Source of the DNA: Candidatus Heteroclostridium caecigallinarum | GTDB lineage: Bacteria > Bacillota > Clostridia > Christensenellales > CAG-314 | Direction: 5' to 3' | Assembly: GCA_904419725.1 (NCBI GenBank) | Contig: CAJFSP010000004.1 | Span: forward strand, 1,769-65,768 | Length of the DNA stretch: 64,000 nt | Shown: in pieces, positions 1-64,000 of the stretch | How the letters are laid out: each line of letters begins with the position of its first letter | Numbering within the stretch: position 1 is the stretch's first letter | Position numbers and translations under genes: made by a program | The notes under the pieces: model-generated | Told to the model about the DNA's origin: nothing | What the model saw: the letters and a program-made list of their open reading frames with translations, nothing else | Databases searched by the model: none

Positions 1-14
1 GATTTTTTTATATA

Positions 15-43
15 TTGACAAACGCAATAAAAAAAATTATACT
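15..43 (+). promoter_or_regulatory. Sigma-A promoter
   Basis: TTGACA (15-20), 17-nt spacer, TATACT (38-43) upstream of ATG 88. Confidence 0.75.
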
Positions 44-87
44 TTGTATTATTTCACGGGCGTTTTTCGCCCGAAAGAGGGTTTTTT

Positions 88-1461
88 ATGTTGAAATTCA
101 ACACGCATTACAACACTCTCGACGAGCCGCTGTACCACTACCAGTTGCAGGACGTCAAAGAGCCCAACCTTTACAGAGATATTTACAATTACGAAGAAAT
201 CCCGAAGGTGACTTTCAACCGCCGCAGGGTGCCGATGAGCGTGCCCGACGAAATATGGATTACCGACACGACTTTCCGCGACGGGCAGCAGTCCAGGGCG
301 CCTTACACGGTGGAGCAAATCGCCGCTCTGTACGAAATGCTGCACAGGCTGGGCGGCCCGAAAGGGCTCATCAGGCAGAGCGAGTTTTTCCTTTACAGCG
401 AAAAGGACAGGCGCGCGGTGGAAAAATGCCGTGAAATGGGCTTTGAGTTTCCGGAAATAACGGGCTGGATAAGGGCAAAAAAAGAGGATTTTCTGCTGGC
501 TAAGGAAATGGGGCTGAAAGAGTGCGGCATACTCGTCAGTTGCAGCGACTACCATATCTTCAAAAAACTGGGGCTGACGCGCAAACAGGCGCTGGATATG
601 TACCTGGGCATTATAAAGGACGCCCTTTCGGTGGGGATAAAGCCGAGATGTCATTTCGAGGACATCACCAGGGCGGATTTTTACGGCTTTGTTGTGCCTT
701 TCGCCACGGAACTCAAAAAACTCATGGACGAAAGCGGCATAGACATAAAAATCCGCGCGTGCGACACCATGGGTTACGGCGTGCCGTATGTGGGCGCGTC
801 GCTTCCGCGCAGCGTGTCGGGCATCATACACGGCCTGCATTTTCACGCCGAAGTGCCGAGCAGGCTTATAGAATGGCACGGCCACAACGATTTTTACAAG
901 GCGGTGACCAACGCCAGTTACGCCTGGCTGTACGGCGCCAGCGGCGTCAACTGCTCGCTGCTGGGCATAGGCGAAAGGACGGGCAACACACCGCTGGAAG
1001 CCATGGTGGTGGAATACGCGCAGCTTAGAGGCACTACCGACGGCATGGACCTCAGGGTGATTACCGAAATAGCCGATTATTACGAAAACGTAATCGGTTA
1101 CAAAATCCCGCCTAAAACGCCGTTCGTCGGAAAGGATTTCAACGTGACGCTGGCGGGCGTGCACGCCGACGGCCTGATGAAAGACGAGGAAATTTACAAT
1201 ATCTTCGACACCGAAAAGATTCTCGGCAAACCGCCGAGGGTCAGCGTCAACAACGCCTCCGGCACGGCGGGCATAGCGCACTGGATAAACCTGTTCGTGG
1301 GGCGCGAGGCGGTGAGCAAAAACGACCCGAGACTTAAACCCGTAAAGGAGTTTATCGACAGGGAGTACGCCAACGGCAGGGTTACGAAATACGGCGACGA
1401 GGAACTGGAATTTATCATAAACAAACTCGCGCCGGGGCTGCTGGACGGCGGAAACAAATGA
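88..1461 (+). CDS. Re-citrate synthase / isopropylmalate-synthase-like DRE-TIM enzyme
   Basis: DTTFRDGQQ and HGHND motifs, GERTGN; N-terminal extension (EPNLYRDIYNYEEIPK) resembles clostridial Re-citrate synthases; no LeuA regulatory domain. Confidence 0.75.
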   Translation: MLKFNTHYNTLDEPLYHYQLQDVKEPNLYRDIYNYEEIPKVTFNRRRVPMSVPDEIWITDTTFRDGQQSRAPYTVEQIAALYEMLHRLGGPKGLIRQSEFFLYSEKDRRAVEKCREMGFEFPEITGWIRAKKEDFLLAKEMGLKECGILVSCSDYHIFKKLGLTRKQALDMYLGIIKDALSVGIKPRCHFEDITRADFYGFVVPFATELKKLMDESGIDIKIRACDTMGYGVPYVGASLPRSVSGIIHGLHFHAEVPSRLIEWHGHNDFYKAVTNASYAWLYGASGVNCSLLGIGERTGNTPLEAMVVEYAQLRGTTDGMDLRVITEIADYYENVIGYKIPPKTPFVGKDFNVTLAGVHADGLMKDEEIYNIFDTEKILGKPPRVSVNNASGTAGIAHWINLFVGREAVSKNDPRLKPVKEFIDREYANGRVTKYGDEELEFIINKLAPGLLDGGNK

Positions 1462-1493
1462 CGGCGGCATTTTGCCGTGGACAACGACTGCCG

Positions 1494-1526
1494 AAGAGCG
1501 GGGAACCGACCCCCGCTCTTTTTTTT
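1494..1526 (+). terminator. Intrinsic terminator
   Basis: AAGAGCGGGG/CCCCGCTCTT hairpin plus T-run. Confidence 0.75.
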
Positions 1527-1596
1527 GGCGCGGCAAGGCAATGGCGGGCGGTCTTTCGCTTGACTTTGACGTGCGGCTCAATATAATTAAATCCGT

Positions 1597-2493
1597 ATGG
1601 AAAACGGACAAAAACGAGGCGCGCTCGCCAAAGCGGCGCTGCTTGTCGCAACGCTTATCTGGGGCAGCACTTTTATTATTTTCAAAGACGCCATGAACGG
1701 GCTTCCGCCGCTGTTTATACTGGCGTTCAGATACCTTGTCGCCACCGTCATTCTTTCGGCGGTGTTTTTCAAAAAACTGCGGCTGATAAACAAAACCTAT
1801 CTTTGGCAGGGCGCCGTGCTGGGCGTTTTTCTGGCGGCGGCGTATATATTCCAGACGTACGGCCTGCAAGGCACCACGCCGGGCAAAAACGCTTTTCTGA
1901 CCGCCGTGTACTGCGTGCTGGTGCCCTTTGTTTCGTGGGCGTTTTTCGGCGGCAGACCCGACAGATTCAACTTTCTGGCGGCGGCGACCTGTCTCGCCGG
2001 CATAGGTTGCGTGTCGCTGGACGGCGACCTCAGCGTGATGCCGGGCGACTGGCTGACGCTTGTCGGGGGCGTGTTTTTCGCTTTGCATATAGCGTTTGTT
2101 GCCCGTTTCAACAGCGATAAGGACGCCGTAACGCTCACGCTGGTGCAGTTTTTCACGGCGGGCGTCATATGCGGCGCCGGTTCGCTGTGTTTCGAAACGC
2201 TTCCGTCGTCGGTGCCTCCCGCCGCGTGGACGGAAATAATATACCTTGCCGTGTGCGGCACCGCCGTAGCCATGCTGCTGCAAAACGTGGGACAGAAATA
2301 CGTTTCGTCCTCGTCGGCGGCGATTATACTCAGCCTCGAAGCGCTGTTCGGCGTGCTGTTCAGCGTGATTTTCGGGTATGAAAACCTGTCGGTTAAACTG
2401 GTCATCGGGTTCGCCCTGATATTTTTCGCCATAATCACCAGCGAAACCAAGTGGAAATTCGTCCGCCGCCGTGGCGGCGGAAGCGAAAACTGA
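1597..2493 (+). CDS. DMT/EamA family transporter
   Basis: IWGSTF, RY/RF-type motif, duplicated EamA pattern, about 10 TM helices. Confidence 0.85.
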   Translation: MENGQKRGALAKAALLVATLIWGSTFIIFKDAMNGLPPLFILAFRYLVATVILSAVFFKKLRLINKTYLWQGAVLGVFLAAAYIFQTYGLQGTTPGKNAFLTAVYCVLVPFVSWAFFGGRPDRFNFLAAATCLAGIGCVSLDGDLSVMPGDWLTLVGGVFFALHIAFVARFNSDKDAVTLTLVQFFTAGVICGAGSLCFETLPSSVPPAAWTEIIYLAVCGTAVAMLLQNVGQKYVSSSSAAIILSLEALFGVLFSVIFGYENLSVKLVIGFALIFFAIITSETKWKFVRRRGGGSEN

Positions 2494-2541
2494 CCCAATC
2501 GTTTGCGTAAAACGCTTTCAGGCATTATAATTTTACAGATT

Positions 2542-3924
2542 ATGCGGCAAAACACTCTTTCGGGCGAGAACGCTCTTACACAAGGTAAAATCTTTCCCGC
2601 GCTCATGCGCTTCGCTATTCCTTTTCTGGTGGCGAATTTTTTGCAGCAGCTTTACGGGGCGGTGGATTTGCTTGTGGTGGGGCAGTTTTGCGACACCGCC
2701 GCCGTGTCCGCCGTGTCGACGGGCAGCCAGGTCATGAAGACGATAACCGGCATAGTGACGGGGCTGGCGACGGGCACCACCGTGCTGGTGGGGCAGTATA
2801 TAGGCGCCGGGCGGCGGGAGGACGCCGCCAAAACTGTGGGCTCAACCGCCGTGCTGTTCGTTATAGTAGCCGCCGTTCTTACGGCGGTCATGCTGCTTCT
2901 GACCCGCCAGGTGGCGGTCGTAATGCAGGCGCCCGCCGAGGCGTTTGACCAGACGGTGGACTATATCTTCATCTGTTCCGTCGGCATAGTGTTTATAGTG
3001 GGTTACAACGCCGTAAGCGGCATATTGCGCGGCATGGGCGACAGCAAAAGCCCGATGTATTTCGTCATAGTCGCCACGGTAGTCAACGTGGGGCTGGACC
3101 TGCTTTTCGTGGCGGTGTTCGACATGAAAGCGGCGGGCGCCGCTTACGCCACCGTCATTGCCCAGGCGTGCAGTTTTATCTTCGCGGTTATCTGGCTGCG
3201 CGTGAAGGGCATGGGCATCGGCTTCGGCAAAAAAGACATGCGCCTCGACAGGCGCAAGACAAAAGGCATTCTCCGTTTCGGCACGCCGGTGGCGTTGCAG
3301 GAAGCGCTGGTCAACATATCGTTTCTCATCATAACCGCCATTCTCAACGGCAAGGGGCTTGTCGCCTCCGCTGCCGTCGGCGTGGTGGAAAAAGTCATCT
3401 GCTTCGACGTGCTTCCGATTACCGCGTTTTCCATGGCGATATCCGCCATGACGGCACAGAACGTGGGCGCCGGCAAACCCGAAAGGGGCAAAAAATGCAT
3501 GGTTTACGGCATACTGTTCACCGCCGCGGTGGAAGCGGTTGTCGTGCTGTTTGTGGAACTGGGCGGCGGACCGCTGCTGCTGGGCATCTTCTCCACCGAC
3601 GCCGAAGTTATCTCGCAGGGGTTTTTGTATATGCGCTCTTACATACTCGACTGCCTGCTGCTTTGCGCGGTGTTCTGCATGAACGGGTTTTTCAACGGCT
3701 GCGGCAAAACCTTTTTCACCATGGCGCACAGCCTGTTCGCCACTTTCGTCATCAGGGTGCCGCTGGCGTGGCTGTTCAGTTCGCTGGAAAGCATGGGTAT
3801 GTTTGAAATAGGTCTGGCGGCGCCCGTTGCCACCGCCGTTTCGATAGCGCTCTGCCTTATTTACATGAAGAGCGGAAGATGGAAAAACTATAATACCGAT
3901 AAAAAGGAAGCCGATTTGTTATGA
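2542..3924 (+). CDS. MATE family efflux transporter
   Basis: LQQLYGAVD, RGMGDSKSP, QNVGAG motifs; start taken at ATG 2542. Confidence 0.88.
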   Translation: MRQNTLSGENALTQGKIFPALMRFAIPFLVANFLQQLYGAVDLLVVGQFCDTAAVSAVSTGSQVMKTITGIVTGLATGTTVLVGQYIGAGRREDAAKTVGSTAVLFVIVAAVLTAVMLLLTRQVAVVMQAPAEAFDQTVDYIFICSVGIVFIVGYNAVSGILRGMGDSKSPMYFVIVATVVNVGLDLLFVAVFDMKAAGAAYATVIAQACSFIFAVIWLRVKGMGIGFGKKDMRLDRRKTKGILRFGTPVALQEALVNISFLIITAILNGKGLVASAAVGVVEKVICFDVLPITAFSMAISAMTAQNVGAGKPERGKKCMVYGILFTAAVEAVVVLFVELGGGPLLLGIFSTDAEVISQGFLYMRSYILDCLLLCAVFCMNGFFNGCGKTFFTMAHSLFATFVIRVPLAWLFSSLESMGMFEIGLAAPVATAVSIALCLIYMKSGRWKNYNTDKKEADLL

Positions 3925-4478
3925 ACCTGATTGATGAACTGCGTCGGGCGAAGATAATCCCCGCCGTAAAAGAGGACAAACAGCTGGCAAACGCCGTAAA
4001 AGCAGGGAGCGGCGTGGTGTTTCTGCTCAAAAGCGACATTCTCAGCGTGGGCGACGCCGTGGCTTTCTGCCACTCGAAAGGCAAAAAAGTGCTGGTGCAT
4101 TTCGACCTTCTGGAAGGGTTGTCAAACGACGAGGCCGCCGTGCGGTATCTCGCCGAAAAGGTGCGCCCCGACGGGATAATTTCCACAAAAAACAACGTGG
4201 TGAAAATCGCCAAGCAATACGGGCTGTTTTGCGTGTTCAGGGTGTTTCTCATCGATTCGCACTCGGTGCAGACGGCTTTCGCCAACACGGTGAAAAACAA
4301 AGCCGACGCCGTGGAAATTCTGCCCGGCGTGATTACCGAAATGATCGGGGTTTTCAAAAAGGAAACGGGCGCCGAGGTGATAACCGGCGGACTCATCAAA
4401 ACAAAACGGCATATCGACGACGCTCTCGCCGCCGGCGCGCTCTGCTGCTCCACAAGCGACGAGGAACTCTGGCCTTGA
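3921..4478 (+). CDS. glpP: Glycerol-3-phosphate-responsive antiterminator
   Basis: HFDLLEGL, DGIISTK, FLIDS, EILPG, GGLI motifs; next to glp genes. Confidence 0.92.
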   Translation: MNLIDELRRAKIIPAVKEDKQLANAVKAGSGVVFLLKSDILSVGDAVAFCHSKGKKVLVHFDLLEGLSNDEAAVRYLAEKVRPDGIISTKNNVVKIAKQYGLFCVFRVFLIDSHSVQTAFANTVKNKADAVEILPGVITEMIGVFKKETGAEVITGGLIKTKRHIDDALAAGALCCSTSDEELWP

Positions 4479-4621
4479 AAAACGAAGGAGCCCTTTCGGG
4501 CTCTTTTTCGTTTTAGGGCGTTTTTAGCGCTTTTTGTCAAAATAATGACGAAAATTGCGCCAAAAATCGTCGGTTTTCAGCAAAAAACACAAAAAATAAC
4601 CTGTTTTTTTCAAATTCGGTA

Positions 4622-4770
4622 TTGACAAGCGGATTTTTGGCTCATATACTTATGGTAGAATAAAAATCCCCGTCAGGGGGCGCATATCATTTGTTATTGT
4701 AAGGGTTCGGGAGTCGCAATACGGATGAGAAACGTTTTATGATGTTTCTGGCCGGAGTGCGGCTTTTTTA
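4622..4770 (+). promoter_or_regulatory. Promoter plus leader with terminator, probable GlpP antitermination target
   Basis: TTGACA (4622)-17-TATACT (4645); leader hairpin GAGTCGCA...TGCGGCTT plus T-run ahead of the glp operon. Confidence 0.65.
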
Positions 4771-4805
4771 TTTGGCAAAATTTTAACGAGGAAGGCGGAT
4801 TTTTT

Positions 4806-6233
4806 ATGTATGACGTGTTTATCATCGGCGGCGGGGTTATAGGCTGCTCGCTGGCGAGAGAACTCAGCAGGTACGATGTCAAAATCGCCGTCGCCGAAAA
4901 AGAGGACGACGTGGCGATGGGTACCAGTAAGGCCAACTCCGGTATAGTTCACGCCGGATTCGACGCCAAAACGGGCTCCAACAAAGCCATTTACAATGTG
5001 CTGGGCGCCCGTATGTTCGACGAACTGAGCAAAGAACTGGATTTTCCTTTCAGGCGCAACGGCGCCATGGTCTTGTGCTTTGACAAATCGGGCGAGCCGA
5101 AACTCAAAGCGCTTTACGACCAGGGTGTGGCAAACGGCGTTACGGGGCTGGAAATAATTTCCGGCGACAGGGCGAGGGAAATAGAGCCTAGCGTATCGGC
5201 GGAAGTGGTCGCCGCGCTGCACGTACCGTCGTCGGGCATAGTCAGCCCTTATGAAATGACGATAGCCTACGCCGAAAACGCCTGCGTCAACGGCGTGGAG
5301 TTTATGCTGGGCAAGGAAGTTACCGGCATAGAGAAAAGCGGAGGGGTCTTTACGCTGACTTTCGCCGACGGCGAAAGCAAACAGGCCAGAATCGTCGTCA
5401 ACTGCGCCGGCGTGTACGCCGACGTCATAAACAACATGGTGTGCGGCGAAAAAATAGACATAGTGTCCAGAAAAGGCGAATACTGCCTGCTGGACAAGAA
5501 GTGCGGCGGGCTGACCGACTGCACGCTTTTCCAACTGCCTACGGCAATGGGCAAGGGCGTGCTGGTGGCGCCGACGACGCACGGCAATATTCTGGTGGGT
5601 CCGACGGCGGAAGACATCGAGGGAAAAGACGACGTGGACACCACTTACGCCGGGCTCAACAAAGCGTTCGACACCGCTTCGCTCAGCGTGCCGTCGCTCA
5701 GCAGACGCAACATAATCACCCAGTTTGCCGGGCTGAGGGCGCACAGTACCGCCGATGATTTTATAATAGGCGAAAGCGAAGCAGAGGGGTTTTACAACAT
5801 CGCCGGCATAGAGTCTCCGGGACTTTCCAGCGCGCCGGCAATCGCCGCCGAAACGGCGGAAAAACTCGCCGGGAAACTCGGCGCCGGCAAAAAGAAAAAT
5901 TTCATAGCCAAACGCAAGGGCATTCCGCATTTCGCTTCCATGAGCGACAGCGAAAGGGCGGCGCTCATCAAGGAAAACAAACTGTACGGCAGGATTGTCT
6001 GCCGCTGCGAAAACGTGACCGAGGGCGAAATAGTGGACGCCATAAACAGGCCGCTGGGCGCCACCGACATGGACGGCGTCAAACGCCGCACCAGGGCGGG
6101 CATGGGCAGGTGCCAGGCGGGGTTCTGCACGCCTAGGGTCATGGAAATTCTGGCGAGGGAACTCGGCAAAGACCAGACTGAAATAACCAAATACGGAAAG
6201 GGAAGCAATCTCGTCGTAGGGAGGACAAAATGA
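4806..6233 (+). CDS. FAD-dependent glycerol-3-phosphate dehydrogenase-like oxidoreductase with C-terminal BFD-like [2Fe-2S] domain
   Basis: GGGVIG, TSKANSGIVHAG, CRCE...GMGRCQAGFC; operon with glpK. Confidence 0.85.
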   Translation: MYDVFIIGGGVIGCSLARELSRYDVKIAVAEKEDDVAMGTSKANSGIVHAGFDAKTGSNKAIYNVLGARMFDELSKELDFPFRRNGAMVLCFDKSGEPKLKALYDQGVANGVTGLEIISGDRAREIEPSVSAEVVAALHVPSSGIVSPYEMTIAYAENACVNGVEFMLGKEVTGIEKSGGVFTLTFADGESKQARIVVNCAGVYADVINNMVCGEKIDIVSRKGEYCLLDKKCGGLTDCTLFQLPTAMGKGVLVAPTTHGNILVGPTAEDIEGKDDVDTTYAGLNKAFDTASLSVPSLSRRNIITQFAGLRAHSTADDFIIGESEAEGFYNIAGIESPGLSSAPAIAAETAEKLAGKLGAGKKKNFIAKRKGIPHFASMSDSERAALIKENKLYGRIVCRCENVTEGEIVDAINRPLGATDMDGVKRRTRAGMGRCQAGFCTPRVMEILARELGKDQTEITKYGKGSNLVVGRTK

Positions 6234-7504
6234 AAACTCATGATTTGGTAATCATCGGCGGCGGTCCCGCCGGACTCGCGGCGGCGAAATCGGCTTATGA
6301 CGCCGGCGTCAGGGATATGCTTATTCTGGAAAGAGAGGCGTCGCTCGGCGGCATACTCAACCAGTGCATTCACAACGGTTTCGGTCTGCATACTTTCAAA
6401 GAAGAACTCACGGGTCCCGAATACGCCCAGAGATACATAGACGAAGTCGTAAAAAGAAACATTCCTTATAAACTCGACAGCACCGTTATAAACATAGATA
6501 AGGACAAAGTCGTGACATACGTCAACGAGGAAGACGGTCTGCAAAAAGTACAGGCGAAAGCCGTTATACTTTCATGCGGGTGCAGGGAACGCCCGAGGGG
6601 CGGCATAAACATAGCGGGCGCGCGCTGCGCCGGCATATTCTCGGCGGGCACGGCGCAGAAACTCGTCAACATCGAGGGGCTGATGCCGGGCAAAGAAGTC
6701 GTGATTCTGGGTTCGGGCGACATAGGCCTCATCATGGCGCGCCGCATGACGTTCGAGGGCGCCAAGGTCAAGGCGGTTGTGGAACTTATGCCTTATTCGT
6801 CGGGTCTCAACAGAAACATCGTGCAGTGCCTTAAAGACTTTGACATTCCGCTGATGTTTTCGCACACGGTGGTGGATATCAAAGCCACAAACGGCAGGGT
6901 GTCGAGCGTGGTGATAGCGCAGGTTGACGACAAACTGCGGCCTATGCTGGAAACGTCCACGGAAATCAAGTGCGACACGCTGCTGCTCAGCGTGGGTCTG
7001 CTGCCTGAAAACGAACTCGCCGGCTACGCCGACGTGGAAATTTCGCCTATAACAAACGGCGCCGTGGTGGACGACAAAATGATGACTAATGTGGAAGGCA
7101 TTTTCGAGTGCGGCAACGTGCTGCACGTGCACGACCTTGTGGACTTTGTCAGCCAGGAGAGCGAGCACGCCGGAAAGTGCGCCGCCGATTATATCGCCGG
7201 GGGCGTCAGCCGCGACAGCCGCGTGGACGTCAAGGGCGCCGGCGGCGTGAGATACGTTGTGCCGCAGAAAATCAACAAAGACGATGACGACGAGCCGATA
7301 AGCCTCAAAATGCGCGTCGGCAACGTGTATAAAAACGTGGAAATAGCCGTGTTGCTTGACGGCGAGAAAATCGCTTCCAAAAAGAAGCAGATTGTCACGC
7401 CGGGCGAAATGGAAACCATAGTGCTTAAAAGCGACGTTGTGAAAAAAGTCAAGACGCAAGGCAAAAACATGGAAGTCACGCTGATTGCGGGAGGCGCCAA
7501 ATGA
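6230..7504 (+). CDS. NAD(P)/FAD-dependent oxidoreductase, partner subunit of G3P dehydrogenase
   Basis: GGGPAGL, QCIHNGFG, GSGDIG, CGNVLHVHDLVD. Confidence 0.85.
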   Translation: MKTHDLVIIGGGPAGLAAAKSAYDAGVRDMLILEREASLGGILNQCIHNGFGLHTFKEELTGPEYAQRYIDEVVKRNIPYKLDSTVINIDKDKVVTYVNEEDGLQKVQAKAVILSCGCRERPRGGINIAGARCAGIFSAGTAQKLVNIEGLMPGKEVVILGSGDIGLIMARRMTFEGAKVKAVVELMPYSSGLNRNIVQCLKDFDIPLMFSHTVVDIKATNGRVSSVVIAQVDDKLRPMLETSTEIKCDTLLLSVGLLPENELAGYADVEISPITNGAVVDDKMMTNVEGIFECGNVLHVHDLVDFVSQESEHAGKCAADYIAGGVSRDSRVDVKGAGGVRYVVPQKINKDDDDEPISLKMRVGNVYKNVEIAVLLDGEKIASKKKQIVTPGEMETIVLKSDVVKKVKTQGKNMEVTLIAGGAK

Positions 7505-7863
7505 TTAGGGAAATGATTTGCATAAGCTGCCCGATGGGCTGTCATCTCACCGTGGACGACAGCGACAAAAACGACATCAAGGTCAGCGGCAACACCTGCC
7601 CGAGGGGCAGAATATACGGCATAAACGAAGTCACCGCGCCAAAGCGCATGGTGACCAGTTCCGTTGAGGTGACGGGTTCCGACGCCAAGCGGGTTTCGGT
7701 CAAGACGTCGGAGCCTGTGCCGAAAGAACAGATTTTCGAGTGTCTTGACGTGATAAGAACTATCACGGCGGCGGCGCCTGTCAGAATAGGCGACGTGCTT
7801 TACAAAAACGTGTGCGGCAGCGGAGCCGACATCGTCGCCACAAGAAACGCCGACAAAATTTGA
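7501..7863 (+). CDS. DUF1667 small Fe-S protein
   Basis: CISCPMGC and GNTCPRG motifs; usual third gene of this operon. Confidence 0.85.
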   Translation: MIREMICISCPMGCHLTVDDSDKNDIKVSGNTCPRGRIYGINEVTAPKRMVTSSVEVTGSDAKRVSVKTSEPVPKEQIFECLDVIRTITAAAPVRIGDVLYKNVCGSGADIVATRNADKI

Positions 7864-9363
<1,500 letters not shown>

Positions 9364-9498
9364 AGTGATTTTTTGGCAAGGCGGGGCGAAACGCGGAGCT
9401 CCTGCCCGGCGGAGAGCGGCGCCGCGAGGCGTACGCGCCAAAAAAGTCTTTCGCGTCTTTTGAGAAAAGGCGTAGTATAAAATTTTTAGGAGGAACTT

Positions 9499-11472
9499 AT
9501 GGAGTATTTGAGAAAAAACAAGAAGTCCCTGCTGATGCTGGTCATAGTGCTGGCGGTGATTCTTGTTAGCAGTTTCTTCGCGTCCATGATTCAGTCGGCG
9601 GGTTATAAAGTCCGTGTGACCGATTTGCGCGACGCGACGAACAGCGGTTACCTCATCAACGAAGAAACAGGTCAGGCAACGACCACAGAAGTCAACGGCA
9701 AAGTTGTCAGCGGCATACTGTTTATGCCGAAAGACGCTTCCGCCAGCAACAAAAAACCGGCGGTCGTTTTGACGCACGGCTATCTCAACAACAGAGAGTT
9801 GCAGTTGCAGAACGCCATCGAACTTGCTCGCAGAGGTTTCATCGTGCTGACTATCGACCGTGAAGGTCATGGCAATTATTTGCCGACAAGTGATAAAGGC
9901 AGCGCGATGATGAACACTTCCGGCATGTATGACAGCGCAAAATATCTGTACAATTTGCCTGAGGTTGACAAAACCAAAATAGGTATTTCCGGTCACTCGA
10001 TGGGCGGCATGACAACGGCGGCAACGCTCATGCAGGACGCCAGCGTGGGTATCATCTCCGCCGGTCTCATGCAAGGCTGGGATTCTTTCATGGGGGCGGG
10101 CGCCGATGTTTCGGTCGGTATCCTTAAAGCGATGGACGACGAGTTCTTCTTCGGCAGCAAATTTGCTGACGGCACCGAATCCATCTGCCGTGAATATCTG
10201 CAATCCGTTGGCGCGGCGAACTTCGTCAAAGCGTCTTACACCGAAGGGGACAAGAGTTCCATCGACATCAAGAGCGGCGGCATTTACGTCAACGGTCAGC
10301 TTACAACGACTTCCGACGACGGCAGCGCCGTGGGGCAGCCGTTCCGCGTAATTTACGAAGCTAACGAAATTCACCCGCTCAACCACTTCTCGACGGAAAG
10401 CGCCGGTTACATTGTCGATTTCTTCTACAAAGCGTTCGGCACGCCTGACGGCAACGACTTTATCGCGGGCGGCAACCAGATTTGGTGGATAAAAGAAGCC
10501 TTCTCGACGGTAGGTCTGGCGGCGTTCTTTGTGCTTATATTCCCTGTGGTCAGCCTGCTTCTCACCCTGCCTTGCTTCGCTTCGCTCAGGAAGAAGGAAG
10601 AACTCGACCTCGACGCCGACCTGCCTTCCATCAAAAAGGGCGGCCTGTGCGGCATAACAAGCACCGTCACTTATTTTGCCGGCGGTCTGGCGTGTATGCT
10701 GTTTGGCGGGTTTATCCTCCAAAAGGCATATAATGAATGGGGACCTAGACTCTTCCCTCAGGGTACATACTTCCCTCAGGACACCACGGGCAGCGTTGCC
10801 GGCTGGGCTGTCATCTGCGCGGCGTTCGGCCTGACGGTCATGGGCGTAATGTGGCTGGTAAAAGCCATTGTCGCCAAAGTGGCTTCGAGCAAGGGCAAAG
10901 AAACGCTTGCCGTGGGCAATCCGTTTGCCTGCGCCAAAATCGGCATAGCGGACTTCCTGAAAACAATATTCCTGGCGATTGTGGTAATCGCTCTGCTGTA
11001 TCTGGTAGTGTTCATCAACTGGGAAATCTGGGTTGTCGACTTCCGCATCTGGACGTTCGACGTCAAACCGTTCATGATTGAAATCGTGCCGGCTATTTCC
11101 AGATATATACCTTGGTTCTTTGCTTATTACGCTGTCAGCGCAATCGGCAACGCGGGCTATCGCCTCAAAGATTTGCCTGAATGGGCGACCATCGCTATCA
11201 ACGCCTTCTTCAACGCGGCGGGCGTGCTGCTTGTAATACTCATCCAGTACATCACCTTCCGCTCCACCGGCGTGCTGTGGCAAGGAGATATGGCGTTGGG
11301 TTACATCGTGGTATTCCCGATGGTGGCTGTGCTGGCAATCGCCACAATCATCTCCCGTATTATTTACAAAAAGACGGGCAACATCTGGCTGGGCGCAATG
11401 ATAAACGCCATACTCTTCACGATTATCACCTGCGCCAACACTGCTGCCGGCTATATCTATACGTTTGCTTAA
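9499..11472 (+). CDS. Membrane-anchored alpha/beta hydrolase with C-terminal multi-TM domain
   Basis: N-terminal TM, HGY oxyanion motif, GHSMGG nucleophile elbow, multiple C-terminal TM helices; AGGAGG RBS. Confidence 0.8.
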   Translation: MEYLRKNKKSLLMLVIVLAVILVSSFFASMIQSAGYKVRVTDLRDATNSGYLINEETGQATTTEVNGKVVSGILFMPKDASASNKKPAVVLTHGYLNNRELQLQNAIELARRGFIVLTIDREGHGNYLPTSDKGSAMMNTSGMYDSAKYLYNLPEVDKTKIGISGHSMGGMTTAATLMQDASVGIISAGLMQGWDSFMGAGADVSVGILKAMDDEFFFGSKFADGTESICREYLQSVGAANFVKASYTEGDKSSIDIKSGGIYVNGQLTTTSDDGSAVGQPFRVIYEANEIHPLNHFSTESAGYIVDFFYKAFGTPDGNDFIAGGNQIWWIKEAFSTVGLAAFFVLIFPVVSLLLTLPCFASLRKKEELDLDADLPSIKKGGLCGITSTVTYFAGGLACMLFGGFILQKAYNEWGPRLFPQGTYFPQDTTGSVAGWAVICAAFGLTVMGVMWLVKAIVAKVASSKGKETLAVGNPFACAKIGIADFLKTIFLAIVVIALLYLVVFINWEIWVVDFRIWTFDVKPFMIEIVPAISRYIPWFFAYYAVSAIGNAGYRLKDLPEWATIAINAFFNAAGVLLVILIQYITFRSTGVLWQGDMALGYIVVFPMVAVLAIATIISRIIYKKTGNIWLGAMINAILFTIITCANTAAGYIYTFA

Positions 11473-11481
11473 TTAACAAAC

Positions 11482-11513
11482 AAAAAGACGGTCTTTTGAC
11501 CGTCTTTTTTTTT
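11482..11513 (+). terminator. Intrinsic terminator
   Basis: AAAAAGACGGTC/GACCGTCTTTTT plus T-run. Confidence 0.8.
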
Positions 11514-11610
11514 GCCCCTTGCGTATGCCTGCCGCCGCAAAGGGGAAAACTCTCCGTGAAAAACAGTTGAAAAAAATCTCAAAAAAAATTAAAAAATTTT
11601 CAAAAAACCG

Positions 11611-11667
11611 TTGACAAACTTCTAGCGCGGGTATATTATATTAGCAGTCAAAGGGAATGAGTGCTAG
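11611..11667 (+). promoter_or_regulatory. Sigma-A promoter with CIRCE (HrcA operator)
   Basis: TTGACA (11611)-17-TATTAT (11634), then TTAGCAGTC-N9-GAGTGCTAG (11641-11667), two mismatches from the CIRCE consensus. Confidence 0.85.
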
Positions 11668-11714
11668 CACTCATAAACAATGACCGAAAACAGACAGTTA
11701 CGGAGGTGTTATAT

Positions 11715-12146
11715 ATGAAAAATTATCCATCGAGAAGAAACAATGATTTGGGGTTTGGTTGGTTTGACAACGCTTTTGACGACTTCTTCCGTCCGTTCTA
11801 CGGCTGGGACAGAATGCCTGCAATGAAAACCGATATTCAGGAAAAGGACGGCAAATATCTGCTGGAAGTGGATTTGCCGGGTTATGACAAGAAAGACATC
11901 AACGTCAGCCTGGAAGACGGCTATCTGACCGTTTCGGCAAACACCAACAAGAACGTTGAGGAAAAGGACGAAAACAAAAACTACATCAGGCGTGAAAGGC
12001 AGTTCGGTTCGTGCTCGCGCAGTTTCTACGTCGGCGACGTGAATCAGGAAGATATCTCGGCAAGTTACGACAACGGCATTCTCAACATAAGTTTCCCTAA
12101 AGCGGGCAAACAAATCGAAAGCAAAAAGAACATTGACATCAAGTGA
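11715..12146 (+). CDS. Hsp20/alpha-crystallin small heat-shock protein
   Basis: MKTDIQE, DLPG, RER..G...RSF, ASYDNGIL; GGAGG RBS. Confidence 0.93.
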   Translation: MKNYPSRRNNDLGFGWFDNAFDDFFRPFYGWDRMPAMKTDIQEKDGKYLLEVDLPGYDKKDINVSLEDGYLTVSANTNKNVEEKDENKNYIRRERQFGSCSRSFYVGDVNQEDISASYDNGILNISFPKAGKQIESKKNIDIK

Positions 12147-12188
12147 TTTGTGAGCCTAAAAAAAGGACCGCGGAAGCGGTCTTTTTTT

Positions 12189-13165
12189 TAAGCGTCAGTA
12201 TAAGCGGCATGTCTCGCTTACGCTTCGATATGTCGCTTGGCTAAGGCGGTTAATCTGTCGGGCTGACCCCCTGTCGTGCTGACGCGCACGACATCCCCCT
12301 TGACAAAGGGGGAGAATGAGCGTCATGTCTCGCTTACGCTTCGACATGCCGCTTGACAGAGGCGTTTAATCGGTCGGGCTGACCCCCTGTCGTGATATAA
12401 GCGTCATATCTCGCTTACGCTTCGATATGTCGCTTGGTCAAGGCGTTTAATCGGTAGAACCAACCCCTTGTTTCGCCTGCGGCTCAACATTCCCCTTTGA
12501 AAGGGGAAGAGATAAGCGCCATGTCTTGCTCACGCCGCGACATGTCGCTTGTCTGCGGCGTTTAATAAGCGCCATATCTCGCTTACGCTTCGATATGTCG
12601 CTTGGCTGTGGCGTTTAATAAGCGCCATATCTCGCTTACGCTTCGACATGCCGCTTGTTCAAGGCGTTTAATCGGTAGAACCAACCCTCAGTCACGCCGT
12701 CGGCGTGACGGCTCCCTTGCAAAGGGAGCGCGTTTATTCAAGTGTATTGCCGTAACTTGCTTGCGCTGCGACATGCGGCTTGTCTGCGGCGTTTAATAAG
12801 CGCCATATCTCGCTTACGCTTCGATATGTCGCTTGTTCAAGGCGTTTAATAAGCGCCATATCTCTCTGACGGTCGATATGTCGCTTGTCTGCGGCGTTTA
12901 ATCTGTCGGGCTGATCCCCTGTCGTGCTGACGCGCACGACATCCCCCTTGACAAAGGGGGAGAATAAGCGCCATGTCTTGCTCACGCCGCGACATGTCGC
13001 TTGTCTGCGGCGTTTAATAAGCGCCATATCTCCCTGGCGGTCGATATGTCGCTTGTTCAAGGCGTTTAATCGGTAGAACCAACCCTCAGTCACGCCGATG
13101 GCGTGACGGCTCCCTTTCAAAGGGAGCGGGCGTTTATTCAAGTGTATTGCCGCCTGTCGCGGTCT
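12189..13165. repeat. Mosaic REP/BIME-like hairpin array 1
   Basis: About 10 copies of a 53-nt unit TAAGCGnCATRTC-N13-GAYATGYCGCTTG...GGCGTTTAA, interleaved with three other recurrent double-hairpin modules. Confidence 0.9.
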
Positions 13166-13235
13166 GCCAAAAGCAAACCATGATTTGCCAAATACCATTC
13201 GGCATGTTACAATGTTTTCCGTCAAGGAGGAACAG

Positions 13236-13760
13236 ATGAAGAAGTTTTTTAAGGATTTCAAGGCGTTTATAGCCAAAGGCAACGTCGTGGATATGGCAGT
13301 CGGCGTTATCATAGGCGCGGCGTTCAGCGCCATTGTTACCAGCCTTGTCAACGACATCGTCATGCCGCTCATAAGTCTGGCGGTGGGCGGCGCCAGCGTG
13401 GCGGACTGGAAATGGGTGATTACCGAGGCGGTTTACGACGCTAACGGCGTGCTGGTGACGGCGGAAACGGCTTTGCATTACGGCAATTTTATTCAGGCGA
13501 TTATAGACTTTCTGCTTATCGCGCTGTGTCTTTTCCTGGCGCTTAAAATCATTATGAAACTCAAAAACGGCTCGAAGTTCGAGGCGCTGACCAAAGAAGA
13601 AGTCAAGGCGATGAGAAAAGAGGGCAAGAGTTATCATGAAATTCACGCCGAGGACGCCCGGAAAAAGGCGGAAGCCGAAGCGGCGAAAGCGCCTGCCGAA
13701 ACAACGGAAAGCCTGCTGAAAGACATCAGGGAACTGCTTAAAGAAAAATCGGCGAAATAA
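13236..13760 (+). CDS. mscL: Large-conductance mechanosensitive channel
   Basis: FKAFIAKGNVVDMAVGVIIGAAF, YGNFI, LLKDIRELL. Confidence 0.95.
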   Translation: MKKFFKDFKAFIAKGNVVDMAVGVIIGAAFSAIVTSLVNDIVMPLISLAVGGASVADWKWVITEAVYDANGVLVTAETALHYGNFIQAIIDFLLIALCLFLALKIIMKLKNGSKFEALTKEEVKAMRKEGKSYHEIHAEDARKKAEAEAAKAPAETTESLLKDIRELLKEKSAK

Positions 13761-13795
13761 AAATCGACCGTGCCGGAGCACGGTCTTTTTTTTAT

Positions 13796-14338
13796 TTATA
13801 CCGCCTGACTTTTAATTACCGAAAAGGTCAGGTTGCTTGCCGTTACGCCGCCGTTAGGCGCCGTGGCGAGCGTGACGCCCACCGAGCCGCTTTGCGACAG
13901 AAACACCGTGGCGCCGCCGCTTGCCCTGTAAGGCACGCCCGCCGTCACCGTGTGATTGACAGTCGTTGCCGGCATGCCCGTTATCTGTGTGGAAAAGGAG
14001 CCGCTCTGGGCGCTTGTGACGTCGAAAGAATAGTTCACCCTGTACCAGCCGCTCTGCGCCGCCACCACGCGGGCGCCCGCTTCGTCGTAATACAGTCCGA
14101 CGCCCTGTCTGCCGACAAGCGCGCCCAGGGCGAAGTTTTGCCCCTGGAGCGCCGTCTGCGCCGCGGCGTTAAACGTGGCTATCGACTGCGCCGTCGGTAC
14201 CGAAGGCGACGGGACGTAACCGGTGTAGCCGTTAGGCAGAATTATAAAACGTATATACTGCGTGGTAAAATAGTTGCACCAACGCATCTGCCGCCCGGGA
14301 TAATTGGGGCGGCAGCATTGCCATCTGAAACAGCACAT
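13796..14338 (-). CDS. Hypothetical protein, possible spore coat/exosporium (BclA-CTD-like beta-sandwich)
   Basis: AGGAGG RBS, Cys-rich N-terminus, GWYRVNYS beta-rich domain, SigK-like promoter upstream. Confidence 0.55.
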   Translation of the reverse strand: MCCFRWQCCRPNYPGRQMRWCNYFTTQYIRFIILPNGYTGYVPSPSVPTAQSIATFNAAAQTALQGQNFALGALVGRQGVGLYYDEAGARVVAAQSGWYRVNYSFDVTSAQSGSFSTQITGMPATTVNHTVTAGVPYRASGGATVFLSQSGSVGVTLATAPNGGVTASNLTFSVIKSQAV

Positions 14339-14530
14339 AAAAAATACCTCCTTTTTTATGTAGGCAAAACACCGTCCCGGTGTATCTTATGAAAAGGCGC
14401 GGAAATAAGTGCCGCTTCAAACGTGAACAGCGGGTCGTTAAAAATGAGTTTTTTTATTAAATTTTCATTATTTGCTCGACAAGGCGGCGGCGCTTCACTA
14501 TAATAGGGGGGAAGCGACCTGGGAGGTAAT

Positions 14531-16240
14531 ATGCTAATCAAAAAAATCAACTACATCATCATGGCGTGCGTGCTTGTGATAGGCGTCGCGCTGGGCGCGT
14601 GTATAATGTGCCTGCCGTCATCGTCGGCAGACACAAGCGGATTTTCCGCCGAAAACGCCGCCGGATATCTCAAAGAGATAAGCAAAAAACCACATTCGGT
14701 TTTTGACGAGGAAAATCACGAGGAAGTGCGGCAGTATCTGCTGACCACTCTCCGGGACATGGGCTATGAAGTGGAAGAACACAACTGGACGCCGGAAGAG
14801 CACGGGTTCAGCGACAATCTCAGCCCCGAAGGGCTGCTGGATGAAGACCGCCCCGTTGAATACGACGTCAAAAACCTGTGGGTAAAGATACCCGGCAAAA
14901 GCGACACTGGCATGCTGATTATGGCGCACTACGACTCGCGCGGGCACGCTACCCGCACCGGTGAAATACCCGGCTCGTACGGCGCCGCCGACGACGGCTA
15001 CGGCGTGTCGGTTCTGCTGGAAATAGCCCGTCTTTACAAAGACGTGCCGCAAAGCGCCCTTGAAAACAGTATTTATCTGTGCTTCGCCGACGCCGAGGAA
15101 ACGGGCATGTACGGCTCCAAACTGGAAGCCATGCACAACGAAACGCTCAAAAACAACGTCAACTTTGTGATGAACGTGGAAGCCAGGGGCGTCAAGGGGC
15201 CTGTGTATATGTTCGAGACCAGCACAAACAACCGCAACGTAATCCGGCTGTATAAAAACGCCGACATGCCGTTTGCCTATTCGCTGGCGACGGCGGTGTA
15301 CACGGTTATGCCTAACTTTACCGACTTTACGTCCATGCTGGAAATAGGCAAAGCCGGCATCAACTTCGCCGTGCTGGATAATCTGTATTATTATCACACG
15401 CCGGAAGACAATTTCAGCAACATAAACAAAAACAGCCTGCAACATTACGGCAGTCAGATTATGCCGATAATAAAAGAATACACCACCAACGCCGCGTATT
15501 CCGACATGGATTATTTCGAGGCGGGGGAAGACAGCGTGTTTTTCAACATTCTGCCTACCGTGATGGCGGTGTACACCGAAACGGCGGGCATAGTGTTTGC
15601 CGTGCTGGCGGCTCTGCTGTTCGCGGCGGCGGCGTTTTTCCTGGTGAAAAAGGGCAAAATACGCCTTAAACACACGCTCATCGCCGTCGGCGTAATATTC
15701 GCCGCCATGCTTGGCGCGGCGGCGTTCGGCTTCGTGCTGTCGTATCTTGTGGCGCTCATCGGCGGCGTGCCGTGGAAACTCACCTACATCAGGGTGCCGC
15801 TGTCCGGCATACCGTTTGCGCTGTCGCTCATAGTGGTGCTGGGACTGCTGCTGTGGTTCGCCATAAGGAAAAACGGCAAAAACAGCTTCTTCAAGTGGGA
15901 GTATCTCACGGCGGGGGCGTTCATCTCGCTGCTGCTGGCGCTAATCACCACGTTCGCCCTGGTTGGCGCGTCGTTCCTGTTCCTGTGGCCGGCGGTGCTT
16001 GCTTCGATAGTCATGCTGGTAAACGCCTTTACAGGCAACTATTACATTGGTCACGCGCTAATGTCGCTGTGCTCGCTGGTGATTCTGCTGCTCAACGTGC
16101 CTATTCTCTATTCGCTGCTTCTGGCGGTCACGACGGGCGGCCTGCTCGCCGTAAATCTGCTGTTTGTGGTCGCTCTCGCCATAATGATACCTGTGGCGCT
16201 TGCGCAGAAAGACCTGACAATAAAAAAGGCGGCGGAATAA
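14531..16240 (+). CDS. M28 family membrane peptidase
   Basis: AHYDS, GAADDG, DAEE, EARG, YYHT zinc motifs plus C-terminal TM helices. Confidence 0.88.
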   Translation: MLIKKINYIIMACVLVIGVALGACIMCLPSSSADTSGFSAENAAGYLKEISKKPHSVFDEENHEEVRQYLLTTLRDMGYEVEEHNWTPEEHGFSDNLSPEGLLDEDRPVEYDVKNLWVKIPGKSDTGMLIMAHYDSRGHATRTGEIPGSYGAADDGYGVSVLLEIARLYKDVPQSALENSIYLCFADAEETGMYGSKLEAMHNETLKNNVNFVMNVEARGVKGPVYMFETSTNNRNVIRLYKNADMPFAYSLATAVYTVMPNFTDFTSMLEIGKAGINFAVLDNLYYYHTPEDNFSNINKNSLQHYGSQIMPIIKEYTTNAAYSDMDYFEAGEDSVFFNILPTVMAVYTETAGIVFAVLAALLFAAAAFFLVKKGKIRLKHTLIAVGVIFAAMLGAAAFGFVLSYLVALIGGVPWKLTYIRVPLSGIPFALSLIVVLGLLLWFAIRKNGKNSFFKWEYLTAGAFISLLLALITTFALVGASFLFLWPAVLASIVMLVNAFTGNYYIGHALMSLCSLVILLLNVPILYSLLLAVTTGGLLAVNLLFVVALAIMIPVALAQKDLTIKKAAE

Positions 16241-16287
16241 AAACAAACAAAAAAGACGGCTTTCGCCGTCTTTTTTTTTATGCCGTG

Positions 16288-17022
16288 TTATTTTATTTCA
16301 TCCGTGCCGTACCACAGCGGCATGCGGCGTTTGTGCGCCGTGCGGCTGCCGGCGGCGTCGACTTTGGCTTTTACGTCTTTGTCGGCTTCGCCCGTCAGGA
16401 TGTATCTGTCGAGCTGGGCGTATGTCAGCCCCATTTCTTCCTCGTCGGTCTGCCCGTCCCACAGACCCGCCGAAGGGGCCTTTGTGATGATTGACTCCGG
16501 CGCGCCGAGATATTTCAAAAATTCGAAAATCTCGCTCGCGGTCAGGTCGGCAATCGGGTTGAAATCGCAGGCGCCGTCGCCCCATTTGGTGAAATAGCCC
16601 ATTGTGATTTCCGACCTGTTGCCCGTGCCCGCCACAAGTCTGTTTTCCTGCTGTGCCACGGCGTACAGCGTAATCATGCGCACGCGGGGGTTGACGTTGG
16701 CAAGGGCGAGTTCCGCCGTGACGCCGGGCAAAGCTTCGATAACGGCATTCTTTATCGGCGTGACGTCCACCACGCGGCACTCTATGCCGAATTTTTCCGC
16801 CAGAGCCTCGCCGTCGATTTTGTCCACCGTGTAGTTGCGGCCGCTCTGGCACGGCATGATGAGCCCCACGGTGTTGTCGCAGGCTTTTTTGCACAAGATG
16901 CCCACAAGCGCCGAGTCTTTGCCGCCGCTGTTGCCGAACACCACGCCGTTTGCCCCGGCGGCCGCCAAAGCGGCTTGTATCCATTTTACCCTGTTTTCCG
17001 TTTCGGTTTTCCAGTTTCTCAT
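16288..17022 (-). CDS. nadE: NH3-dependent NAD+ synthetase
   Basis: SGGKDS, RVRM, GYFTKWGDG, PSAGLW.GQTDE, HKR. Confidence 0.95.
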   Translation of the reverse strand: MRNWKTETENRVKWIQAALAAAGANGVVFGNSGGKDSALVGILCKKACDNTVGLIMPCQSGRNYTVDKIDGEALAEKFGIECRVVDVTPIKNAVIEALPGVTAELALANVNPRVRMITLYAVAQQENRLVAGTGNRSEITMGYFTKWGDGACDFNPIADLTASEIFEFLKYLGAPESIITKAPSAGLWDGQTDEEEMGLTYAQLDRYILTGEADKDVKAKVDAAGSRTAHKRRMPLWYGTDEIK

Positions 17023-17132
17023 AACGGCTCCTTTTTATTATTTTACTATTTCCCGCCGCCGATGTAAAGCGGCAAAACGATATTGACACGGAGGGGTTTA
17101 TGGTGGATAATATCTGTTACGGAGGGCTTTTT

Positions 17133-17825
17133 ATGAAAATAGCCGGCATTCAGAAACTGTCGCTGGTGGACTATCCCGGCAAGACATGCTGCACGGTGTT
17201 TACGGCGGGGTGCGATTTGCGCTGCCCGTTTTGCCACAACGCCTCGCTGGTGACGCATATAGAAGACGACCCGCTTCCCGAGGCGGAAGTCATGGATTTT
17301 CTCAAAAGACGGGTGGGGCTGTTGCAGGCGGTTACCATAAGCGGCGGCGAACCGCTGCTGCAAAGCGGCGTGGAACAATTCGCCGCAAGCGTGAAAGAAA
17401 TGGGGTATCTCGTCAAACTGGACACCAACGGCACTTTCCCGGATAAACTCAAAGCGCTTGTCGGTAGCGGCGTAATAGACTTTGTGGCGATGGATATCAA
17501 AAACAGTAGGCGCAAATACGCCGTGACGTCGGGCGTGAAAAATCTCGACCTTAAACCCATTGAGGAAAGCGTGGAATTTCTCAAAAGCGGCGCCGTGCCG
17601 TATGAGTTCCGCACCACCGTTGTGCGGGAGTTTCACACGGCGGAGGATTTCGCAGAAATCGCGGAGTGGCTGGGGGACGTGCCGGCTTATTATTTGCAGC
17701 AGTTCGTCAACTCCGGCGACCTTATAGACGGCGGCGTGCGCGGATACGACGCGGCTGAGATGAAAACGCTGCTGGAAGAAGTGAAAAAGTATATACCGAA
17801 CGCCCGTCTCAGAGGTGTGGCGTGA
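17133..17825 (+). CDS. nrdG: Anaerobic ribonucleotide reductase activase (radical SAM)
   Basis: SLVDYPG, CDLRCPFCHN, SGGEP, DTNG; close to nrdD. Confidence 0.9.
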   Translation: MKIAGIQKLSLVDYPGKTCCTVFTAGCDLRCPFCHNASLVTHIEDDPLPEAEVMDFLKRRVGLLQAVTISGGEPLLQSGVEQFAASVKEMGYLVKLDTNGTFPDKLKALVGSGVIDFVAMDIKNSRRKYAVTSGVKNLDLKPIEESVEFLKSGAVPYEFRTTVVREFHTAEDFAEIAEWLGDVPAYYLQQFVNSGDLIDGGVRGYDAAEMKTLLEEVKKYIPNARLRGVA

Positions 17826-18463
17826 CGCGAACCGCGGAAGAAAAAACGCCCAAAAGCCTTTACGGCTATGAACTTGCCTATCTCGGCGTGCTGGCGGTCG
17901 TAACGGCGTTTATAGGCTGGCTGGCGGAAAATTTCGGATGTCTGGTCTTTGACGGGCGCATTGACAGCAGATATCACATACTTCCGCTTATTCCGCCTTA
18001 CGCCCTTATTCCGGTGGCCGCCGCCGTCATATTCGGCGACCCCGACAGGTGGACGTTTTTCGGCAGACGGGTGTTCAAAAAAGACACGGCGGCAAGTAAA
18101 ATATTGTCCAACCTGTGCGTGCTGGTCATCTGCTGCGCCGTGGTATTTATCGGCGAGTTCTGCGCGGGCAATCTTTACGAAATACTCTTCGGCGAGGTGC
18201 TCTGGAATTATTCATCCCAGCCGCTGAGTTTCGGCAAATACAACGCCATTATACCCACCGTCGGCTACGGCGGCGGGGCGTGGCTGCTGATGAAGTTCGT
18301 CTACAAACCGCTGATGGACGTAATGCGGCGAAAACTGCGGTATAAAACCGCCGTGATTATCTGCGCGGCGGTTCTGCCGCTCATGCTGGCGGACGCCGCC
18401 GCCATGCTGATTCAGACGGCGACGGCGGGCGCGCCCATGTACTGGCGGCTGGATATTTTTTAA
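17822..18463 (+). CDS. Putative ABC-transporter permease-like membrane protein (DUF1113/CmpB-like)
   Basis: AFIGWLAE, P..PPY, LWNYS motifs; hydrophobic. Confidence 0.65.
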   Translation: MTRTAEEKTPKSLYGYELAYLGVLAVVTAFIGWLAENFGCLVFDGRIDSRYHILPLIPPYALIPVAAAVIFGDPDRWTFFGRRVFKKDTAASKILSNLCVLVICCAVVFIGEFCAGNLYEILFGEVLWNYSSQPLSFGKYNAIIPTVGYGGGAWLLMKFVYKPLMDVMRRKLRYKTAVIICAAVLPLMLADAAAMLIQTATAGAPMYWRLDIF

Positions 18464-18496
18464 CGGGCGGGCGAGAAAAATTTCCGCGCCGGCGGC

Positions 18497-18663
18497 ACAC
18501 AATATATAGTGATTCAAAAAAGACGGCTTTGCCGTCTTTTTTGCCCCGAAACGCGCGAAAACAGCCTCAAATGTGTGTTTTCGGCGTGAATCGGCGCCTG
18601 CGCTCGGATAATCAAACCGCAATATATTGATTGTTAAGAAAAAAATTTTACTATATCTTGTGA
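18497..18663 (+). promoter_or_regulatory. NrdR boxes (three)
   Basis: ACACAATATATAGTGA (18497), CCGCAATATATTGATT (18617), TTACTATATCTTGTGA (18648); the last two are 31 bp apart just ahead of the nrdD promoter. Confidence 0.8.
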
Positions 18664-18741
18664 TTTTGCTATTGACAAGGCGATATATTAGTGATATCGT
18701 TGAAAGGCAATCAAAATACGACAACAAGGAGAGAGGGAGAG

Positions 18742-21114
18742 ATGTACAGAGTAGTCAAAAGAGACGGTCAGAAAGTGGATTTCGACATAAGCAAAATCAG
18801 TCAGGCGATTACAAAGGCGTTTGAGGCGCAGAATAAGGAATATCACCCGAGCGTGATAGACCTCATCGCGCTCAAAGTCACCGCCGATTTCGAAAATAAA
18901 ATCAAAGACGGTTTCATCGCCGTGGAAGACATTCAGGACAGCGTCGAGCAGGTGCTGATTCAGGCGGGTTATGCCGACATCGCCAAGGCGTATATACTTT
19001 ACAGAAAAAACAGGGAAAAAATCCGCAACATGAAGTCCACCATTCTGGACTACAAAGAAATCGTGAACAGTTACGTCAAGGCGCAGGACTGGCGCGTAAA
19101 GGAAAACGCTACCGTTACTTATTCGGTGGGCGGTCTTATCCTGTCCAACAGCGGCGCAATCACCGCCAACTACTGGCTGTCGGAAATTTACGATGAGGAA
19201 ATTGCCAACGCCCACCGCAACGCCGACATCCACATCCACGACCTGTCCATGCTGACGGGCTACTGCGCGGGCTGGTCTCTCAAACAACTCATTCAGGAAG
19301 GTCTGGGCGGCATCCCGGGCAAAATCACTTCCGCCCCGGCGAAACATCTTGCCACGCTGTGCAACCAGATGGTCAACTTTTTGGGCATCATGCAAAACGA
19401 GTGGGCGGGCGCGCAGGCTTTCTCTTCCTTCGACACATATCTCGCGCCGTTCGTCAAGACGGACAACCTTACTTACGAAGAAGTCAAAAAGTGCGTGGAA
19501 TCCTTTATATACGGCGTGAACACTCCTAGCCGCTGGGGCACGCAGTCGCCTTTCTCCAACATCACGCTGGACTGGACCGTGCCAAACGACCTTGCCGAAC
19601 TCAACGCGATTGTCGGCGGCAAAGAGATGGACTTCAAGTACAAAGACTGCCAGAAAGAAATGGATATGGTCAACAAAGCCTTTATCGAAGTCATGATTGA
19701 AGGCGACGCCAACGGCAGGGGCTTCCAGTATCCTATCCCTACTTATTCCATCACCAAGGATTTCGACTGGTCGGAAACGGAAAACAACCGTCTGCTGTTT
19801 GAAATGACCGCCAAATACGGCACGCCTTATTTCTCCAACTATATCAACAGCGACATGCAGCCTAGCGACGTCAGGAGCATGTGCTGCCGTCTGCGTCTCG
19901 ACCTCAGGGAACTGCGCAAAAAATCCGGCGGCTTCTTCGGCAGCGGCGAAAGTACCGGCTCGGTGGGCGTTGTCACCATCAATATGCCAAGGATAGCCTA
20001 CCTCGCCAAGGACGAAGCCGACTTTTACAGAAGACTCGACAAACTCATGGATATCTCGGCGCGTTCGCTCAAAGTGAAACGCACCATCATCACCAAACTG
20101 CTGGACGAAGGGCTTTATCCTTACACCAAGAGATATCTGGGCACCTTCAACAACCATTTCTCGACAATCGGGCTGGTGGGCATGAACGAAGCGGGGCTCA
20201 ACGCCAAATGGCTGCGCAAAGACCTGACCCACAAAGAAACGCAGGAATTTACCCGCAACGTGCTTAACCACATGAGGGAAAGACTCTCGGACTATCAGGA
20301 GCAGTACGGCGACCTGTATAACCTTGAAGCGACGCCTGCCGAATCCACGGCTTACCGCCTCGCCAAACACGACGTGGCGAAGTACCCTGACATCATCACC
20401 GCGGCGGAGGGCAGCGGCACGCCTTATTACACCAACAGCTCGCACCTGCCTGTAAGTTTCACCGACGACGTGTTTGCCGCGCTGGACATTCAGGACAAAT
20501 TGCAGACGCTTTACACGTCGGGCACGGTGTTCCACACCTTCCTTGGCGAAAAACTGCCTGACTGGAGAGCGGCGGCAAACCTGGTCAGAACCATCGCCGA
20601 AAATTACGAACTGCCTTACTACACCATTTCGCCGACATACTCCGTCTGCAAAGACCACGGCTATCTCGCCGGCGAACAGTACACCTGCCCGATTTGCGGC
20701 GGCAAGACGGAAGTCAACAGCCGCATTACGGGGTATTACAGACCGGTGCAGAACTGGAACGACGGCAAAGCGCAGGAGTTTAAGGACAGAAAAGAATACA
20801 ACGTCATGACAAGCAAACTGACGCACAAAAAGAACGCGGCGGCGAAAATCGACGTCAAAAACTTTGACATGAACGACGGCACCGCCAAACAGATTTTGCT
20901 GTTTACCGCAAAAAACTGCCCTAACTGCAAACTCGCCAAAAACTTCTTGAATGAAGTCGGCATTAAATACAGAGATATAGACGCCGAAGAAAATGTCGCG
21001 CTTGCCGAAAAATACGGCGTGGAACTGGCGCCTACCATGGTGGTCGTGAGCGGCGACAAAACGCAAAAAGTCTCCAACGCTTCGGAAATAAGGAAGTTTG
21101 TGGAAAACAGATAA
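18742..21114 (+). CDS. nrdD: Class III ribonucleoside-triphosphate reductase with N-terminal ATP-cone and C-terminal glutaredoxin-like domain
   Basis: VVKRDG ATP-cone, IHIHDL, SMCCRL, RITGYYR glycyl-radical loop, C-terminal CPNC...APT. Confidence 0.95.
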   Translation: MYRVVKRDGQKVDFDISKISQAITKAFEAQNKEYHPSVIDLIALKVTADFENKIKDGFIAVEDIQDSVEQVLIQAGYADIAKAYILYRKNREKIRNMKSTILDYKEIVNSYVKAQDWRVKENATVTYSVGGLILSNSGAITANYWLSEIYDEEIANAHRNADIHIHDLSMLTGYCAGWSLKQLIQEGLGGIPGKITSAPAKHLATLCNQMVNFLGIMQNEWAGAQAFSSFDTYLAPFVKTDNLTYEEVKKCVESFIYGVNTPSRWGTQSPFSNITLDWTVPNDLAELNAIVGGKEMDFKYKDCQKEMDMVNKAFIEVMIEGDANGRGFQYPIPTYSITKDFDWSETENNRLLFEMTAKYGTPYFSNYINSDMQPSDVRSMCCRLRLDLRELRKKSGGFFGSGESTGSVGVVTINMPRIAYLAKDEADFYRRLDKLMDISARSLKVKRTIITKLLDEGLYPYTKRYLGTFNNHFSTIGLVGMNEAGLNAKWLRKDLTHKETQEFTRNVLNHMRERLSDYQEQYGDLYNLEATPAESTAYRLAKHDVAKYPDIITAAEGSGTPYYTNSSHLPVSFTDDVFAALDIQDKLQTLYTSGTVFHTFLGEKLPDWRAAANLVRTIAENYELPYYTISPTYSVCKDHGYLAGEQYTCPICGGKTEVNSRITGYYRPVQNWNDGKAQEFKDRKEYNVMTSKLTHKKNAAAKIDVKNFDMNDGTAKQILLFTAKNCPNCKLAKNFLNEVGIKYRDIDAEENVALAEKYGVELAPTMVVVSGDKTQKVSNASEIRKFVENR

Positions 21115-21520
21115 GCGTCATGTCTTGCTCACGCTTCGATATGTCGCTTGGCTGCGGCGTTTACAAAGTAGAACCAACCCCTTGTTTCGCCTGCGGCTCA
21201 ACATTCCCCTTTGAAAGGGGAAGAGATAAGCGCCATATCTCCCTGGCGGTCGATATGCCGCTTGGCTGCGGCGGTTAATCTGTCGGACTAACCCCCTGTC
21301 GTGATATAAGCGTCATGTCTTGCTCACGCCGCGACATGCCGCTTGGCTAAGGCGGTTAATAAGCGACATATCTCGCTTGCGCTTCGATATGTCGCTTGTT
21401 CAAGGCGTTTAATAAGCGCCATATCTCGCTTACGCGTCGATATGTCGCTTGTTCAAGGCGTTTAATCGGTAGAACCAACCCTCGGTCACGCCGACGGGGC
21501 TTCCTTTGAAAAGGGGCTGG
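21112..21520. repeat. Mosaic REP/BIME-like hairpin array 2
   Basis: Five copies of the same 53-nt unit plus the same accessory modules; begins on the nrdD stop codon. Confidence 0.9.
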
Positions 21521-21592
21521 CGTCGGAGCGGGCAACGCGTTGAAAAATTAAAGATAAAAAAACGCTCCCGAAAGGGAGCGTTTTTGCCGCCG

Positions 21593-22732
21593 TCAGGCGG
21601 AAGTCATTTCTTTTATGGCGGTTACCGCCGCCGCCACGTCGTCCGCCGTGTTGAAAAAGCCGAAAGAGAAGCGCACCGTGCCTTGCGGAAAAGTGCCCAG
21701 CGCTTTGTGCGCCAGCGGGGCGCAGTGCAGGCCGCTTCTGACCTTGATGTCGTAGCGGCTGTCGAGAATATACGCCGCTTCGCCGTTGTCGATATTGACG
21801 AAGTCCACCGAGGTCACGGCGCATCTTTCGGGGTTTGCCGTGCCCGCCAGTCTTATGCCGTCCACGCCTTTCAGGGCGTCTTCAAACGCCGCGCGCAGGG
21901 CGTTTTCGTGCCGCCTGATATTGTCGATGCCGCGGGCTTTGAGAAAGGCGAGAGAGGCGTTCAGCGACGCTATGCCCGGCAGATTGAGCGTGCCCGCCTC
22001 GAACTTGTCGGGCAGCACGTCGGGCATAGAGGTCAGGTGCGAAAAACTGCCCGTGCCGCCGTGGATGAGCGGCTTCATGAGCCGCGCCGCGCGTTCGGAC
22101 AGAACCATTCCGCCGATACCTTGCAGCGCCATAAGCCCCTTGTGGCCGGCGAAACACAGCGCGTCGATATTGTCTCTGACGACGTCGATGTCGATGACGC
22201 CGCCGGTCTGGGCGCAGTCCACGATAAACAGCGCGCCGTTTTCACGGCACATTCTGCCGATTTCGCTTATGGGATTCACGCTGCCGCACACATTGGAGGC
22301 GTGGGTCAGCACCACGGCTTTCGGCCGCCGCGAAATTTTTTCTTCGGCGTCGGCGAGATTCATCACGCCGCCGTCGCAGTTTATATAGTCAACGGCGGCG
22401 CCGCTCGCGGCGAGAGAGGAGAGAGGGCGCAGCACGGCGTTGTGTTCCATGACGGAAGTAACCACGCCGTCACCGCTTTTAATAAGCCCGAAAACCGCCG
22501 TATTGATTGCCTGGGTGACGCCGCCCGTGAAAACCACGTTTCTGCCGTCTTTCGCGCCGAAAAACTCAGCGAGAAGTTCCCTTGTGTCAAAGACTGTTTC
22601 TTCGGCGTGGAGAGCGGCGCCGTACGACGCCCTGTTGACATTGAAACAACTTGTTTCTATAAAGTTTTTTACATATTCCGCCACACCCGGCGCTTTTGGA
22701 AAAGAGGTGCTGGCGTTGTCGAGATAAATCAT
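21593..22732 (-). CDS. Cysteine desulfurase / selenocysteine lyase-like class V PLP enzyme
   Basis: IYLDNAST, EHN, DCAQ, AGHK (PLP Lys), RSGLHCAP. Confidence 0.9.
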   Translation of the reverse strand: MIYLDNASTSFPKAPGVAEYVKNFIETSCFNVNRASYGAALHAEETVFDTRELLAEFFGAKDGRNVVFTGGVTQAINTAVFGLIKSGDGVVTSVMEHNAVLRPLSSLAASGAAVDYINCDGGVMNLADAEEKISRRPKAVVLTHASNVCGSVNPISEIGRMCRENGALFIVDCAQTGGVIDIDVVRDNIDALCFAGHKGLMALQGIGGMVLSERAARLMKPLIHGGTGSFSHLTSMPDVLPDKFEAGTLNLPGIASLNASLAFLKARGIDNIRRHENALRAAFEDALKGVDGIRLAGTANPERCAVTSVDFVNIDNGEAAYILDSRYDIKVRSGLHCAPLAHKALGTFPQGTVRFSFGFFNTADDVAAAVTAIKEMTSA

Positions 22733-22797
22733 AATTTCCTTGAAAGGCAAAAACAACGCGGACAAAATTTCGTCCGCGGTGCCTTTGTCACAGTGAT

Positions 22798-23826
22798 TCA
22801 GTAAACGATGATGTTGGCGTCTTTTCTGGGCTGCACTTCGCCCACCACGCAGGAAGGCATTTCCAGGTCGCCGAGAATTTTCATGAGTTCGGCGGCGTCT
22901 TCCTTAGGGACGCTGAGCAGCATGCCGCCCGATGTCTGCGGGTCAAGCAAAATTTCCTGCATAGGGGCGGATACGTTTTCGAAGCGCACCTTGTCCGTCA
23001 GGAATTTGCGGTTCTTCTGGCCGCCGCCCGTGGTAAGAAATTCTTCCGCAAGCCTGTGCGCGCCCGGGATGTATTTCACGGCGCCGCTTTCCACCGCGAT
23101 TGTGTATTCGTCGGTGGTCATTTCGTTCAGGTGACCCAAAAAGCCGAAGCCCGTTACGTCGGTGCCCGCGTGCAGACGGAATTTGCTGGCCGCCTCAAAG
23201 GCGTATTTGTTGAGCGTCTGCATGCTTTTCAGCGCCATCTGATAGTCTTCCTCGGCGACTTCGCCGTATTTATACGCCGCTGTGACCATGCCCACGCCGA
23301 GAGGCTTGGTGAGAATAATCACGTCGCCGATTTTGCAGGTGTTGTTGCGCATGTATTTGTCCGGATGCACGACGCCTGTTACCGAAAGGCCGTATTTAGT
23401 TTCCCTGTCGTTTATGGAGTGGCCGCCGCAGAGCACGCCGCCCGCTTCCTGAACCTTTTCGGCGCCGCCGCGGAGGATTTCCGCCAGCACCGCGGTGTCG
23501 TCTTCTTCAGGGAAGCAAACGATGTTGAGCGCCACTTTGACGCTGCCGCCCATGGCGTAAACGTCGCTGAGGGCGTTTGCCGCCGCGATTTTGCCGAATA
23601 CATACGGGTCTTCCACCATAGGGGTGAAAAAGTCCAGCGTCTGTATGATGGCTATGTCGTCGCTGAGTTTGTAAACGGCTCCGTCGTCCGACGTGTCAAA
23701 ACCCACAAGCAGGTCAGGGTCGTTGAAGACGGGAATTTTTTTGACCACTTCTTTGAGCATTCCCGGGGGCAGTTTTGCCATGCAGCCGCCGCAGGCGGGC
23801 AGTTTCATGATTTTTTTGATGTCCAT
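22798..23826 (-). CDS. selD: Selenophosphate synthetase (Cys form)
   Basis: GGCMAK, DDGAV, DFFTP, ANALSDVYAMGG, GGHS, TDVTGFG, DPQTSGG. Confidence 0.96.
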   Translation of the reverse strand: MDIKKIMKLPACGGCMAKLPPGMLKEVVKKIPVFNDPDLLVGFDTSDDGAVYKLSDDIAIIQTLDFFTPMVEDPYVFGKIAAANALSDVYAMGGSVKVALNIVCFPEEDDTAVLAEILRGGAEKVQEAGGVLCGGHSINDRETKYGLSVTGVVHPDKYMRNNTCKIGDVIILTKPLGVGMVTAAYKYGEVAEEDYQMALKSMQTLNKYAFEAASKFRLHAGTDVTGFGFLGHLNEMTTDEYTIAVESGAVKYIPGAHRLAEEFLTTGGGQKNRKFLTDKVRFENVSAPMQEILLDPQTSGGMLLSVPKEDAAELMKILGDLEMPSCVVGEVQPRKDANIIVY

Positions 23827-23853
23827 ATCTACTCCTTTATATTATCTCCGTGC

Positions 23854-24096
23854 TTATACGTCCAGCGCGGTATAGTCGTCTTTTCCGTTGACCAGAAAGC
23901 AACCTTCCATATCTTCGTGTTCCGCTTCCGCCAGAAAGGCGACGTCTTCCGAGGAAAACTTCACGCATGTGCCGCAAGACGAAGATAGTTTGCGGGGAAC
24001 AGGCATCTGCGCCGATTGTATCCCGCGTTTTTTACAGAATTTGTCAAATTTAAGCGCCCCGTAATGAGTGTAAAAAGTAGCCACGTATTCTTTCAT
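23854..24096 (-). CDS. DUF3343 protein
   Basis: ATFYTHY.A and PVPRKLSSSCG motifs. Confidence 0.85.
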   Translation of the reverse strand: MKEYVATFYTHYGALKFDKFCKKRGIQSAQMPVPRKLSSSCGTCVKFSSEDVAFLAEAEHEDMEGCFLVNGKDDYTALDV

Positions 24097-24097
24097 T

Positions 24098-24313
24098 TCA
24101 GCCTTTGGTAAGTTCCAGAGTATAGTTGTCTTCGTTGTCGCCTATGACGTTCACGGCGTAGCCGTTTGTTTCGGCGTACCGTTTGCAGTTGTTCAGGGCG
24201 TTCTGGCTGCTGAGCAGCAGAGTGATTTTGCCCTCGGTGTCCTGTTTGATTGCCTTTTTAAGCATCAAAAGCGGTTCCGGACAGGAAAGTCCGCGTGCGT
24301 CTACGTTTGTCAT
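24098..24313 (-). CDS. TusA/SirA family sulfur/selenium carrier
   Basis: VDARGLSCPEP motif. Confidence 0.9.
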   Translation of the reverse strand: MTNVDARGLSCPEPLLMLKKAIKQDTEGKITLLLSSQNALNNCKRYAETNGYAVNVIGDNEDNYTLELTKG

Positions 24314-24415
24314 AACATTTCTCCGTGTTCAATCAAAAAATGAGACGCCTTCCGTAAATCGATTATAACACCGCGCGCGGCATTTGTCGACATACGGAGG
24401 GGTCAAAAATGCGAT

Positions 24416-25504
24416 TTACGATACTTTTTTGCGGTTGCAGAACCCTATGACCAGCAGCAGCACTATGCACACGCCGATGGCAATCATGCCGGCGTCGGTC
24501 GCGCCGCCTTCCGCCGTCGCGCTGGCGGCCGCGCTTGCCAGACCCCAGTTGTGCGCCAGCGCCGCGCCCGCTATCATGCCCAGCACGGCGATTGTCGAGT
24601 CGCTGTTGCCGCTGCCCGACAGCACCAGCTGTCTGAACGGACATCCGCCGAGGAACACCGAACCGAGTCCCACGACAGCCATGCCCAAAAAGTTCCACAA
24701 AAAGTCGGAGTGGGCGACAGGCTGGTCGTTAAAGCTGAAATGCAGTTTGCCGGCAAAGGCGTTGCATATGATGGTGGTGAGTATCACGGCGACAAACATG
24801 TAAACCATGTGGAACTGCCTGAACATCATGCCGTCGCGGATGCCGCCCACAAAGCAGGCTCTGGTGCGCTGGCCGATGGCGCCAACGATAAGGCCGCCGA
24901 TGAGAGCGGCGTAGATAGGGGCTCTCATTGAAGCGGGACCCGTTTCGCTGAATACCAGCAGGCTAGGCACGCCGATGAGTATAATCAGCAAAAACGCCGA
25001 TGAAGCCGGAGCAACCGCCGCTTCGAGTTTAGGCAGGTCGTAAGAACGGCGGAGCGTGAAACCGAGGTTGAGAAACACGACGCCCACGGCGATGCCGCCG
25101 ATAAAGCCAAGCAGGGCGATTATGGCGTTGAGGTCGCCGCCGCCGATGCGCAGAACCATTCTGAGCGGGCAGCCGAGGAACACCAGCGCGCCAATCATGA
25201 CTATCATGCCCAGCAGAAATCTGGTGACCGGAGCCGAGCCGCCGGTAGGCTTGAAGTCTTTTCTGAGAAGAGAAATGGCAAACGCGCCCAGCACGATGCC
25301 GATGATTTCAGGTCTGGCGTACTGAACGACGGCCGCCGAGTGGAGCTTCAGGGCACCTGCCGTGTCGCGCAGGAAGCAGGCTATGCAGAAGCCCATGTTT
25401 GCAGGGTTGCCCATGAGCGTGAGCACAAACGCCACCACGCCGATGACAATGCCGGCGCCGATATACATCCAATTATTTTTGAAGAAGTTTTTTACTTTGT
25501 TCAC
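24416..25504 (-). CDS. yedE: YedE family putative selenium/sulfur transporter
   Basis: GNPANMGFCIACFLRD, GCPLR, CFVGG, GGCPFR; GTG start 8 nt after AGGAGA. Confidence 0.9.
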   Translation of the reverse strand: MNKVKNFFKNNWMYIGAGIVIGVVAFVLTLMGNPANMGFCIACFLRDTAGALKLHSAAVVQYARPEIIGIVLGAFAISLLRKDFKPTGGSAPVTRFLLGMIVMIGALVFLGCPLRMVLRIGGGDLNAIIALLGFIGGIAVGVVFLNLGFTLRRSYDLPKLEAAVAPASSAFLLIILIGVPSLLVFSETGPASMRAPIYAALIGGLIVGAIGQRTRACFVGGIRDGMMFRQFHMVYMFVAVILTTIICNAFAGKLHFSFNDQPVAHSDFLWNFLGMAVVGLGSVFLGGCPFRQLVLSGSGNSDSTIAVLGMIAGAALAHNWGLASAAASATAEGGATDAGMIAIGVCIVLLLVIGFCNRKKVS

Positions 25505-25554
25505 AGTACATATCTCCTGTTTTTTCTTTGGATACGCTTTCGCGCGGAACGGCA

Positions 25555-25835
25555 AAAAAAAGACCCGTGAAAAAAATTCATAGGTTCCTCAGGCGATATG
25601 TTGCCGCGCGAAAAGCACGGCGCCAAGTATGTATAAGCCGACTGATGGCATACGTCGCCCAAAGGAACAACATCGCCGCTTAGGAGCCGCGCGTACGCGC
25701 AACGGCGACGGACATATTTGCCGTCAGACGAGGACACACGAAAAAAATATAGGAGCGCACAAGCCGAAACTTGTTATTTTGTCCGTATGTCGGTATCTCT
25801 TTGTTTATTATATCGCAATCATATTTTTTTTGCAA
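25555..25835 (-). promoter_or_regulatory. Promoter and long structured 5' leader of the yedE-selD operon (candidate attenuator)
   Basis: TTGCAA-17-TATAAT (25835-25807); several hairpins and a terminator-like hairpin plus U-run at 25555-25587. Confidence 0.55.
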
Positions 25836-25843
25836 GACAAAAT

Positions 25844-25872
25844 AAAAAAAGACCGACTTTGAAATCGGTCTT
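25844..25872 (-). terminator. Intrinsic terminator of the tRNA-Sec-like RNA
   Basis: AAGACCGATTTCAAAGTCGGTCTTTTTTT, 2 nt after the CCA end. Confidence 0.85.
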
Positions 25873-25874
25873 AA

Positions 25875-25965
25875 TGGCGGGACCGTGAAGGAATCGAACC
25901 TCCCCGGGCAGCTCCTAACTTCCCATCAGGCAAGCCTGAATACACACCAGCATATATCCGGTCCC
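25875..25965 (-). ncRNA. tRNA-Sec-like RNA lacking an anticodon (CUUG tetraloop replaces the anticodon loop)
   Basis: 8/5 acceptor/T fold, 6-bp D stem with UGGU loop, long variable arm, GGTTCGATTCC, G73-CCA; anticodon arm is TCAGG-CTTG-CCTGA; adjacent to selA. Confidence 0.88.
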
Positions 25966-25978
25966 ACGCCGCCCATAT

Positions 25979-26007
25979 AAGATAACACAAAGGGCGGATT
26001 TTTTCAA
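25979..26007 (-). promoter_or_regulatory. Promoter of the tRNA-Sec-like RNA
   Basis: TTGAAA-17-TATCTT with extended TG, 13 nt upstream of G1. Confidence 0.65.
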
Positions 26008-26047
26008 GTCTTTTGGCAATCGTTTCGGGCGTTCGCGCCGGTAAAAT

Positions 26048-27439
26048 TCAGCCGAACACTTTGCCGACGGCTTTTGCCACTTCTTTGTACTGGCTGTCGA
26101 ATATCGTGCGCGGGTCAAGCAGAAGTTTGTCCTGATGTATTCTGGCGATAACAGGGGTTTCGCATTCGCGCAGACGTTTTTCCGCTTCCGCCGCCGAAAT
26201 CGCGACGGGGGTTATCTGCACGACGAAAGACGGCAGCATTTCGCCCGGGGCGGACCCGCCGCCCACCTGCGACTCGGACGCTTTGACCGCCGCCGTGAAC
26301 TTGTCGGGCATGGAAGGCAGCGCCGCCAGCAGTTTTTTGGCACGCACCCGCAAATCGGTTTTGTCCGCCGCGAGATTGGCAAGGGTAGGTATTTCTTTCA
26401 TTGCTCTGTCGCCGTCGAGGTATATGCGCAGCGTCGCTTCCAGCGCGGCGAGAGTAAGTTTGTCGATACGCACCACCCTTGCGAACTGGTGCTTTTTCAT
26501 CATGTCGATGTATTTTTTCTTGCCCGCCAGTATGCCCGCCTGCGGGCCGCCCAGCAGTTTGTCGCCGCTGAAACACACCACGTCGGCGCCCGCCGCGAGG
26601 GCGTCTTTCGCCGAAGGCTCGTTCTGTATGCCGAGCAGGGCGCCGTCCACCATAAGGCCGCTGCCCACGTCGTAAAGCACCGGCAGACCCGCCGCTTTGC
26701 CTATGGCTACCATTTCTTCTATTTTGACGTCGTCGCAAAAGCCGACGAGTTTGAAGTTGCTGGTGTGCACTTTGAGCAGCGCCGCCGTGTTTTCGTTTAC
26801 GGCGTTTTTATAGTCGCCCGGGTTGGTTTTGTTTGTGGTGCCCACTTCTTTGAGACGCGCGCCGCTCATGCTCATTATTTCAGGCACGCGGAAAGAACCG
26901 CCGATTTCCACAAGTTCGCCGCGCGAAACGATGATTTCCCTGTCTTTGCCGACGGCCGCCAGCATAAGCATGACGGCGGCGGCGTTGTTGTTGACCGCCA
27001 TTGCCGCTTCGGCGCCGGTGAGTTTGCAGATGAGAGACTCGACGTGGTCGTGGCGGCTGCCGCGCCCGCCTTCGTCAAGCGAGTATTCCAGCGTGTTGTA
27101 CTGCATCGCCACCTGTTTGATGTTTTCGGCGACCGACGGCGGAAGAACCGCTCTGCCGAGATTGGTGTGCAGCACCACGCCCGTGGCGTTGATTACCGCG
27201 CGCAGATTGTGTCTGCCCGCTTCCCGGGCAGCCCTGACCGCCATGTCGGCGGCGTATCCGACGGTGACTTCGGCTGTGATTTTGCCGGAAAGCACGTCTT
27301 TTCTTATTGAGTCGAGAACGTTTCTCACGCACTCGGCGAGAGTGGCGTAAGACACGTTTTTGAGTCCGTCGTCATGACGGGCTGCGTTGATTACGTCATC
27401 GACGCGGGGAATATTGCGTAAAATCTCTTGCTTTTCCAT
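26048..27439 (-). CDS. selA: L-seryl-tRNA(Sec) selenium transferase
   Basis: N-terminal LRNIP..D domain, VINATGVVLHTNLGRA, RGELVEIGGSFR, FSGDKLLGGPQAG. Confidence 0.96.
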   Translation of the reverse strand: MEKQEILRNIPRVDDVINAARHDDGLKNVSYATLAECVRNVLDSIRKDVLSGKITAEVTVGYAADMAVRAAREAGRHNLRAVINATGVVLHTNLGRAVLPPSVAENIKQVAMQYNTLEYSLDEGGRGSRHDHVESLICKLTGAEAAMAVNNNAAAVMLMLAAVGKDREIIVSRGELVEIGGSFRVPEIMSMSGARLKEVGTTNKTNPGDYKNAVNENTAALLKVHTSNFKLVGFCDDVKIEEMVAIGKAAGLPVLYDVGSGLMVDGALLGIQNEPSAKDALAAGADVVCFSGDKLLGGPQAGILAGKKKYIDMMKKHQFARVVRIDKLTLAALEATLRIYLDGDRAMKEIPTLANLAADKTDLRVRAKKLLAALPSMPDKFTAAVKASESQVGGGSAPGEMLPSFVVQITPVAISAAEAEKRLRECETPVIARIHQDKLLLDPRTIFDSQYKEVAKAVGKVFG

Positions 27440-27589
27440 AGTCTTCTCCGTATTGTTTTATACTAACTAATATTAACACAATCGAAAGACTATTTCAACG
27501 GTTTTTTCCCTTTGCGCCGCCGCCCGCGGAAATTTGTTATTGACATTATTTTTTCTCCGCCGTACAATTACTTTGATTTGAGGAGTTTT

Positions 27590-28699
27590 ATGATTTATCT
27601 TGACAACGCCGCGACGACGCTTCCCAAACCCAAAGAAGTCGCCGAAGCGGTAACCGACGCCATGAACAACTGCGGCAACCCGGCCAGAGGCTCACACGAC
27701 GCTTCCCTCGCGGGGCTGCGCGTAATGCTGAGGGCGAGAATGGCCATTGCCGACCTGTTTCACGAGCCCGACCCGATGAACGTGGCTTTCACGCTCAACG
27801 CCACCGCCGCCCTCAACACGGCGATAGGAGGAATAAAGGGGCACATAATCATGACGGCGGCGGAGCACAACAGCGTGCTGCGCCCCGTGTTCCGCAGGGG
27901 AAACTACACCGTAGTGCCGCTTGACGGCAAGGGCAGGCTGGATGTCGGCGATATCGCCGCGGCAATGCGCCCCGATACCGAAGCGGTGGTCATGTGCCAC
28001 GCTTCCAACCTGACGGGCAACGTGTTTGACATCGAGGCGGTAAGCGGCCTGTGCGCCCGGAAAGGCGTGAGGTTTATTCTCGACGCGGCGCAGACGGCGG
28101 GACTTATAGACATAGATATGACAAAACTGCGGCTGTCGGCGCTGTGTTTCAGCGGGCACAAGTCGCTTTACGGGCCGCAGGGTACGGGCGGCATCTGTCT
28201 GGGGCAGGGGTTCAGACCCGAACCTCTGGCGGTGGGCGGCAGCGGCAGCGAGTCCTTTTCGCCGACGCACCCGACCGTTATGCCCGACGCTCTCGAAGCG
28301 GGCACGCAGAACGCGCACGGAATAGCGGGACTGCTGGCAGGAGTGGAATATATAAAAAATCTCGGCGGCAAGGCGTTTTCCGTTTCCGACGGGCACGCCG
28401 GAAGGTTTATAAAAGAAATGAAGGGCGTGGAGGGCGTTACCCTTTACGGCGATGTCGACGCCGCTTTGCGCACGCCCGTCGTGGCGCTCAACGTGCGCGG
28501 CAGGGACAGCGGCGATATAGCCGCCCTGCTTTGGGACGACTACGGAATAGCGGTGAGAGCGGGGGCGCACTGCGCGCCGCTGATGCACAAAACGCTGGGT
28601 ACTGAAAAAATCGGGGCGGTCAGGTTTTCTTTTTCGCATTTCAACACCGATGAAGAAGTTGACGCTGCAATCGCCGCCGTGAAAGAATTGGCTAAATAA
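27590..28699 (+). CDS. Second cysteine desulfurase / selenocysteine lyase-like enzyme
   Basis: IYLDNAATT, EHNS, DAAQ, SGHK, RAGAHCAP; TTGACA-17-TACAAT promoter at 27540-27568. Confidence 0.9.
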   Translation: MIYLDNAATTLPKPKEVAEAVTDAMNNCGNPARGSHDASLAGLRVMLRARMAIADLFHEPDPMNVAFTLNATAALNTAIGGIKGHIIMTAAEHNSVLRPVFRRGNYTVVPLDGKGRLDVGDIAAAMRPDTEAVVMCHASNLTGNVFDIEAVSGLCARKGVRFILDAAQTAGLIDIDMTKLRLSALCFSGHKSLYGPQGTGGICLGQGFRPEPLAVGGSGSESFSPTHPTVMPDALEAGTQNAHGIAGLLAGVEYIKNLGGKAFSVSDGHAGRFIKEMKGVEGVTLYGDVDAALRTPVVALNVRGRDSGDIAALLWDDYGIAVRAGAHCAPLMHKTLGTEKIGAVRFSFSHFNTDEEVDAAIAAVKELAK

Positions 28700-28711
28700 A
28701 GGAGGAAGATT

Positions 28712-29323
28712 ATGAAAGTTATCGACGCAATGGGGCTGCTTTGCCCCGTACCGGTAATTATGGCGAGAAACGCCATAAGGGAATTTCCGCAGGAAGGCGG
28801 CGTTGTCCAGGTGCTGGTTGACAATGAAGTCGCCACCGAAAACCTCAAAAAAATGGCGGACAGCAAGGGCTACGGCTATGAAATGGAAAAAGTTGCCGAC
28901 AGGAATTACAAGGTGACCATAACCGTGGGCGAAGGTCAGGCGCAGGAAGAAAAACCGCAGGCGGCGGCTCCGTCGCAGGCAAGGGGCGAGGGTCTTGTGG
29001 TGGCCATCGGGCAGAACCAGATGGGACACGGAAGCGAAGAACTTGGCAAAATACTCATCAAAGGTTTTATCTTTTCGCTTTCGCAACTTGACGTGCCGCC
29101 TAAATCCGTCGTGTTTTTCAATTCCGGCGTGAAACTCACGCTGAAAGACGCCAACACGCTGGACGACCTCAAAGCGCTGGAAGCCAAAGGCTGCAAAATC
29201 AAAGTTTGCGGCACCTGCACCGATTTCTTCAAAGTCAAGGACGACGTGTCCGTCGGCGAAATAGTCAATATGTACGATATCGTCGACACAATGAGCGGCG
29301 CGCAGACGGTAATCAATATCTGA
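28712..29323 (+). CDS. yedF: Selenium metabolism protein YedF (TusA plus DsrE-like domains)
   Basis: IDAMGLLCPVPV, MGHGSEELG, FNSGV, CGTC. Confidence 0.9.
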   Translation: MKVIDAMGLLCPVPVIMARNAIREFPQEGGVVQVLVDNEVATENLKKMADSKGYGYEMEKVADRNYKVTITVGEGQAQEEKPQAAAPSQARGEGLVVAIGQNQMGHGSEELGKILIKGFIFSLSQLDVPPKSVVFFNSGVKLTLKDANTLDDLKALEAKGCKIKVCGTCTDFFKVKDDVSVGEIVNMYDIVDTMSGAQTVINI

Positions 29324-29324
29324 C

Positions 29325-29567
29325 ATGGAAATTTATTTTACTTTTCCGAGCACGTCGGCGGTCATCACGGCGGAACAGGTGCTCATCGCCGCGGGCATGA
29401 AAGTCAAAGTGCGCCCCGTGCCCGGCGCGATAAGGGCGGGCTGCGGCCTGTGCCTTGCCGTTTCGCCGGACAAACAGAAAGAGGCCATGGACATACTTAA
29501 AGAAAAATCGGCGGAGTATTCCGAAATTTATTTTGTGCAGGACGGAACTTACACCAGGATTCAGTAA
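29325..29567 (+). CDS. DUF3343 protein (second)
   Basis: FTFPST and PVPGAIRAGCG motifs. Confidence 0.85.
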   Translation: MEIYFTFPSTSAVITAEQVLIAAGMKVKVRPVPGAIRAGCGLCLAVSPDKQKEAMDILKEKSAEYSEIYFVQDGTYTRIQ

Positions 29568-29818
29568 AAGAAAAAGACGGTTCAGCCGTCTTTTTTCATG
29601 TCATGTCTCATTATCACGTCAATAATATCCCCCAAGGTATTCGGCATGACGTCGGGGCGGCGGCGTCCGCCAATTTATTTTGTGCAGGACGGAACTTACA
29701 CCAGGATTCAGTAAAAGAAAAAGACGGCTCAGCCGTCTTTTTTCATGTCATGTCTCATTATCGCGCCGACGATATTCCCGAACGCTTTCAGCATGTCGTC
29801 CAGGCGGCAGTGTTCGCC
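29525..29818. repeat. 147-bp tandem duplication spanning two convergent gene ends and their terminator
   Basis: 29525-29671 vs 29672-29818; first 91 nt differ at one base, last 56 nt at about 17. Confidence 0.85.
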
Positions 29819-30370
29819 GCCGGGGTAGAGAAGCCGCGAGTTGAGTTCCAGCTGCAGGGAGAACAGCCCCGTCTTTCTGTTGACGTACGCCGTGACCCTG
29901 TTGTCGGTTTTGCCGGCATAAGGGAAATCTTCCGTCACGGTAAAGCCGCCGTTTATGAATACGTTTTTGATTTCGCCGTACAGGTCTTCGTTGCCTTTGA
30001 TGTTTTTGCCGCCGTTTATAAGCGGATTGACGTCGGTGGGGCGGGAAGGGGCCAGTTCGTGCAGGTCTATGAGATATCTGACGCCGTTTTCCGTCATGTA
30101 CGCCGCCAGCGCTTTTTTATACGGCGAGTCGGCGCTGTAATTGGGGTCGTCGCCGTCTTCGCGCGCCTTGACCATCCAATGAGTGCTTTTCATGTCGCCG
30201 AGCGCCATGGCGATGACGCCCGCTCCGCGTTCCGCCTCTTTGACGCGCCCCTCGCGGAAGTGCCGGTATGTGTGCGGAGCGCTTATGATTATCGGCAGCG
30301 TGCCGCTTTTTATGACGTAAGGCTCGGGGTGTTCTTCGTCGAAAAAACCGAAATATTTTTTACAGTCCAT
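29729..30370 (-). CDS. N-formylglutamate amidohydrolase-like zinc hydrolase
   Basis: ISAPH...E...IDLH...LQLELN pattern. Confidence 0.65.
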   Translation of the reverse strand: MDCKKYFGFFDEEHPEPYVIKSGTLPIIISAPHTYRHFREGRVKEAERGAGVIAMALGDMKSTHWMVKAREDGDDPNYSADSPYKKALAAYMTENGVRYLIDLHELAPSRPTDVNPLINGGKNIKGNEDLYGEIKNVFINGGFTVTEDFPYAGKTDNRVTAYVNRKTGLFSLQLELNSRLLYPGGEHCRLDDMLKAFGNIVGAIMRHDMKKDG

Positions 30371-31543
30371 TTATTTCACCTTGCCGCGTTCTTCCGTCAT
30401 GACGATATACAGCAGCAGCGCCAGCGCCGCCGCTCCGCTGACGATTTTCCACACGAGCGGCCAGCCCGCGAATATGCTGAAAAACTGCAGCATTTCGGCG
30501 GAAATCAGCAGCGCGAAAACCGACAGGACGGAAAGCAATATTTTTTTGCGGAACAAAAAGGCGCAGTTGCGGCGCACTTTTACGTTCACGCCCAGGTCGT
30601 TTATATCCATCAGACGGCGCAGGCGCCACGGTATGCCCACAAGTTCGTTTGGGTGTTCGGTGAGATATGCTCTCTCCCGCTCGTAACCCGCCGCTTTGCC
30701 GTCAGTCAGATATTCCCGCTCTTTTTCTTTTTCGTCGAACGCCCACACTTTGACGCTTTTTATTCTGCCTTTATATTCGAGATACACGTTGTCGCCTTCG
30801 TTTATGCCCAGTACCGTCATTGCCTGGCCTGTCAGGCGTATGACGTTTTTGTCCTCGTCGTTGTCGCTGGGGCGGAATGTTTTTAACTGCGCTTCCGCCT
30901 TGCCCACGAAAAATCCGCATATGCCGTTGACCAGCCGCGTGAAAAAGCCTTTTACCCTTTCGACGGCGGACAGTTCGCGCCAGGCGGCGGGGTAAATCCG
31001 CAAATTCTGGTTTTTTGTGGTTACCGCGTTTGCTTTTTCGTCAAGAAGCAGAAACTTGCGCACCAGCCTTGACATTTTTATGCCCGTGCCCACGCCGTTT
31101 TTGTCTTCGAGCGACGGGTCGACGGAGACGTCGGACGGCGAAAACACGAAAACTTCGCCGTTGAGTTTGTTGACCAGCGCGAAACGCCGCCCCGGCCACG
31201 ATTTCATTTTGTCAAAGGCGTTCGGCCCGACCGTTATCAGCGGTTGTCTGCGTTTGCTGTAAGCGGTGCGGAAGACTTTGTCAAAACACAGGCACGGCAG
31301 GGCGGTTATTTCCGCTTCGCGCCGTTTGCCGAGAACACCTTCGTGCACTTTTTTGGTGGTGCGGAATGTGCCGCGCAGGGCGTCGTCGTTTACCCGCACG
31401 GCGCAGATATAACCCGCGTCGCCGCTTTGCACCAGCACTCTGTCGTAATTGCCCACGCCCAGCGCTTCGGCGTCGGCTGAACATATTTCCACGCGGTTGC
31501 CTGGGAGCAGCGCGGCGCATTTTTCAGTGAATTCGAACAGCAT
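30371..31543 (-). CDS. Hypothetical protein with double-psi beta-barrel-like repeats and two C-terminal TM helices
   Basis: AEALGVGNYDRV and MTVLGINEGDNVYL resemble CDC48-N/DPBB half-repeats; GAGGTG RBS; TTGACA-17-CATAAT promoter. Confidence 0.55.
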   Translation of the reverse strand: MLFEFTEKCAALLPGNRVEICSADAEALGVGNYDRVLVQSGDAGYICAVRVNDDALRGTFRTTKKVHEGVLGKRREAEITALPCLCFDKVFRTAYSKRRQPLITVGPNAFDKMKSWPGRRFALVNKLNGEVFVFSPSDVSVDPSLEDKNGVGTGIKMSRLVRKFLLLDEKANAVTTKNQNLRIYPAAWRELSAVERVKGFFTRLVNGICGFFVGKAEAQLKTFRPSDNDEDKNVIRLTGQAMTVLGINEGDNVYLEYKGRIKSVKVWAFDEKEKEREYLTDGKAAGYERERAYLTEHPNELVGIPWRLRRLMDINDLGVNVKVRRNCAFLFRKKILLSVLSVFALLISAEMLQFFSIFAGWPLVWKIVSGAAALALLLYIVMTEERGKVK

Positions 31544-31647
31544 TTTTCACCTCGCTTTACATCGGTATTATGACTGATATGTCCGCCGTTGTCAACGGCA
31601 AAAAAAAGCGGCGCTTAGCCGCGCCGCTTTGACTGTAAGGAGGAATC

Positions 31648-32436
31648 TCAATATGCCGTCCAGCCGCCGTCCACGGAGAGTATCGCTCCGTTGACAAAAG
31701 TCGCCGAATCGCTGGAAAGGAACACCGCCGCCGCGGCGATTTCAAGCGGGTCGCCCATTCTGTCCATGGTGCTGGTGCTTTTCTGCATGCGCATAACGCC
31801 TCTTTCGCTAGGCTTCGACAGCCCGATGCCTATGTTTGTCTTTATGCCACCAGGGCAGATGGCATTGCATCTGATGCCCATGTCGCCGTACATTACGGCT
31901 ATGTTTTTGGTCATGCCGACAACCGCGTGTTTCGACGCCGTGTAAGCCAGACCCGCTCTGCCGCCGCATATGCCGCCGACCGACGCGGTGTTGAGAATCA
32001 CGCCGCCTTCGCCCCTGGAAAGAAAATATCGCACCGCTTTGCGGCAGGCGTACATGACGCTGTCGGTATTGATGCGCAGAATTTTATTCCACAATTCGTC
32101 GGAAAGTTCGTCGACGGGAATCATGCCGTCCATGATGCCGGCGTTGTTGAAAAGAATGTCCATCTTGCCGAACTCGCCGATGGCGTAGTCTATCATGGCT
32201 TCGACTTCTTCTTTTTTGGAGACGTCGACTTTGAAAGGTCTGATGTTGTCTTTATATTCGGGAAATTCGCTGCCCAGCGCCGCCACGCTGTCATAATTGA
32301 TGTCGGCCGCCACGACTTTTGCGCCTTCTGTCAGAAAAAGCGCCGCCGACGCTTTGCCTATGCCTGAACCGGCGCCGGTGATAACCGCCACTTTGCCTTT
32401 GAGAACCTGACATTCGCTGTACTTCTTGATATCCAT
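31648..32436 (-). CDS. SDR family oxidoreductase
   Basis: TGAGSGIG, NNAG, YTASK, VDGG. Confidence 0.93.
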   Translation of the reverse strand: MDIKKYSECQVLKGKVAVITGAGSGIGKASAALFLTEGAKVVAADINYDSVAALGSEFPEYKDNIRPFKVDVSKKEEVEAMIDYAIGEFGKMDILFNNAGIMDGMIPVDELSDELWNKILRINTDSVMYACRKAVRYFLSRGEGGVILNTASVGGICGGRAGLAYTASKHAVVGMTKNIAVMYGDMGIRCNAICPGGIKTNIGIGLSKPSERGVMRMQKSTSTMDRMGDPLEIAAAAVFLSSDSATFVNGAILSVDGGWTAY

Positions 32437-32702
32437 GCTGACTACCTCCGTGGATGTTTTGTGGTTTCAACTTATCATATATTTTGTGCCTGAACAAGCA
32501 AAAACAAACAAAACAAAACAATAGTTTTTTTTTAACGGAGATGCGAGTTTTTTTAACGGGAAAGTTTGTTTTTAAACAAACAGACGGGTAAAATAAGGCT
32601 GAAAACGCCGGTTCCGGCGGAAATTCGAGTGATTGTCAGACGAACGGCGGAGAAAGAGCATTGTATCAATTCGGGGTTCCGCTCGCTTGTGGCGGGCTGG
32701 TT

Positions 32703-33065
32703 TTATACGATTGCTACACGCAAGTGTCAATCGCGTCACCGTATGTGAGAGCTGGCGTAAGCAAAAAAAGAGACACTGTGTTTACAGTGCCGTAATGGTG
32801 GTGGGGAGTACAGGGCTCGTAAGGAGCGGAGCGACGGAATACTCGCGCGGTGTTTTGCGTGGCGTTCAGGCAAACGGAGGAGAAAGGGTATTGCTATATC
32901 AAATCGGCATTGCGTTTGCTCGTGGCGGCGCCGACAAGTCGGCTGGCTTATACGATTGCTACACGCAAGTGTCAATCGCGTCACCGCAGGTGAGAGCTGG
33001 CGTAAGCAAAAAAAAGAGACACTGTGTTTACAGTGCCGTAATGGTGGTGGGGAGTACAGGGCTCG
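32703..33065. repeat. Direct repeat including the 3' 21 nt of tRNA-Val and its downstream terminator
   Basis: 32703-32819 vs 32948-33065 nearly identical. Confidence 0.85.
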
Positions 33066-33120
33066 AACCTGTGACCCCCTGCTTGTAAGGCAGATGCTCT
33101 CCCAGCTGAGCTAACTCCCC
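33045..33120 (-). tRNA. tRNA-Val(TAC)
   Basis: 76-nt cloverleaf, CTTACAA anticodon loop, encoded CCA. Confidence 0.96.
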
Positions 33121-33125
33121 GATAA

Positions 33126-33200
33126 TGGTGACCCCTGCGAGAATCGAACTCGCGTTACCGCCGTGAAAGGGCGATGTCTTGACCGCTTGACCAAGGGGCC
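33126..33200 (-). tRNA. tRNA-Glu(TTC)
   Basis: 75-nt cloverleaf, CTTTCAC loop, CCA. Confidence 0.96.
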
Positions 33201-33206
33201 GTTTTG

Positions 33207-33284
33207 TGGTAGCGGCGGTCGGATTCGAACCAACGACCTGCCGGGTATGAACCGGCCGCTATAGACCAACTAAGCTACGCCGCC
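33207..33284 (-). tRNA. tRNA-Met(CAT), elongator type
   Basis: GGCGGCG acceptor, TTCATAC loop, CCA. Confidence 0.9.
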
Positions 33285-33294
33285 ATACAAAAAA

Positions 33295-33371
<77 letters not shown>

Positions 33372-33387
33372 ATATCGATGCTTTGAT

Positions 33388-33416
33388 ATTCTATCAGCAC
33401 GGCGGAGAAATGTCAA
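33388..33416 (-). promoter_or_regulatory. tRNA cluster promoter
   Basis: TTGACA-17-TAGAAT with extended TG. Confidence 0.8.
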
Positions 33417-33543
33417 GTGTTTTTATTCAATAAAATATCCGTCTTCGCCGCCGCGCGTCAGGCAACATAAATTGCGCAAATGCGCTTTTAATCCGCAAAA
33501 ACCGACCGCATAAAAATGTTACCTTGAAGCCCGAGGGTGAACG

Positions 33544-35847
33544 ATGAAAAATTTTTCCGATATATATAAAAGAGAATTTGCCGTCGGAGCGGGGCTGCTC
33601 TCCGCTTTTTTGGCGCTCAGGTTTCTGCCGGACGCGGACTTTGCTTTTTCGCTGTGTTTCGGGCTTTACGCCGCTTCGCTGCTGTGCGGGGCGGGGTTGC
33701 TGCCGTCCGCCGCGGCGTACGGGCTGTCCGGCGCGTTTTTCGGCATGGACGTGTTTTTATACACCGCCGTCAGCCTTATCGTGAGCGTCGCGGTGATGTT
33801 TTTGCTCAAAGCGCTTAAAAAAAACATAAGCAGGCGTTGGGTCGCCGCCGCGCTGTTTCTGGGTCAGATATTTTTTCTGGCGTATAATTCGCCGTCGGCG
33901 GAAGTCATTATCGCCAAAGCCGTCTGCGCTTCTTCGGCGTTTGTGTTTTGCGCCGTGAGTTTTTACGCCATAAAATGCGTGTTTGTAAGGGGGCTTAAAT
34001 ACAGGCTGGACACCGATGAAAAAATCTGCCTCGCCGTTTTCGCCGTGTGTCTGTCGGCGGGGCTGGCGGGCATAAACCCGTGGGGCGTGCCGCTGCTGCG
34101 TTTCGTCGGCGGTTTTGCCGTGCTTATGTCGCTTTACGTTTTCGGCGGATACACCTGCATGATGACGGCGGTGCTGACGGGCGCGGGCGGCGCTTTCGGC
34201 ACGGGCACGCTGACGGATATCGCCGTGTTCGCCCTGTGGGGCGTGGCGGCGTGTTCTTTCAGGCGGGTAAGGCCGCTGTGCGCTTTTTCCGTGCCGCTGA
34301 TTGACCTGATTGTCAAATACGTGTTTGTCGGGCAGACCATTTCCGTGCAGGGCACGGCGGCGCTTGTGGCGGGCTGCGTGGTTTTTCTGCTGGTGCCGAA
34401 GTCGGCCGTCGCCGCGTGGCACGACAAATTCGGGCGCGGCGGCGAGAGTTACGCCGCGCGCAGCATCGTCAGCCGCGCCAAAAACAACATTTCCCGCAAA
34501 CTGTACGACCTGTCGGAAGTGTTTTTTGAAATGAAACTGGGTTTTCAGGGCATGGTCAAGGGGGTGCTGCCCAGAGAACAGGCCAAGGTTATGCTCGCCA
34601 AAGAAGTGTCGGAAACGGTGTGCAAAGACTGCGCCGAACGCACGGCGTGCTGGCGCGTCAACATGGAAAAGACGGAAAAGGCCTTTATAAACATGACGGA
34701 CGGCGCGCTTGACAGGGGCAAGGCCACCGTGCTGGATTTGCCCAACGCCATGACGCAGAAGTGCAAAAGGCTGCCCGCCGTGCTTTCAGGCGTCAACCAG
34801 GCGGTGGAGAGATACAAAAACTATTATACCGTGGCGACAAACAACGACAACAGCCGCCTGCTTATAGGCGAACAGCTGGGCGGCGTCGCCAACATCATGA
34901 AAAATCTTTCGGAGCAGGCAAAGGAAAGTTCGTCTTTCGACAGGGAGAAAGAAGCGGCTCTGTTCGAGGAACTGACAAGGGGCGGCGTCCTCATAAAAGA
35001 AGCGGTGGTGGCCAGCGGGAAGGACGGTTTTTGCGTGACCGTCGTGGTGGAAAGCGACGCCGGCAAGACCAAACCGGTGGGCGGCATGGTCAGCCGCGTA
35101 TGCGGCGTGAGAATGATGCTGACCGAAACGCTGGCGACGCGCAGCAAAAACTGGGTTGTGATGACGTTTTTGCCGGCGCCGCGTTTCGACGTGGTGTTCG
35201 GTTTCTCCGCCGCGAAAAAGAGCGGCAGCGAGATTTCGGGCGATACGCACACTTTTTTGCGCATAGACGAGCACCGTTTTCTCATCGGGCTGTGCGACGG
35301 CATGGGCAGCGGCGTCAGCGCCGAAAAAGCCAGCGGCACCGCCATTTCTCTGATAGAAAATTTTTACAAGGCTGGTTTTGACAATGAAACCATTCTGACC
35401 AACGTCAACCGCCTGCTTACGCTGTCGCAGGACGAGACATTCACGGCGGTGGACATTGCCGTGGTGGATCTGGGCGCCGGCATATGCGACTTTATCAAAA
35501 TAGGCGCGCCGTGCGGTTTCGTCAAAAGCGGCGGAAACGTGGAGATAATTTCGGCGGGCTCGCTGCCGCTGGGCGTGCTGGAAGAAATGAAACCCTGCGT
35601 CACCAAAAAGGCGCTGGCGGACGGCGACATAATCGTTATGGCGAGCGACGGCGTGACCGACGCCTTTGCCACAAAAGAACGGATGGCGGCGGAAATCAAC
35701 GAAACCGTCTTCAAGACCCCGCAGGAAACGGCGGACATTCTGCTTAAAGCGGCGGTGGACGCCTGCGGCGGCGAAACGAAAGACGACATGACCGTCATCG
35801 TGGCGAAAATTTTTGAAACGGACGCCGGGCGCGGCGCCGCGGGTTGA
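33544..35847 (+). CDS. spoIIE: Stage II sporulation protein E (PP2C phosphatase)
   Basis: Multi-TM N-terminus, CKDC...CW, SGD, DGMGSG, SDG, DD; spoIIE-tilS-hpt synteny. Confidence 0.88.
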   Translation: MKNFSDIYKREFAVGAGLLSAFLALRFLPDADFAFSLCFGLYAASLLCGAGLLPSAAAYGLSGAFFGMDVFLYTAVSLIVSVAVMFLLKALKKNISRRWVAAALFLGQIFFLAYNSPSAEVIIAKAVCASSAFVFCAVSFYAIKCVFVRGLKYRLDTDEKICLAVFAVCLSAGLAGINPWGVPLLRFVGGFAVLMSLYVFGGYTCMMTAVLTGAGGAFGTGTLTDIAVFALWGVAACSFRRVRPLCAFSVPLIDLIVKYVFVGQTISVQGTAALVAGCVVFLLVPKSAVAAWHDKFGRGGESYAARSIVSRAKNNISRKLYDLSEVFFEMKLGFQGMVKGVLPREQAKVMLAKEVSETVCKDCAERTACWRVNMEKTEKAFINMTDGALDRGKATVLDLPNAMTQKCKRLPAVLSGVNQAVERYKNYYTVATNNDNSRLLIGEQLGGVANIMKNLSEQAKESSSFDREKEAALFEELTRGGVLIKEAVVASGKDGFCVTVVVESDAGKTKPVGGMVSRVCGVRMMLTETLATRSKNWVVMTFLPAPRFDVVFGFSAAKKSGSEISGDTHTFLRIDEHRFLIGLCDGMGSGVSAEKASGTAISLIENFYKAGFDNETILTNVNRLLTLSQDETFTAVDIAVVDLGAGICDFIKIGAPCGFVKSGGNVEIISAGSLPLGVLEEMKPCVTKKALADGDIIVMASDGVTDAFATKERMAAEINETVFKTPQETADILLKAAVDACGGETKDDMTVIVAKIFETDAGRGAAG

Positions 35848-35944
35848 AAGGACGGAGCGGATTTACCGAAAATTAAAGGCACGGCTTTGCCGTGTTTTTT
35901 GTTTTGTGTTGAAAAGATGCGGCGGTTTGTGTTAAACTATATTT

Positions 35945-37222
35945 ATGCTTACGGATTTTCTCAAAGGCAAAAGGGTGGCGGCCGCCGTCAGCGGCGGCGT
36001 GGATTCCGTCGTGCTGCTGGACAAGTTGGCGCGCGCCCGTAAAGAACTTGATATAGAACTTATGGTGATTAACGTGGAGCACGGCATAAGGGCGGAGAGC
36101 AAAGCCGACAGTCTGTTCGTCAAAGAACTGGCGGCAGGTTACGGCGTGCCGTTTTTCTGCTTCGAGGTGGATTCGCCGTCTTTTGCCAAAGCCAACAAAC
36201 TGTCGGAAGAAACCGCCGCCAGAATTTTGCGTTACAGGGCGTTTGAGAAGTTTGACGGCTGCGACGTAATCGCCCTGGCGCACCATATGTCCGACCAGGC
36301 GGAAAGCATACTCATGCATATTCTGCGTGGCAGCGGCACGTCTGGCGCGGCGGGCATGAAGGCTGTGAGCGGAAGGTACGTCCGCCCGCTGCTGGACACG
36401 CCAAAGGCGGAAATAGACGCTTACGCCGCCGGGCGCGGGCTTAAATTCGTGGTGGACAAGACAAATTTCGAAAACGACAAAACAAGAAACTTTCTGCGCA
36501 ACGTGGTGTTTCCCGAACTCAATAAGATAAACGCCAGGGCGGCGGAAAACATCTGCCGTTTCGGCGGGCATGTGCGCGCCGACGTGGAATTTCTGGACGG
36601 TCTTGCGGCGGCAATCCCCATGGAGAAAGAGAGCGGGCGAGCGACTTTTTGTTGCGACGCCGAAACCGCGTCGTCGCCGCTGTTCGCCAGGCTGGTGTTC
36701 AGGGCGGCGGCAAGCCTGGGCGTTTTCGCCGACGTGGAGAGCAGGCATATAGAAGACCTTAAAAGACTGGCGCTTTTCGGCGCAACGGGAGCGTCGCTCG
36801 ACCTGCCGCACGGCATGAGGGCTGTCAAGGAATACGGCAAACTGACTTTCATAAGGGGCGCGGCGGAGAAATACGGCGGAGAAGTGGCTTTCGCCGCCGG
36901 CGAAACTGTTTTCGACGGCAAAAAAGTGGTTGTTACGCCGGGCAGAAACGGCGGGTTGTATTTCGACGGCGGTAAACTGCCGCCCGGCTGCGTAATCCGC
37001 CACAGAAGAGAGGGCGACGTGTTTGCCAAATTCGGCGGCGGCGCGAAAAAACTCAAAGACTATCTCATTGACAAAAAAATTCCCGCCCGCGAGAGAGACG
37101 GGCTGACGCTGGTGGCGAAGGGCAAAGAAGTGTATATTATATGCGGCGTGGAAATCAGCCGCAAAATCAAGGTGGACAAAAACAGCGAAAGCGTTTATAG
37201 TATTGTCGTTAATCAGCTGTGA
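35945..37222 (+). CDS. tilS: tRNA(Ile)-lysidine synthetase
   Basis: SGGVDS, AR..RY, AHH..DQAE, RPLL, RN.LR. Confidence 0.94.
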   Translation: MLTDFLKGKRVAAAVSGGVDSVVLLDKLARARKELDIELMVINVEHGIRAESKADSLFVKELAAGYGVPFFCFEVDSPSFAKANKLSEETAARILRYRAFEKFDGCDVIALAHHMSDQAESILMHILRGSGTSGAAGMKAVSGRYVRPLLDTPKAEIDAYAAGRGLKFVVDKTNFENDKTRNFLRNVVFPELNKINARAAENICRFGGHVRADVEFLDGLAAAIPMEKESGRATFCCDAETASSPLFARLVFRAAASLGVFADVESRHIEDLKRLALFGATGASLDLPHGMRAVKEYGKLTFIRGAAEKYGGEVAFAAGETVFDGKKVVVTPGRNGGLYFDGGKLPPGCVIRHRREGDVFAKFGGGAKKLKDYLIDKKIPARERDGLTLVAKGKEVYIICGVEISRKIKVDKNSESVYSIVVNQL

Positions 37223-37229
37223 GGTAAAA

Positions 37230-37775
37230 ATGAAAACACACGAGAACATAGAAAAAGTGCTTATAACCAAAGAAGAAATTGCCGAAAAAGTCAAAGAGAC
37301 GGCGGAAAAACTTTCGGCGGATTACAAGGACAAAAATCCGCTTATGATATGCGTGCTCAAAGGGGCGGCGGTGTTTTTCGCCGACCTGACCAGAGCCATG
37401 GACATCGACGTGGAAACCGACTTTATGGCTATTTCGAGTTATGGCGGCGGCACCAAGAGCAGCGGGCAAATCAGACTGATCAAAGACGTGTCGATAAACC
37501 TTGTGGGCAGGGACGTGGTGATTGTGGAAGACATAGTCGACAGCGGCAACACGCTGAAAAACCTCAAAACCCTGCTGGACGCAAGGGGCGCCAGAAGCGT
37601 GGCGGCGTGCTGTCTTCTGAGCAAACCGAGCCGCAGAACCTGCGACGTCGGCGTGGAATACGTCTGTTTCGAGGTGCCTGACGAGTTTGTGGTGGGTTAC
37701 GGGCTGGATTACGCCGAAAAATACAGAAACCTCGACAGCGTGTGCGTGCTTCGCAAAGAGGCGATAAAGAGCTGA
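37230..37775 (+). CDS. hpt: Hypoxanthine phosphoribosyltransferase
   Basis: VLKG, VEDIVDSG, FVVGYGLDY. Confidence 0.96.
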   Translation: MKTHENIEKVLITKEEIAEKVKETAEKLSADYKDKNPLMICVLKGAAVFFADLTRAMDIDVETDFMAISSYGGGTKSSGQIRLIKDVSINLVGRDVVIVEDIVDSGNTLKNLKTLLDARGARSVAACCLLSKPSRRTCDVGVEYVCFEVPDEFVVGYGLDYAEKYRNLDSVCVLRKEAIKS

Positions 37776-37842
37776 ACGGCGGGCAAATTAGTTATTTACA
37801 ATTTTCGCCGTGTTTGATATAATCAAAAGACGAGGTTTGAAT

Positions 37843-38805
37843 ATGATTACCAGCATCAAGGCGGTCGTTACCGACAGCACGGAGCCGTTTCACAACATCG
37901 CGTTGGAGTCGAGGCTTCTGGACGTGTGCGACGGGCACACCGTGTACATGTATCTGTGGCGCAACGACAAGACAGTGGTTATCGGCAAATTTCAAAACGC
38001 TTTTCAGGAGTGCGACATTGACCGTCTGCAAAGCGTCGGCGGCACTCTGGTGCGCAGGCTTACGGGCGGCGGCGCAGTGTATCACGACGTCAACAACCTG
38101 AACTTTTCTTTCGTGGCGCATAAAGACAATTATGACAAGGCCAGGCAGCAGGCGGTGATTCTCCGCGCCGTGCGCAGGCTGGGCATAAAAGCCGAGGTCA
38201 GCGGCAGAAACGACATCACTGTGGACGGCAAAAAATTTTCAGGCAACTCGTTTCTGACGCGCGGCGACGTTACGCTGCACAACGGCACCATCATGATCGA
38301 TACCGACAAGGACATGATGTCAAAATGCCTGACGGTGTCGAAAGACAAAATGCAGTCCAAAGGCGTGGCGTCGGTCAGGAGCAGAACGGTAAACCTCAGG
38401 CAGTACGACAAGACGCTCACGACGGGCAAAATGGCGCTGGAACTGCTGAGAGCGTTCGGCGACGTGTACGAACTGCCCGTGCAACTCATTAAAGAAGACG
38501 AACTCGGCTCCGCCGAGATTGAAAAAATAAAGACCGACGTGTTTATGAACGACGCTTTCCGTTTCGGAACCAATCCGTCGTTTACGGACACGGTGAGCGG
38601 CAGATTCGCCTGGGGCGGCGTGGAAGTACGCTATTCTTCGGAAGGTGGCGTCATCACAAACGCGGAAGTGTTTTCCGACGCGCTGGACACCGAGGCGATT
38701 GACGCTTTGCGCGCCTATCTGCCGGGCAAAGATATAAACACGCTCAAAAAAATCAAGCCTGACGAAAACAACAAAATTTTAACCGACACAGTCGGCTTGT
38801 TTTGA
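37843..38805 (+). CDS. lplA: Lipoate-protein ligase A
   Basis: VIGKFQN, RRLTGGGAVYHD, GRND, KFSG, SVRSR. Confidence 0.92.
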   Translation: MITSIKAVVTDSTEPFHNIALESRLLDVCDGHTVYMYLWRNDKTVVIGKFQNAFQECDIDRLQSVGGTLVRRLTGGGAVYHDVNNLNFSFVAHKDNYDKARQQAVILRAVRRLGIKAEVSGRNDITVDGKKFSGNSFLTRGDVTLHNGTIMIDTDKDMMSKCLTVSKDKMQSKGVASVRSRTVNLRQYDKTLTTGKMALELLRAFGDVYELPVQLIKEDELGSAEIEKIKTDVFMNDAFRFGTNPSFTDTVSGRFAWGGVEVRYSSEGGVITNAEVFSDALDTEAIDALRAYLPGKDINTLKKIKPDENNKILTDTVGLF

Positions 38806-38822
38806 TATCAAGGAGGAACATT

Positions 38823-40220
38823 ATGAGTCAATTTGATTTGATTGTCATCGGCGCCGGTCCTGGCGGATACGTCGCCGCCATCAGGGCAGCGCAGTACGGC
38901 ATGAAAGTCGCCGTGGTGGAAAGAAACACCGTGGGCGGCACCTGCCTTAACAGAGGCTGCATACCTACCAAAGCGCTTTTGCACGCCGGCGAAGTTCTTG
39001 ACGAAATGAGAGAAGCGTCGAAACTCGGCCTCAGCTGCGGCGAAGTGTCTTACGACATGGAAGCCGTGTATAAACGCAGGGACGACGTGGTCAAAAAACT
39101 GCGCGGCGGCGTTGAAATGCTCTTCAAGTCTTACGGGGTAACCCTGTACCGCGGGCACGGCAGTTTTGTCGACAAAAACACCGTGTGCGTCACGAGCGAC
39201 AGCGGCGAAGAAAACATCTCCGCCAAATACATCATCATCGCCGTCGGCAGCGAAGTCAGAAACCCGCACTTCCCGGGCATCGAACTTGCCATGGACAGCG
39301 ACGATATTCTGGAAAAGCACCTTGAAATTCCGCAGAACGTCGCCATAGCCGGCGCCAGCGTAATCGGCGTGGAATTCGCTACCATTATGCGCAGTTTCGG
39401 CAAAAACGTGACGATAATCGCCACCCGTGACCATCTGATTCCTAAAACCGACAGAGACCTCGGCATTCAGCTCGGCACGACGATGAAACGCAAGGGCATC
39501 AAAATTCTCTACAAGTCCAGAATGAAAGAAGTGCAGAAAATCGACGGCGGCGTGAGAGTGTTCTTCACCACTCCTGACGGCGTTGATTCCATCGACACCG
39601 AAATGCTCATCGCCTGCATCGGCCGCAGCCCGTATCTCGAAGGCCTCAAACCTGAAAATGCCGGCGTTGAAGTCAAAGACGGCAAAATCGTTGTGGACGA
39701 CAACCTCAAAACTTCCGCCGACAACATTTACGCCATCGGCGACTGCCTTGGCGGCGAAATCCAGCTGGCTCACTGGGCGTCGGCTCAGGGCTGCAACGTC
39801 GTGGCGGACATCTGCGGCAAAGAAAGACCTTACAATCTTGCCGCCTGCCCTGCGTGCATCTATACTTCGCCTGAAATCGCCAACGTGGGTCTCACCGAAG
39901 AAGAATGCGCCGAAAAAGGCATCGAAGTGGAAGTCGGCAAATACAACATGGCCGGCAACGGCAAATCCATGATTGTAAACCAGGGCGGTTTCATCAAAGT
40001 GCTGTTTGAAAAAGGCACCGAAAAAATGCTGGGCGCCGCGCTCTTCTGCAACAGAGCCACCGACATTGTGGGCGAACTTGCCGTGTGCGTCGCCACCGGC
40101 ATGACGAGAGAAGAATTCCTCAAGACCATACATCCGCACCCGACCGTTGTGGAAGGCGTTATGGAAGCGGTGGAAGCCAGCGAGGGCATGTCCATTCACT
40201 CGGCAAAAGTCGTCAGATAA
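38823..40220 (+). CDS. lpdA: Dihydrolipoamide dehydrogenase
   Basis: GAGPGGY, GGTCLNRGCIPTK, QLAH, HPT..E. Confidence 0.9.
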   Translation: MSQFDLIVIGAGPGGYVAAIRAAQYGMKVAVVERNTVGGTCLNRGCIPTKALLHAGEVLDEMREASKLGLSCGEVSYDMEAVYKRRDDVVKKLRGGVEMLFKSYGVTLYRGHGSFVDKNTVCVTSDSGEENISAKYIIIAVGSEVRNPHFPGIELAMDSDDILEKHLEIPQNVAIAGASVIGVEFATIMRSFGKNVTIIATRDHLIPKTDRDLGIQLGTTMKRKGIKILYKSRMKEVQKIDGGVRVFFTTPDGVDSIDTEMLIACIGRSPYLEGLKPENAGVEVKDGKIVVDDNLKTSADNIYAIGDCLGGEIQLAHWASAQGCNVVADICGKERPYNLAACPACIYTSPEIANVGLTEEECAEKGIEVEVGKYNMAGNGKSMIVNQGGFIKVLFEKGTEKMLGAALFCNRATDIVGELAVCVATGMTREEFLKTIHPHPTVVEGVMEAVEASEGMSIHSAKVVR

Positions 40221-40296
40221 CTTGACTTGTAAACTTCTTTGCAATATAATTTAATTAACAAAACTTTAAGGCGTAGAGCCTTAACGGAGGTTTCTT

Positions 40297-40665
40297 ATGG
40301 CAATCTTTAAAGACAATCTGTTGTACACCGCCACCCACGAATGGGCTGACATTCAGGGCAACACCGCTAAAATGGGTATTTCCGATTACAGACAAGACGG
40401 TCTCGGTGAAATCGTTTTCGTCAATTTCCCGGAAGTTGGCGCCGAAGTCAAAGCCGGTGAAAAAATCTGCGAACTTGAATCGCTCAAAGCGGTTACCGAC
40501 ATCATGAGCCCTGTTTCCGGTAAAGTTATCGCCATCAACAGCGAACTGGAAGACAACCCTGCCGCCATCAACGAAGACGCTTACGCGGCGTGGATTTGCG
40601 AAATCGAAGTGACCGGTAAAGGCGAACTTATGGACGCCGCCGCTTACGAAAAAATCTGCGAATGA
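40297..40665 (+). CDS. gcvH: Glycine cleavage H-protein-like lipoyl carrier
   Basis: THEW, ES.KA lipoyl lysine, SPVSG, INEDAY..W. Confidence 0.9.
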   Translation: MAIFKDNLLYTATHEWADIQGNTAKMGISDYRQDGLGEIVFVNFPEVGAEVKAGEKICELESLKAVTDIMSPVSGKVIAINSELEDNPAAINEDAYAAWICEIEVTGKGELMDAAAYEKICE

Positions 40666-40965
40666 TTTTTGAAGATTAAACATACTTAAAACACCGCTTT
40701 CAGGGCGGTGTTTTTTGTATGCCGGAGATGTAGGCGAGGTGTGAGAACCATGCCGCAACAAACACCGCTTTCAGGGCGGTGTTTTTTGTATGCCGAAGAT
40801 GTGGGCGAGGCGCCCGGAGCGGGATATTTCCCCATTATTTATTAACTTAAAGTTAATATAAAATATGTATGTGCAAATAAAGTTAATAAAGAACGGCCGC
40901 GGCCGCTGCCGAAGGCGGACAAACGGGCGGAAATAAGAAAAGGCGGCGTAAGCCGTCTTTTTGTT

Positions 40966-41103
40966 TTATGACATGCCGTCCGACACGATGTTGCCGTCGG
41001 TGTCGTCCCACAGGTCTTCGGGGTCGGGCACAATCATGCAGAAATTGGGGTTCTGCGGCAAATTGTCGAGATTTTTTGGCAGATGTCTTGTTTTGTGTTT
41101 CAT
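40966..41103 (-). CDS. Small 45-aa protein, putative forespore-expressed (not in the ORF track)
   Basis: GGAGGTG RBS, ATG 41103, TAA 40968-40966, SigG-like GTATA-18-CATAATA promoter, downstream terminator. Confidence 0.7.
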   Translation of the reverse strand: MKHKTRHLPKNLDNLPQNPNFCMIVPDPEDLWDDTDGNIVSDGMS

Positions 41104-41147
41104 GTTTCACCTCCGTGCGCTGTTATTATGGGCGGAGGAGAGGCGTT

Positions 41148-41666
41148 TTATACTTTTGCCGCCATGTAGACTATGTGGGGCATGTCCATGCCGTAATAGT
41201 GTTTAATTATTTGTCCGACGGGTTTCATGCCGTTTGCCGGGGCGACTTTGACTGACGCCTCGTTGCCGACCCGTATTATGGAGTAAACCTCGCTTTCGCC
41301 CAGGACGTCGAAGGCATAATTTTTGCAGGCGGCCGCCGCTTCGGCGGCGTAACCCCTGTGCCAGAAGTTTTTGTCGAAAATATAGCCTACCTCACGCACG
41401 GTTTTGCCGCCGACGTCCTGTTTTGTTATGCCGCACTGGCCAATCAGACGGCCGTTTTTGCGCAAAATGACCGCCCACAGGCCGAAGCCGTCTGTTTTGT
41501 ATCTGTCAAGTTGCCTGTTCAGCCACCCGCGCGCTTCTTCCGCCGAAAAAGCGTGTTCATAGGCGTACATTACATCTTTGTCCCGCAGCATGACGCAAAG
41601 CGCGTCATAGTCGCCGGGCGTGAGTTTTCTCAGAATCAGTCGTTTTGTGGTGAGAATCTGTTTCAT
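41148..41666 (-). CDS. GNAT (RimJ/RimL-type) acetyltransferase
   Basis: TKRLILR, EVGY, WHRGYAAEAA, N.AS. Confidence 0.9.
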   Translation of the reverse strand: MKQILTTKRLILRKLTPGDYDALCVMLRDKDVMYAYEHAFSAEEARGWLNRQLDRYKTDGFGLWAVILRKNGRLIGQCGITKQDVGGKTVREVGYIFDKNFWHRGYAAEAAAACKNYAFDVLGESEVYSIIRVGNEASVKVAPANGMKPVGQIIKHYYGMDMPHIVYMAAKV

Positions 41667-42205
41667 TGCGCCAGGTTGAAAAAAGTTATAGGGGTGTATA
41701 TCATGCCGCTTTCGCCCCGACGGCTTTCAAACAGGGTAAAATCTGTCACTTCAAAGGGGAAGTTGAACACGGGCACATGCTTTTTGACTTCACGGAACGG
41801 CATGACGAATTCCGCGTCGCGCAGCAGCGTGACGTGCGGCAGGTATTTTTTGTCGCCGCTGTCTTGTTTCGCGGCGAAAGGCGCCATCGCCGCCGCTACG
41901 TCTTTTTGCAGGCTTTCAAACGCCTTGGACGTTTTGAGTTTTACAACGGCGCAGCCGTTGCGGAAATGCGCCGTGTCCCAGAATCCCGTCATGAATTTTT
42001 TGTGCCGCCGCGCCGCGTCCGTCAGGGCGCGGCATATTTCTTCAAGGCGGGCGGCGTCTGTTTCACCCATAAAAAACAGGGTGCAATGCATGTTTTCCGT
42101 CGGGATTATTCTGCCCCCGGCAAGGTGAGGTATAAACGCCAGCCGCGTTTTTTCGAGATTGTTTTTTTGCCTGTCGGCGAAATCGAGTCCCACAAAGAGT
42201 CGCAT
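41663..42205 (-). CDS. thpR: RNA 2',3'-cyclic phosphodiesterase (2H family)
   Basis: MRLF, HCTL and HVTL 2H motifs. Confidence 0.88.
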   Translation of the reverse strand: MRLFVGLDFADRQKNNLEKTRLAFIPHLAGGRIIPTENMHCTLFFMGETDAARLEEICRALTDAARRHKKFMTGFWDTAHFRNGCAVVKLKTSKAFESLQKDVAAAMAPFAAKQDSGDKKYLPHVTLLRDAEFVMPFREVKKHVPVFNFPFEVTDFTLFESRRGESGMIYTPITFFNLAQ

Positions 42206-42226
42206 TGTTTTCTCCTTCCGTGCCGT

Positions 42227-43600
42227 TCAGATTTGTTCGAGCAGATGCTTGTTCTGCCACTTGCCCGACACGAAGCGTATGACCGCCCACGCGCCGCTGA
42301 TGAGCCAGCTGAGCGGAAAAGCGTAAAAGGCGTAGATATATCCGCCGAGTGTCCAATAACAGACGTATGCCGCTATTGTGCGTATCGCCATGGCGGTGAT
42401 GATGTTGGCGAAGGGCACCAGCACGTCGCCCGCGCCGCGCAGAACGCCGTTGGTGCAGTACTGTGTGGCGAGTATCAGGCAGAACGGGCACATGGCGAAC
42501 ATAAATTCTTTCGCCACTTTGACCACTCCCGCCGTGGTGCTGCCGCCGTCGACGTTGATGATTAGCCCTATGAGCCGGTCGCTGAACACCAGCCCCGGTA
42601 TCACGGTGAAGCACAGCATGACGGCGGTCAGCGCGAGTCCGCATACATATCCTTGTTTTATGCGTTTTATTTCGCCCGCGCCCCTGTTCTGCGCGGCGTA
42701 CGCCGACAGCGCGCTGCTTATGGCGAACAGCGGCAGGTGCAGAAAGTCTATTATTCTGTTGCCTACGCCGTAGCCCGACAGGTGTATCGTCTGACCCGTG
42801 CCGATGTCAAAAGAGCTGACGATTATTTGCAGCAGCAAAATCGACACATACATGCACGTCTGTTCCAGCGCGGCGGGCAGACCTGTCAGCAGCACCTTTT
42901 TGAACAGCGGTTTATCAAAGGTAAATTCGTTTTTGCGCACGAACAGCGCTTTGACTTTTATGGATGTGTAAACCACGCACAGCGCCGCCGAAACGACGTT
43001 TGCCGTCACTGTGGCTATGGCGATGCCCGTCACGCCCCACGGGGTGACAAACAGCAGGTCGAGCGCCACGTTGACTGCTGTCGCGGCTATGAGAAAATAC
43101 AGCGGCGCACGGCTGTTGCCCACGCCGCGGAGTATGCCGGAATAAATGTTGTAGACCATCATCGGCACAAGCCCGACGAATATTATGCGCAGGTACTGCG
43201 TGGCTGGCGCGAGATATTCCGGCACGACGTTCATCATGCGCAAGAGCTGTTCGGTGAGGATGACGCCCAGCACGGACAGCAGCAGCGTGAAAGACAGAAT
43301 GCTGATGAGTATGGTGGAAACGGCTTTTTTGAGCTGGTCATAGCGTTTGGCGCCGAACAGCTGCGACACAACGACTGACGCGCCCGTCGAAAGACCAATC
43401 ATCAGCGCCACGAAAAGCTGCATTATCGTGTTTGACGCGCTGACCGCGCCGAAATAGTTGGCGTCGAGATACTGGCCGACTATCACCGCGTCGACCAGGT
43501 TGTACGCCTGCTGCAAAAATGTGGACAGCAATATGGGCAAAGAAAAAAGGAAAATCAGCCTGAAAGGGTTTCCTTTTGTCAAATCCATCGTTTTGTTCAT
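42227..43600 (-). CDS. MATE family efflux transporter
   Basis: LQQAYNLVD, RGVGNS, QNRGAG. Confidence 0.9.
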   Translation of the reverse strand: MNKTMDLTKGNPFRLIFLFSLPILLSTFLQQAYNLVDAVIVGQYLDANYFGAVSASNTIMQLFVALMIGLSTGASVVVSQLFGAKRYDQLKKAVSTILISILSFTLLLSVLGVILTEQLLRMMNVVPEYLAPATQYLRIIFVGLVPMMVYNIYSGILRGVGNSRAPLYFLIAATAVNVALDLLFVTPWGVTGIAIATVTANVVSAALCVVYTSIKVKALFVRKNEFTFDKPLFKKVLLTGLPAALEQTCMYVSILLLQIIVSSFDIGTGQTIHLSGYGVGNRIIDFLHLPLFAISSALSAYAAQNRGAGEIKRIKQGYVCGLALTAVMLCFTVIPGLVFSDRLIGLIINVDGGSTTAGVVKVAKEFMFAMCPFCLILATQYCTNGVLRGAGDVLVPFANIITAMAIRTIAAYVCYWTLGGYIYAFYAFPLSWLISGAWAVIRFVSGKWQNKHLLEQI

Positions 43601-43684
43601 AAGCAAACAAATTTTAATCTTTTTGTATTGCAAAGTCAACAGGTTGAATATATTCTAATGACTTTGCTTGCAAGGGGAGATAGT

Positions 43685-45163
43685 ATGAAAAAAAAGTTGG
43701 CGGCGGCGCTGCTGCTTGTGTGTCTGTTGTTTGGTTTTTCGGCGTGCGGCGGCGGGGATTATATCGTTGACGAGAGCAAAAAACTGTCGTCTTATGAAAT
43801 CACCGCGAAGTTTGACGAACAGACCAAGACGCTTGAAGCGCTGGAAACCTTTAAGTGGAAAAACGACAGCGGCGAAACTCTGGACGAGGCGGTGTTTCAT
43901 CTTTACCCCAACGCTTTCAGGGAAGACGCCGTGTATAAACCCGTTTCGGAACAGGACTTCACAAGCGCCTACCCGAACGGCGCCAGTTACGGCGGAATAG
44001 AAATTTCGTCGGTCACGGCAGGCGGAAACGAGGTTGATTTTTCCGTTGGCGGCGAAGATAAAAACCTGCTTGTCGTGCCGCTAGGGCGCGATTTGCCGCC
44101 CGGCGGCGAAACGGTAATAGAAATAAAGTTCACCGACACGCTGCCCAACGCCGCGCACAGATACGGTTATACCGACAACAACTATTCTTTCGGCAACTGG
44201 TATCCCGTGCTGTGCGTAAGGGAAAACGGCGGCTGGGTCACAACGCCTTATTACTCTAACGGCGACCCGTTTTATTCGGTTATGGCGAACTATACCGTCA
44301 GCGTGACATATCCCGCCTGGTTCACCGCCGCCGCCACGGGCGATTTTTCCGTGACCAAAAGCGGAGGCGCCGCCACGTTTACGTCCACGGCGCTCACCGT
44401 GAGAGATTTCGCCTTTGTGCTGTCGGATAAGTTCAAGGTAAAAACCGCGGCGGCGGGTGAAACGACTGTCAGTTATTATTATTTCGACGACGACAACGCC
44501 GAAGAAAATCTGCGCGTTGCTGCCGAGGCGGTTAAAACGTTCGGCGAAATGATTGGCGGATATCCGTACGCCGGGCTTTGCGTGGCGCAGACCGATTTTG
44601 TTTACGGCGGCATGGAGTATCCTAACCTTGTTTACGTCGCTTCCGGGCTGGATGACGCCACAATGAAACAGGTTATCGTCCATGAAATCGCCCATCAGTG
44701 GTGGTATAACCTGGTGGGCAACAATCAGGCGGCGCACGCGTGGATGGACGAGGGACTTACCGAATTTACAACGGCGTTGTTTTTCAAAAAGAACACGCAG
44801 TATTCCGACGAGATAAATTTCGACAAGACCGTCCGTACGCTGGAACGTAATTACACAATGTTTGTGGACGTGATGGAAAGCATGGGCAGCGCCGACACGT
44901 CAATGAACAGAGCGGTCAACGAATACGCGACCGAACAGGAATATGTCTGCATGACTTACACAAAAGGCACGCTCATGTTCGAAAACCTTATGTTTTCCAT
45001 AGGGCAGAACAGGTTTGAAAAATGCCTGAAAAGATACTTTCGTGATTTCCGCTGCGGCGTGGCTACGCCGGACGGCATGATTGAAAGTTTTCAAAAAGCG
45101 TGCGGCGTGAACCTTCAGGGCTTTTTCAGCGAATGGCTGGAAGGGAAAGTAGTCATAGGATAA
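43685..45163 (+). CDS. M1 family metallopeptidase lipoprotein
   Basis: Lipobox FSAC, GGMEYP, HEIAH, DEG, Y.KG. Confidence 0.9.
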   Translation: MKKKLAAALLLVCLLFGFSACGGGDYIVDESKKLSSYEITAKFDEQTKTLEALETFKWKNDSGETLDEAVFHLYPNAFREDAVYKPVSEQDFTSAYPNGASYGGIEISSVTAGGNEVDFSVGGEDKNLLVVPLGRDLPPGGETVIEIKFTDTLPNAAHRYGYTDNNYSFGNWYPVLCVRENGGWVTTPYYSNGDPFYSVMANYTVSVTYPAWFTAAATGDFSVTKSGGAATFTSTALTVRDFAFVLSDKFKVKTAAAGETTVSYYYFDDDNAEENLRVAAEAVKTFGEMIGGYPYAGLCVAQTDFVYGGMEYPNLVYVASGLDDATMKQVIVHEIAHQWWYNLVGNNQAAHAWMDEGLTEFTTALFFKKNTQYSDEINFDKTVRTLERNYTMFVDVMESMGSADTSMNRAVNEYATEQEYVCMTYTKGTLMFENLMFSIGQNRFEKCLKRYFRDFRCGVATPDGMIESFQKACGVNLQGFFSEWLEGKVVIG

Positions 45164-45945
45164 GCGGCATATCTCGCTTACGCTTCGATATGTCGCTTGT
45201 CTGCGGCGGTTAATCTGTCGGGCTAACCCCCTGTCGTGCTGACGCGCACGACATCCCCCTTAACAAAGGGGGAGTATAAGCGTCATGTCTTGCTCACGCC
45301 GCGACATGCCGCTTGGCTAAGGCGTTTAATAAGCGCCATATCTCCCTGACGGTCGATATGTCGCTTGACTGCGGCGTTTAATCTGTCGGGCTGACCCCCT
45401 GTCGTGCTGACGCGCACGACATCCCCCTTAACAAAGGGGGAGTATAAGCGGCATGTCTTGCTCACGCCGCGACATGCCGCTTGGCTAAGGCGTTTAATAA
45501 GCGCCATATCTCGCTTACGCTTCGATATGCCGCTTGGCTAAGGCGTTTAATAAGCGACATATCTCGCTTACGCTTCGATATGTCGCTTGGCTGCGTCGTT
45601 TAATCTGTCGGGCTAACCCCCTGTCGTGCTGACGCGCACGACATCCCCCTTAACAAAGGGGGAGTATAAGCGCCATATCTCGCTTACGCTTCGATATGGC
45701 GCTTGTTCAAGGCGTTTAATCGATAGAACCAACCCCTTGTTTCGCCTACGGCTCAACATTCCCCTTTGAAAGGGGAAGAGATAAGCGCCATATCTCGCTT
45801 ATGCTTCGATATGCCGCTTGTCTGCGGCGGTTAATCGATAGAACCAACCCTCAGTCACGCCGACGGCGTGACGGCGCCTTTCAAAGGGAGCGAGTTTATT
45901 CGAGTGTATTGTCGCCTCTTGCTTACGCTGCGTTGAGGCGGCTTG
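45161..45945. repeat. Mosaic REP/BIME-like hairpin array 3
   Basis: Eight copies of the 53-nt unit plus the same accessory modules; begins on the peptidase stop codon. Confidence 0.9.
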
Positions 45946-46124
45946 CCGATGAAACTGTTTCCTTTGCCGTTCAGGGGCGGATAGCGGCGGTGCTGTTATA
46001 AAAATATTTCGCAAAGCGGCGTGCCGAAAGGAGCGCCGCTTTGTTTATGCCCTTTTTGGCGGGGCGGTAAAGGCGGCACGGGCTTTTGGTTGCGCTGTTT
46101 TGCCGCAGGCGTTATAATGCTTTC

Positions 46125-47846
46125 ATGGTGAAAAAATTCGCTGTGTTGATGCTTTGCGTTTTGTGCGCCGCCGCGTGGCTGCCATGCCGCCCTGTCAGCG
46201 CCGTGGGGGTATCCGCTGACGGCGGCGTGTACGTTACGGACGACAGTTTCAACACGGAAAACATAATAAATCTTTACGGCGAAAATGCCGCCGAGGCGGC
46301 GGAAGCCATCGTGGCGGAGTTTGAAACGATAGACGATCTGTTTTCGCTGACAAAAGACAGTCAGATTGCCGAACTCAACGAAAACGGCGTTTTGTTTGGC
46401 GCCGACCAAAGGGTGACATATCTCATCGGCCGCGCGCTGGAACTGTTTGAGATTACCGAAGGGGCGTTCAACCCCGCCACTTATCTTCTGACAGACCTGT
46501 GGCAGTTGTCGTCGCGTTTCGGCGACGGCGCGCCTGCGGAAACCCGTCCTTATGACAGGCCGCTTTACACTTTGCCCGAGCAAAAGTATATCGACGCTTT
46601 CAGGCAGTTGCTGAACTTCGGCGATATAGTCATCGACGGCGACACGGTGTATCTGCCGGATAACAGCGTGACGGTGGACGGCGCGGAATACCGCATGATG
46701 ATAGACCTGGGCGGAATAGTCAAAGGTTACGCCGCCGAGCGGGCAAGGGAAATCGCCTCGGAATACGGCGTTACGCAGGGGTATGTCAGCCTGGGCGGCA
46801 GTTCCATTGTGTTTCTGACTAATCCGGACGGCGACGGCGGCGATTTCACCGTGGGCGTCATCAACCCCGACAATATTTCCTCATATTACGCGCGGATAAA
46901 CGTTTCGAACACCGCCATGTCAACCAGCGGTGACTATCAGCCCGGCAAATATTTCGAACTTGACGGCAAGAGATACTGCCACATCATTGACGGCGAAACG
47001 GGCATGCCGGTTGACAGCGGCATACGCACCGTGTCGATTATATGCGACGACCCCGTGCTTGCCGACGCCATGACCACGGCGGTCATGGTGATGGGGTATG
47101 ACGAAGCACGGGCGAAAATAAACGGCGGATATTTCGGGAGCAACGGCGTAAAGACGGCGGTTGTGTATGAGCGGCAGTGGCTGCTGGGCAGCGTTAAGGA
47201 AGTGGTGACCAACACTTCCGCCGATTTCTGGCAAATCACTTCGCCCGGCTATACGATATGCGGCTATGTGACGGACGGCGACTTTGCCTACAACGCCAAA
47301 AACCCCAACCTGTGGCTGTTTATATGCGCCGTTGGCGCGGCGGCAATCGTGCTGATTGTAATCGCCGTCGTCAAAAGGAAAAGCAGACCGAGCCGCGACG
47401 TCAGGAAGCAGAAGTTTTTCCGCCCCGCCGACGTCATTGTTTACGCCGTCACGGCGGCGTGCGTGCTGGCGCTGTTCCTGGGTTTTGTGGTGTTCAGGCA
47501 ACAGAGCGACCTCGAACGGGTGGAGATTTACCTCGGCGCGGATATAGTTTACGTTTTCGATATGGCTTCCGAGACGGGCGAAATAGCGGAAGGGCATGAA
47601 GGCGACGTGTCCGTCAGGACGGAAGGCGGAGTGACGTATGTCACCGTTTACACAGACGGGCATTATAACGTGGTGACGATTGACAGTGAGGGCGCCAAAA
47701 TGACGGACGCCGATTGCAGCAACACCAAAGAGTGCGTCAACAACTTTCCTAAAATCACTTCGGGCGACAGCGTTATTATCTGCGACGTGACGCACGTCAA
47801 AGTAGTGGGTTCGGGCGGCGGAGAACTGCCTGTGATAAGCGGGTGA
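46125..47846 (+). CDS. ApbE FAD:protein FMN transferase fused to a C-terminal NusG-II (DUF1312)-like domain
   Basis: DLGGIVKGY, STSGDY, HIID..TG, ADAMTT; after two TM helices a DC...CV...IIC..H domain. Confidence 0.8.
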   Translation: MVKKFAVLMLCVLCAAAWLPCRPVSAVGVSADGGVYVTDDSFNTENIINLYGENAAEAAEAIVAEFETIDDLFSLTKDSQIAELNENGVLFGADQRVTYLIGRALELFEITEGAFNPATYLLTDLWQLSSRFGDGAPAETRPYDRPLYTLPEQKYIDAFRQLLNFGDIVIDGDTVYLPDNSVTVDGAEYRMMIDLGGIVKGYAAERAREIASEYGVTQGYVSLGGSSIVFLTNPDGDGGDFTVGVINPDNISSYYARINVSNTAMSTSGDYQPGKYFELDGKRYCHIIDGETGMPVDSGIRTVSIICDDPVLADAMTTAVMVMGYDEARAKINGGYFGSNGVKTAVVYERQWLLGSVKEVVTNTSADFWQITSPGYTICGYVTDGDFAYNAKNPNLWLFICAVGAAAIVLIVIAVVKRKSRPSRDVRKQKFFRPADVIVYAVTAACVLALFLGFVVFRQQSDLERVEIYLGADIVYVFDMASETGEIAEGHEGDVSVRTEGGVTYVTVYTDGHYNVVTIDSEGAKMTDADCSNTKECVNNFPKITSGDSVIICDVTHVKVVGSGGGELPVISG

Positions 47847-47850
47847 AACT

Positions 47851-48375
47851 ATGAGATTTTCTTCAAGACGGATAGCCACGCTCGCCATGCTGGCGGCGCT
47901 GGCTTCGGTTACGTTTATAATAGAAGGGCTGTTTCCGCCGCTTATCGTCCCGGGGGCGAAAATGGGGCTGTCCAACATTTTTTCGTTGCTGGCGGTGGTG
48001 CTGTTTTCACCTGTGGACGGCGTCATTCTCGTGGCGGTGCGCACGACAATCGGCGCTCTGGTCACGGGGAGCATGTCGGCGTGGCTTTACAGTTTTTCCG
48101 CCGGCGTGGTCAGCGTGGCGGTGAGCGGGTTTCTTTACAGACTGGCGGGGGACAGGCTTTCGCTTTTGTCGATAAGCGTGGCGGCGGCGGTGGCGCACAA
48201 CGTCACGCAGAACACGGTGTTTTGCCTCATCACTTCCACGCCCGAGATGTACGCCTATCTGCCTTATCTTGCCGCCGTCGGCGTGCCGGCGGGGCTTATC
48301 GTGGGCGTGGCGGCGGCGCTGATACTCAAAAGCGTGCCGTTTGACAGATTTCTTAAAGACGACTGCTTGCGGTAA
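47851..48375 (+). CDS. Gx transporter family (heptaprenyl-PP synthase component I-like) membrane protein
   Basis: PGAKMGLSN, S..AAVAHN.TQ, YLP. Confidence 0.85.
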   Translation: MRFSSRRIATLAMLAALASVTFIIEGLFPPLIVPGAKMGLSNIFSLLAVVLFSPVDGVILVAVRTTIGALVTGSMSAWLYSFSAGVVSVAVSGFLYRLAGDRLSLLSISVAAAVAHNVTQNTVFCLITSTPEMYAYLPYLAAVGVPAGLIVGVAAALILKSVPFDRFLKDDCLR

Positions 48376-48467
48376 AATACGGGGCGCAAAACGCTTTGTG
48401 TTTTGCCGCTTTTTAAGTTATAATAAAAAAGTAACATCGTTTATTTTCAATCTGGAGGGACGACAAA

Positions 48468-50717
48468 GTGATTCAACTTTTTAATGAAGGCGTGTGGCTT
48501 CGTGATGGCAGACCCGTCGCCGACATAGACGGCGACAAAACCGCCGGCCGTGACAAAACGATAGCCTACCGCATAATGAACGCCCACGACAAAGCGGGCG
48601 AGGAAAACAAATTCCGCCTGAAATTCGACGCCATGATGTCGCACGACATCACTTACGTCGGCATTATACAGACGGCGCGCGCCAGCGGGCTCAAAGCCTT
48701 TCCGCTGGAATACAACCTGACCAACTGCCACAACAGCCTGTGCGCAGTGGGCGGCACCATCAACGAGGACGACCACGTGTTCGGCCTTTCCGCCGCAAAA
48801 AAATACGGCGGCAACTTCGTGCCGACAAACCTCGCCGTGATACACCAATACGCCAGGGAGGCGGTTGTCGGCTGCGGCAAAATGGTGCTGGGCTCCGACA
48901 GCCATACCCGTTATGGCGCGCTGGGCACGATGGGCGTGGGCGAAGGGGGGCCGGAACTCGTCAAGCAGCTGCTCAACAACACTTACGACATAGACAAGCC
49001 GCAGGTAATCCTGGTGTGGCTGGAAGGCGCGCCGCGGCACGGCGTTGGCCCTCACGACGTGGCGATTGCCATGTGCAAAGCCGTGTTCCAGAACGGTTTC
49101 GTCAAAAACAAGGTGCTGGAATTCGCCGGCCCGGGTCTCAGAAACCTGTCGGTGGATTTCCGCAACGGCATTGACGTCATGACCACCGAAACCACCTGCC
49201 TTTCATCCATATGGGCGACCGACGGCAAAGTGGCGGAATATTACGCCGTGCACGGCATGGCGGACAGGTATAAATGCCTGCAAACGGAAAACGGCGCCTA
49301 TTATGACGGAATGATTAAAATAGACCTTTCAAAAGTGGAGTGCATGATTGCTCTGCCGTTCCACCCGTCAAACGCTTATACCATTAAAGAATTCAAGGAA
49401 AACGCCGCGGATATCCTCGCACTGGTGGAAAAGAACGCACAAGAGCAGTTCGGCGGCAAAGTCAGCCTTAACCTTGCCGATAAAGTCAGCGGCAAAGACG
49501 TCATGATTGACCAGGGCATAATCGCCGGCTGCGCGGGCGGACTTTTCGAGAACCTGTGCGAAGCGGCGGATATCCTCAGCGGCAAATCCACAGGCAACGG
49601 TTATTTCACGCTGTCTACTTATCCTGCCAGCCAGCCGCTGATGATGGAAATCGTCAAAAACGGCGTGGCGGCGAAACTCATCGAGGCGGGCGCTCTCATC
49701 AAACCGGCGTTCTGCGGGCCGTGCTTCGGCGCCGGCGACGTGCCGTCCAACAACGGCCTGTCGATACGCCACACCACGAGAAACTTCCCTAACAGGGAAG
49801 GCTCCAAACCCGGGCAGGGGCAGATTTCCGCAGTGGCGCTTATGGACGCGCGCTCAATCGCCGCGACGGCGGCGAGCGGCGGCGCGCTGACCGCCGCGAG
49901 CGACGTGGACTACAACGTGACGAAATACGAGTATCATTTCGACGGCGAAATTTATAAAAAGAGGGTTTACATTGGCTTCGGCAAACCTGACGAAAAGGCG
50001 GAACTCAAACTGGGTCCTAACATCACCGACTGGCCTAAGATGAACCAAATGAGCGACAACATGCTGCTTAAACTCGCCGCCGTCATTCACGACCCCGTCA
50101 CCACCACCGACGAACTTATCCCGTCGGGCGAAACGTCGAGTTACCGATCCAATCCGCTCAAACTGTCGGAATTCGCTTTGTCGAGGCGCGTGCCGGAATA
50201 CGTGGGCAGGTCGAAAGACGTTCAGGCGCAGGACAGGGCGAGGAGAAACGGCAACGTGTCGGAAGAAATCAAAAACGCCCTTTCGAAAGTGGGCGACGCG
50301 GCGGCTCTCGCCGGAAACACTTCTTACGGCTCGTGCGTGTTCGCCACCAAGCCGGGCGACGGCTCGGCGAGGGAGCAGGCGGCAAGTTGCCAGAAAGTGC
50401 TGGGCGGCGACGCCAACATCTGCTATGAATACGCCACAAAACGCTACCGCAGCAACTGCATAAACTGGGGCATAGTGCCGTTCACCATAGATAAAGACAC
50501 GGCTTTCGATTACGCCGAGGGCGACTTCGTGTTCGTGCCGGACATAAGAGAAAAAATCCGTGACGGCGCGGAAGATATCCCCGCAAAAGTCATCACGCCG
50601 GCGGGCGTAAAAGACATCATGCTGCATGTCAAAGGCCTGACGGAAGACGAAAAAACCATTCTGCTGGAAGGCTGCCTCATGAACTATTACGCCGCGCAGA
50701 ACAAGGAGGGCAAATGA
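48468..50717 (+). CDS. Aconitate hydratase (YbhJ-like)
   Basis: SHDITY, CHNS, DSHT, AGCAGG, CGPCFG, RNF, GSAREQA. Confidence 0.9.
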
Positions 50718-51919
50718 AAATTAAAATGACCACGCCGCTGGTGGAGATGGACGGCGACGAAATGACCAGAATCATCTGGAAGGACATAAAAGAACAGCTC
50801 ATTCTGCCGTTTGTGGACCTCAAAACGGAATATTACGACCTGGGGCTGGTCGAGCGGGACAGAACCGACGACAAAGTCACCATGGACGCCGCCGAAGCCA
50901 CCAAAAGGCTGGGCGTGGCGGTTAAGTGCGCCACAATCACGCCGAACAAACAGCGCGTGAGCGAATATAATCTCAAACAGATGTGGAAAAGCCCCAACGG
51001 CACGATACGTTCCGTGCTGGACGGCACCGTTTTCCGCGCGCCGATACTAATAGACAGCATAAAACCCGCCGTCAGGAGCTGGAAAAAGCCCATTACCATT
51101 GCCCGTCACGCTTACGGCGACGTGTATAAAAGCGTGGACATGAAGACGGAAGAACCCGGCGTGGCGGAACTCGTCTTTACCGGCGAAAGCGGCAAAGTCA
51201 GCAAAATCACCGTGCAGGAAATGAACGGCCCCGGCGTGTTGCAGGCGGCGCACAACCTGGACAAATCAATCACTTCTTTTGCCCACGCCTGTTTCAAATT
51301 CGCGCTGGACAGCAAGCAGGATTTGTGGTTTTCCACCAAAGACACAATCGCCAAAGTGTACGACGGCGATTTCAAACAGATTTTTCAGGATGTGTTTGAC
51401 AAATATTATAAAGACGAGTTTGAAAAAAACGGTCTGGAATATTTCTACACCCTCATCGACGACGCCGTGGCAAGGGTCATCCGCTCGGAAGGCGGCTATA
51501 TCTGGGCGTGCAAAAACTACGACGGCGACGTGATGAGCGACATGGTGTCCACCGCTTTCGGCTCGCTTGCCATGATGACCAGCGTGCTTGTCTCGCCCGA
51601 CGGCAAATATGAATACGAAGCGGCGCACGGCACCGTGACCAAACACTATTACCGCTGGCGGAAAGGGGAAAAGACTTCCACCAACCCTATGGCGACCATC
51701 TTCGCCTGGAGCGGCGCGCTGAAAAAGCGCGGCGAACTCGACAACCTGCCGGGCCTCGTCGCCTTTGGCGACGCGCTGGAAAAAGCCAGCCTCATGACGC
51801 TGAACGACGGCGTAATGACGAAAGACCTCGTCGCCCTGGCGGAAGGCGAAACCACCGCCGTCAATACGGAAGAGTTTATCGCCGAAATCAGAAAAAGACT
51901 GGAAAAACTCATCGGCTGA
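50714..51919 (+). CDS. icd: NADP-dependent isocitrate dehydrogenase
   Basis: GDEMTR, KCATITP, SPNGTIR, NYDGD, EAAHGTV. Confidence 0.95.
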
Positions 51920-52064
51920 AAAGTCAAAATAAAAACGGAGCGTTTGCTCCGTTTTTTGTTTGCCGTCGCCGCGCGTTACGGGTTCAGGTCTGATTTTATT
52001 CAAAATATTGACACTGCGCCATTTTTTATATAAAATAAGACAAACGGACGATTATGTCCGCTTG

Positions 52065-52268
52065 TCAATATTTTGTTCTTCCAAGCAGAAAATCAACGCT
52101 GACATCGAAATAATCGGCGATTTTACAGATTGTTTTCAAATCGGGAGTTCTTTCGCCCGATTCGTATTTTGTGATGGTTGTAGGATGGACGTTCAGGGCT
52201 TGCGCCAGCTGATATTGCTTTATGTTGTTGGTTTGACGCAATTCTTTGAGTCTTTCGCCGATATTCAT
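52065..52268 (-). CDS. XRE family HTH regulator
   Basis: RLKELR, YESG.R.P, IADYFDVSVDFLLG. Confidence 0.88.
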   Translation of the reverse strand: MNIGERLKELRQTNNIKQYQLAQALNVHPTTITKYESGERTPDLKTICKIADYFDVSVDFLLGRTKY

Positions 52269-52336
52269 AATGGCATTATGCCATTTGTGGTATTTTTTAT
52301 TAAAAATATTGGCGTTCCGCCATTTTATGGAGCACT

Positions 52337-52720
52337 TTGAAAAATCCGGAAAGATGTACGGTGCATGAATTGAGATGGCTGGGTAAAAAATTGCGCATGA
52401 AACATCCAACGAGCATGAAAAAAGCCGAGTTGTTAGAGGAGCTCAGGCTCAGGCTGCCCGATATAATAGATTTATCAGCGGGCAAAGATGACAAGGCGGG
52501 CGATATATTTGTGAAGACGGCGACTGACGCGGGTGATAATTTTTTGAGAGAAATTATCGTTGATTGCGTCGTCTATATTTTGCAGATGAATATGGCAAGC
52601 GGGGATAAGCGCAGGTTATTGACGTCGCTGATGGCGGCATTGAGGATTGCCGACAAAAAAACCGACGACAATATTTTCGCGCGGCACATTGAAAAAATAA
52701 TCGCCGGGCTCGCTGAATGA
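52337..52720 (+). CDS. Hypothetical protein with Rho N-terminal-like domain
   Basis: HELR.LGKKL..KHPTSMKKAELL resembles Rho_N; GGAG RBS with TTG start. Confidence 0.55.
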   Translation: MKNPERCTVHELRWLGKKLRMKHPTSMKKAELLEELRLRLPDIIDLSAGKDDKAGDIFVKTATDAGDNFLREIIVDCVVYILQMNMASGDKRRLLTSLMAALRIADKKTDDNIFARHIEKIIAGLAE

Positions 52721-52869
52721 CGCCGCCACTGACCGGGGAAAAGCGAAAAATGTTAATTTACAACAGGTTTGCCTCAGCTGATAAAATCTATTGTAAATTA
52801 ACAATGAAAAATCGCTTTACAAGGCGGCGGCGAAGTGCTATACTTTGCTTACATTTGAAAAAACCCCTA

Positions 52870-53123
52870 AATGCGTTGACGAAAGACACGGGGCGTTTAT
52901 TCAACGGAGTCAGAGAACTGTCGGTCGGTGCAAGACAGTCTCCGCGTAAACGGCTTATCCCTTTCGAAGCAGGGCGGCAGAACACAAAAGTAAGTCGCTC
53001 CGGTTGACACCGTAATATGTCTTGGGCTTGTGTGAGCCTCAGAGCGGACGCTTTAAGCGTCAATTTGGGTGGTACCGCGGATTATTCGATTCGTCCCAAA
53101 CATGCGTTTGGGGCGTTTTTTTA
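52870..53123 (+). promoter_or_regulatory. T-box riboswitch leader
   Basis: AGAGA (52912), GGTG, AGTA, T-box AATTTGGGTGGTACCGCGG (53062-53080), terminator plus T-run; promoter TTTACA-17-TATACT upstream. Confidence 0.9.
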
Positions 53124-53158
53124 TGTGTAAATTCGGTTTGAAGGAGAAGTAAAAGACA

Positions 53159-55450
53159 ATGAACAATTCCGTTAAGGAAATCGCCGAGCGTATCAAAGGC
53201 CTCAGGAGCGCGGTGGGCAAAACCGCCGAGCAGATGGCCGAGGAAATCGGCGTGACGACAGAAGAGTATTACAGAGCCGAAGCGGGCGAACTTGACTTCG
53301 CTTTCACGTTTCTTTACCGCTGCGCCGGCGCGCTGGGCATCGACGTGTCGGAACTCATCACCGGCAAATCCGCCACGCTCAACACCTGGCAGGTGGTGCG
53401 CAAGGGCGAGGGTCTGCCGCTGGAACCGCGCGAAGGTTTCGCCTATTACAACCTGGCGTCGCTCAAAAAAGACAAACTTTCACAGCCTTATTTCGTGGTG
53501 GCGAAACACTCCAACACGCTGGAAAACTCGCCAATCAGCCTGACGCAGCACGCAAGCGAAGAGTTTGACTATGTGGTGAAAGGCACCCTCAAAGTGCAGG
53601 TGGAAGACCATATCGAAGTGCTGCACGAAGGCGACTGTATTTATTACGACAGCACCAAGCCGCACGGCATGGTGGCGGTGGGCAAAGACTGCGAGTTTAT
53701 CGCCGTGGTCGTGCACGGCACCGCCGAAGAGTTCAAACTGCCGCACGAAGTGCACGAAAAATACGAGTCGGACAACGACAAAGACTACGATTACTCCAAA
53801 TGCGTGTTCCACAAATTCGTCAAAGTCAAGGAAGACGAACACGGGGCGTTGCAGGAAATCAAGTTCACACCGACGAGAAACTTCAACTTCGCTTTCGACG
53901 TGGTGGACGCCGTTGCCGACAAAAACCCGAACAAGCGCGCAATGCTGTGGCTGTCCAAAGACAAGGAAGAGCGTGATTTCTCTTTCGGCGACATGAAACG
54001 CCTGTCAAATAAAGCCGCCAACTATTTCAAGGCAAAGGGCATCAAAAAGGGCGACAGGGTCATGCTGGTGCTGCAAAGACACTATCAGTTCTGGATTGCC
54101 ATACTCGCTCTGCATAAACTGGGCGCGATTGTCATCCCCGCCACGCACCTGCTCGTCAAGCACGACTTCGAGTACCGCTTCCAGGCGGCGGGTGTGAAAG
54201 CCATTGTCGCCACCAGCGAAAACGACGTGCCGCACCAAGTGGACATGGCGCAGGAAACCAGCCCTACGCTGCAAATCAAAATGGTGGTGGGCGAAAACCG
54301 CGACGGCTGGGACAACTTTGACGCCGAAATGGAAAAATATAGCGACGTGTTCGAGCGTCCGCGCGGCGACGAGGACGTCACCAACGATGACCTCATGCTG
54401 ATGTATTTCACGTCGGGCACGACGGGCTATCCGAAAATAGCGGCGCACAACTTTCTGTATCCGTTGGGGCATCTCATCACCGCGAGATACTGGCACCACG
54501 TTGACCCGAACGGTCTGCACTTTACCATAGCCGACACCGGCTGGGGCAAAGCCGTGTGGGGCAAACTGTACGGCCAGTGGCTGTGCGAAGCGGCTGTGTT
54601 TACCTATGACTTCACCAAGTTTGACGCCCACGACATTCTGCCGCTGTTCAAAAAATACAACATCACGACATTCTGCGCGCCGCCGACAATGTACCGCTTC
54701 TTTATTAAAGAAGACCTGTCGAAGTACGATTTGTCCATGCTCAAACACACGACCATCGCCGGCGAGGCGCTTAACCCGGAAGTTTTCGAGCAGTGGCTCA
54801 AAGCCACGGGGCTCAAACTTATGGAAGGTTTCGGTCAGACGGAAACCACGCTGACCATCGCCAACCTGGTGGGCATGGAGCCGAAACCCGGCTCGATGGG
54901 CAAACCGTCGCCGCAATACGACGTGGATTTGCTGGACGCAGACGGCAACCCCGTCAAAGTTGGCGAACAGGGCGAAATATGCGTGCGCACAAGATACGGC
55001 GCGCCTTGCGGGCTTTTTGCGGGATATTATCTCGACGAGGAAAAGACCAAAGAAGCGTGGGATAACGACATTTATCACACCGGCGACATGGCGTGGAAAG
55101 ATGAAGACGGTTATTATTGGTATATCGGCCGCACCGACGACGTCATCAAATCGTCGGGCTACCGCATCGGGCCTTTTGAAATCGAAAGCGTCATAATGGA
55201 ACTGCCGTACGTCCTTGAATGCGCCGTTACCGGCACGCCTGACCCGATAAGGGGGCAGGTGGTCAAAGCCACAATCGTTCTGACCAAAGGCAAAGAGGCG
55301 TCTGACGAACTCAAAAAAGAAATTCAGAACTACGTCAAGGTGCACACCGCTCCGTATAAATACCCTAGGGTGGTGGAATTCGTGGAAGCGCTGCCTAAAA
55401 CCATCAGCGGCAAAATCCGCCGCGTCGCACTCAGGGGAGAAGGAAAATAA
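53159..55450 (+). CDS. XRE-HTH/cupin regulator fused to an AMP-forming acyl-CoA synthetase
   Basis: N-terminal HTH and cupin (H..EE, YYDS..PH); YFTSGTTGYPK, EGFGQTE, TGD, TISGKI. Confidence 0.9.
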   Translation: MNNSVKEIAERIKGLRSAVGKTAEQMAEEIGVTTEEYYRAEAGELDFAFTFLYRCAGALGIDVSELITGKSATLNTWQVVRKGEGLPLEPREGFAYYNLASLKKDKLSQPYFVVAKHSNTLENSPISLTQHASEEFDYVVKGTLKVQVEDHIEVLHEGDCIYYDSTKPHGMVAVGKDCEFIAVVVHGTAEEFKLPHEVHEKYESDNDKDYDYSKCVFHKFVKVKEDEHGALQEIKFTPTRNFNFAFDVVDAVADKNPNKRAMLWLSKDKEERDFSFGDMKRLSNKAANYFKAKGIKKGDRVMLVLQRHYQFWIAILALHKLGAIVIPATHLLVKHDFEYRFQAAGVKAIVATSENDVPHQVDMAQETSPTLQIKMVVGENRDGWDNFDAEMEKYSDVFERPRGDEDVTNDDLMLMYFTSGTTGYPKIAAHNFLYPLGHLITARYWHHVDPNGLHFTIADTGWGKAVWGKLYGQWLCEAAVFTYDFTKFDAHDILPLFKKYNITTFCAPPTMYRFFIKEDLSKYDLSMLKHTTIAGEALNPEVFEQWLKATGLKLMEGFGQTETTLTIANLVGMEPKPGSMGKPSPQYDVDLLDADGNPVKVGEQGEICVRTRYGAPCGLFAGYYLDEEKTKEAWDNDIYHTGDMAWKDEDGYYWYIGRTDDVIKSSGYRIGPFEIESVIMELPYVLECAVTGTPDPIRGQVVKATIVLTKGKEASDELKKEIQNYVKVHTAPYKYPRVVEFVEALPKTISGKIRRVALRGEGK

Positions 55451-55510
55451 CAAAACAAAAAAGACTTGCCGCGGCAAGTCTTTTTTTATGCGATTAAACA
55501 CAATTTGCGA

Positions 55511-56032
55511 TTATTTATACACGGAATTTCCGCGGCAGTCGGTGGCGACGATTACGGGGAAGTCTTCCACCGTCAGGATATACAGCGCTTCGGCGCCCAA
55601 ATCCTCAAAAGCGACGAGTTCCGCCTTTTTGACGCAGTCGGCGTAAAGGGCGCCGGCTCCGCCTATCGCGGCGAAATACACGGCTTTTTGCTTTTTCATT
55701 TCTTCAATGACTTCTTTGCTACGCCAGCCTTTGCCCACCATGCCTTTAAGCCCGTGACGCAGGAGCAGCGGCGTGTAGGCGTCGCACCTGCCCGACGTGG
55801 TGGGACCGCACGAGCCTATGACCTGCCCCGGCTGTTTGGGGCACGGACCCACGTAATATACCGTTGCGTTTTTGAGGTCTACGGGCAGCGGTTCGCCACG
55901 GTTAATCATGGCCGTCAGGCGTTTGTGTCCGGCATCTCTGCTGGTGAACATCTGTCCGCTGAGCAGCACGGCGTCGCCCGCGCTGAGCGATTCTATTACA
56001 TCCTCTGTCAAAGGTAACGTTATCTTTTTCAT
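55511..56032 (-). CDS. Class I fumarate hydratase / tartrate dehydratase beta subunit
   Basis: RDAGH, GPTTSGR, GKG, DLG.EA. Confidence 0.9.
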   Translation of the reverse strand: MKKITLPLTEDVIESLSAGDAVLLSGQMFTSRDAGHKRLTAMINRGEPLPVDLKNATVYYVGPCPKQPGQVIGSCGPTTSGRCDAYTPLLLRHGLKGMVGKGWRSKEVIEEMKKQKAVYFAAIGGAGALYADCVKKAELVAFEDLGAEALYILTVEDFPVIVATDCRGNSVYK

Positions 56033-56043
56033 ATCCCGCTCCG

Positions 56044-56883
56044 TCAGATTGTTTTTGTGTCGTGGCGCACAGAATGGCACTGCACGTTGATTGCCACCGG
56101 CAGCCCCGCCAGGTGCGTCGGGAATTTGTCGATATACACGGCAAGGCAGGTATGGTTGCCGCCGAAACCCTGCGCGCCTATTTCCAGCGCGTTTATTTTG
56201 TCCAGGATTGTCTGTTCGAGCCCCGCAAGCGTTTTGTCGGGATTGACGGAGCCGACTTCGCGCAGCAGGCATTTTTTGGACATATACGCCGCTTTTTCGA
56301 AAGTGCCGCCTATGCCCACGCCCACGATGACGGGCGGGCACGGGTTGGAACCGGCGAGTTTAACCGTTTCCACAACGGCGTCAATCACGCCTTCCACGCC
56401 TTTTGACGGGGTGAGCATATAAACTCTGGACATATTCTCGCTGCCGAAGCCTTTGGCAAGAAAACTGACCTTGACCTTGTCGCCCCTGACGATTTCGGTG
56501 TGGATAACGGCGGGCAGGTTTGTTTTGGTGTTTATTCTGTCAAGCGGGTCCAGCACGCTTTTGCGGAAATAGCCTTCCGCGTAGGCTTCTTTCACGGCTC
56601 GGTTCACGGCGTCGCCGACGTATTCGCCCGTGAGCGACACGTCCTGGCCTATTTCCAGAAAAATGACCGCCATGCCCGTGTCCTGACAGGCGGGCATGCC
56701 CAGCCGCGCCGCCTTTTCGTCGCTTTTGATTATCGTTTCGATGGCGAAACGCGCGGCGTCGTTTGTTTCGCTCGTCGCCGCTTCTTTCAGCATGCCGACA
56801 ACGCCGCCGTCGACGTTGACGCAGCAGGCGAGAGCCATTTCTTTGACAGCCTTGTAAATTTCGTTGGTATCGATTGTTCTCAT
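56044..56883 (-). CDS. Class I fumarate hydratase / tartrate dehydratase alpha subunit
   Basis: CQDTG, KGFGSEN, NPCPP, GAQGFGG, QCH..RH. Confidence 0.92.
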   Translation of the reverse strand: MRTIDTNEIYKAVKEMALACCVNVDGGVVGMLKEAATSETNDAARFAIETIIKSDEKAARLGMPACQDTGMAVIFLEIGQDVSLTGEYVGDAVNRAVKEAYAEGYFRKSVLDPLDRINTKTNLPAVIHTEIVRGDKVKVSFLAKGFGSENMSRVYMLTPSKGVEGVIDAVVETVKLAGSNPCPPVIVGVGIGGTFEKAAYMSKKCLLREVGSVNPDKTLAGLEQTILDKINALEIGAQGFGGNHTCLAVYIDKFPTHLAGLPVAINVQCHSVRHDTKTI

Positions 56884-56969
56884 ACGCAGATTTTAGCATT
56901 ATTTCGCCGCCGCCGCAACAGGTTTGTTTTTTGTTGTTGATTTTTTTATAGTTTGATATAATGCTGTAG

Positions 56970-57752
56970 ATGAAGTTTCAGACATTGTGCAGCGGCAGCA
57001 AGGGCAATTGCGCCGTGCTTACCGGCGGCGGAGCCACCGTGCTTATAGATTTGGGCATGAGCGTGCCGGCGCTGGAAAAGGCGCTGGGCGAGAGAAATAT
57101 AAAGCCCGAAAAAATAGACGCGGTGTTTATAACCCACGAGCACACCGACCATATATCGGGGCTGGACGCCTTTTCCAAAAAATACGGCAAAAAGGTGTTC
57201 GTGCATGAAAAGGGGTTTTTGGAAACGGCGAAAAAACTGTATTGGACAAACCACCGCCTTACGTCGTTCGGCGACGGGTCTTTTGCTTTCAAGGGGCTGA
57301 CGGTCAGCAGTTTCCGCTGTCCGCACGACAGCGCCTATTGCTGCGGCTACCGCTTTGACGACGGAACGGCCGCCGTCGCCACCGCTACCGACCTCGGCAG
57401 GGCGGACGGGCTCGCTTCTTTCGTAAAGGGCTGCGGGCTGGTGCTGCTGGAAAGCAACCACGACCCCGAAATGCTGCGCAAGGGCGACTATCCGTATATG
57501 CTCAAAAAGCGTGTGGGCGGCGGCAGCGGACATCTGTCAAACGAGCAGGCGGCGGACGCCGCCGTCGAGATGGCGAAGCAGGGCGTAAGGCGCATTCTGC
57601 TGGGACATCTCAGCGAAAATAACAACACGCCCGAAACGGCGTTTCACGCCGTGGTGCAGCAACTTGAAAAAAACGGCTTTACCGAAGGCGTGGACGTGAT
57701 TGTCGACGTGGTGGGGCAGTGGAAACCCAGCGAGGTGTATAACGTTGAATAA
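56970..57752 (+). CDS. MBL-fold metallo-hydrolase (YycJ/WalJ-like)
   Basis: SGSKGN, THEHTDH, ESNHD, GHLSN, HLS. Confidence 0.9.
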   Translation: MKFQTLCSGSKGNCAVLTGGGATVLIDLGMSVPALEKALGERNIKPEKIDAVFITHEHTDHISGLDAFSKKYGKKVFVHEKGFLETAKKLYWTNHRLTSFGDGSFAFKGLTVSSFRCPHDSAYCCGYRFDDGTAAVATATDLGRADGLASFVKGCGLVLLESNHDPEMLRKGDYPYMLKKRVGGGSGHLSNEQAADAAVEMAKQGVRRILLGHLSENNNTPETAFHAVVQQLEKNGFTEGVDVIVDVVGQWKPSEVYNVE

Positions 57753-58668
57753 CAAGAGAGAAAGAATTAACATCGCCGACGGCGGCAAGGTGTTTGCCCT
57801 GGCGATTTTCGTACCCGCCGTCGTCAGCGTGATTTTGTCGTTTATAATGTACGGCAGCCCGTCGTTTCTGGCGGACGAAACCGTTCGTTACTGGGTGCTG
57901 GCGTTTTTAAGCCAGTTTCTGCTGCTGGCGTCGTCAGTCGGCTACTGCGTTTACGGCAAAGTGAACATAGTGAAAGCCACCCGCCTCGACAGAAAAATCA
58001 AGTGGTGGCACGCCGCGCTCGCCATTGTTCTGGCGTTTGCCCTGCTGTGCTTTAATTTGCCTATTCAGTCCGCAGTCACGAATTTCCTGGCGGGACTGGG
58101 GCTGGATATGTCGGCGGCGTCGGCAATGCCTTCTCTCGACAACGCCGGCACGGTGATACTCGCCGTCATTCTGGTGGCGGTTATGCCGGCTTTTGCCGAA
58201 GAAATCATTTACCGCGGGTTTATATGCAACGCCCTGTCGTCGGGCGACAGGAAAATAAGCGCCAAAGCGGTGCTCATATCGGCGGCGATTTTCGCCGTGA
58301 TGCACCAGAGCCCCGTACAGACTATACACCCGTTTATTCTCGGCTGCGTTATGGCGACGGTGTATCTCGCCACGGGGTCGCTGTGGACAAGCGTGATTCT
58401 GCATTTCGTCAACAACTTTATCGTCATTATCCTCAGCGCGGTCGCGCCCGGGTTTGAAACGTTTGTAGTGGCGAACTGGTGGTGGATAATGCTTATCGCC
58501 GCCGCGGTCATAGCGCCGGTAATGTATCTGTTTGTCAAAAACGCCGTGAGCAAAAGCGACGACGAAATTATGCCGATTACGGTGGAAGAGCGCAACAAGT
58601 CGCTTCCGTATTTCGTGGCGGCGCTGTTCTTCTGCCTGTTTATGTGGGTTTTTGTGCTGTTGAGCTGA
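57745..58668 (+). CDS. CPBP/Abi family intramembrane metalloprotease
   Basis: EE...RG, FA..H, H...N motifs; TTG start after GAGGTG. Confidence 0.85.
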   Translation: MNNKRERINIADGGKVFALAIFVPAVVSVILSFIMYGSPSFLADETVRYWVLAFLSQFLLLASSVGYCVYGKVNIVKATRLDRKIKWWHAALAIVLAFALLCFNLPIQSAVTNFLAGLGLDMSAASAMPSLDNAGTVILAVILVAVMPAFAEEIIYRGFICNALSSGDRKISAKAVLISAAIFAVMHQSPVQTIHPFILGCVMATVYLATGSLWTSVILHFVNNFIVIILSAVAPGFETFVVANWWWIMLIAAAVIAPVMYLFVKNAVSKSDDEIMPITVEERNKSLPYFVAALFFCLFMWVFVLLS

Positions 58669-59144
58669 TGTTTAAGGTCAAAATCGCCTGTGTGGGCAAA
58701 ATAAAAGAGAGTTTCTACCGCGAGGCGGTGGACGAATACGTCAAGCGGCTGGGGCGTTTCTGCGACGTCAGAATAGTCGAAACGGCTGAGTGCCCGGTGT
58801 ATAAACCATGCCCGACGGACGGCGAAACCGCGAAAGTCAGAAAGGCGGAAGCGGCGGGTCTTCTGGCGGCGATGGAAGGGTTCTGCGTGTGTCTGGATAT
58901 AAGCGGCGCAGAGATGTCCAGCGAGCGGTTTGCCGAACAACTGCGGCGGATAAAAGACATTTCGCCCGTGGTTACGTTTGTCATAGGCGGCTCTTACGGT
59001 ATGGACGACAGCGTCAAAAACGCCTGCAAACTCAAACTGTCTTTCGGCAGAATGACATATCCGCACCAACTGATGAGGGTGGTGCTGTGCGAACAGATTT
59101 ACAGGGCTTTTATGATTGACAGCGGCTCGGCTTATCACAAATAA
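58668..59144 (+). CDS. rlmH: 23S rRNA pseudouridine-1915 N3-methyltransferase
   Basis: VGKIKE, FVIGGSYG, T.PHQL.R, EQIYRA, YHK. Confidence 0.95.
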   Translation: MFKVKIACVGKIKESFYREAVDEYVKRLGRFCDVRIVETAECPVYKPCPTDGETAKVRKAEAAGLLAAMEGFCVCLDISGAEMSSERFAEQLRRIKDISPVVTFVIGGSYGMDDSVKNACKLKLSFGRMTYPHQLMRVVLCEQIYRAFMIDSGSAYHK

Positions 59145-59179
59145 GAACTTTCGCGGCATATAATATTGCCGGGGAAGTT

Positions 59180-60055
59180 ATGTATCGTTACCGTGATTTG
59201 ATTTCAGACGTCAAAAAACTGTCGCGCATGGGCGCCGAAACCGGCAGCATAGGCAAAAGCGTGCTGGGGCAGGAAATTCCGTATATCTTCGTGGGACGCA
59301 AAGGCGGCCCGACGCTTGTCGCCGTGGGCGCCACCCACGCGAGGGAGCATATCACCGCCAAACTTGTGGCTAAACAGGCGCTGCGCTACGCCGCGGGCGA
59401 CCTGAGGCTGGACGGCGGCATATATTTCGTGCCGATGCACAATCCCGACGGGGTGCGCCTGTGTCAGGAAGGCGCGGGGTTTATAAAGGACGCCGACAGG
59501 CGCGGGTTTCTGATTAAAGCCAACGGCGGCAGCGGCGATTTTTCGCTGTGGAAAGCCAACGCCGCCGCCGTGGACATAAACGTCAATTTCGACGCCGGCT
59601 GGGGCACGGGCGAGAGTAATCTGTTTTTCCCCGCGCCTTTCAACTATGTGGGCAGGGCGCCCATGAGCGAGCCTGAAACAAGGGCGGTGGCGGCGCTCAT
59701 TGAAAAAACCGCCGCCGACTATGTGATAACGTATCACACCAAAGGAGAAATAATCTACTGGCAGTTTAACCAGCGGAACATGCGCAAATGGCGTGACTAC
59801 CGCTACGCCCGCTTTGTGTCCCGTCACACGGGGTACCGCCTCGTCGGGCAGGGGAAAAGCGCCGGCGGGCTGAAAGACTGGTGCGTCGACGTTTTGAAAA
59901 TCCCCGCCGTTACGGTGGAGACGGGCAGCGACGCTTACGGATATCCCTATCCTTACAGCCAGTTTGACGATATTCTGAAACGGAATCTCACGGTGCCGCA
60001 GCGTATGCTCAACACCATAGCCAAGGAAAAACCGATATGGAAAAGAAATTTATGA
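59180..60055 (+). CDS. M14 family gamma-D-glutamyl-meso-DAP peptidase-like
   Basis: HARE, NPDG, WKAN..VD.N.NF, SEPET; SigK-like CATA promoter upstream. Confidence 0.8.
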   Translation: MYRYRDLISDVKKLSRMGAETGSIGKSVLGQEIPYIFVGRKGGPTLVAVGATHAREHITAKLVAKQALRYAAGDLRLDGGIYFVPMHNPDGVRLCQEGAGFIKDADRRGFLIKANGGSGDFSLWKANAAAVDINVNFDAGWGTGESNLFFPAPFNYVGRAPMSEPETRAVAALIEKTAADYVITYHTKGEIIYWQFNQRNMRKWRDYRYARFVSRHTGYRLVGQGKSAGGLKDWCVDVLKIPAVTVETGSDAYGYPYPYSQFDDILKRNLTVPQRMLNTIAKEKPIWKRNL

Positions 60056-60501
60056 AAGCGGCGATACGCGAGGCGGTTAAAGCCGCCCGAAAGGACGAAG
60101 TGCCCATCGGCGCCGTCATAGTGATGGACGGCAGGATTATCGCCCGGGGGCACAACACCCGCCACAAAACCAAAAACGCCGTAAACCACGCCGAAATCAT
60201 CGCCATTCAAAAGGCGTGCAAAAAGGTGGGCGACTGGCGGCTGAGCGGCTGCGACCTTTACGTCACGCTGGAACCCTGCCCGATGTGCGCCGGCGCCTGC
60301 GTCAACGCCCGCGTCGACAACGTGTATTTCGGCGCCTACGACCAAAAGGCAGGCTGCGCCGGCACTCTCATGAATATACCGGCGGACGGGCGGTTCAACC
60401 ACCGCTGCGGCGTGACCGGCGGCATTATGGAAGAAGAATGCGTGAGCCTTTTGGGAGAGTTTTTCAGAAACAAGCGCGAATCGGCCAAAAGAGAAAAATA
60501 A
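60037..60501 (+). CDS. tadA: tRNA adenosine-34 deaminase
   Basis: EVPIGA, HAE, TLEPCPMC. Confidence 0.93.
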   Translation: MEKKFMKAAIREAVKAARKDEVPIGAVIVMDGRIIARGHNTRHKTKNAVNHAEIIAIQKACKKVGDWRLSGCDLYVTLEPCPMCAGACVNARVDNVYFGAYDQKAGCAGTLMNIPADGRFNHRCGVTGGIMEEECVSLLGEFFRNKRESAKREK

Positions 60502-60551
60502 AACGGAAAAATAAAAAAACCGCCCGATAAGAGCGGTTTTGCTTTTTTTGT

Positions 60552-61526
60552 TCAGGCGGAGGCGGTGGAGTCAAAGTGCATATAGCCCTGACTCATACGG
60601 ACGATGACGTATTTGTATATTAAGTCGCCTGCCACAGGCGGAGCCATTTTTTCGGTCTGCTCGCAGTAGTAATAGTACGGATAACCCATGCCGACAGGCA
60701 CGGCGCCAATCCTGATATATTCCGTGCTGTCGTTCGGGAGGGTGTAAGGCGAACTGCCGTCATACGCCACGGTGACTTCCTGCGTCGCCTGTTCGGTGGA
60801 GTTGAAGAAATTCAGCGTGGTGGAACTCGCTTCCGCCAGCCCCGCCATGTCGATGGAGCGTATCGCCAGCAGCATGGCCTCGTTGTCGAAAATAAGGTCG
60901 GTGCCGACGCTGACCGTCGTTTCGTCGAGTTTGCCCTCCACGTCGCCTGTGTTGTCGGTGAACTTTGTGGCGGCGTTGCCGTCGGAATAGGTCGTTTCGG
61001 TGGAATAATCGTTGTAAGCCACTTCTTTGTCAAGGTTACTGTTCCAGTACACCACGGCGCCTTTCACCGTTTTTGACGAAGAAACCGGCGCGCCGCCCAA
61101 GGCGATTTTGCCGAAGACCGCGCGGCTGGTCATGGTGGAAGTAAACGTCACGCTGCCGTTGTCAACGGTATATATACCGCTGTCGTCTATAACCGACTGC
61201 CAGTTATCGGCAAAGTCGTCGAGCGAATAGGTCTGTTTTACCGTCATGTCGATTTCCAGCACCCAGTTGCCGTTTTCCTCGCTTATTTCGTAAGTCATGT
61301 AACTGTCATCGGAAATGGAGTCCGGTTTAACCTGGACGCCCGCCGTTTTCGGATAGTCATAGTAGTCGTCCGGCGCCGACGTTTCGGTAATCATTGAGAT
61401 TTTGTAAGTGCGGGTTTCTCCCGCTTCCCATCTGTCTATCTGCGAAGGCGGCGTTGTGCCCGAACAGCCCGTGAAGGCGAAAACCGCCAAAACCAACGCG
61501 AAAACAAGGCTTAAAGTCTTTTTCAT
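60552..61526 (-). CDS. Hypothetical acidic lipoprotein
   Basis: MKK plus hydrophobic signal and FTGC lipobox; GGAGAGG RBS. Confidence 0.75.
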   Translation of the reverse strand: MKKTLSLVFALVLAVFAFTGCSGTTPPSQIDRWEAGETRTYKISMITETSAPDDYYDYPKTAGVQVKPDSISDDSYMTYEISEENGNWVLEIDMTVKQTYSLDDFADNWQSVIDDSGIYTVDNGSVTFTSTMTSRAVFGKIALGGAPVSSSKTVKGAVVYWNSNLDKEVAYNDYSTETTYSDGNAATKFTDNTGDVEGKLDETTVSVGTDLIFDNEAMLLAIRSIDMAGLAEASSTTLNFFNSTEQATQEVTVAYDGSSPYTLPNDSTEYIRIGAVPVGMGYPYYYYCEQTEKMAPPVAGDLIYKYVIVRMSQGYMHFDSTASA

Positions 61527-61661
61527 ATATCCTCTCCAAAGAGTATTTTTTTGCGTATGGGTAATTATAGCACAAAACCCGTCAAAATCAAACCGTTTTG
61601 AGCCCCTTTCACGGGACGTCTCCGTGTTTACAAAAAAACCGCCGTTTGATATAATCTGCTT

Positions 61662-64000
61662 ATGGATTACCGTATTATAGCCGCCGATAACTACGCGACG
61701 GCGTCGGAATGTATAATCGATATGCTCAAAAAGACCGACCAGAGCGATTTGTCGGCGTCGCACATCGTGATTTCAAACGACAGGTGCAGCATGTCGACGG
61801 AACTTGAGGTGCTTGACGCGCTGGGCGGCAGTTTCAACACGCGGGTGCTGACTTTCGCCAGGCTGACCAGCGCCATTATGACGGAAAAAAAGTTTATTTC
61901 CAAGCAGAGCGCCATTATGCTGATAAGCAAACTGGCGGGGGAGATGAAAGACGATTTTTCCTGTTTCAAAAAATCTTACGACACGACCGGCTTTGCCCAG
62001 AGCATGTACGAAGCCGTTTCGCAGCTGAAATACTCCGCCGTCGAACCCCGCGACATCAATCCCGACGCCTATGAAAAAAACCTGAGGGCTAAAATGCGGG
62101 ACGTCAGGATGATTTACGCCGCGTATGAAGACTTTATAAAGGACAGATACGTCGACTCCGGCTCCAAACTCAAAGAACTTATCGCCAGGTGCGGCGACAG
62201 CGGACTGATTAAAAACTCACGTTTTTACATAAAAGATTTCGACAACTTTTCAACGCAGGAAATCCTGATAATACGCCAGCTCGTCATCCATTCAAAGGGC
62301 GTTGTGGTCGCCGTGCCGTATATGCCGGGCGACGACCTGTATCCCGACGACGCCTTCCGCTCGCTCGTGAACGTGGCTTCGGGGCTGGAAACCGACGCAA
62401 AAATCGACTATGTGCGAAAAAACAGGGGCGGCTATACAAGCGTGATAGCCGATAATCTTTTCAGATACAAAACGTCTTTCGTCCCGTCCGACCATAAAGG
62501 CGCTGTTTCCGTCAGAAAGGCGGGCGACGTCTTTGCCGAAATGGAAGGAGTCGCCGCGTATATCCGCGGCAAGGTGGAACGGGGAGCGCGCTACAAAGAC
62601 TTTTTAATCGTGGCGGGCGATGTGGAAAAATACGTTTACGCCGCCGACAGGGTGTTCGGCAGGTACGGCGTGCCGTATTTTCCCGACACCAAAGTCGCCC
62701 TTTCGGAGCACCCGTTCTGCGCTTTTCTGACAGACATCGTGCGCGCCGCCGTAAACGGTCTTGACAGGGAAAGCTGCCTGCGGCTGGCGAAAAACTATTT
62801 TTTCCAGTCTGCGGGAGAAACACCGTCCGGCGGAAAAACCGAATGGTTTGAAAACTATTGCCTGAAAAACAATCTGCTGTATTTTTCATCGCCTTTCGAC
62901 GACATGACCGAAGAAGGCGCCGAGGCGGAGAAAATCAGGCGTGAAATAGCGGACTTTGTTTCTTCGGCGGGCATAACGCCGACGGGCACCGTCGGAGAGT
63001 ACGCCGAAAAACTCCTCGCCGTTGCCCGGAGCGGGCGCGTGGCGGCGCTTTTCGCGCGGCTCGCCGCCGAGGAAGAGGCGGAGTACCCGGCGCTGCGGAA
63101 AGTGACCGAGCAGATATCCGACAAAACGGCGGACGTGCTGGAAACGCTCGCCGCCCTGTTCGGCGAAGACCGCTGCACCGCCGAAAAATTTGCCGACATG
63201 CTTAAAGCGGGTTTCGAATCGACTTTTGTGTCAATCATTCCGCTTTACAACGACTGCGTGGTGTTTACGAGCGTGGCGAAAGCCAGAGCCAACGGAAACA
63301 GGCACCTCATTGTCGTGGGGGCTGCCGACGGCGAATTTCCGTCTGTCAGGCGCGACACGAAAATCATCAGCGACGCCGACATCGACAAACTTGAAAAGGG
63401 CGGCGTCAGCGTCACGCCGAAGACGGAAAACCGCAACCGGCGCGAAAAATTCAACGTCTATCAGCTGCTTTCGGCGCCGAGGGAAAGTCTGTATATGTCA
63501 TACGTCGTCGGCGGCGACGGGGCAGCCCCGTGCGAGGCGGCGGAAGAAATCGCGGCGATGTTCGGCATGGAAGCCGCAGAGGTTTCGGCGCGCGAAGTGT
63601 ACGGCTTAAAACAGGCGGAAGAAATCTTCGTGGGAGAGGCGTCGGCTTACATGGACGGCTACAACCCTTCACCGGTATACGCCGCTTCGCTGTACAGGGC
63701 GCTGAAAGACGGCAATCCGGCTCTTTTCGGGTATCTCGCCGCCGGCGGCGACAAACCGCCGATAAAAAACGGCGAAGCCGTGCTGCTGCCAAAGGGCAGA
63801 ACGTCGGTAACCAGAATGGAGCAGTTTTACCGCTGCCCTTACGGATATTTTCTGGCTTACGGCATAGGGGCGAAAGAGCGCGAAACGGGCGAACTCAGGC
63901 CGCCCGATACAGGCAGTATATTGCATGACGTGCTGGAACAGTTTATCAGAATCAATTATATAGACGGCGGGAGCGCTTCGGCGGAGGACATCGTGGCGCG
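61662..64000 (+). CDS. addB: AddB/RexB-like PD-(D/E)XK recombination subunit (partial, runs off the window)
   Basis: Frame from ATG 61662 (MDYRII...VLTFARL); near the end SVTRMEQFYRCPY...G...HDVLE typical of the AddB nuclease domain; absent from the ORF track because it has no stop in the window. Confidence 0.75.
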   Translation, partial: MDYRIIAADNYATASECIIDMLKKTDQSDLSASHIVISNDRCSMSTELEVLDALGGSFNTRVLTFARLTSAIMTEKKFISKQSAIMLISKLAGEMKDDFSCFKKSYDTTGFAQSMYEAVSQLKYSAVEPRDINPDAYEKNLRAKMRDVRMIYAAYEDFIKDRYVDSGSKLKELIARCGDSGLIKNSRFYIKDFDNFSTQEILIIRQLVIHSKGVVVAVPYMPGDDLYPDDAFRSLVNVASGLETDAKIDYVRKNRGGYTSVIADNLFRYKTSFVPSDHKGAVSVRKAGDVFAEMEGVAAYIRGKVERGARYKDFLIVAGDVEKYVYAADRVFGRYGVPYFPDTKVALSEHPFCAFLTDIVRAAVNGLDRESCLRLAKNYFFQSAGETPSGGKTEWFENYCLKNNLLYFSSPFDDMTEEGAEAEKIRREIADFVSSAGITPTGTVGEYAEKLLAVARSGRVAALFARLAAEEEAEYPALRKVTEQISDKTADVLETLAALFGEDRCTAEKFADMLKAGFESTFVSIIPLYNDCVVFTSVAKARANGNRHLIVVGAADGEFPSVRRDTKIISDADIDKLEKGGVSVTPKTENRNRREKFNVYQLLSAPRESLYMSYVVGGDGAAPCEAAEEIAAMFGMEAAEVSAREVYGLKQAEEIFVGEASAYMDGYNPSPVYAASLYRALKDGNPALFGYLAAGGDKPPIKNGEAVLLPKGRTSVTRMEQFYRCPYGYFLAYGIGAKERETGELRPPDTGSILHDVLEQFIRINYIDGGSASAEDIVA

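Follow-up and report, generated by a model that had tools for sequence, protein, structure and literature searches.

Gene content and layout of the locus

We analyzed a 64,000-nt stretch of DNA (the window) from Candidatus Heteroclostridium caecigallinarum, in which positions 21593 to 29567 hold selA together with a set of selenium genes. The source genome (G000), which is reported as a 1.28-Mb assembly with 94.6% completeness, was compared with those of four other species of the genus (G001 to G004). The features of the locus are as follows.

21593..22765, minus strand: sclA1, class-V PLP cysteine desulfurase/SclA-like selenocysteine lyase family (PF00266, 268.7 bits)
22798..23826, minus strand: selD, selenide water dikinase, Cys form (TIGR00476, 375.3 bits)
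23854..24096, minus strand: DUF3343 protein, putative Se-S carrier (Se_S_carrier), copy a (PF11823, 58.8 bits)
24098..24313, minus strand: TusA-like sulfur/selenium transfer protein (PF01206, 57.5 bits)
24416..25555, minus strand: yedE, putative selenium transporter (TIGR04112, 459.7 bits)
25556..25850, minus strand: yedE promoter and leader of ~230 nt with two GCTCCT repeats (promoter-like TTGCAA-17-TATAAT at 25835-25807)
25849..25872, minus strand: intrinsic-terminator-like hairpin and T-run (10-bp stem, 4-nt loop, TTTTTATTTT tail), directly 3' of the CCA of the RNA
25875..25965, minus strand: selC-dAC, tRNA-Sec-derived RNA without an anticodon (RF01852, 49.2 bits; fold; alignment)
25979..26007, minus strand: promoter-like site upstream of the RNA gene (TTGAAA-17-TATCTT, TG before the second hexamer, 9/12)
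26048..27439, minus strand: selA (TIGR00474, 591.2 bits; PF03841, 491 bits; PF12390, 22.4 bits)
27590..28699, plus strand: sclA2, second SclA-like class-V PLP desulfurase (PF00266, 221.8 bits; TIGR01977, 373.4 bits, cut-off 377)
28712..29323, plus strand: yedF, sulfurtransferase-like selenium metabolism protein with TusA and DsrE-like domains (TIGR03527, 213.1 bits, cut-off 110)
29325..29567, plus strand: DUF3343 protein, putative Se-S carrier, copy b (PF11823, 74.4 bits)

Pfam and NCBIfam searches recovered every gene named in the preliminary description at its place, namely selA and yedE-tusA-DUF3343-selD-desulfurase, with desulfurase-yedF-DUF3343 running divergently. The final gene of the selA-side operon, sclA1, matched TIGR01977 with 418 bits (cut-off 377) and the SclA model NF040779 of NCBIfam with 354 bits, under its cut-off of 525. 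It also lies downstream of selD in G002 and is absent there in G001 and G003. The divergent operon begins with sclA2, behind a promoter-like TTGACA-17-TACAAT at 27540-27568; the listed reading frame opens at 27512, but translation likely begins at an ATG at 27590 that is preceded by GAGGAG. This gene adjoins selA in G001, G002, G003 and G004 as well. The N-terminus of SelD contains PACGGCMAK, and selD has no in-frame TGA, its match being free of stops. The TusA-like protein (24098..24313) additionally matched the N-terminal portion of the YedF model TIGR03527. The start codon of yedE is uncertain, as the N-termini of its relatives start ~18 codons later; its promoter-like site was kept in 4/4 aligned species, and an Rfam search of its leader gave no family match at E≤1.

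The order of the locus was conserved across the genus, despite a SelA identity of only 59-72% (59-69% to the source genome); the corresponding range for SelD was 81-87%. Only sclA2-yedF-DUF3343b, selA, the RNA and selD were common to all five species, and yedE-tusA-DUF3343a was absent from the 19.9 kb examined in G003. RNA-library contigs of three studies covered the locus in part, those of runs X15 and X17 spanning every one of the 30 depth bins. Word depth in run X17 was 344.6 for a contig in the selA-RNA spacer, at the end where selC-dAC lies, with a mean of 260 in the bin of the RNA, whereas contigs over selA and selD showed 5-13. This contrast is no more than a weak hint, since neither the level nor the ends of an RNA can be read from contigs.

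SelA and its neighboring RNA are under selection

SelA matched TIGR00474 over its full length, with residues 7-458 aligned to profile positions 1-453 of 455. An intact N-terminal tRNA-binding domain and PLP lysine had been claimed for it, and both were found: the domain passed the PF12390 cut-off (22.4 against 22 bits) and carries an RxxPxVD motif conserved in 5/5 species, and residues 6-459 of the protein could be aligned to A. aeolicus SelA (PDB 3W1H, residues 4-447, E 8.6e-116). In that alignment, K294 stands opposite K285, which we take to be the PLP-binding lysine of the A. aeolicus enzyme, and the GDK motif was invariant in 12/12 sequences. As for selection, selA is an intact ORF in all five species. 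Pairwise dN/dS ranged from 0.103 to 0.196 in the 7/10 within-genus pairs with estimable dS; dS is saturated in most pairs and these values are rough, the least saturated pair (G001-G004) giving dN 0.11, dS 0.975 and a ratio of 0.113. Among 106 columns invariant in seven selB-positive SelA proteins, 96 were unchanged in all five members of the genus, and the remaining 10 differed in at least one species, including L207P/A and T235S/C. In the SelA tree, the genus grouped as a single clade (91/96 support) whose sister was G019 (99/98), and none of the branches was long. SelA is thus under purifying selection. Relaxed selection, raised beforehand as a mark of a decaying system, was not what the data showed: dN/dS was 0.10-0.20, the catalytic core was kept and no long branch was seen.

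The RNA beside selA had been called anticodon-less, and this was borne out by its RF01852 match at 25879-25965 (minus strand, 49.2 bits, gathering score 47), whose alignment leaves five positions of the anticodon loop empty, and by its anticodon arm, UCAGG-CUUG-CCUGA, in which a CUUG tetraloop closes a stem of 5 bp. ARAGORN made no tRNA call at this gene. The acceptor stem consists of 7 bp plus a G.A pair and the D stem of 6 bp with a UGGU loop; the variable arm is long, the T arm has 5 bp, the discriminator is G (G73) and CCA is encoded. A promoter-like site of its own precedes the gene and a terminator-like hairpin follows it, and G001 shows TTGACT-17-TATAAT (judged by eye) at the equivalent upstream position. 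The identical anticodon-less RNA was found on an independent metagenome contig (L068).

The anticodon loops of the other four species were CUUG, UUUUA, GCAA and the 8-nt CUUUAAAA, making four distinct non-canonical loops among five species. The loop of G002 is still 8 nt and includes UUA; thus, loop loss is not uniform. A CUUCAAA loop was present in 6/6 selB-positive relatives compared to 0/5 genus members. Membership of RF01852 by score is borderline across the genus, with 58.7 bits in G002, 48.0 in G003 and 36.6 in G004 (under the gathering threshold of 47), and with no report for G001 at E≤1e-5. The arm lengths equal those of six selB-positive relatives, including the long acceptor/T helix and the 6-bp D stem with its 4-nt loop. 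Over these 11 sequences, 98.2% of stem cells paired and double changes occurred in 11/25 pairs, which 0/500 shuffles matched. Purifying selection also acts on the stems within the genus itself, where 124/125 stem cells paired in the five selB-less species and compensatory double changes affected 8/25 pairs. In the T stem, 0/17 columns varied among the six selB-positive RNAs, compared to 6/17, with compensation, in the genus, a pattern that would fit release from a SelB constraint.

Loss of selB and probable loss of UGA decoding

The statement that the window holds no selB was confirmed with TIGR00475 and extended to the 1.28-Mb assembly. With the cut-off at 242 bits, the best match in the source genome scored 189.8 and covered only positions 1-261 of the 581 in the selB model; we read this 411-aa frame as EF-Tu. 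Neither a selB over the TIGR00475 cut-off nor the SelB C-terminal winged-helix domain (PF09107) was found in any of the five genomes of the genus. In contrast, selB was present in 61/61 selA-positive genomes examined outside it (3/3 relatives and 58/58 class members). It directly follows selA in most of the genomes listed there, whereas in each of the five species of the genus the RNA comes immediately after selA, with no break in the sequence. A complete selB, which would have spoken for ordinary decoding, is therefore missing throughout (0/5 versus 61/61), and the loss is real and lineage-wide.

The remaining parts of the decoding system were searched for in the same genomes, all five of which are drafts at 94-95% completeness, a figure that bounds the absence of a canonical selC and of selenoproteins. 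A canonical tRNA-Sec elsewhere in the source genome was found neither with RF01852 (1/14 matches over the cut-off) nor with ARAGORN (44 tRNAs, none Sec). The earlier failure to find an in-frame UGA selenoprotein was repeated genome-wide: a heuristic, non-exhaustive TGA read-through scan of the source genome gave no convincing candidate, GrdB and FdhA were each detected in 0/5 genomes, and Rfam showed no match to SECIS families in the window. GrdB was detected in 3/3 selB-positive relatives as a positive control, and in the sister genus G019, grdB and grdA with an in-frame TGA adjoin selA-selB-selC.

Other uses of selenium were covered by the genome check that had been proposed for selU and yqeB/yqeC. 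No selU (ybbB; TIGR03167), yqeB (TIGR03309) or yqeC (TIGR03172) was found in the five genomes, so no other known selenophosphate consumer was found. In the source genome, SerRS is encoded by a single gene (561 bits), no cysE scored over the cut-off, and the FemAB and L/F-transferase families were not found. A CysK-family gene was present in 5/5 genomes at 275-290 bits, under the strict cut-off. DUF2156, the sole gene found with an aminoacyl-tRNA-transferase fold, was considered as an acceptor enzyme and rejected as not linked to the locus, because it is also present in 33/61 relatives without selA.

Proposed function and comparison with known systems

Kept and selected Sec-synthesis genes without the decoding parts point to a use of selenocysteine outside translation, in a genus of small-genome gut Clostridia that has neither the factor nor the anticodon for inserting Sec into proteins. 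On balance, we propose that the locus is probably a working selenocysteine-synthesis module disconnected from the ribosome, in which SerRS charges the RNA, SelA converts Ser to Sec with selenophosphate, and the product goes undecoded. Selenium would be brought in and handed over by YedE, YedF and TusA together with both DUF3343 proteins and the pair of SclA-like desulfurase/lyase paralogues, and SelD would form selenophosphate. The single SerRS may serylate the tRNA-Sec-derived RNA, as the long variable arm and G73 are retained and the anticodon is not read by SerRS. SelA, with its D-arm-binding N-terminal domain and its PLP lysine, would then convert Ser-RNA to Sec-RNA. The assignment of charging to SerRS, of conversion to SelA and of their roles to the carrier proteins draws on what is known of these families. 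Without SelB and an anticodon, the Sec-RNA cannot be decoded; it might serve either as a selenocysteinyl donor to a non-ribosomal acceptor or as a protected route to free selenocysteine. After the loss of SelB, a stable short loop in place of the anticodon loop may have removed any chance of reading through UGA and yet preserved the L-shape. The preliminary description had supposed a lineage that gave up UGA decoding and retained Ser-to-Sec chemistry with an RNA as scaffold, and this fits all the comparative evidence, with the chemistry taken from homology. By our own reasoning, building Sec on an RNA merely to release it would be costly.

An unlikely alternative is that the SelA-RNA pair has acquired a reaction other than Sec-RNA formation, the RNA serving the SelA decamer as ligand or scaffold, or carrying a seryl or dehydroalanyl group. 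The product could be Cys-RNA made from thiophosphate, or another phosphorylated substrate could be used, as proposed for the orphan SelA of H. pylori. According to PMC4607533, selA genes are known to outlive the Sec trait in some new role; the cysE result in the source genome and the 10/106 otherwise invariant columns changed in at least one species, L207P/A and T235S/C among them, are on the same side. However, the tRNA-binding domain at the N-terminus, selD and the RNA are all retained, unlike in the H. pylori type, and the full supply set (yedE, yedF, both DUF3343 genes and selD) beside selA speaks for a substrate that continues to be selenium. A need for RNA-dependent Cys synthesis is not evident given the CysK-family gene in 5/5 genomes (275-290 bits, below the strict cut-off), and an RNA without an anticodon could not bring Cys to the ribosome.

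We give little credence to slow decay, by which the Sec trait ended when selB and glycine reductase were lost, selA, the RNA and selD being remnants that await erasure. The loss of selB and of the grd operon, the selenoprotein genes of the sister genus, would agree with it, as would the locus parts missing in G001 and G003 and an anticodon loop that varies between lineages like an unconstrained site. Yet selA is intact in 5/5 species at 59-72% SelA identity with dN/dS of 0.10-0.20, 96/106 invariant columns are kept, and the RNA retains 124/125 pairing cells with 8/25 pairs compensated. Moreover, CUUG and GCAA are stable tetraloop types rather than random damage, and the genomes of the genus are reduced (1.2-1.6 Mb); reduced genomes shed useless genes quickly.

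Slightly less probable again is a regulatory RNA whose charging state reports the selenium supply and acts in a T-box-like manner on the yedE leader, where GCUCCU repeats are complementary to AGGAGC of the variable arm. The yedE leaders contain two (G000), three (G001) and three (G002) copies of GCTCCT, against 0.094/kb/strand genome-wide; G003 has neither AGGAGC in the variable arm nor yedE genes following the RNA, and the leader matches no known RNA family. However, G004 has AGGAGC and a short leader without GCTCCT, GCUCCU is also a plain anti-Shine-Dalgarno sequence, and AGGAGC is one base off the AGUAGC of selB-positive relatives and may be mere inheritance. A sensor role alone would also leave the purpose of the imported selenium unexplained. 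Finally, it is hardly credible that selB, a canonical selC and selenoprotein genes lie in an unassembled 5% and that UGA decoding is normal: although each of the five is a draft genome, 94-95% complete, and such assemblies often miss tRNA genes (the source genome has no tRNA-Ser(UGA) among its 44), the same gene would have to be missing from five independent assemblies while 61/61 other selA-positive genomes show it, the usual selB position after selA is contiguous sequence holding only the RNA, and contig L068 carries the identical RNA independently.

Our literature search found no description of Sec synthesis on such an anticodon-less tRNA. Compared with the Sec-decoding trait (SelA/SelB/SelC/SelD) of E. 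coli and of the sister genus, whose order is selA-selB-selC, the proposed synthesis module has homologous selA and selD and a selC-derived gene in the same order, and the chemistry of SerRS, SelA and SelD is presumably alike. It differs in that SelB, the anticodon loop and UGA/SECIS selenoprotein genes were not found, and therefore its product cannot enter translation. Non-proteinogenic tRNAs that feed aminoacyl groups off the ribosome, such as staphylococcal tRNA-Gly for the Fem transferases and seryl-tRNA for VlmA, share the use of a tRNA as an aminoacyl carrier outside the ribosome. The tRNAs serving these enzymes have a normal anticodon loop and a standard amino acid, and no Fem homologue was found in the source genome.

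The SelA studied here is not of the orphan type described for Helicobacter pylori, H. acinonychis and certain Frankia (PMC4607533), as its N-terminal domain is kept and both the RNA and selD are present. With the orphan-SelD or third selenium trait (selenium-dependent Mo hydroxylases, YqeB, YqeC) and the SelU selenouridine trait (PMC2276186, PMC2432076), the locus shares a selD with yedE, yedF, DUF3343 and SclA-like neighbors and the lack of Sec decoding; it differs by the presence of selA and by yqeB, yqeC and selU in 0/5 genomes. SepRS/SepCysS, and the allo-tRNAs and selC* tRNA-Cys (PMC8762117, PMC5389517), resemble it in that an amino acid is made on a tRNA. Allo-tRNAs and selC* are tRNA-Sec-shaped RNAs with altered decoding; they bear anticodons, act in translation and in some cases have a SelB copy dedicated to them, whereas selC-dAC has kept the tRNA-Sec shape without the anticodon.

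Gene content of the selA-selD locus

Eleven features lie within the interval 21593-29567, among them the following.

Features of the locus (window coordinates, strand, identity)
26048-27439, minus strand: selA
25875-25965, minus strand: tRNA-Sec-like gene, 91 nt
24416-25555, minus strand: yedE
24098-24313, minus strand: TusA-like gene
23854-24096, minus strand: DUF3343, first copy (DUF3343a)
22798-23826, minus strand: selD
21593-22765, minus strand: class-V PLP desulfurase of the EF2568/SclA kind (sclA1)
ORF from 27512, plus strand: paralogous desulfurase, divergent from selA (sclA2); likely start ATG 27590 after GAGGAG
28712-29323, plus strand: yedF
29325-29567, plus strand: DUF3343, second copy (DUF3343b)

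Gene identities were assigned by Pfam and NCBIfam scores well over the cut-offs, with three exceptions: the score on the SclA model itself was under the SclA cut-off, the second desulfurase reached 373.4 bits on TIGR01977 (cut-off 377), and the SelA N-terminal domain scored 22.4 bits against a cut-off of 22. Aquifex aeolicus SelA (3W1H) aligned end to end with the window SelA (E 8.6e-116), placing K294 of GDK opposite K285 of 3W1H, which we take to be the PLP lysine. The tRNA-binding domain at the N-terminus that the preliminary description had ascribed to SelA was thus borne out by both score and alignment, and yedE, tusA, DUF3343, selD, the desulfurase and the divergent desulfurase-yedF-DUF3343 set were all found where it had placed them.

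Directly after the locus, two long ORFs overlap each other on opposite strands (29603-30886, plus; 30371-31543, minus); neither a significant family match nor a homologue adjoining the locus in other species was found for them. Four clustered tRNA genes (Val-UAC, Glu-UUC and two Met-CAU; 33045-33372, minus) are located ~3.5 kb from the locus. The locus is also adjoined by the gene for the anaerobic ribonucleotide reductase NrdD (18691-21114, plus), which reads without any TGA; the C-terminal thioredoxin/glutaredoxin-like domain of NrdD (residues ~728-799) showed weak similarity to the Uxx-star seleno-glutaredoxin family. A T-box leader (52867-53101, plus; 104.6 bits) precedes a 763-aa protein (53159-55450, plus) with cupin and AMP-binding domains, which is neither an aminoacyl-tRNA synthetase nor the product of an amino-acid biosynthesis gene.

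The anticodon-less RNA and the yedE leader

The RNA between selA and yedE scored 49.2 bits on the Rfam tRNA-Sec model (gathering score, 47), a gap of five positions in the alignment falling at the anticodon-loop site, and ARAGORN did not call it at 25875-25965. Its acceptor stem comprises 7 bp and a G.A pair, its D stem (6 bp) carries a UGGU loop, and its anticodon arm is UCAGG-CUUG-CCUGA; the RNA further has a long variable arm, a T stem of 5 bp with the loop UUCGAUU, G73, and an encoded CCA. A promoter-like site was observed upstream, and immediately behind the CCA comes a terminator hairpin (10 bp) with a T-run. Since the arms, CCA, promoter-like site and terminator are all present, the RNA is, as judged from its sequence, a complete tRNA body in which a tetraloop replaces the anticodon loop. 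The earlier claim that it is anticodon-less was confirmed, its loop being CUUG compared to CUUCAAA in all six selB-positive relatives. In the five RNAs of the host genus, the loops are CUUG, CUUG, UUUUA, GCAA and the 8-nt CUUUAAAA, on stems of 4-5 bp.

Next, pairing was counted with the anticodon arm excluded. Across 11 RNAs, 98.2% of cells were paired and double changes occurred in 11 of 25 pairs, a pairing level to which none of 500 shuffles and no slid register came close. Within the genus alone, 124/125 cells were paired, with compensatory double changes in eight of the 25 pairs, in the acceptor, D and T stems. The T stem was invariant among the six selB-positive RNAs and variable with compensation in the genus, which we interpret as the kind of variation that loss of the SelB contact would allow. 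At least two separate loop deletions, possibly three, occurred in the genus, because what remains of the original loop is its 3′ part in the GCAA form but its 5′ part in the CUUG forms; the SelA tree, in which the branching of the host species (G000) and two others (G002 and G003) is unresolved, does not fix the number of independent truncations. The 8-nt loop belongs to the RNA of G002 (L039 10620-10715), where it stands on a 4-bp stem, includes UUA, and is set apart from the canonical CUUCAAA by a single substitution and one lost stem base. This RNA may represent an intermediate state preceding truncation.

A conserved promoter of its own precedes yedE, together with a ~230-nt leader (window 25556-25850, minus; also L041 4940-5335 and L039 10740-11010), in which no Rfam match was found. 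GCTCCT, which occurs genome-wide at 0.094 per kb per strand, stands two to three times in the leaders of G000, G001 and G002 and is lacking from that of G004. The leader may be a selenium-related element of a kind not yet described. The RNA may alternatively have a regulatory role on this leader, as GCTCCT is complementary to AGGAGC in the RNA variable arm; it is also complementary to the Shine-Dalgarno sequence.

Absence of selB and proposed use of the RNA

The host assembly, a 1.28-Mb draft of 19 contigs (94.6% complete; the window is C4:1769-65768), contained no selB over the TIGR00475 cut-off. The best match reached 189.8 bits (cut-off 242) over model positions 1-261 of 581 only, and we read its 411-aa frame as EF-Tu; the remaining matches, confined to the N-terminal region of the model and with fitting frame sizes, were read as other translational GTPases. 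A second tRNA-Sec was not found in this genome either (44 tRNAs by ARAGORN, 0 Sec), and SerRS is present in a single copy. The absence of selB, noted in the preliminary description for the window, therefore holds for the host draft and extends to all five genomes of the genus, in which neither selB over the cut-off nor the SelB winged-helix domain was found (each 0/5). A heuristic selenoprotein scan of the host genome for coding frames continuing past TGA gave 37 filtered candidates. In most of them a start codon coincided with the TGA or stood within a few codons downstream of it, as for neighbouring genes, and none of the 37 contained a Cys/Sec redox motif.

Genes of other selenium uses, named earlier as worth checking, were then considered. 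Each of selU, yqeB and yqeC was found in 0/5 genomes of the genus, as were GrdB and FdhA. Among 61 relatives, selD was present in nine, namely the eight selA-positive genomes and one other. Because selU, yqeB and yqeC were not found, SelA is the only known selenophosphate user remaining in the genus.

SerRS and SelA require of tRNA-Sec a long variable arm, G73, a long acceptor helix and a 6-bp D stem. The RNA retains each of these and has lost the features required solely by SelB and the ribosome. In the simplest reading, Ser would be loaded onto the RNA, Ser-RNA would be converted to Sec-RNA with selenophosphate from SelD, and the Sec would then be used off the ribosome. We tentatively propose, as a possible if doubtful fourth selenium use, that selenocysteinyl-RNA on a dedicated, anticodon-stripped tRNA-Sec derivative serves as a donor for non-ribosomal selenocysteinylation via a not-yet-recognised aminoacyl-tRNA-dependent transferase, and that the loop truncations reflect selection for a carrier kept away from the ribosome. 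The acceptor of the selenocysteinyl group would be a peptide, protein, lipid or metabolite.

FemAB and L/F-transferase (Leu/Phe-transferase) families were not found in the host genome. It encodes a standalone DUF2156/LPG_synthase_C protein of 350 aa with an aminoacyl-tRNA transferase fold (G000:C10:6801-9160; L139 1252-3610), with an AMP-binding (PaaK/LuxE-like) gene immediately downstream, and G001, G002 and G004 have two DUF2156 paralogues each. Homologues occur in 33/61 relatives, including selA-less ones, and DUF2156, whose distribution is thus not tied to selA, was rejected as a specific partner.

Instead of donating Sec to an acceptor, Sec-RNA may release free Sec. The system may also make Cys from thiophosphate, a route on which the presence of a CysK-family gene in 5/5 genomes of the genus (below the strict cut-off) and the lack of a cysE over cut-off in the host genome are uninformative either way, or the reaction of SelA itself may have changed.

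Conservation and distribution of the locus

SelA identity within the genus was 59-72% for nine of the ten pairs, with G001-G004 the closest at 84%. NG86 dN/dS of SelA, a check raised in the preliminary description, was 0.103-0.196 in the seven of ten pairs with defined dS and 0.113 in the least saturated pair, indicating that selection is not relaxed; SelD, YedE, YedF and sclA2 behaved similarly. Of 106 columns invariant in seven selB-positive SelAs, 96 were unchanged in all five SelAs of the genus, which formed a single clade in the maximum-likelihood tree (91/96), sister to the neighbouring genus G019 (99/98), with no long branches. Plain decay of the locus is unlikely on these sequence comparisons: dN/dS, the conserved core, the tree and the compensatory pair changes in the RNA argue that it is being kept.

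Among the 61 sampled relatives, selA was found in eight: the host, all four other species of the genus, one further genus of its family (G019), and two genomes from outside that family. Across the genus, the genes of the locus keep the order sclA2-yedF-DUF3343b divergent from selA-RNA-(yedE-tusA-DUF3343a)-selD-(sclA1); in the stretches examined, the yedE set and sclA1 are missing from G003, and sclA1 from G001. Flanking genes beyond the locus differ among species, so there is no conserved extra neighbour. A search of genome contigs with SelA gave six related loci, the closest at 61% identity. In G019 and two further selB-positive relatives (G044 and G057), selA and selB are adjacent, canonical tRNA-Sec scored 67-71 bits, and GrdB is present. 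SECIS_4 matches were observed in G019 and G044, and grdB and grdA of G019, with in-frame TGA, lie just upstream of its selA. SelD has one in-frame TGA in G044 (G044:C8:49096-50025) and G057 (G057:C46:110463-111389) and is probably Sec-containing in both; no in-frame TGA occurs in SelD of either the genus or G019.

Of 400 genomes scored in a class-wide sample, 60 carried selA (another genome was not scorable), and all 58 newly checked selA-positives had selB over the cut-off, mostly directly adjoining selA. An assembly artefact is unlikely given that selB was found in 61/61 selA-positive genomes outside the genus compared to 0/5 within it.

Metagenome contigs were scanned with a D-loop/T-loop pattern for short forms of the RNA, matching 92 stretches (80 loci listed, 79 matches read). 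Among the matches listed, 78 had a CUUCAA-type loop, as in canonical tRNA-Sec, one (L068) was identical to the host RNA, and no further anticodon-less lineage was found. The locus, whole or in part, was present in public runs of 11 studies, including several chicken-gut metagenomes and six RNA libraries. The organisms are thus common in chicken-gut metagenomes, and material for tests exists. Contigs from RNA libraries cover parts of the locus in three studies and extend over all 30 depth bins in two of them (X15 and X17); being assembled contigs, they show no transcript ends, strand or level, and uncovered parts are meaningless. The X17 contig at the RNA end of the selA-RNA spacer had a word depth of 344.6 (mean of the RNA-holding bin, 260), compared to 5-13 over selA and selD, which, because the data are contigs, does no more than hint at an abundant small RNA.

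Comparison with known systems

To our knowledge, selenocysteine is known solely as a co-translational amino acid, and all described SelAs with a tRNA-binding domain serve SelB and the ribosome. Selection on SelA, SelD, the supply proteins and the tRNA body with SelB and the anticodon gone would demonstrate that Sec-tRNA has, or is able to take on, a function beyond translation, and there is a real chance that the locus represents a new kind of selenium use. If so, the RNA would be a natural minimal substrate defining what SerRS and SelA need from tRNA-Sec, and hence a compact and orthogonal carrier of Sec for use in synthetic biology, as well as a clean genetic handle on the Sec acceptor.

A full-text literature search for anticodon-less tRNASec returned nothing relevant, and no description of one was found in the consulted parts of reviews and surveys including PMC7609411, PMC8762117, PMC5330540, PMC5389517 and PMC13188914. 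The 'incomplete selenocysteine systems' in metagenomic contigs mentioned in PMC5389517 (Figure S13) may include related cases. Since no anticodon-less tRNA-Sec is described in the literature searched, we regard the locus as a version of the Sec system that is new. According to the consulted part of PMC4607533, the orphan SelA of the H. pylori type has lost its tRNA-binding domain, selC and selD; in contrast, the genus described here retains the tRNA-binding domain, a selC-derived RNA and selD.

What the first reader, a model, noticed from the sequence alone, without database searches (positions are those of the whole stretch)
25875..25965. tRNA-Sec-like RNA with no anticodon: the loop is replaced by a G(CUUG)C tetraloop
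Seen: the minus strand reads GGGACCGG AT ATATGC TGGT GTGTAT TCAGG CTTG CCTGA TGGGAAGTTAGGAGCTGCCCG G GGAGG TTCGATT CCTTC ACGGTCCC G CCA. It has an 8-position acceptor stem (7 Watson-Crick pairs plus G.A), a 6-bp D stem with a 4-nt loop, a long variable arm, a 5-bp T stem, G73 and an encoded CCA. The 7-nt CTTCAAA loop expected in tRNA-Sec is absent; a perfect 5-bp stem is capped by CUUG closed by G-C. It has its own promoter and terminator and sits directly downstream of selA. Known: SerRS recognises the variable arm and acceptor, not the anticodon; SelA recognises the long D arm; G(CUUG)C is a classic stable tetraloop. Inference: this is a maintained non-decoding carrier that can be serylated and converted by SelA but cannot enter translation. 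tRNA finders would probably call it a pseudogene or miss it.
Basis: partly seen in the sequence, partly recalled or inferred. Interest (0 to 1): 0.95.

Follow-up and report, generated by a model that had tools for sequence, protein, structure and literature searches.

The report
Selenocysteine tRNA relative without an anticodon
A group of small-genome gut bacteria keeps the enzyme that makes selenocysteine and a copy of its special tRNA whose codon-reading loop has been replaced by a short cap, so selenocysteine is probably made on an RNA carrier for some use other than protein synthesis.

Summary
Window 25875..25965 (-) is a tRNA-Sec-type RNA (Rfam RF01852, 49.2 bits, cut-off 47) whose anticodon arm is UCAGG-CUUG-CCUGA. 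It has its own promoter-like site and terminator, 82 nt downstream of selA. It is not an assembly error: a separate metagenome contig and contigs from three public runs carry the 91 nt unchanged, while the flanks differ.

All 5 genomes of the genus have this RNA next to selA, and none has a 7-nt UCA loop. Their loops are CUUG, CUUG, GCAA, UUUUA and an 8-nt CUUUAAAA. So the conserved feature is loss of decoding, not the tetraloop itself. The rest of the tRNA is kept by compensatory changes: 8 of 25 pairs covary within the genus.

SelA is intact in all 5, keeps its tRNA-binding N-domain and catalytic residues, and has dN/dS of about 0.1. I found no selB, selU, yqeB/yqeC or molybdenum hydroxylase in any of the 5, and no GrdB or FdhA in the 3 tested. 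A relative has selA-selB-selC plus GrdB.

Best reading: a maintained, non-decoding Ser-to-Sec carrier for SelA. Charging, conversion and what then uses the selenocysteine are inferred or unknown. My literature searches found no description of it.

The parts
25875..25965 (-). tRNA-Sec-derived RNA, 91 nt including G73 and CCA. Acceptor 5' 25965-25958; AU 25957-25956; D stem 25955-25950 with 25945-25940, loop UGGU 25949-25946; capped hairpin (see next part); variable arm 25924-25906; T arm 25903-25887; acceptor 3' 25886-25879; G73 25878; CCA 25877-25875.
   Evidence: Sequence. Rfam RF01852 49.2 bits. Own model R1 90.4 bits. Covariation. Identical in L050 and in contigs of 3 runs.
25926..25939 (-). 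Hairpin in place of the anticodon arm: stem UCAGG (25939-25935), loop CUUG (25934-25931), stem CCUGA (25930-25926). No 7-nt loop and no UCA.
   Evidence: Relatives carry other short caps with compensatory stem changes.
25979..26007 (-). Promoter-like site TTGAAA-17-TATCTT with TG extension, ending 13 nt before the RNA's first base.
   Evidence: Promoter-like sites with a TG extension lie at the same place in G002, G003 and G004. These are consensus matches only.
25849..25872 (-). Intrinsic-terminator-like hairpin (10 pairs) followed by a T-run, starting 3 nt after CCA.
   Evidence: Equivalent terminators follow the RNA in G002 and G004 and, by eye, in G001. None in G003.
26048..27439 (-). [quoted passage not shown]
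   Evidence: Pfam SelA 491 bits plus Se-cys_synth_N. TIGR00474 591 bits. Aligns to A. aeolicus SelA residues 4-447. Equivalents of R86, K285, R312 and R315 are kept. dN/dS about 0.1.
24416..25555 (-). YedE-family putative selenium transporter.
   Evidence: TIGR04112 460 bits.
24098..24313 (-). TusA/SirA-like small sulfur/selenium carrier (matches the N-terminal part of YedF).
23854..24096 (-). Putative Se/S carrier protein (PF11823), 80 aa.
22798..23826 (-). selD, selenophosphate synthetase, Cys type (N-terminal ACGGCMAK, no in-frame stop).
   Evidence: TIGR00476 375 bits. Translation.
21593..22765 (-). Cysteine desulfurase family protein of the EF2568 type, similar to selenocysteine lyase SclA.
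   Evidence: TIGR01977 418 bits (cut-off 377). NF040779 354 bits, below its cut-off of 525.
27512..28699 (+). Second EF2568/SclA-like cysteine desulfurase family protein, divergent from selA.
   Evidence: TIGR01977 373 bits, just under its cut-off of 377. The same gene sits beside selA in G002 and G003.
28712..29323 (+). YedF-type protein (TusA plus DsrE-like domains), 203 aa.
   Evidence: Conserved next to the SclA-like gene in G002 and G003.

Best explanation
This is a tRNA-Sec (selC) descendant that no longer decodes. It is kept as a dedicated carrier RNA for the selenocysteine-synthesis enzymes.

The ancestor had a selA-selB-selC operon and a selenoprotein, glycine reductase. This genus lost selB and GrdB. 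It kept selD, the selenium uptake and carrier genes, selA, and the tRNA body.

Proposed steps:
1. The RNA is transcribed from its own promoter and ends in an encoded CCA.
2. The single SerRS charges it with serine, using the acceptor stem, G73 and the long variable arm.
3. The SelA decamer holds it by the 6-bp D arm and T loop and converts Ser to Sec with selenophosphate from SelD.
4. With no anticodon loop and no SelB, the product cannot enter the ribosome. It must be used or released elsewhere.

What is shown: conservation, covariation, synteny, and absence of the decoding parts. What is inferred: charging and conversion. What is unknown: the acceptor or fate of the Sec. I found no known aminoacyl-tRNA transferase among those I searched for.
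For: 1. All 5 genomes of the genus carry the RNA, found with my own covariance model (83-107 bits). The four whose flanks I read (G000, G002, G003, G004) have it just downstream of selA, and in G001 a near-complete selA frame lies upstream in the fetched locus. Their loops are CUUG, CUUG, GCAA, UUUUA and CUUUAAAA, never a 7-nt UCA loop.

2. The body is under structural selection. Across 9 sequences, 93.3% of cells pair and 12 of 25 pairs change on both sides. The covariation score is 0.516, against 0.263 for shuffles (0 of 500 reach it) and 0.10-0.19 for slid controls. Within the genus alone, 8 of 25 pairs change on both sides and 23 of 25 pairs are paired in all five. The capped stem covaries too: C-G to U-A, and A-U to C-G or U-A.

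3. Among strains, there are no changes in the 91 nt while the flanks vary.

4. SelA is intact in 5 of 5. It scores 591-602 bits against TIGR00474 in the three scanned. The N-terminal domain is present and the R86, K285, R312 and R315 equivalents are invariant. dN/dS is 0.113 for G001-G004 and 0.098 for G000-L050 (16 synonymous against 5 non-synonymous codon differences). Other pairs give 0.08-0.20 with saturated dS.

5. selB was not found in 5 of 5. It is present between selA and the canonical tRNA-Sec in G019 and beside the canonical tRNA-Sec in G032.

6. The other known consumers of selenophosphate were not found. selU, yqeB and yqeC: 0 of 3 genus genomes tested. Molybdenum hydroxylase domain: 0 of 5. 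That leaves SelA as the only known user of SelD's product.

7. GrdB is present in G019 and G032 but not in G000, G002 or G003.

8. [quoted passage not shown] The pattern of what is conserved here matches that.

9. There is one SerRS gene.
Against: - No direct evidence shows that the RNA is transcribed, processed or aminoacylated. The contigs from RNA libraries cover the locus but cannot show transcription, because DNA may be present in such libraries.
- The size-fractionated RNA run X20 covered only 26036..26172, not the RNA gene.
- No consumer of a tRNA-bound Sec was identified. FemAB gave 0 of 5. The LanB/PEARL domain gave 0 of 5, but its control was silent everywhere, so that search says little.
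- A pathway that makes Sec only to release it looks wasteful beside two SclA-like lyases, which would degrade free Sec.
- Folding energy is not better than shuffled sequence (z = -1.14 for G000), and the MFE of the G004 copy is not the cloverleaf.
- All genomes are assemblies 94-95% complete, so each single absence is soft.
- G002 keeps an 8-nt loop. By structure alone I cannot exclude some decoding there.
Confidence: 0.6

Rival explanations
1. The RNA is kept but is not a substrate. It binds SelA as a structural cofactor, a decoy or a regulator, for example helping a SelA that has taken on another reaction, or sensing serine or selenium status. No amino acid is carried.
For: - No downstream user of Sec-RNA was found.
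- The RNA sits with selA under its own promoter.
- SelA keeps the N-terminal RNA-binding domain, which would also be needed for pure binding.
Against: - The acceptor stem, G73 and the encoded CCA are invariant or covary in all five. These are the parts needed for charging and for reaching the SelA active site.
- The SelA residues that bind PLP and the phosphate or selenophosphate site are invariant.
- SelD and selenium uptake genes are kept in the same cluster, yet no other selenophosphate user was found.
Confidence: 0.15
2. It is an evolutionary relic. The Sec-decoding trait was lost (selB and glycine reductase deleted), and selA, selD and the damaged selC are non-functional leftovers that have not yet been removed.
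For: - selB and GrdB were not found, while a relative in the same family has both.
- The anticodon loop has decayed in different ways in different species.
- The loop differs even between the closest pair.
Against: - The decay is confined to the loop. 23 of 25 body pairs stay paired in all five, and 8 have compensatory changes.
- SelA has diverged to 60-73% identity inside the genus yet stays full length with dN/dS of 0.08-0.20.
- Catalytic residues are invariant.
- The RNA's promoter-like site is kept in 4 of 4 copies examined.
- These are small genomes (1.2-1.6 Mb), where dead genes are not expected to last. That last point rests on general knowledge.
Confidence: 0.08
3. The RNA still takes part in translation in an unorthodox way. 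Examples: entry into the ribosome without codon reading (as the tRNA-like part of tmRNA does), or, for the 8-nt loop of G002, reading of a stop or four-base codon.
For: - G002 retains CUUUAAAA, which is close to the canonical CUUCAAA.
- tmRNA shows that an anticodon-less aminoacyl-RNA can enter a ribosome (abstracts listed).
Against: - No SelB, and no extra EF-Tu-like factor beyond the usual translational GTPases among the selB-model hits.
- Four of five copies have 3-5-nt caps that cannot present an anticodon.
- An ordinary tmRNA gene is present in G000.
- No partner comparable to SmpB is linked to the locus.
Confidence: 0.03
4. It is an assembly or binning artefact: a normal selC with a mis-assembled loop, or a selB that lies on an unbinned contig.
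For: All the genomes are metagenome-type assemblies, 94-95% complete.
Against: - The identical 91 nt occur in an independent metagenome contig and in contigs of 3 runs from 2 studies.
- Five species show loop loss with different sequences.
- In contiguous sequence, the place that selB occupies in G019 is an 82-nt spacer here.
Confidence: 0.01

Closest known systems
Canonical bacterial tRNA-Sec (selC, Rfam RF01852) of the selA-selB-selC operon
   Same: - Same descent and body: 8-position acceptor, 5-bp T stem, 6-bp D stem with a 4-nt loop, long variable arm, G73.
- Same position after selA.
- Relatives G019, G032, L042 and L043 have the canonical form, and it aligns column for column outside the anticodon arm.
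   Different: - No 7-nt loop and no UCA anticodon.
- No selB in the genome, and no GrdB or FdhA found.
- ARAGORN calls the canonical relatives tRNA-SeC but none of the G000, G002 and G003 copies in the loci scanned. It also found nothing at the G000 copy in the window and whole genome.
selC* tRNA-Cys and allo-tRNAs (Mukai et al., Nucleic Acids Res 2017, PMC5389517; passages read)
   Same: They are tRNA-Sec-like RNAs with unusual features, found in anaerobes including Clostridia. They show that the tRNA-Sec scaffold can be re-used.
   Different: - Those RNAs keep a working anticodon (often one not specific for serine) and function in translation.
- Per the passages read, genomes that carry selC* have the complete selA/B/C/D set.
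- Here decoding is abolished and selB is missing.
Orphan SelA of Helicobacter pylori (Cravedi et al., Genome Biol Evol 2015, PMC4607533; passages read)
   Same: A SelA homologue kept after the Sec-decoding trait was lost.
   Different: - H. pylori SelA lost the N-terminal tRNA-binding domain, along with selB, selC and selD. The paper treats that loss as the hallmark of a changed function.
- Here the N-domain, a selC-derived RNA and selD are all kept.
- The paper states that SelA, SelB, SelC and SelD are present or absent together, or only SelD is present. This genus breaks that rule.
Aminoacyl-tRNAs used outside translation, and tRNA-dependent amino-acid synthesis. Examples: Staphylococcus cell-wall tRNA-Gly, Sep-tRNA to Cys-tRNA, Asp-tRNA-Asn amidation (all recalled, from no call); B. 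cereus tRNA-Other (PMC3399842, abstract only)
   Same: - The idea of a tRNA as a carrier on which an amino acid is made, or from which it is donated to something other than the ribosome.
- tRNA-Other is described as a pseudo-tRNA that does not function in translation.
   Different: As far as I recall, those tRNAs keep an anticodon loop. None is a tRNA-Sec derivative or is linked to selenium.
tRNA-like domain of tmRNA
   Same: An aminoacylated tRNA-like RNA without an anticodon (abstracts listed).
   Different: tmRNA has an mRNA module, pseudoknots and a partner protein, and is charged with alanine. G000 has an ordinary tmRNA elsewhere. This RNA is a simple five-arm cloverleaf.

Membership tests
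Bacterial tRNA-Sec (selC) | 13-bp acceptor/T helix in 8/5 form, with G73 | tested here: met
   7 Watson-Crick pairs plus a G.A at position 8, a 5-bp T stem, G73 and CCA. The G.A is also present in the canonical relatives, 9 of 9 rows.
Bacterial tRNA-Sec (selC) | 6-bp D stem with a 4-nt loop, the SelA determinant | tested here: met
   AUAUGC-UGGU-GUGUAU. 100% of D-stem cells are paired across 9 sequences, with 3 pairs changed on both sides.
Bacterial tRNA-Sec (selC) | Long variable arm | tested here: met
   A 6-position stem with a conserved A.G and a 5-7-nt loop.
Bacterial tRNA-Sec (selC) | 7-nt anticodon loop with UCA | tested here: not met
   The loop is CUUG here. 0 of 5 genus copies have a 7-nt UCA loop. 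All 18 other tRNA-Sec hits in the class and order samples (17 genomes; G032, already known, is not counted again) have UCA.
Bacterial tRNA-Sec (selC) | Score at or above the Rfam RF01852 gathering threshold | tested here: met
   49.2 bits against 47. G003 scores 48.0 and G002 58.7. The G001 and G004 copies were not reported by the Rfam searches and needed my own model.
Bacterial Sec-decoding trait (selA, selB, selC, selD plus selenoprotein genes) | SelB elongation factor present | tested here: not met
   TIGR00475: 0 of 5 above cut-off, and the best hit is an EF-Tu-sized GTPase at 183-190 bits. PF09107: 0 of 5. Positive controls G019 and G032 score 354 and 385 bits.
Bacterial Sec-decoding trait (selA, selB, selC, selD plus selenoprotein genes) | At least one selenoprotein gene with in-frame UGA | tested here: inconclusive
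   GrdB and FdhA were not found in G000, G002 or G003. SelD is the Cys form. A coding-potential scan for in-frame TGA could not separate gene junctions from read-through. Other selenoprotein families were not searched.
Bacterial Sec-decoding trait (selA, selB, selC, selD plus selenoprotein genes) | SelA with N-terminal tRNA-binding domain, and SelD | tested here: met
Non-decoding aminoacyl carrier tRNAs (used outside the ribosome) | Aminoacylated in vivo but excluded from translation | not testable with these tools
   Exclusion from decoding follows from the missing anticodon loop and missing SelB. Aminoacylation needs wet-lab assays.
Non-decoding aminoacyl carrier tRNAs (used outside the ribosome) | A dedicated transferase or acceptor that uses the aminoacyl-RNA | tested here: not met
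   FemAB 0 of 5. Lant_dehydr_N 0 of 5, but its control was silent, so that result is weak. Nothing of this kind is in the gene cluster.

The most novel reading that the evidence does not exclude
These bacteria have a selenium-utilisation trait that has not been described. Selenocysteine is built by SerRS and SelA on a dedicated anticodon-less carrier RNA and is then handed to a non-ribosomal acceptor. That acceptor could be a small molecule, a cofactor or a protein side chain, or the SclA-like, YedF, TusA or Se-carrier proteins of the cluster. It would be the first natural case of a tRNA-Sec that evolved into a pure biosynthetic scaffold. It would also be the first use of SelA outside the genetic code.
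Probability: 0.45. Interest if true: 0.95.

Novelty: new variant of a known kind. Interest (0 to 1): 0.86.

Why it matters
The textbook rule is that SelA, SelB, SelC and SelD travel together and exist to put selenocysteine into proteins. PMC4607533 restates it. This genus breaks that rule. It has discarded the two decoding parts, SelB and the anticodon. It has kept, under clear purifying selection, everything needed to make Sec on an RNA.

Three consequences would follow if this reading is right:
- There is a use of tRNA-bound selenocysteine outside translation. The acceptor is unknown and could be looked for directly.
- Evolution has run its own deletion experiment on tRNA-Sec. It shows which parts SerRS and SelA need: acceptor stem, D arm, T arm and variable arm.
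- tRNA finders and selenium-trait surveys that demand a UCA anticodon, or that score selC by standard models, will miss such systems. ARAGORN missed every copy presented to it: the G000 copy, and the G002 and G003 copies. The Rfam model as run here missed 2 of 5.

Tried and rejected
- Assembly artefact: rejected.
- A second, normal tRNA-Sec elsewhere in G000: none found. The other Rfam hits are ordinary tRNAs, and ARAGORN lists 44 tRNAs with none reading UCA.
- Rfam hits at 45-48 bits in other families: these are tRNA-Ser(UGA).
- An in-frame stop between frames 30371..31543 and 29729..30370 (-) looked like a possible selenoprotein. The stop is TAA followed by ATG, so these are two genes.
- A genome-wide scan for TGA flanked by coding-like sequence gave 1918 candidates dominated by gene junctions. 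It could not discriminate, so I dropped it.
- Order-wide exact pattern search: 401 genomes, only G000 and G002 hit. The pattern is too strict to find diverged copies.
- The metagenome pattern scan found only one contig, a near-identical strain.
- FemAB and LanB-type transferases: not found. The LanB control rang nowhere, so that search is uninformative.
- Run X20 (size-fractionated RNA) had no contig over the RNA gene. Contigs cannot show absence.
- Folding z-scores are not significant.
- Literature: five searches and passages from six papers gave no description of an anticodon-less tRNA-Sec, nor of a SelA-plus-selC system without SelB.

Full report
**1. What is in the sequence**

Rfam's tRNA-Sec model matches 25879..25965 at 49.2 bits. 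The gathering score is 47, and E = 7e-07 for the window. In the printed alignment every arm of tRNA-Sec is matched except the anticodon loop, where five model positions are deleted.

The arm is UCAGG-CUUG-CCUGA: five Watson-Crick pairs closed by a 4-nt loop. ARAGORN does not report the gene, either in the window or in the whole genome. The minimum-energy fold is the expected five-arm cloverleaf. Its energy is not better than shuffled sequence (z = -1.14), so structure has to be argued from comparison.

A promoter-like site (TTGAAA-17-TATCTT, TG extension) ends 13 nt before the first base. A 10-pair hairpin with a T-run starts 3 nt after CCA. selA ends 82 nt upstream.

**2. Not an artefact**

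An independent metagenome contig (L050, 23.7 kb) carries the same 91 nt, with several differences in the flanks. Its SelA is 99.1% identical.

Contigs from three public runs span 25700..26300. Two are from RNA libraries of one study and one is a DNA run of another study. None shows a difference inside the RNA gene. They have substitutions or indels at 25757, 25766, 25823, 25843, 26010, 26033, 26040 and further on. Because these are contigs, they show presence and sequence, not transcription.

**3. The gene neighbourhood is a selenium locus**

On the minus strand:
- selA, 26048..27439 (TIGR00474, 591 bits)
- the RNA
- a YedE-family selenium transporter, 24416..25555
- a TusA-like carrier, 24098..24313
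- a PF11823 Se/S carrier, 23854..24096
- selD, 22798..23826 (Cys type)
- an EF2568/SclA-like cysteine desulfurase, 21593..22765

Divergent from selA are a second SclA-like gene (27512..28699) and a YedF-type gene (28712..29323).

G002 and G003 have the same core: YedF and SclA-like on one side, selA-RNA-selD on the other.

**4. The whole genus has the RNA, and none can decode**

The genome (G000) is 1.28 Mb in 19 contigs and 94.6% complete. It has no other tRNA-Sec.

The Rfam model found copies in G002 and G003 of the same genus. A covariance model I built (R1) also found them in G001 and G004. L040, fetched through SelA similarity, lies in a genome with the same contig and coordinates as G004.

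The arms are:

| Genome | 5' stem | Loop | 3' stem |
|---|---|---|---|
| G000 | UCAGG | CUUG | CCUGA |
| G004 | UCUG | CUUG | CAGA |
| G001 | UCUG | UUUUA (or 5 pairs with a UUU loop) | CAGA |
| G003 | UUCGG | GCAA | CCGAU |
| G002 | UCCGG | CUUUAAAA | CCGGU |

G002's loop is the canonical CUUCAAA-A with one substitution in the anticodon and the loss of the last 5' stem base, which gives an 8-nt loop. So the conserved feature is the absence of a working anticodon loop. It is not a particular tetraloop. G001 and G004 are identical at 77 of 78 positions outside the arm yet have different loops.

In a SelA tree, G002+G003 (support 82/93) and G001+G004 (100/100) are pairs, and G000 stands apart. 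The order among them and G019 is unresolved. G002 keeps a near-ancestral loop while its sister G003 has GCAA. The loop was therefore shortened at least twice independently.

**5. The rest of the RNA is under selection**

I aligned nine sequences to the model: five from the genus and four canonical relatives.
- 93.3% of cells form standard pairs.
- 12 of 25 pairs change on both sides.
- The covariation score is 0.516. Column shuffles give 0.263 (0 of 500 reach the observed value). Slid partners give 0.10-0.19.

Within the genus alone, 8 of 25 pairs change on both sides and 23 of 25 are paired in all five. The two exceptions are a G.A at acceptor position 8 and an A.G in the variable stem, both invariant. 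The capped stem also covaries. G73 and CCA are invariant.

Promoter-like sites with a TG extension precede the RNA in G000, G002, G003 and G004.

**6. SelA is functional by every sequence criterion**

- It aligns over residues 6-459 to A. aeolicus SelA (3W1H), including the N-terminal domain.
- The equivalents of R86, K285, R312 and R315 are invariant in all five genomes and in L050. I counted the positions from the alignment. Their roles are recalled from the structural work of Itoh and co-workers; I read only the E. coli equivalent, K295 as the PLP lysine (PMC11047290).
- Identities within the genus are 60-73% (84% for G001-G004).
- dN/dS is 0.113 for G001-G004 (dS 0.97) and 0.098 for G000-L050 (16 synonymous, 5 non-synonymous codons). 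Other pairs with a defined estimate give 0.08-0.20. For six pairs dS was too saturated to estimate.

**7. The decoding half of the trait is gone**

- The selB model gives 0 of 5 above cut-off. The best hits are EF-Tu-sized proteins at 183-190 bits. G019 and G032 give 354 and 385 bits.
- The SelB winged-helix domain gives 0 of 5.
- In G019 the order is selA, selB, tRNA-Sec(UCA). Here the same place is an 82-nt spacer.
- GrdB is present in G019 and G032, close to their sel genes, but not in G000, G002 or G003.
- FdhA was found in none of the five genomes tested.
- The other known users of selenophosphate were not found. selU, yqeB and yqeC gave 0 of the 3 genus genomes tested. The molybdenum-hydroxylase domain gave 0 of 5.

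SelA is thus the only known consumer of SelD's product in these genomes.

**8. How restricted is it?**

- Family: 82 genomes searched. Real tRNA-Sec hits occur only in this genus and in G019.
- Order: 4 of 150 other genomes have tRNA-Sec.
- Class: 14 of 150 other genomes have it, with 15 hits.
- The 18 hits in these two samples that ARAGORN scanned are 97-98 nt with UCA. The 19th, G032, was already shown to be UCA.

In what I searched, the anticodon-less form occurs only in this genus, in 5 of 5 genomes. These are samples, not censuses.

**9. Mechanism**

As stated in PMC11047290 (passages), SerRS recognises the acceptor and long variable arm without regard to the anticodon. [quoted passage not shown]

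What is conserved here is exactly that set, and what is free to change is exactly what only the ribosome and SelB need. The simplest reading is that the RNA is still serylated and converted to Sec-RNA, and that the product is used outside translation.

That reading is inferred. I found no transferase or acceptor. The presence of two SclA-like enzymes leaves it open whether Sec is released and its selenium passed on, or whether these enzymes act upstream to feed SelD.

**10. Comparison with the literature**

- The allo-tRNA and selC* work describes tRNA-Sec-like RNAs that keep anticodons and act in translation (PMC5389517, passages).
- The H. pylori study describes an orphan SelA that lost its tRNA-binding domain together with selB, selC and selD. 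It states the all-or-none rule for the four genes (PMC4607533, passages).
- Passages from the Secmarker paper and from a 2026 review of prokaryotic selenoproteomes mention nothing like this RNA.
- Five full-text searches found no description.
- Supplements were closed. The 'incomplete selenocysteine systems' of PMC5389517 Fig. S13 could not be checked.

**11. Verdict**

The RNA is a maintained, non-decoding descendant of tRNA-Sec.
- Confidence that it is functional and non-decoding: about 0.85.
- Confidence that it is a Ser-to-Sec carrier for SelA: about 0.6.

I class it as a new variant of a known kind. If the non-ribosomal use is confirmed, it would be a new selenium-utilisation trait.

Noticed in passing
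L011:1501-1596 (G002): The G002 copy keeps an 8-nt loop, CUUUAAAA. This is one substitution and one base loss away from the canonical CUUCAAA loop, in a genome where selB was not found. It may be an intermediate state of anticodon loss, or a loop with some residual reading ability.
   Followed up: partly
window 18691..21114 (+): The anaerobic ribonucleotide reductase NrdD (ATP-cone plus NRDD) carries a C-terminal thioredoxin/glutaredoxin-like domain at residues 728-799. It is an 807-aa fusion next to the selenium cluster.
   Followed up: no
window 52867..53101 (+): T-box leader, 104.6 bits against a gathering score of 93.
   Followed up: no
window 33045..33372 (-): Cluster of four tRNA genes: Met, Met, Glu, Val.
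   Followed up: no
G000:C5:51258-51625: ARAGORN reported no tmRNA in the genome, but Rfam's tmRNA model finds one at 133 bits. So ARAGORN has false negatives in this genome for more than the Sec-like RNA.
   Followed up: yes
window 29729..31543 (-): Two adjacent genes in one frame, separated by TAA-ATG. The first (390 aa) has only weak hits to double-psi beta-barrel domains (Molydop_binding, CDC48_N) and a hydrophobic C-terminus. Neither has a clear family.
   Followed up: partly
window 25807..25835 (-): A second promoter-like site (TTGCAA-17-TATAAT) lies just after the RNA's terminator and ahead of yedE. An equivalent TTGCAA-17-TATAAT follows the RNA in G002.
   Followed up: no
L047:9978-9994 (G003): In G003 a G+C-rich hairpin sits between the promoter-like site and the RNA. 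No terminator follows the RNA, and selD starts 135 nt downstream. There the RNA may be co-transcribed with selD.
   Followed up: no
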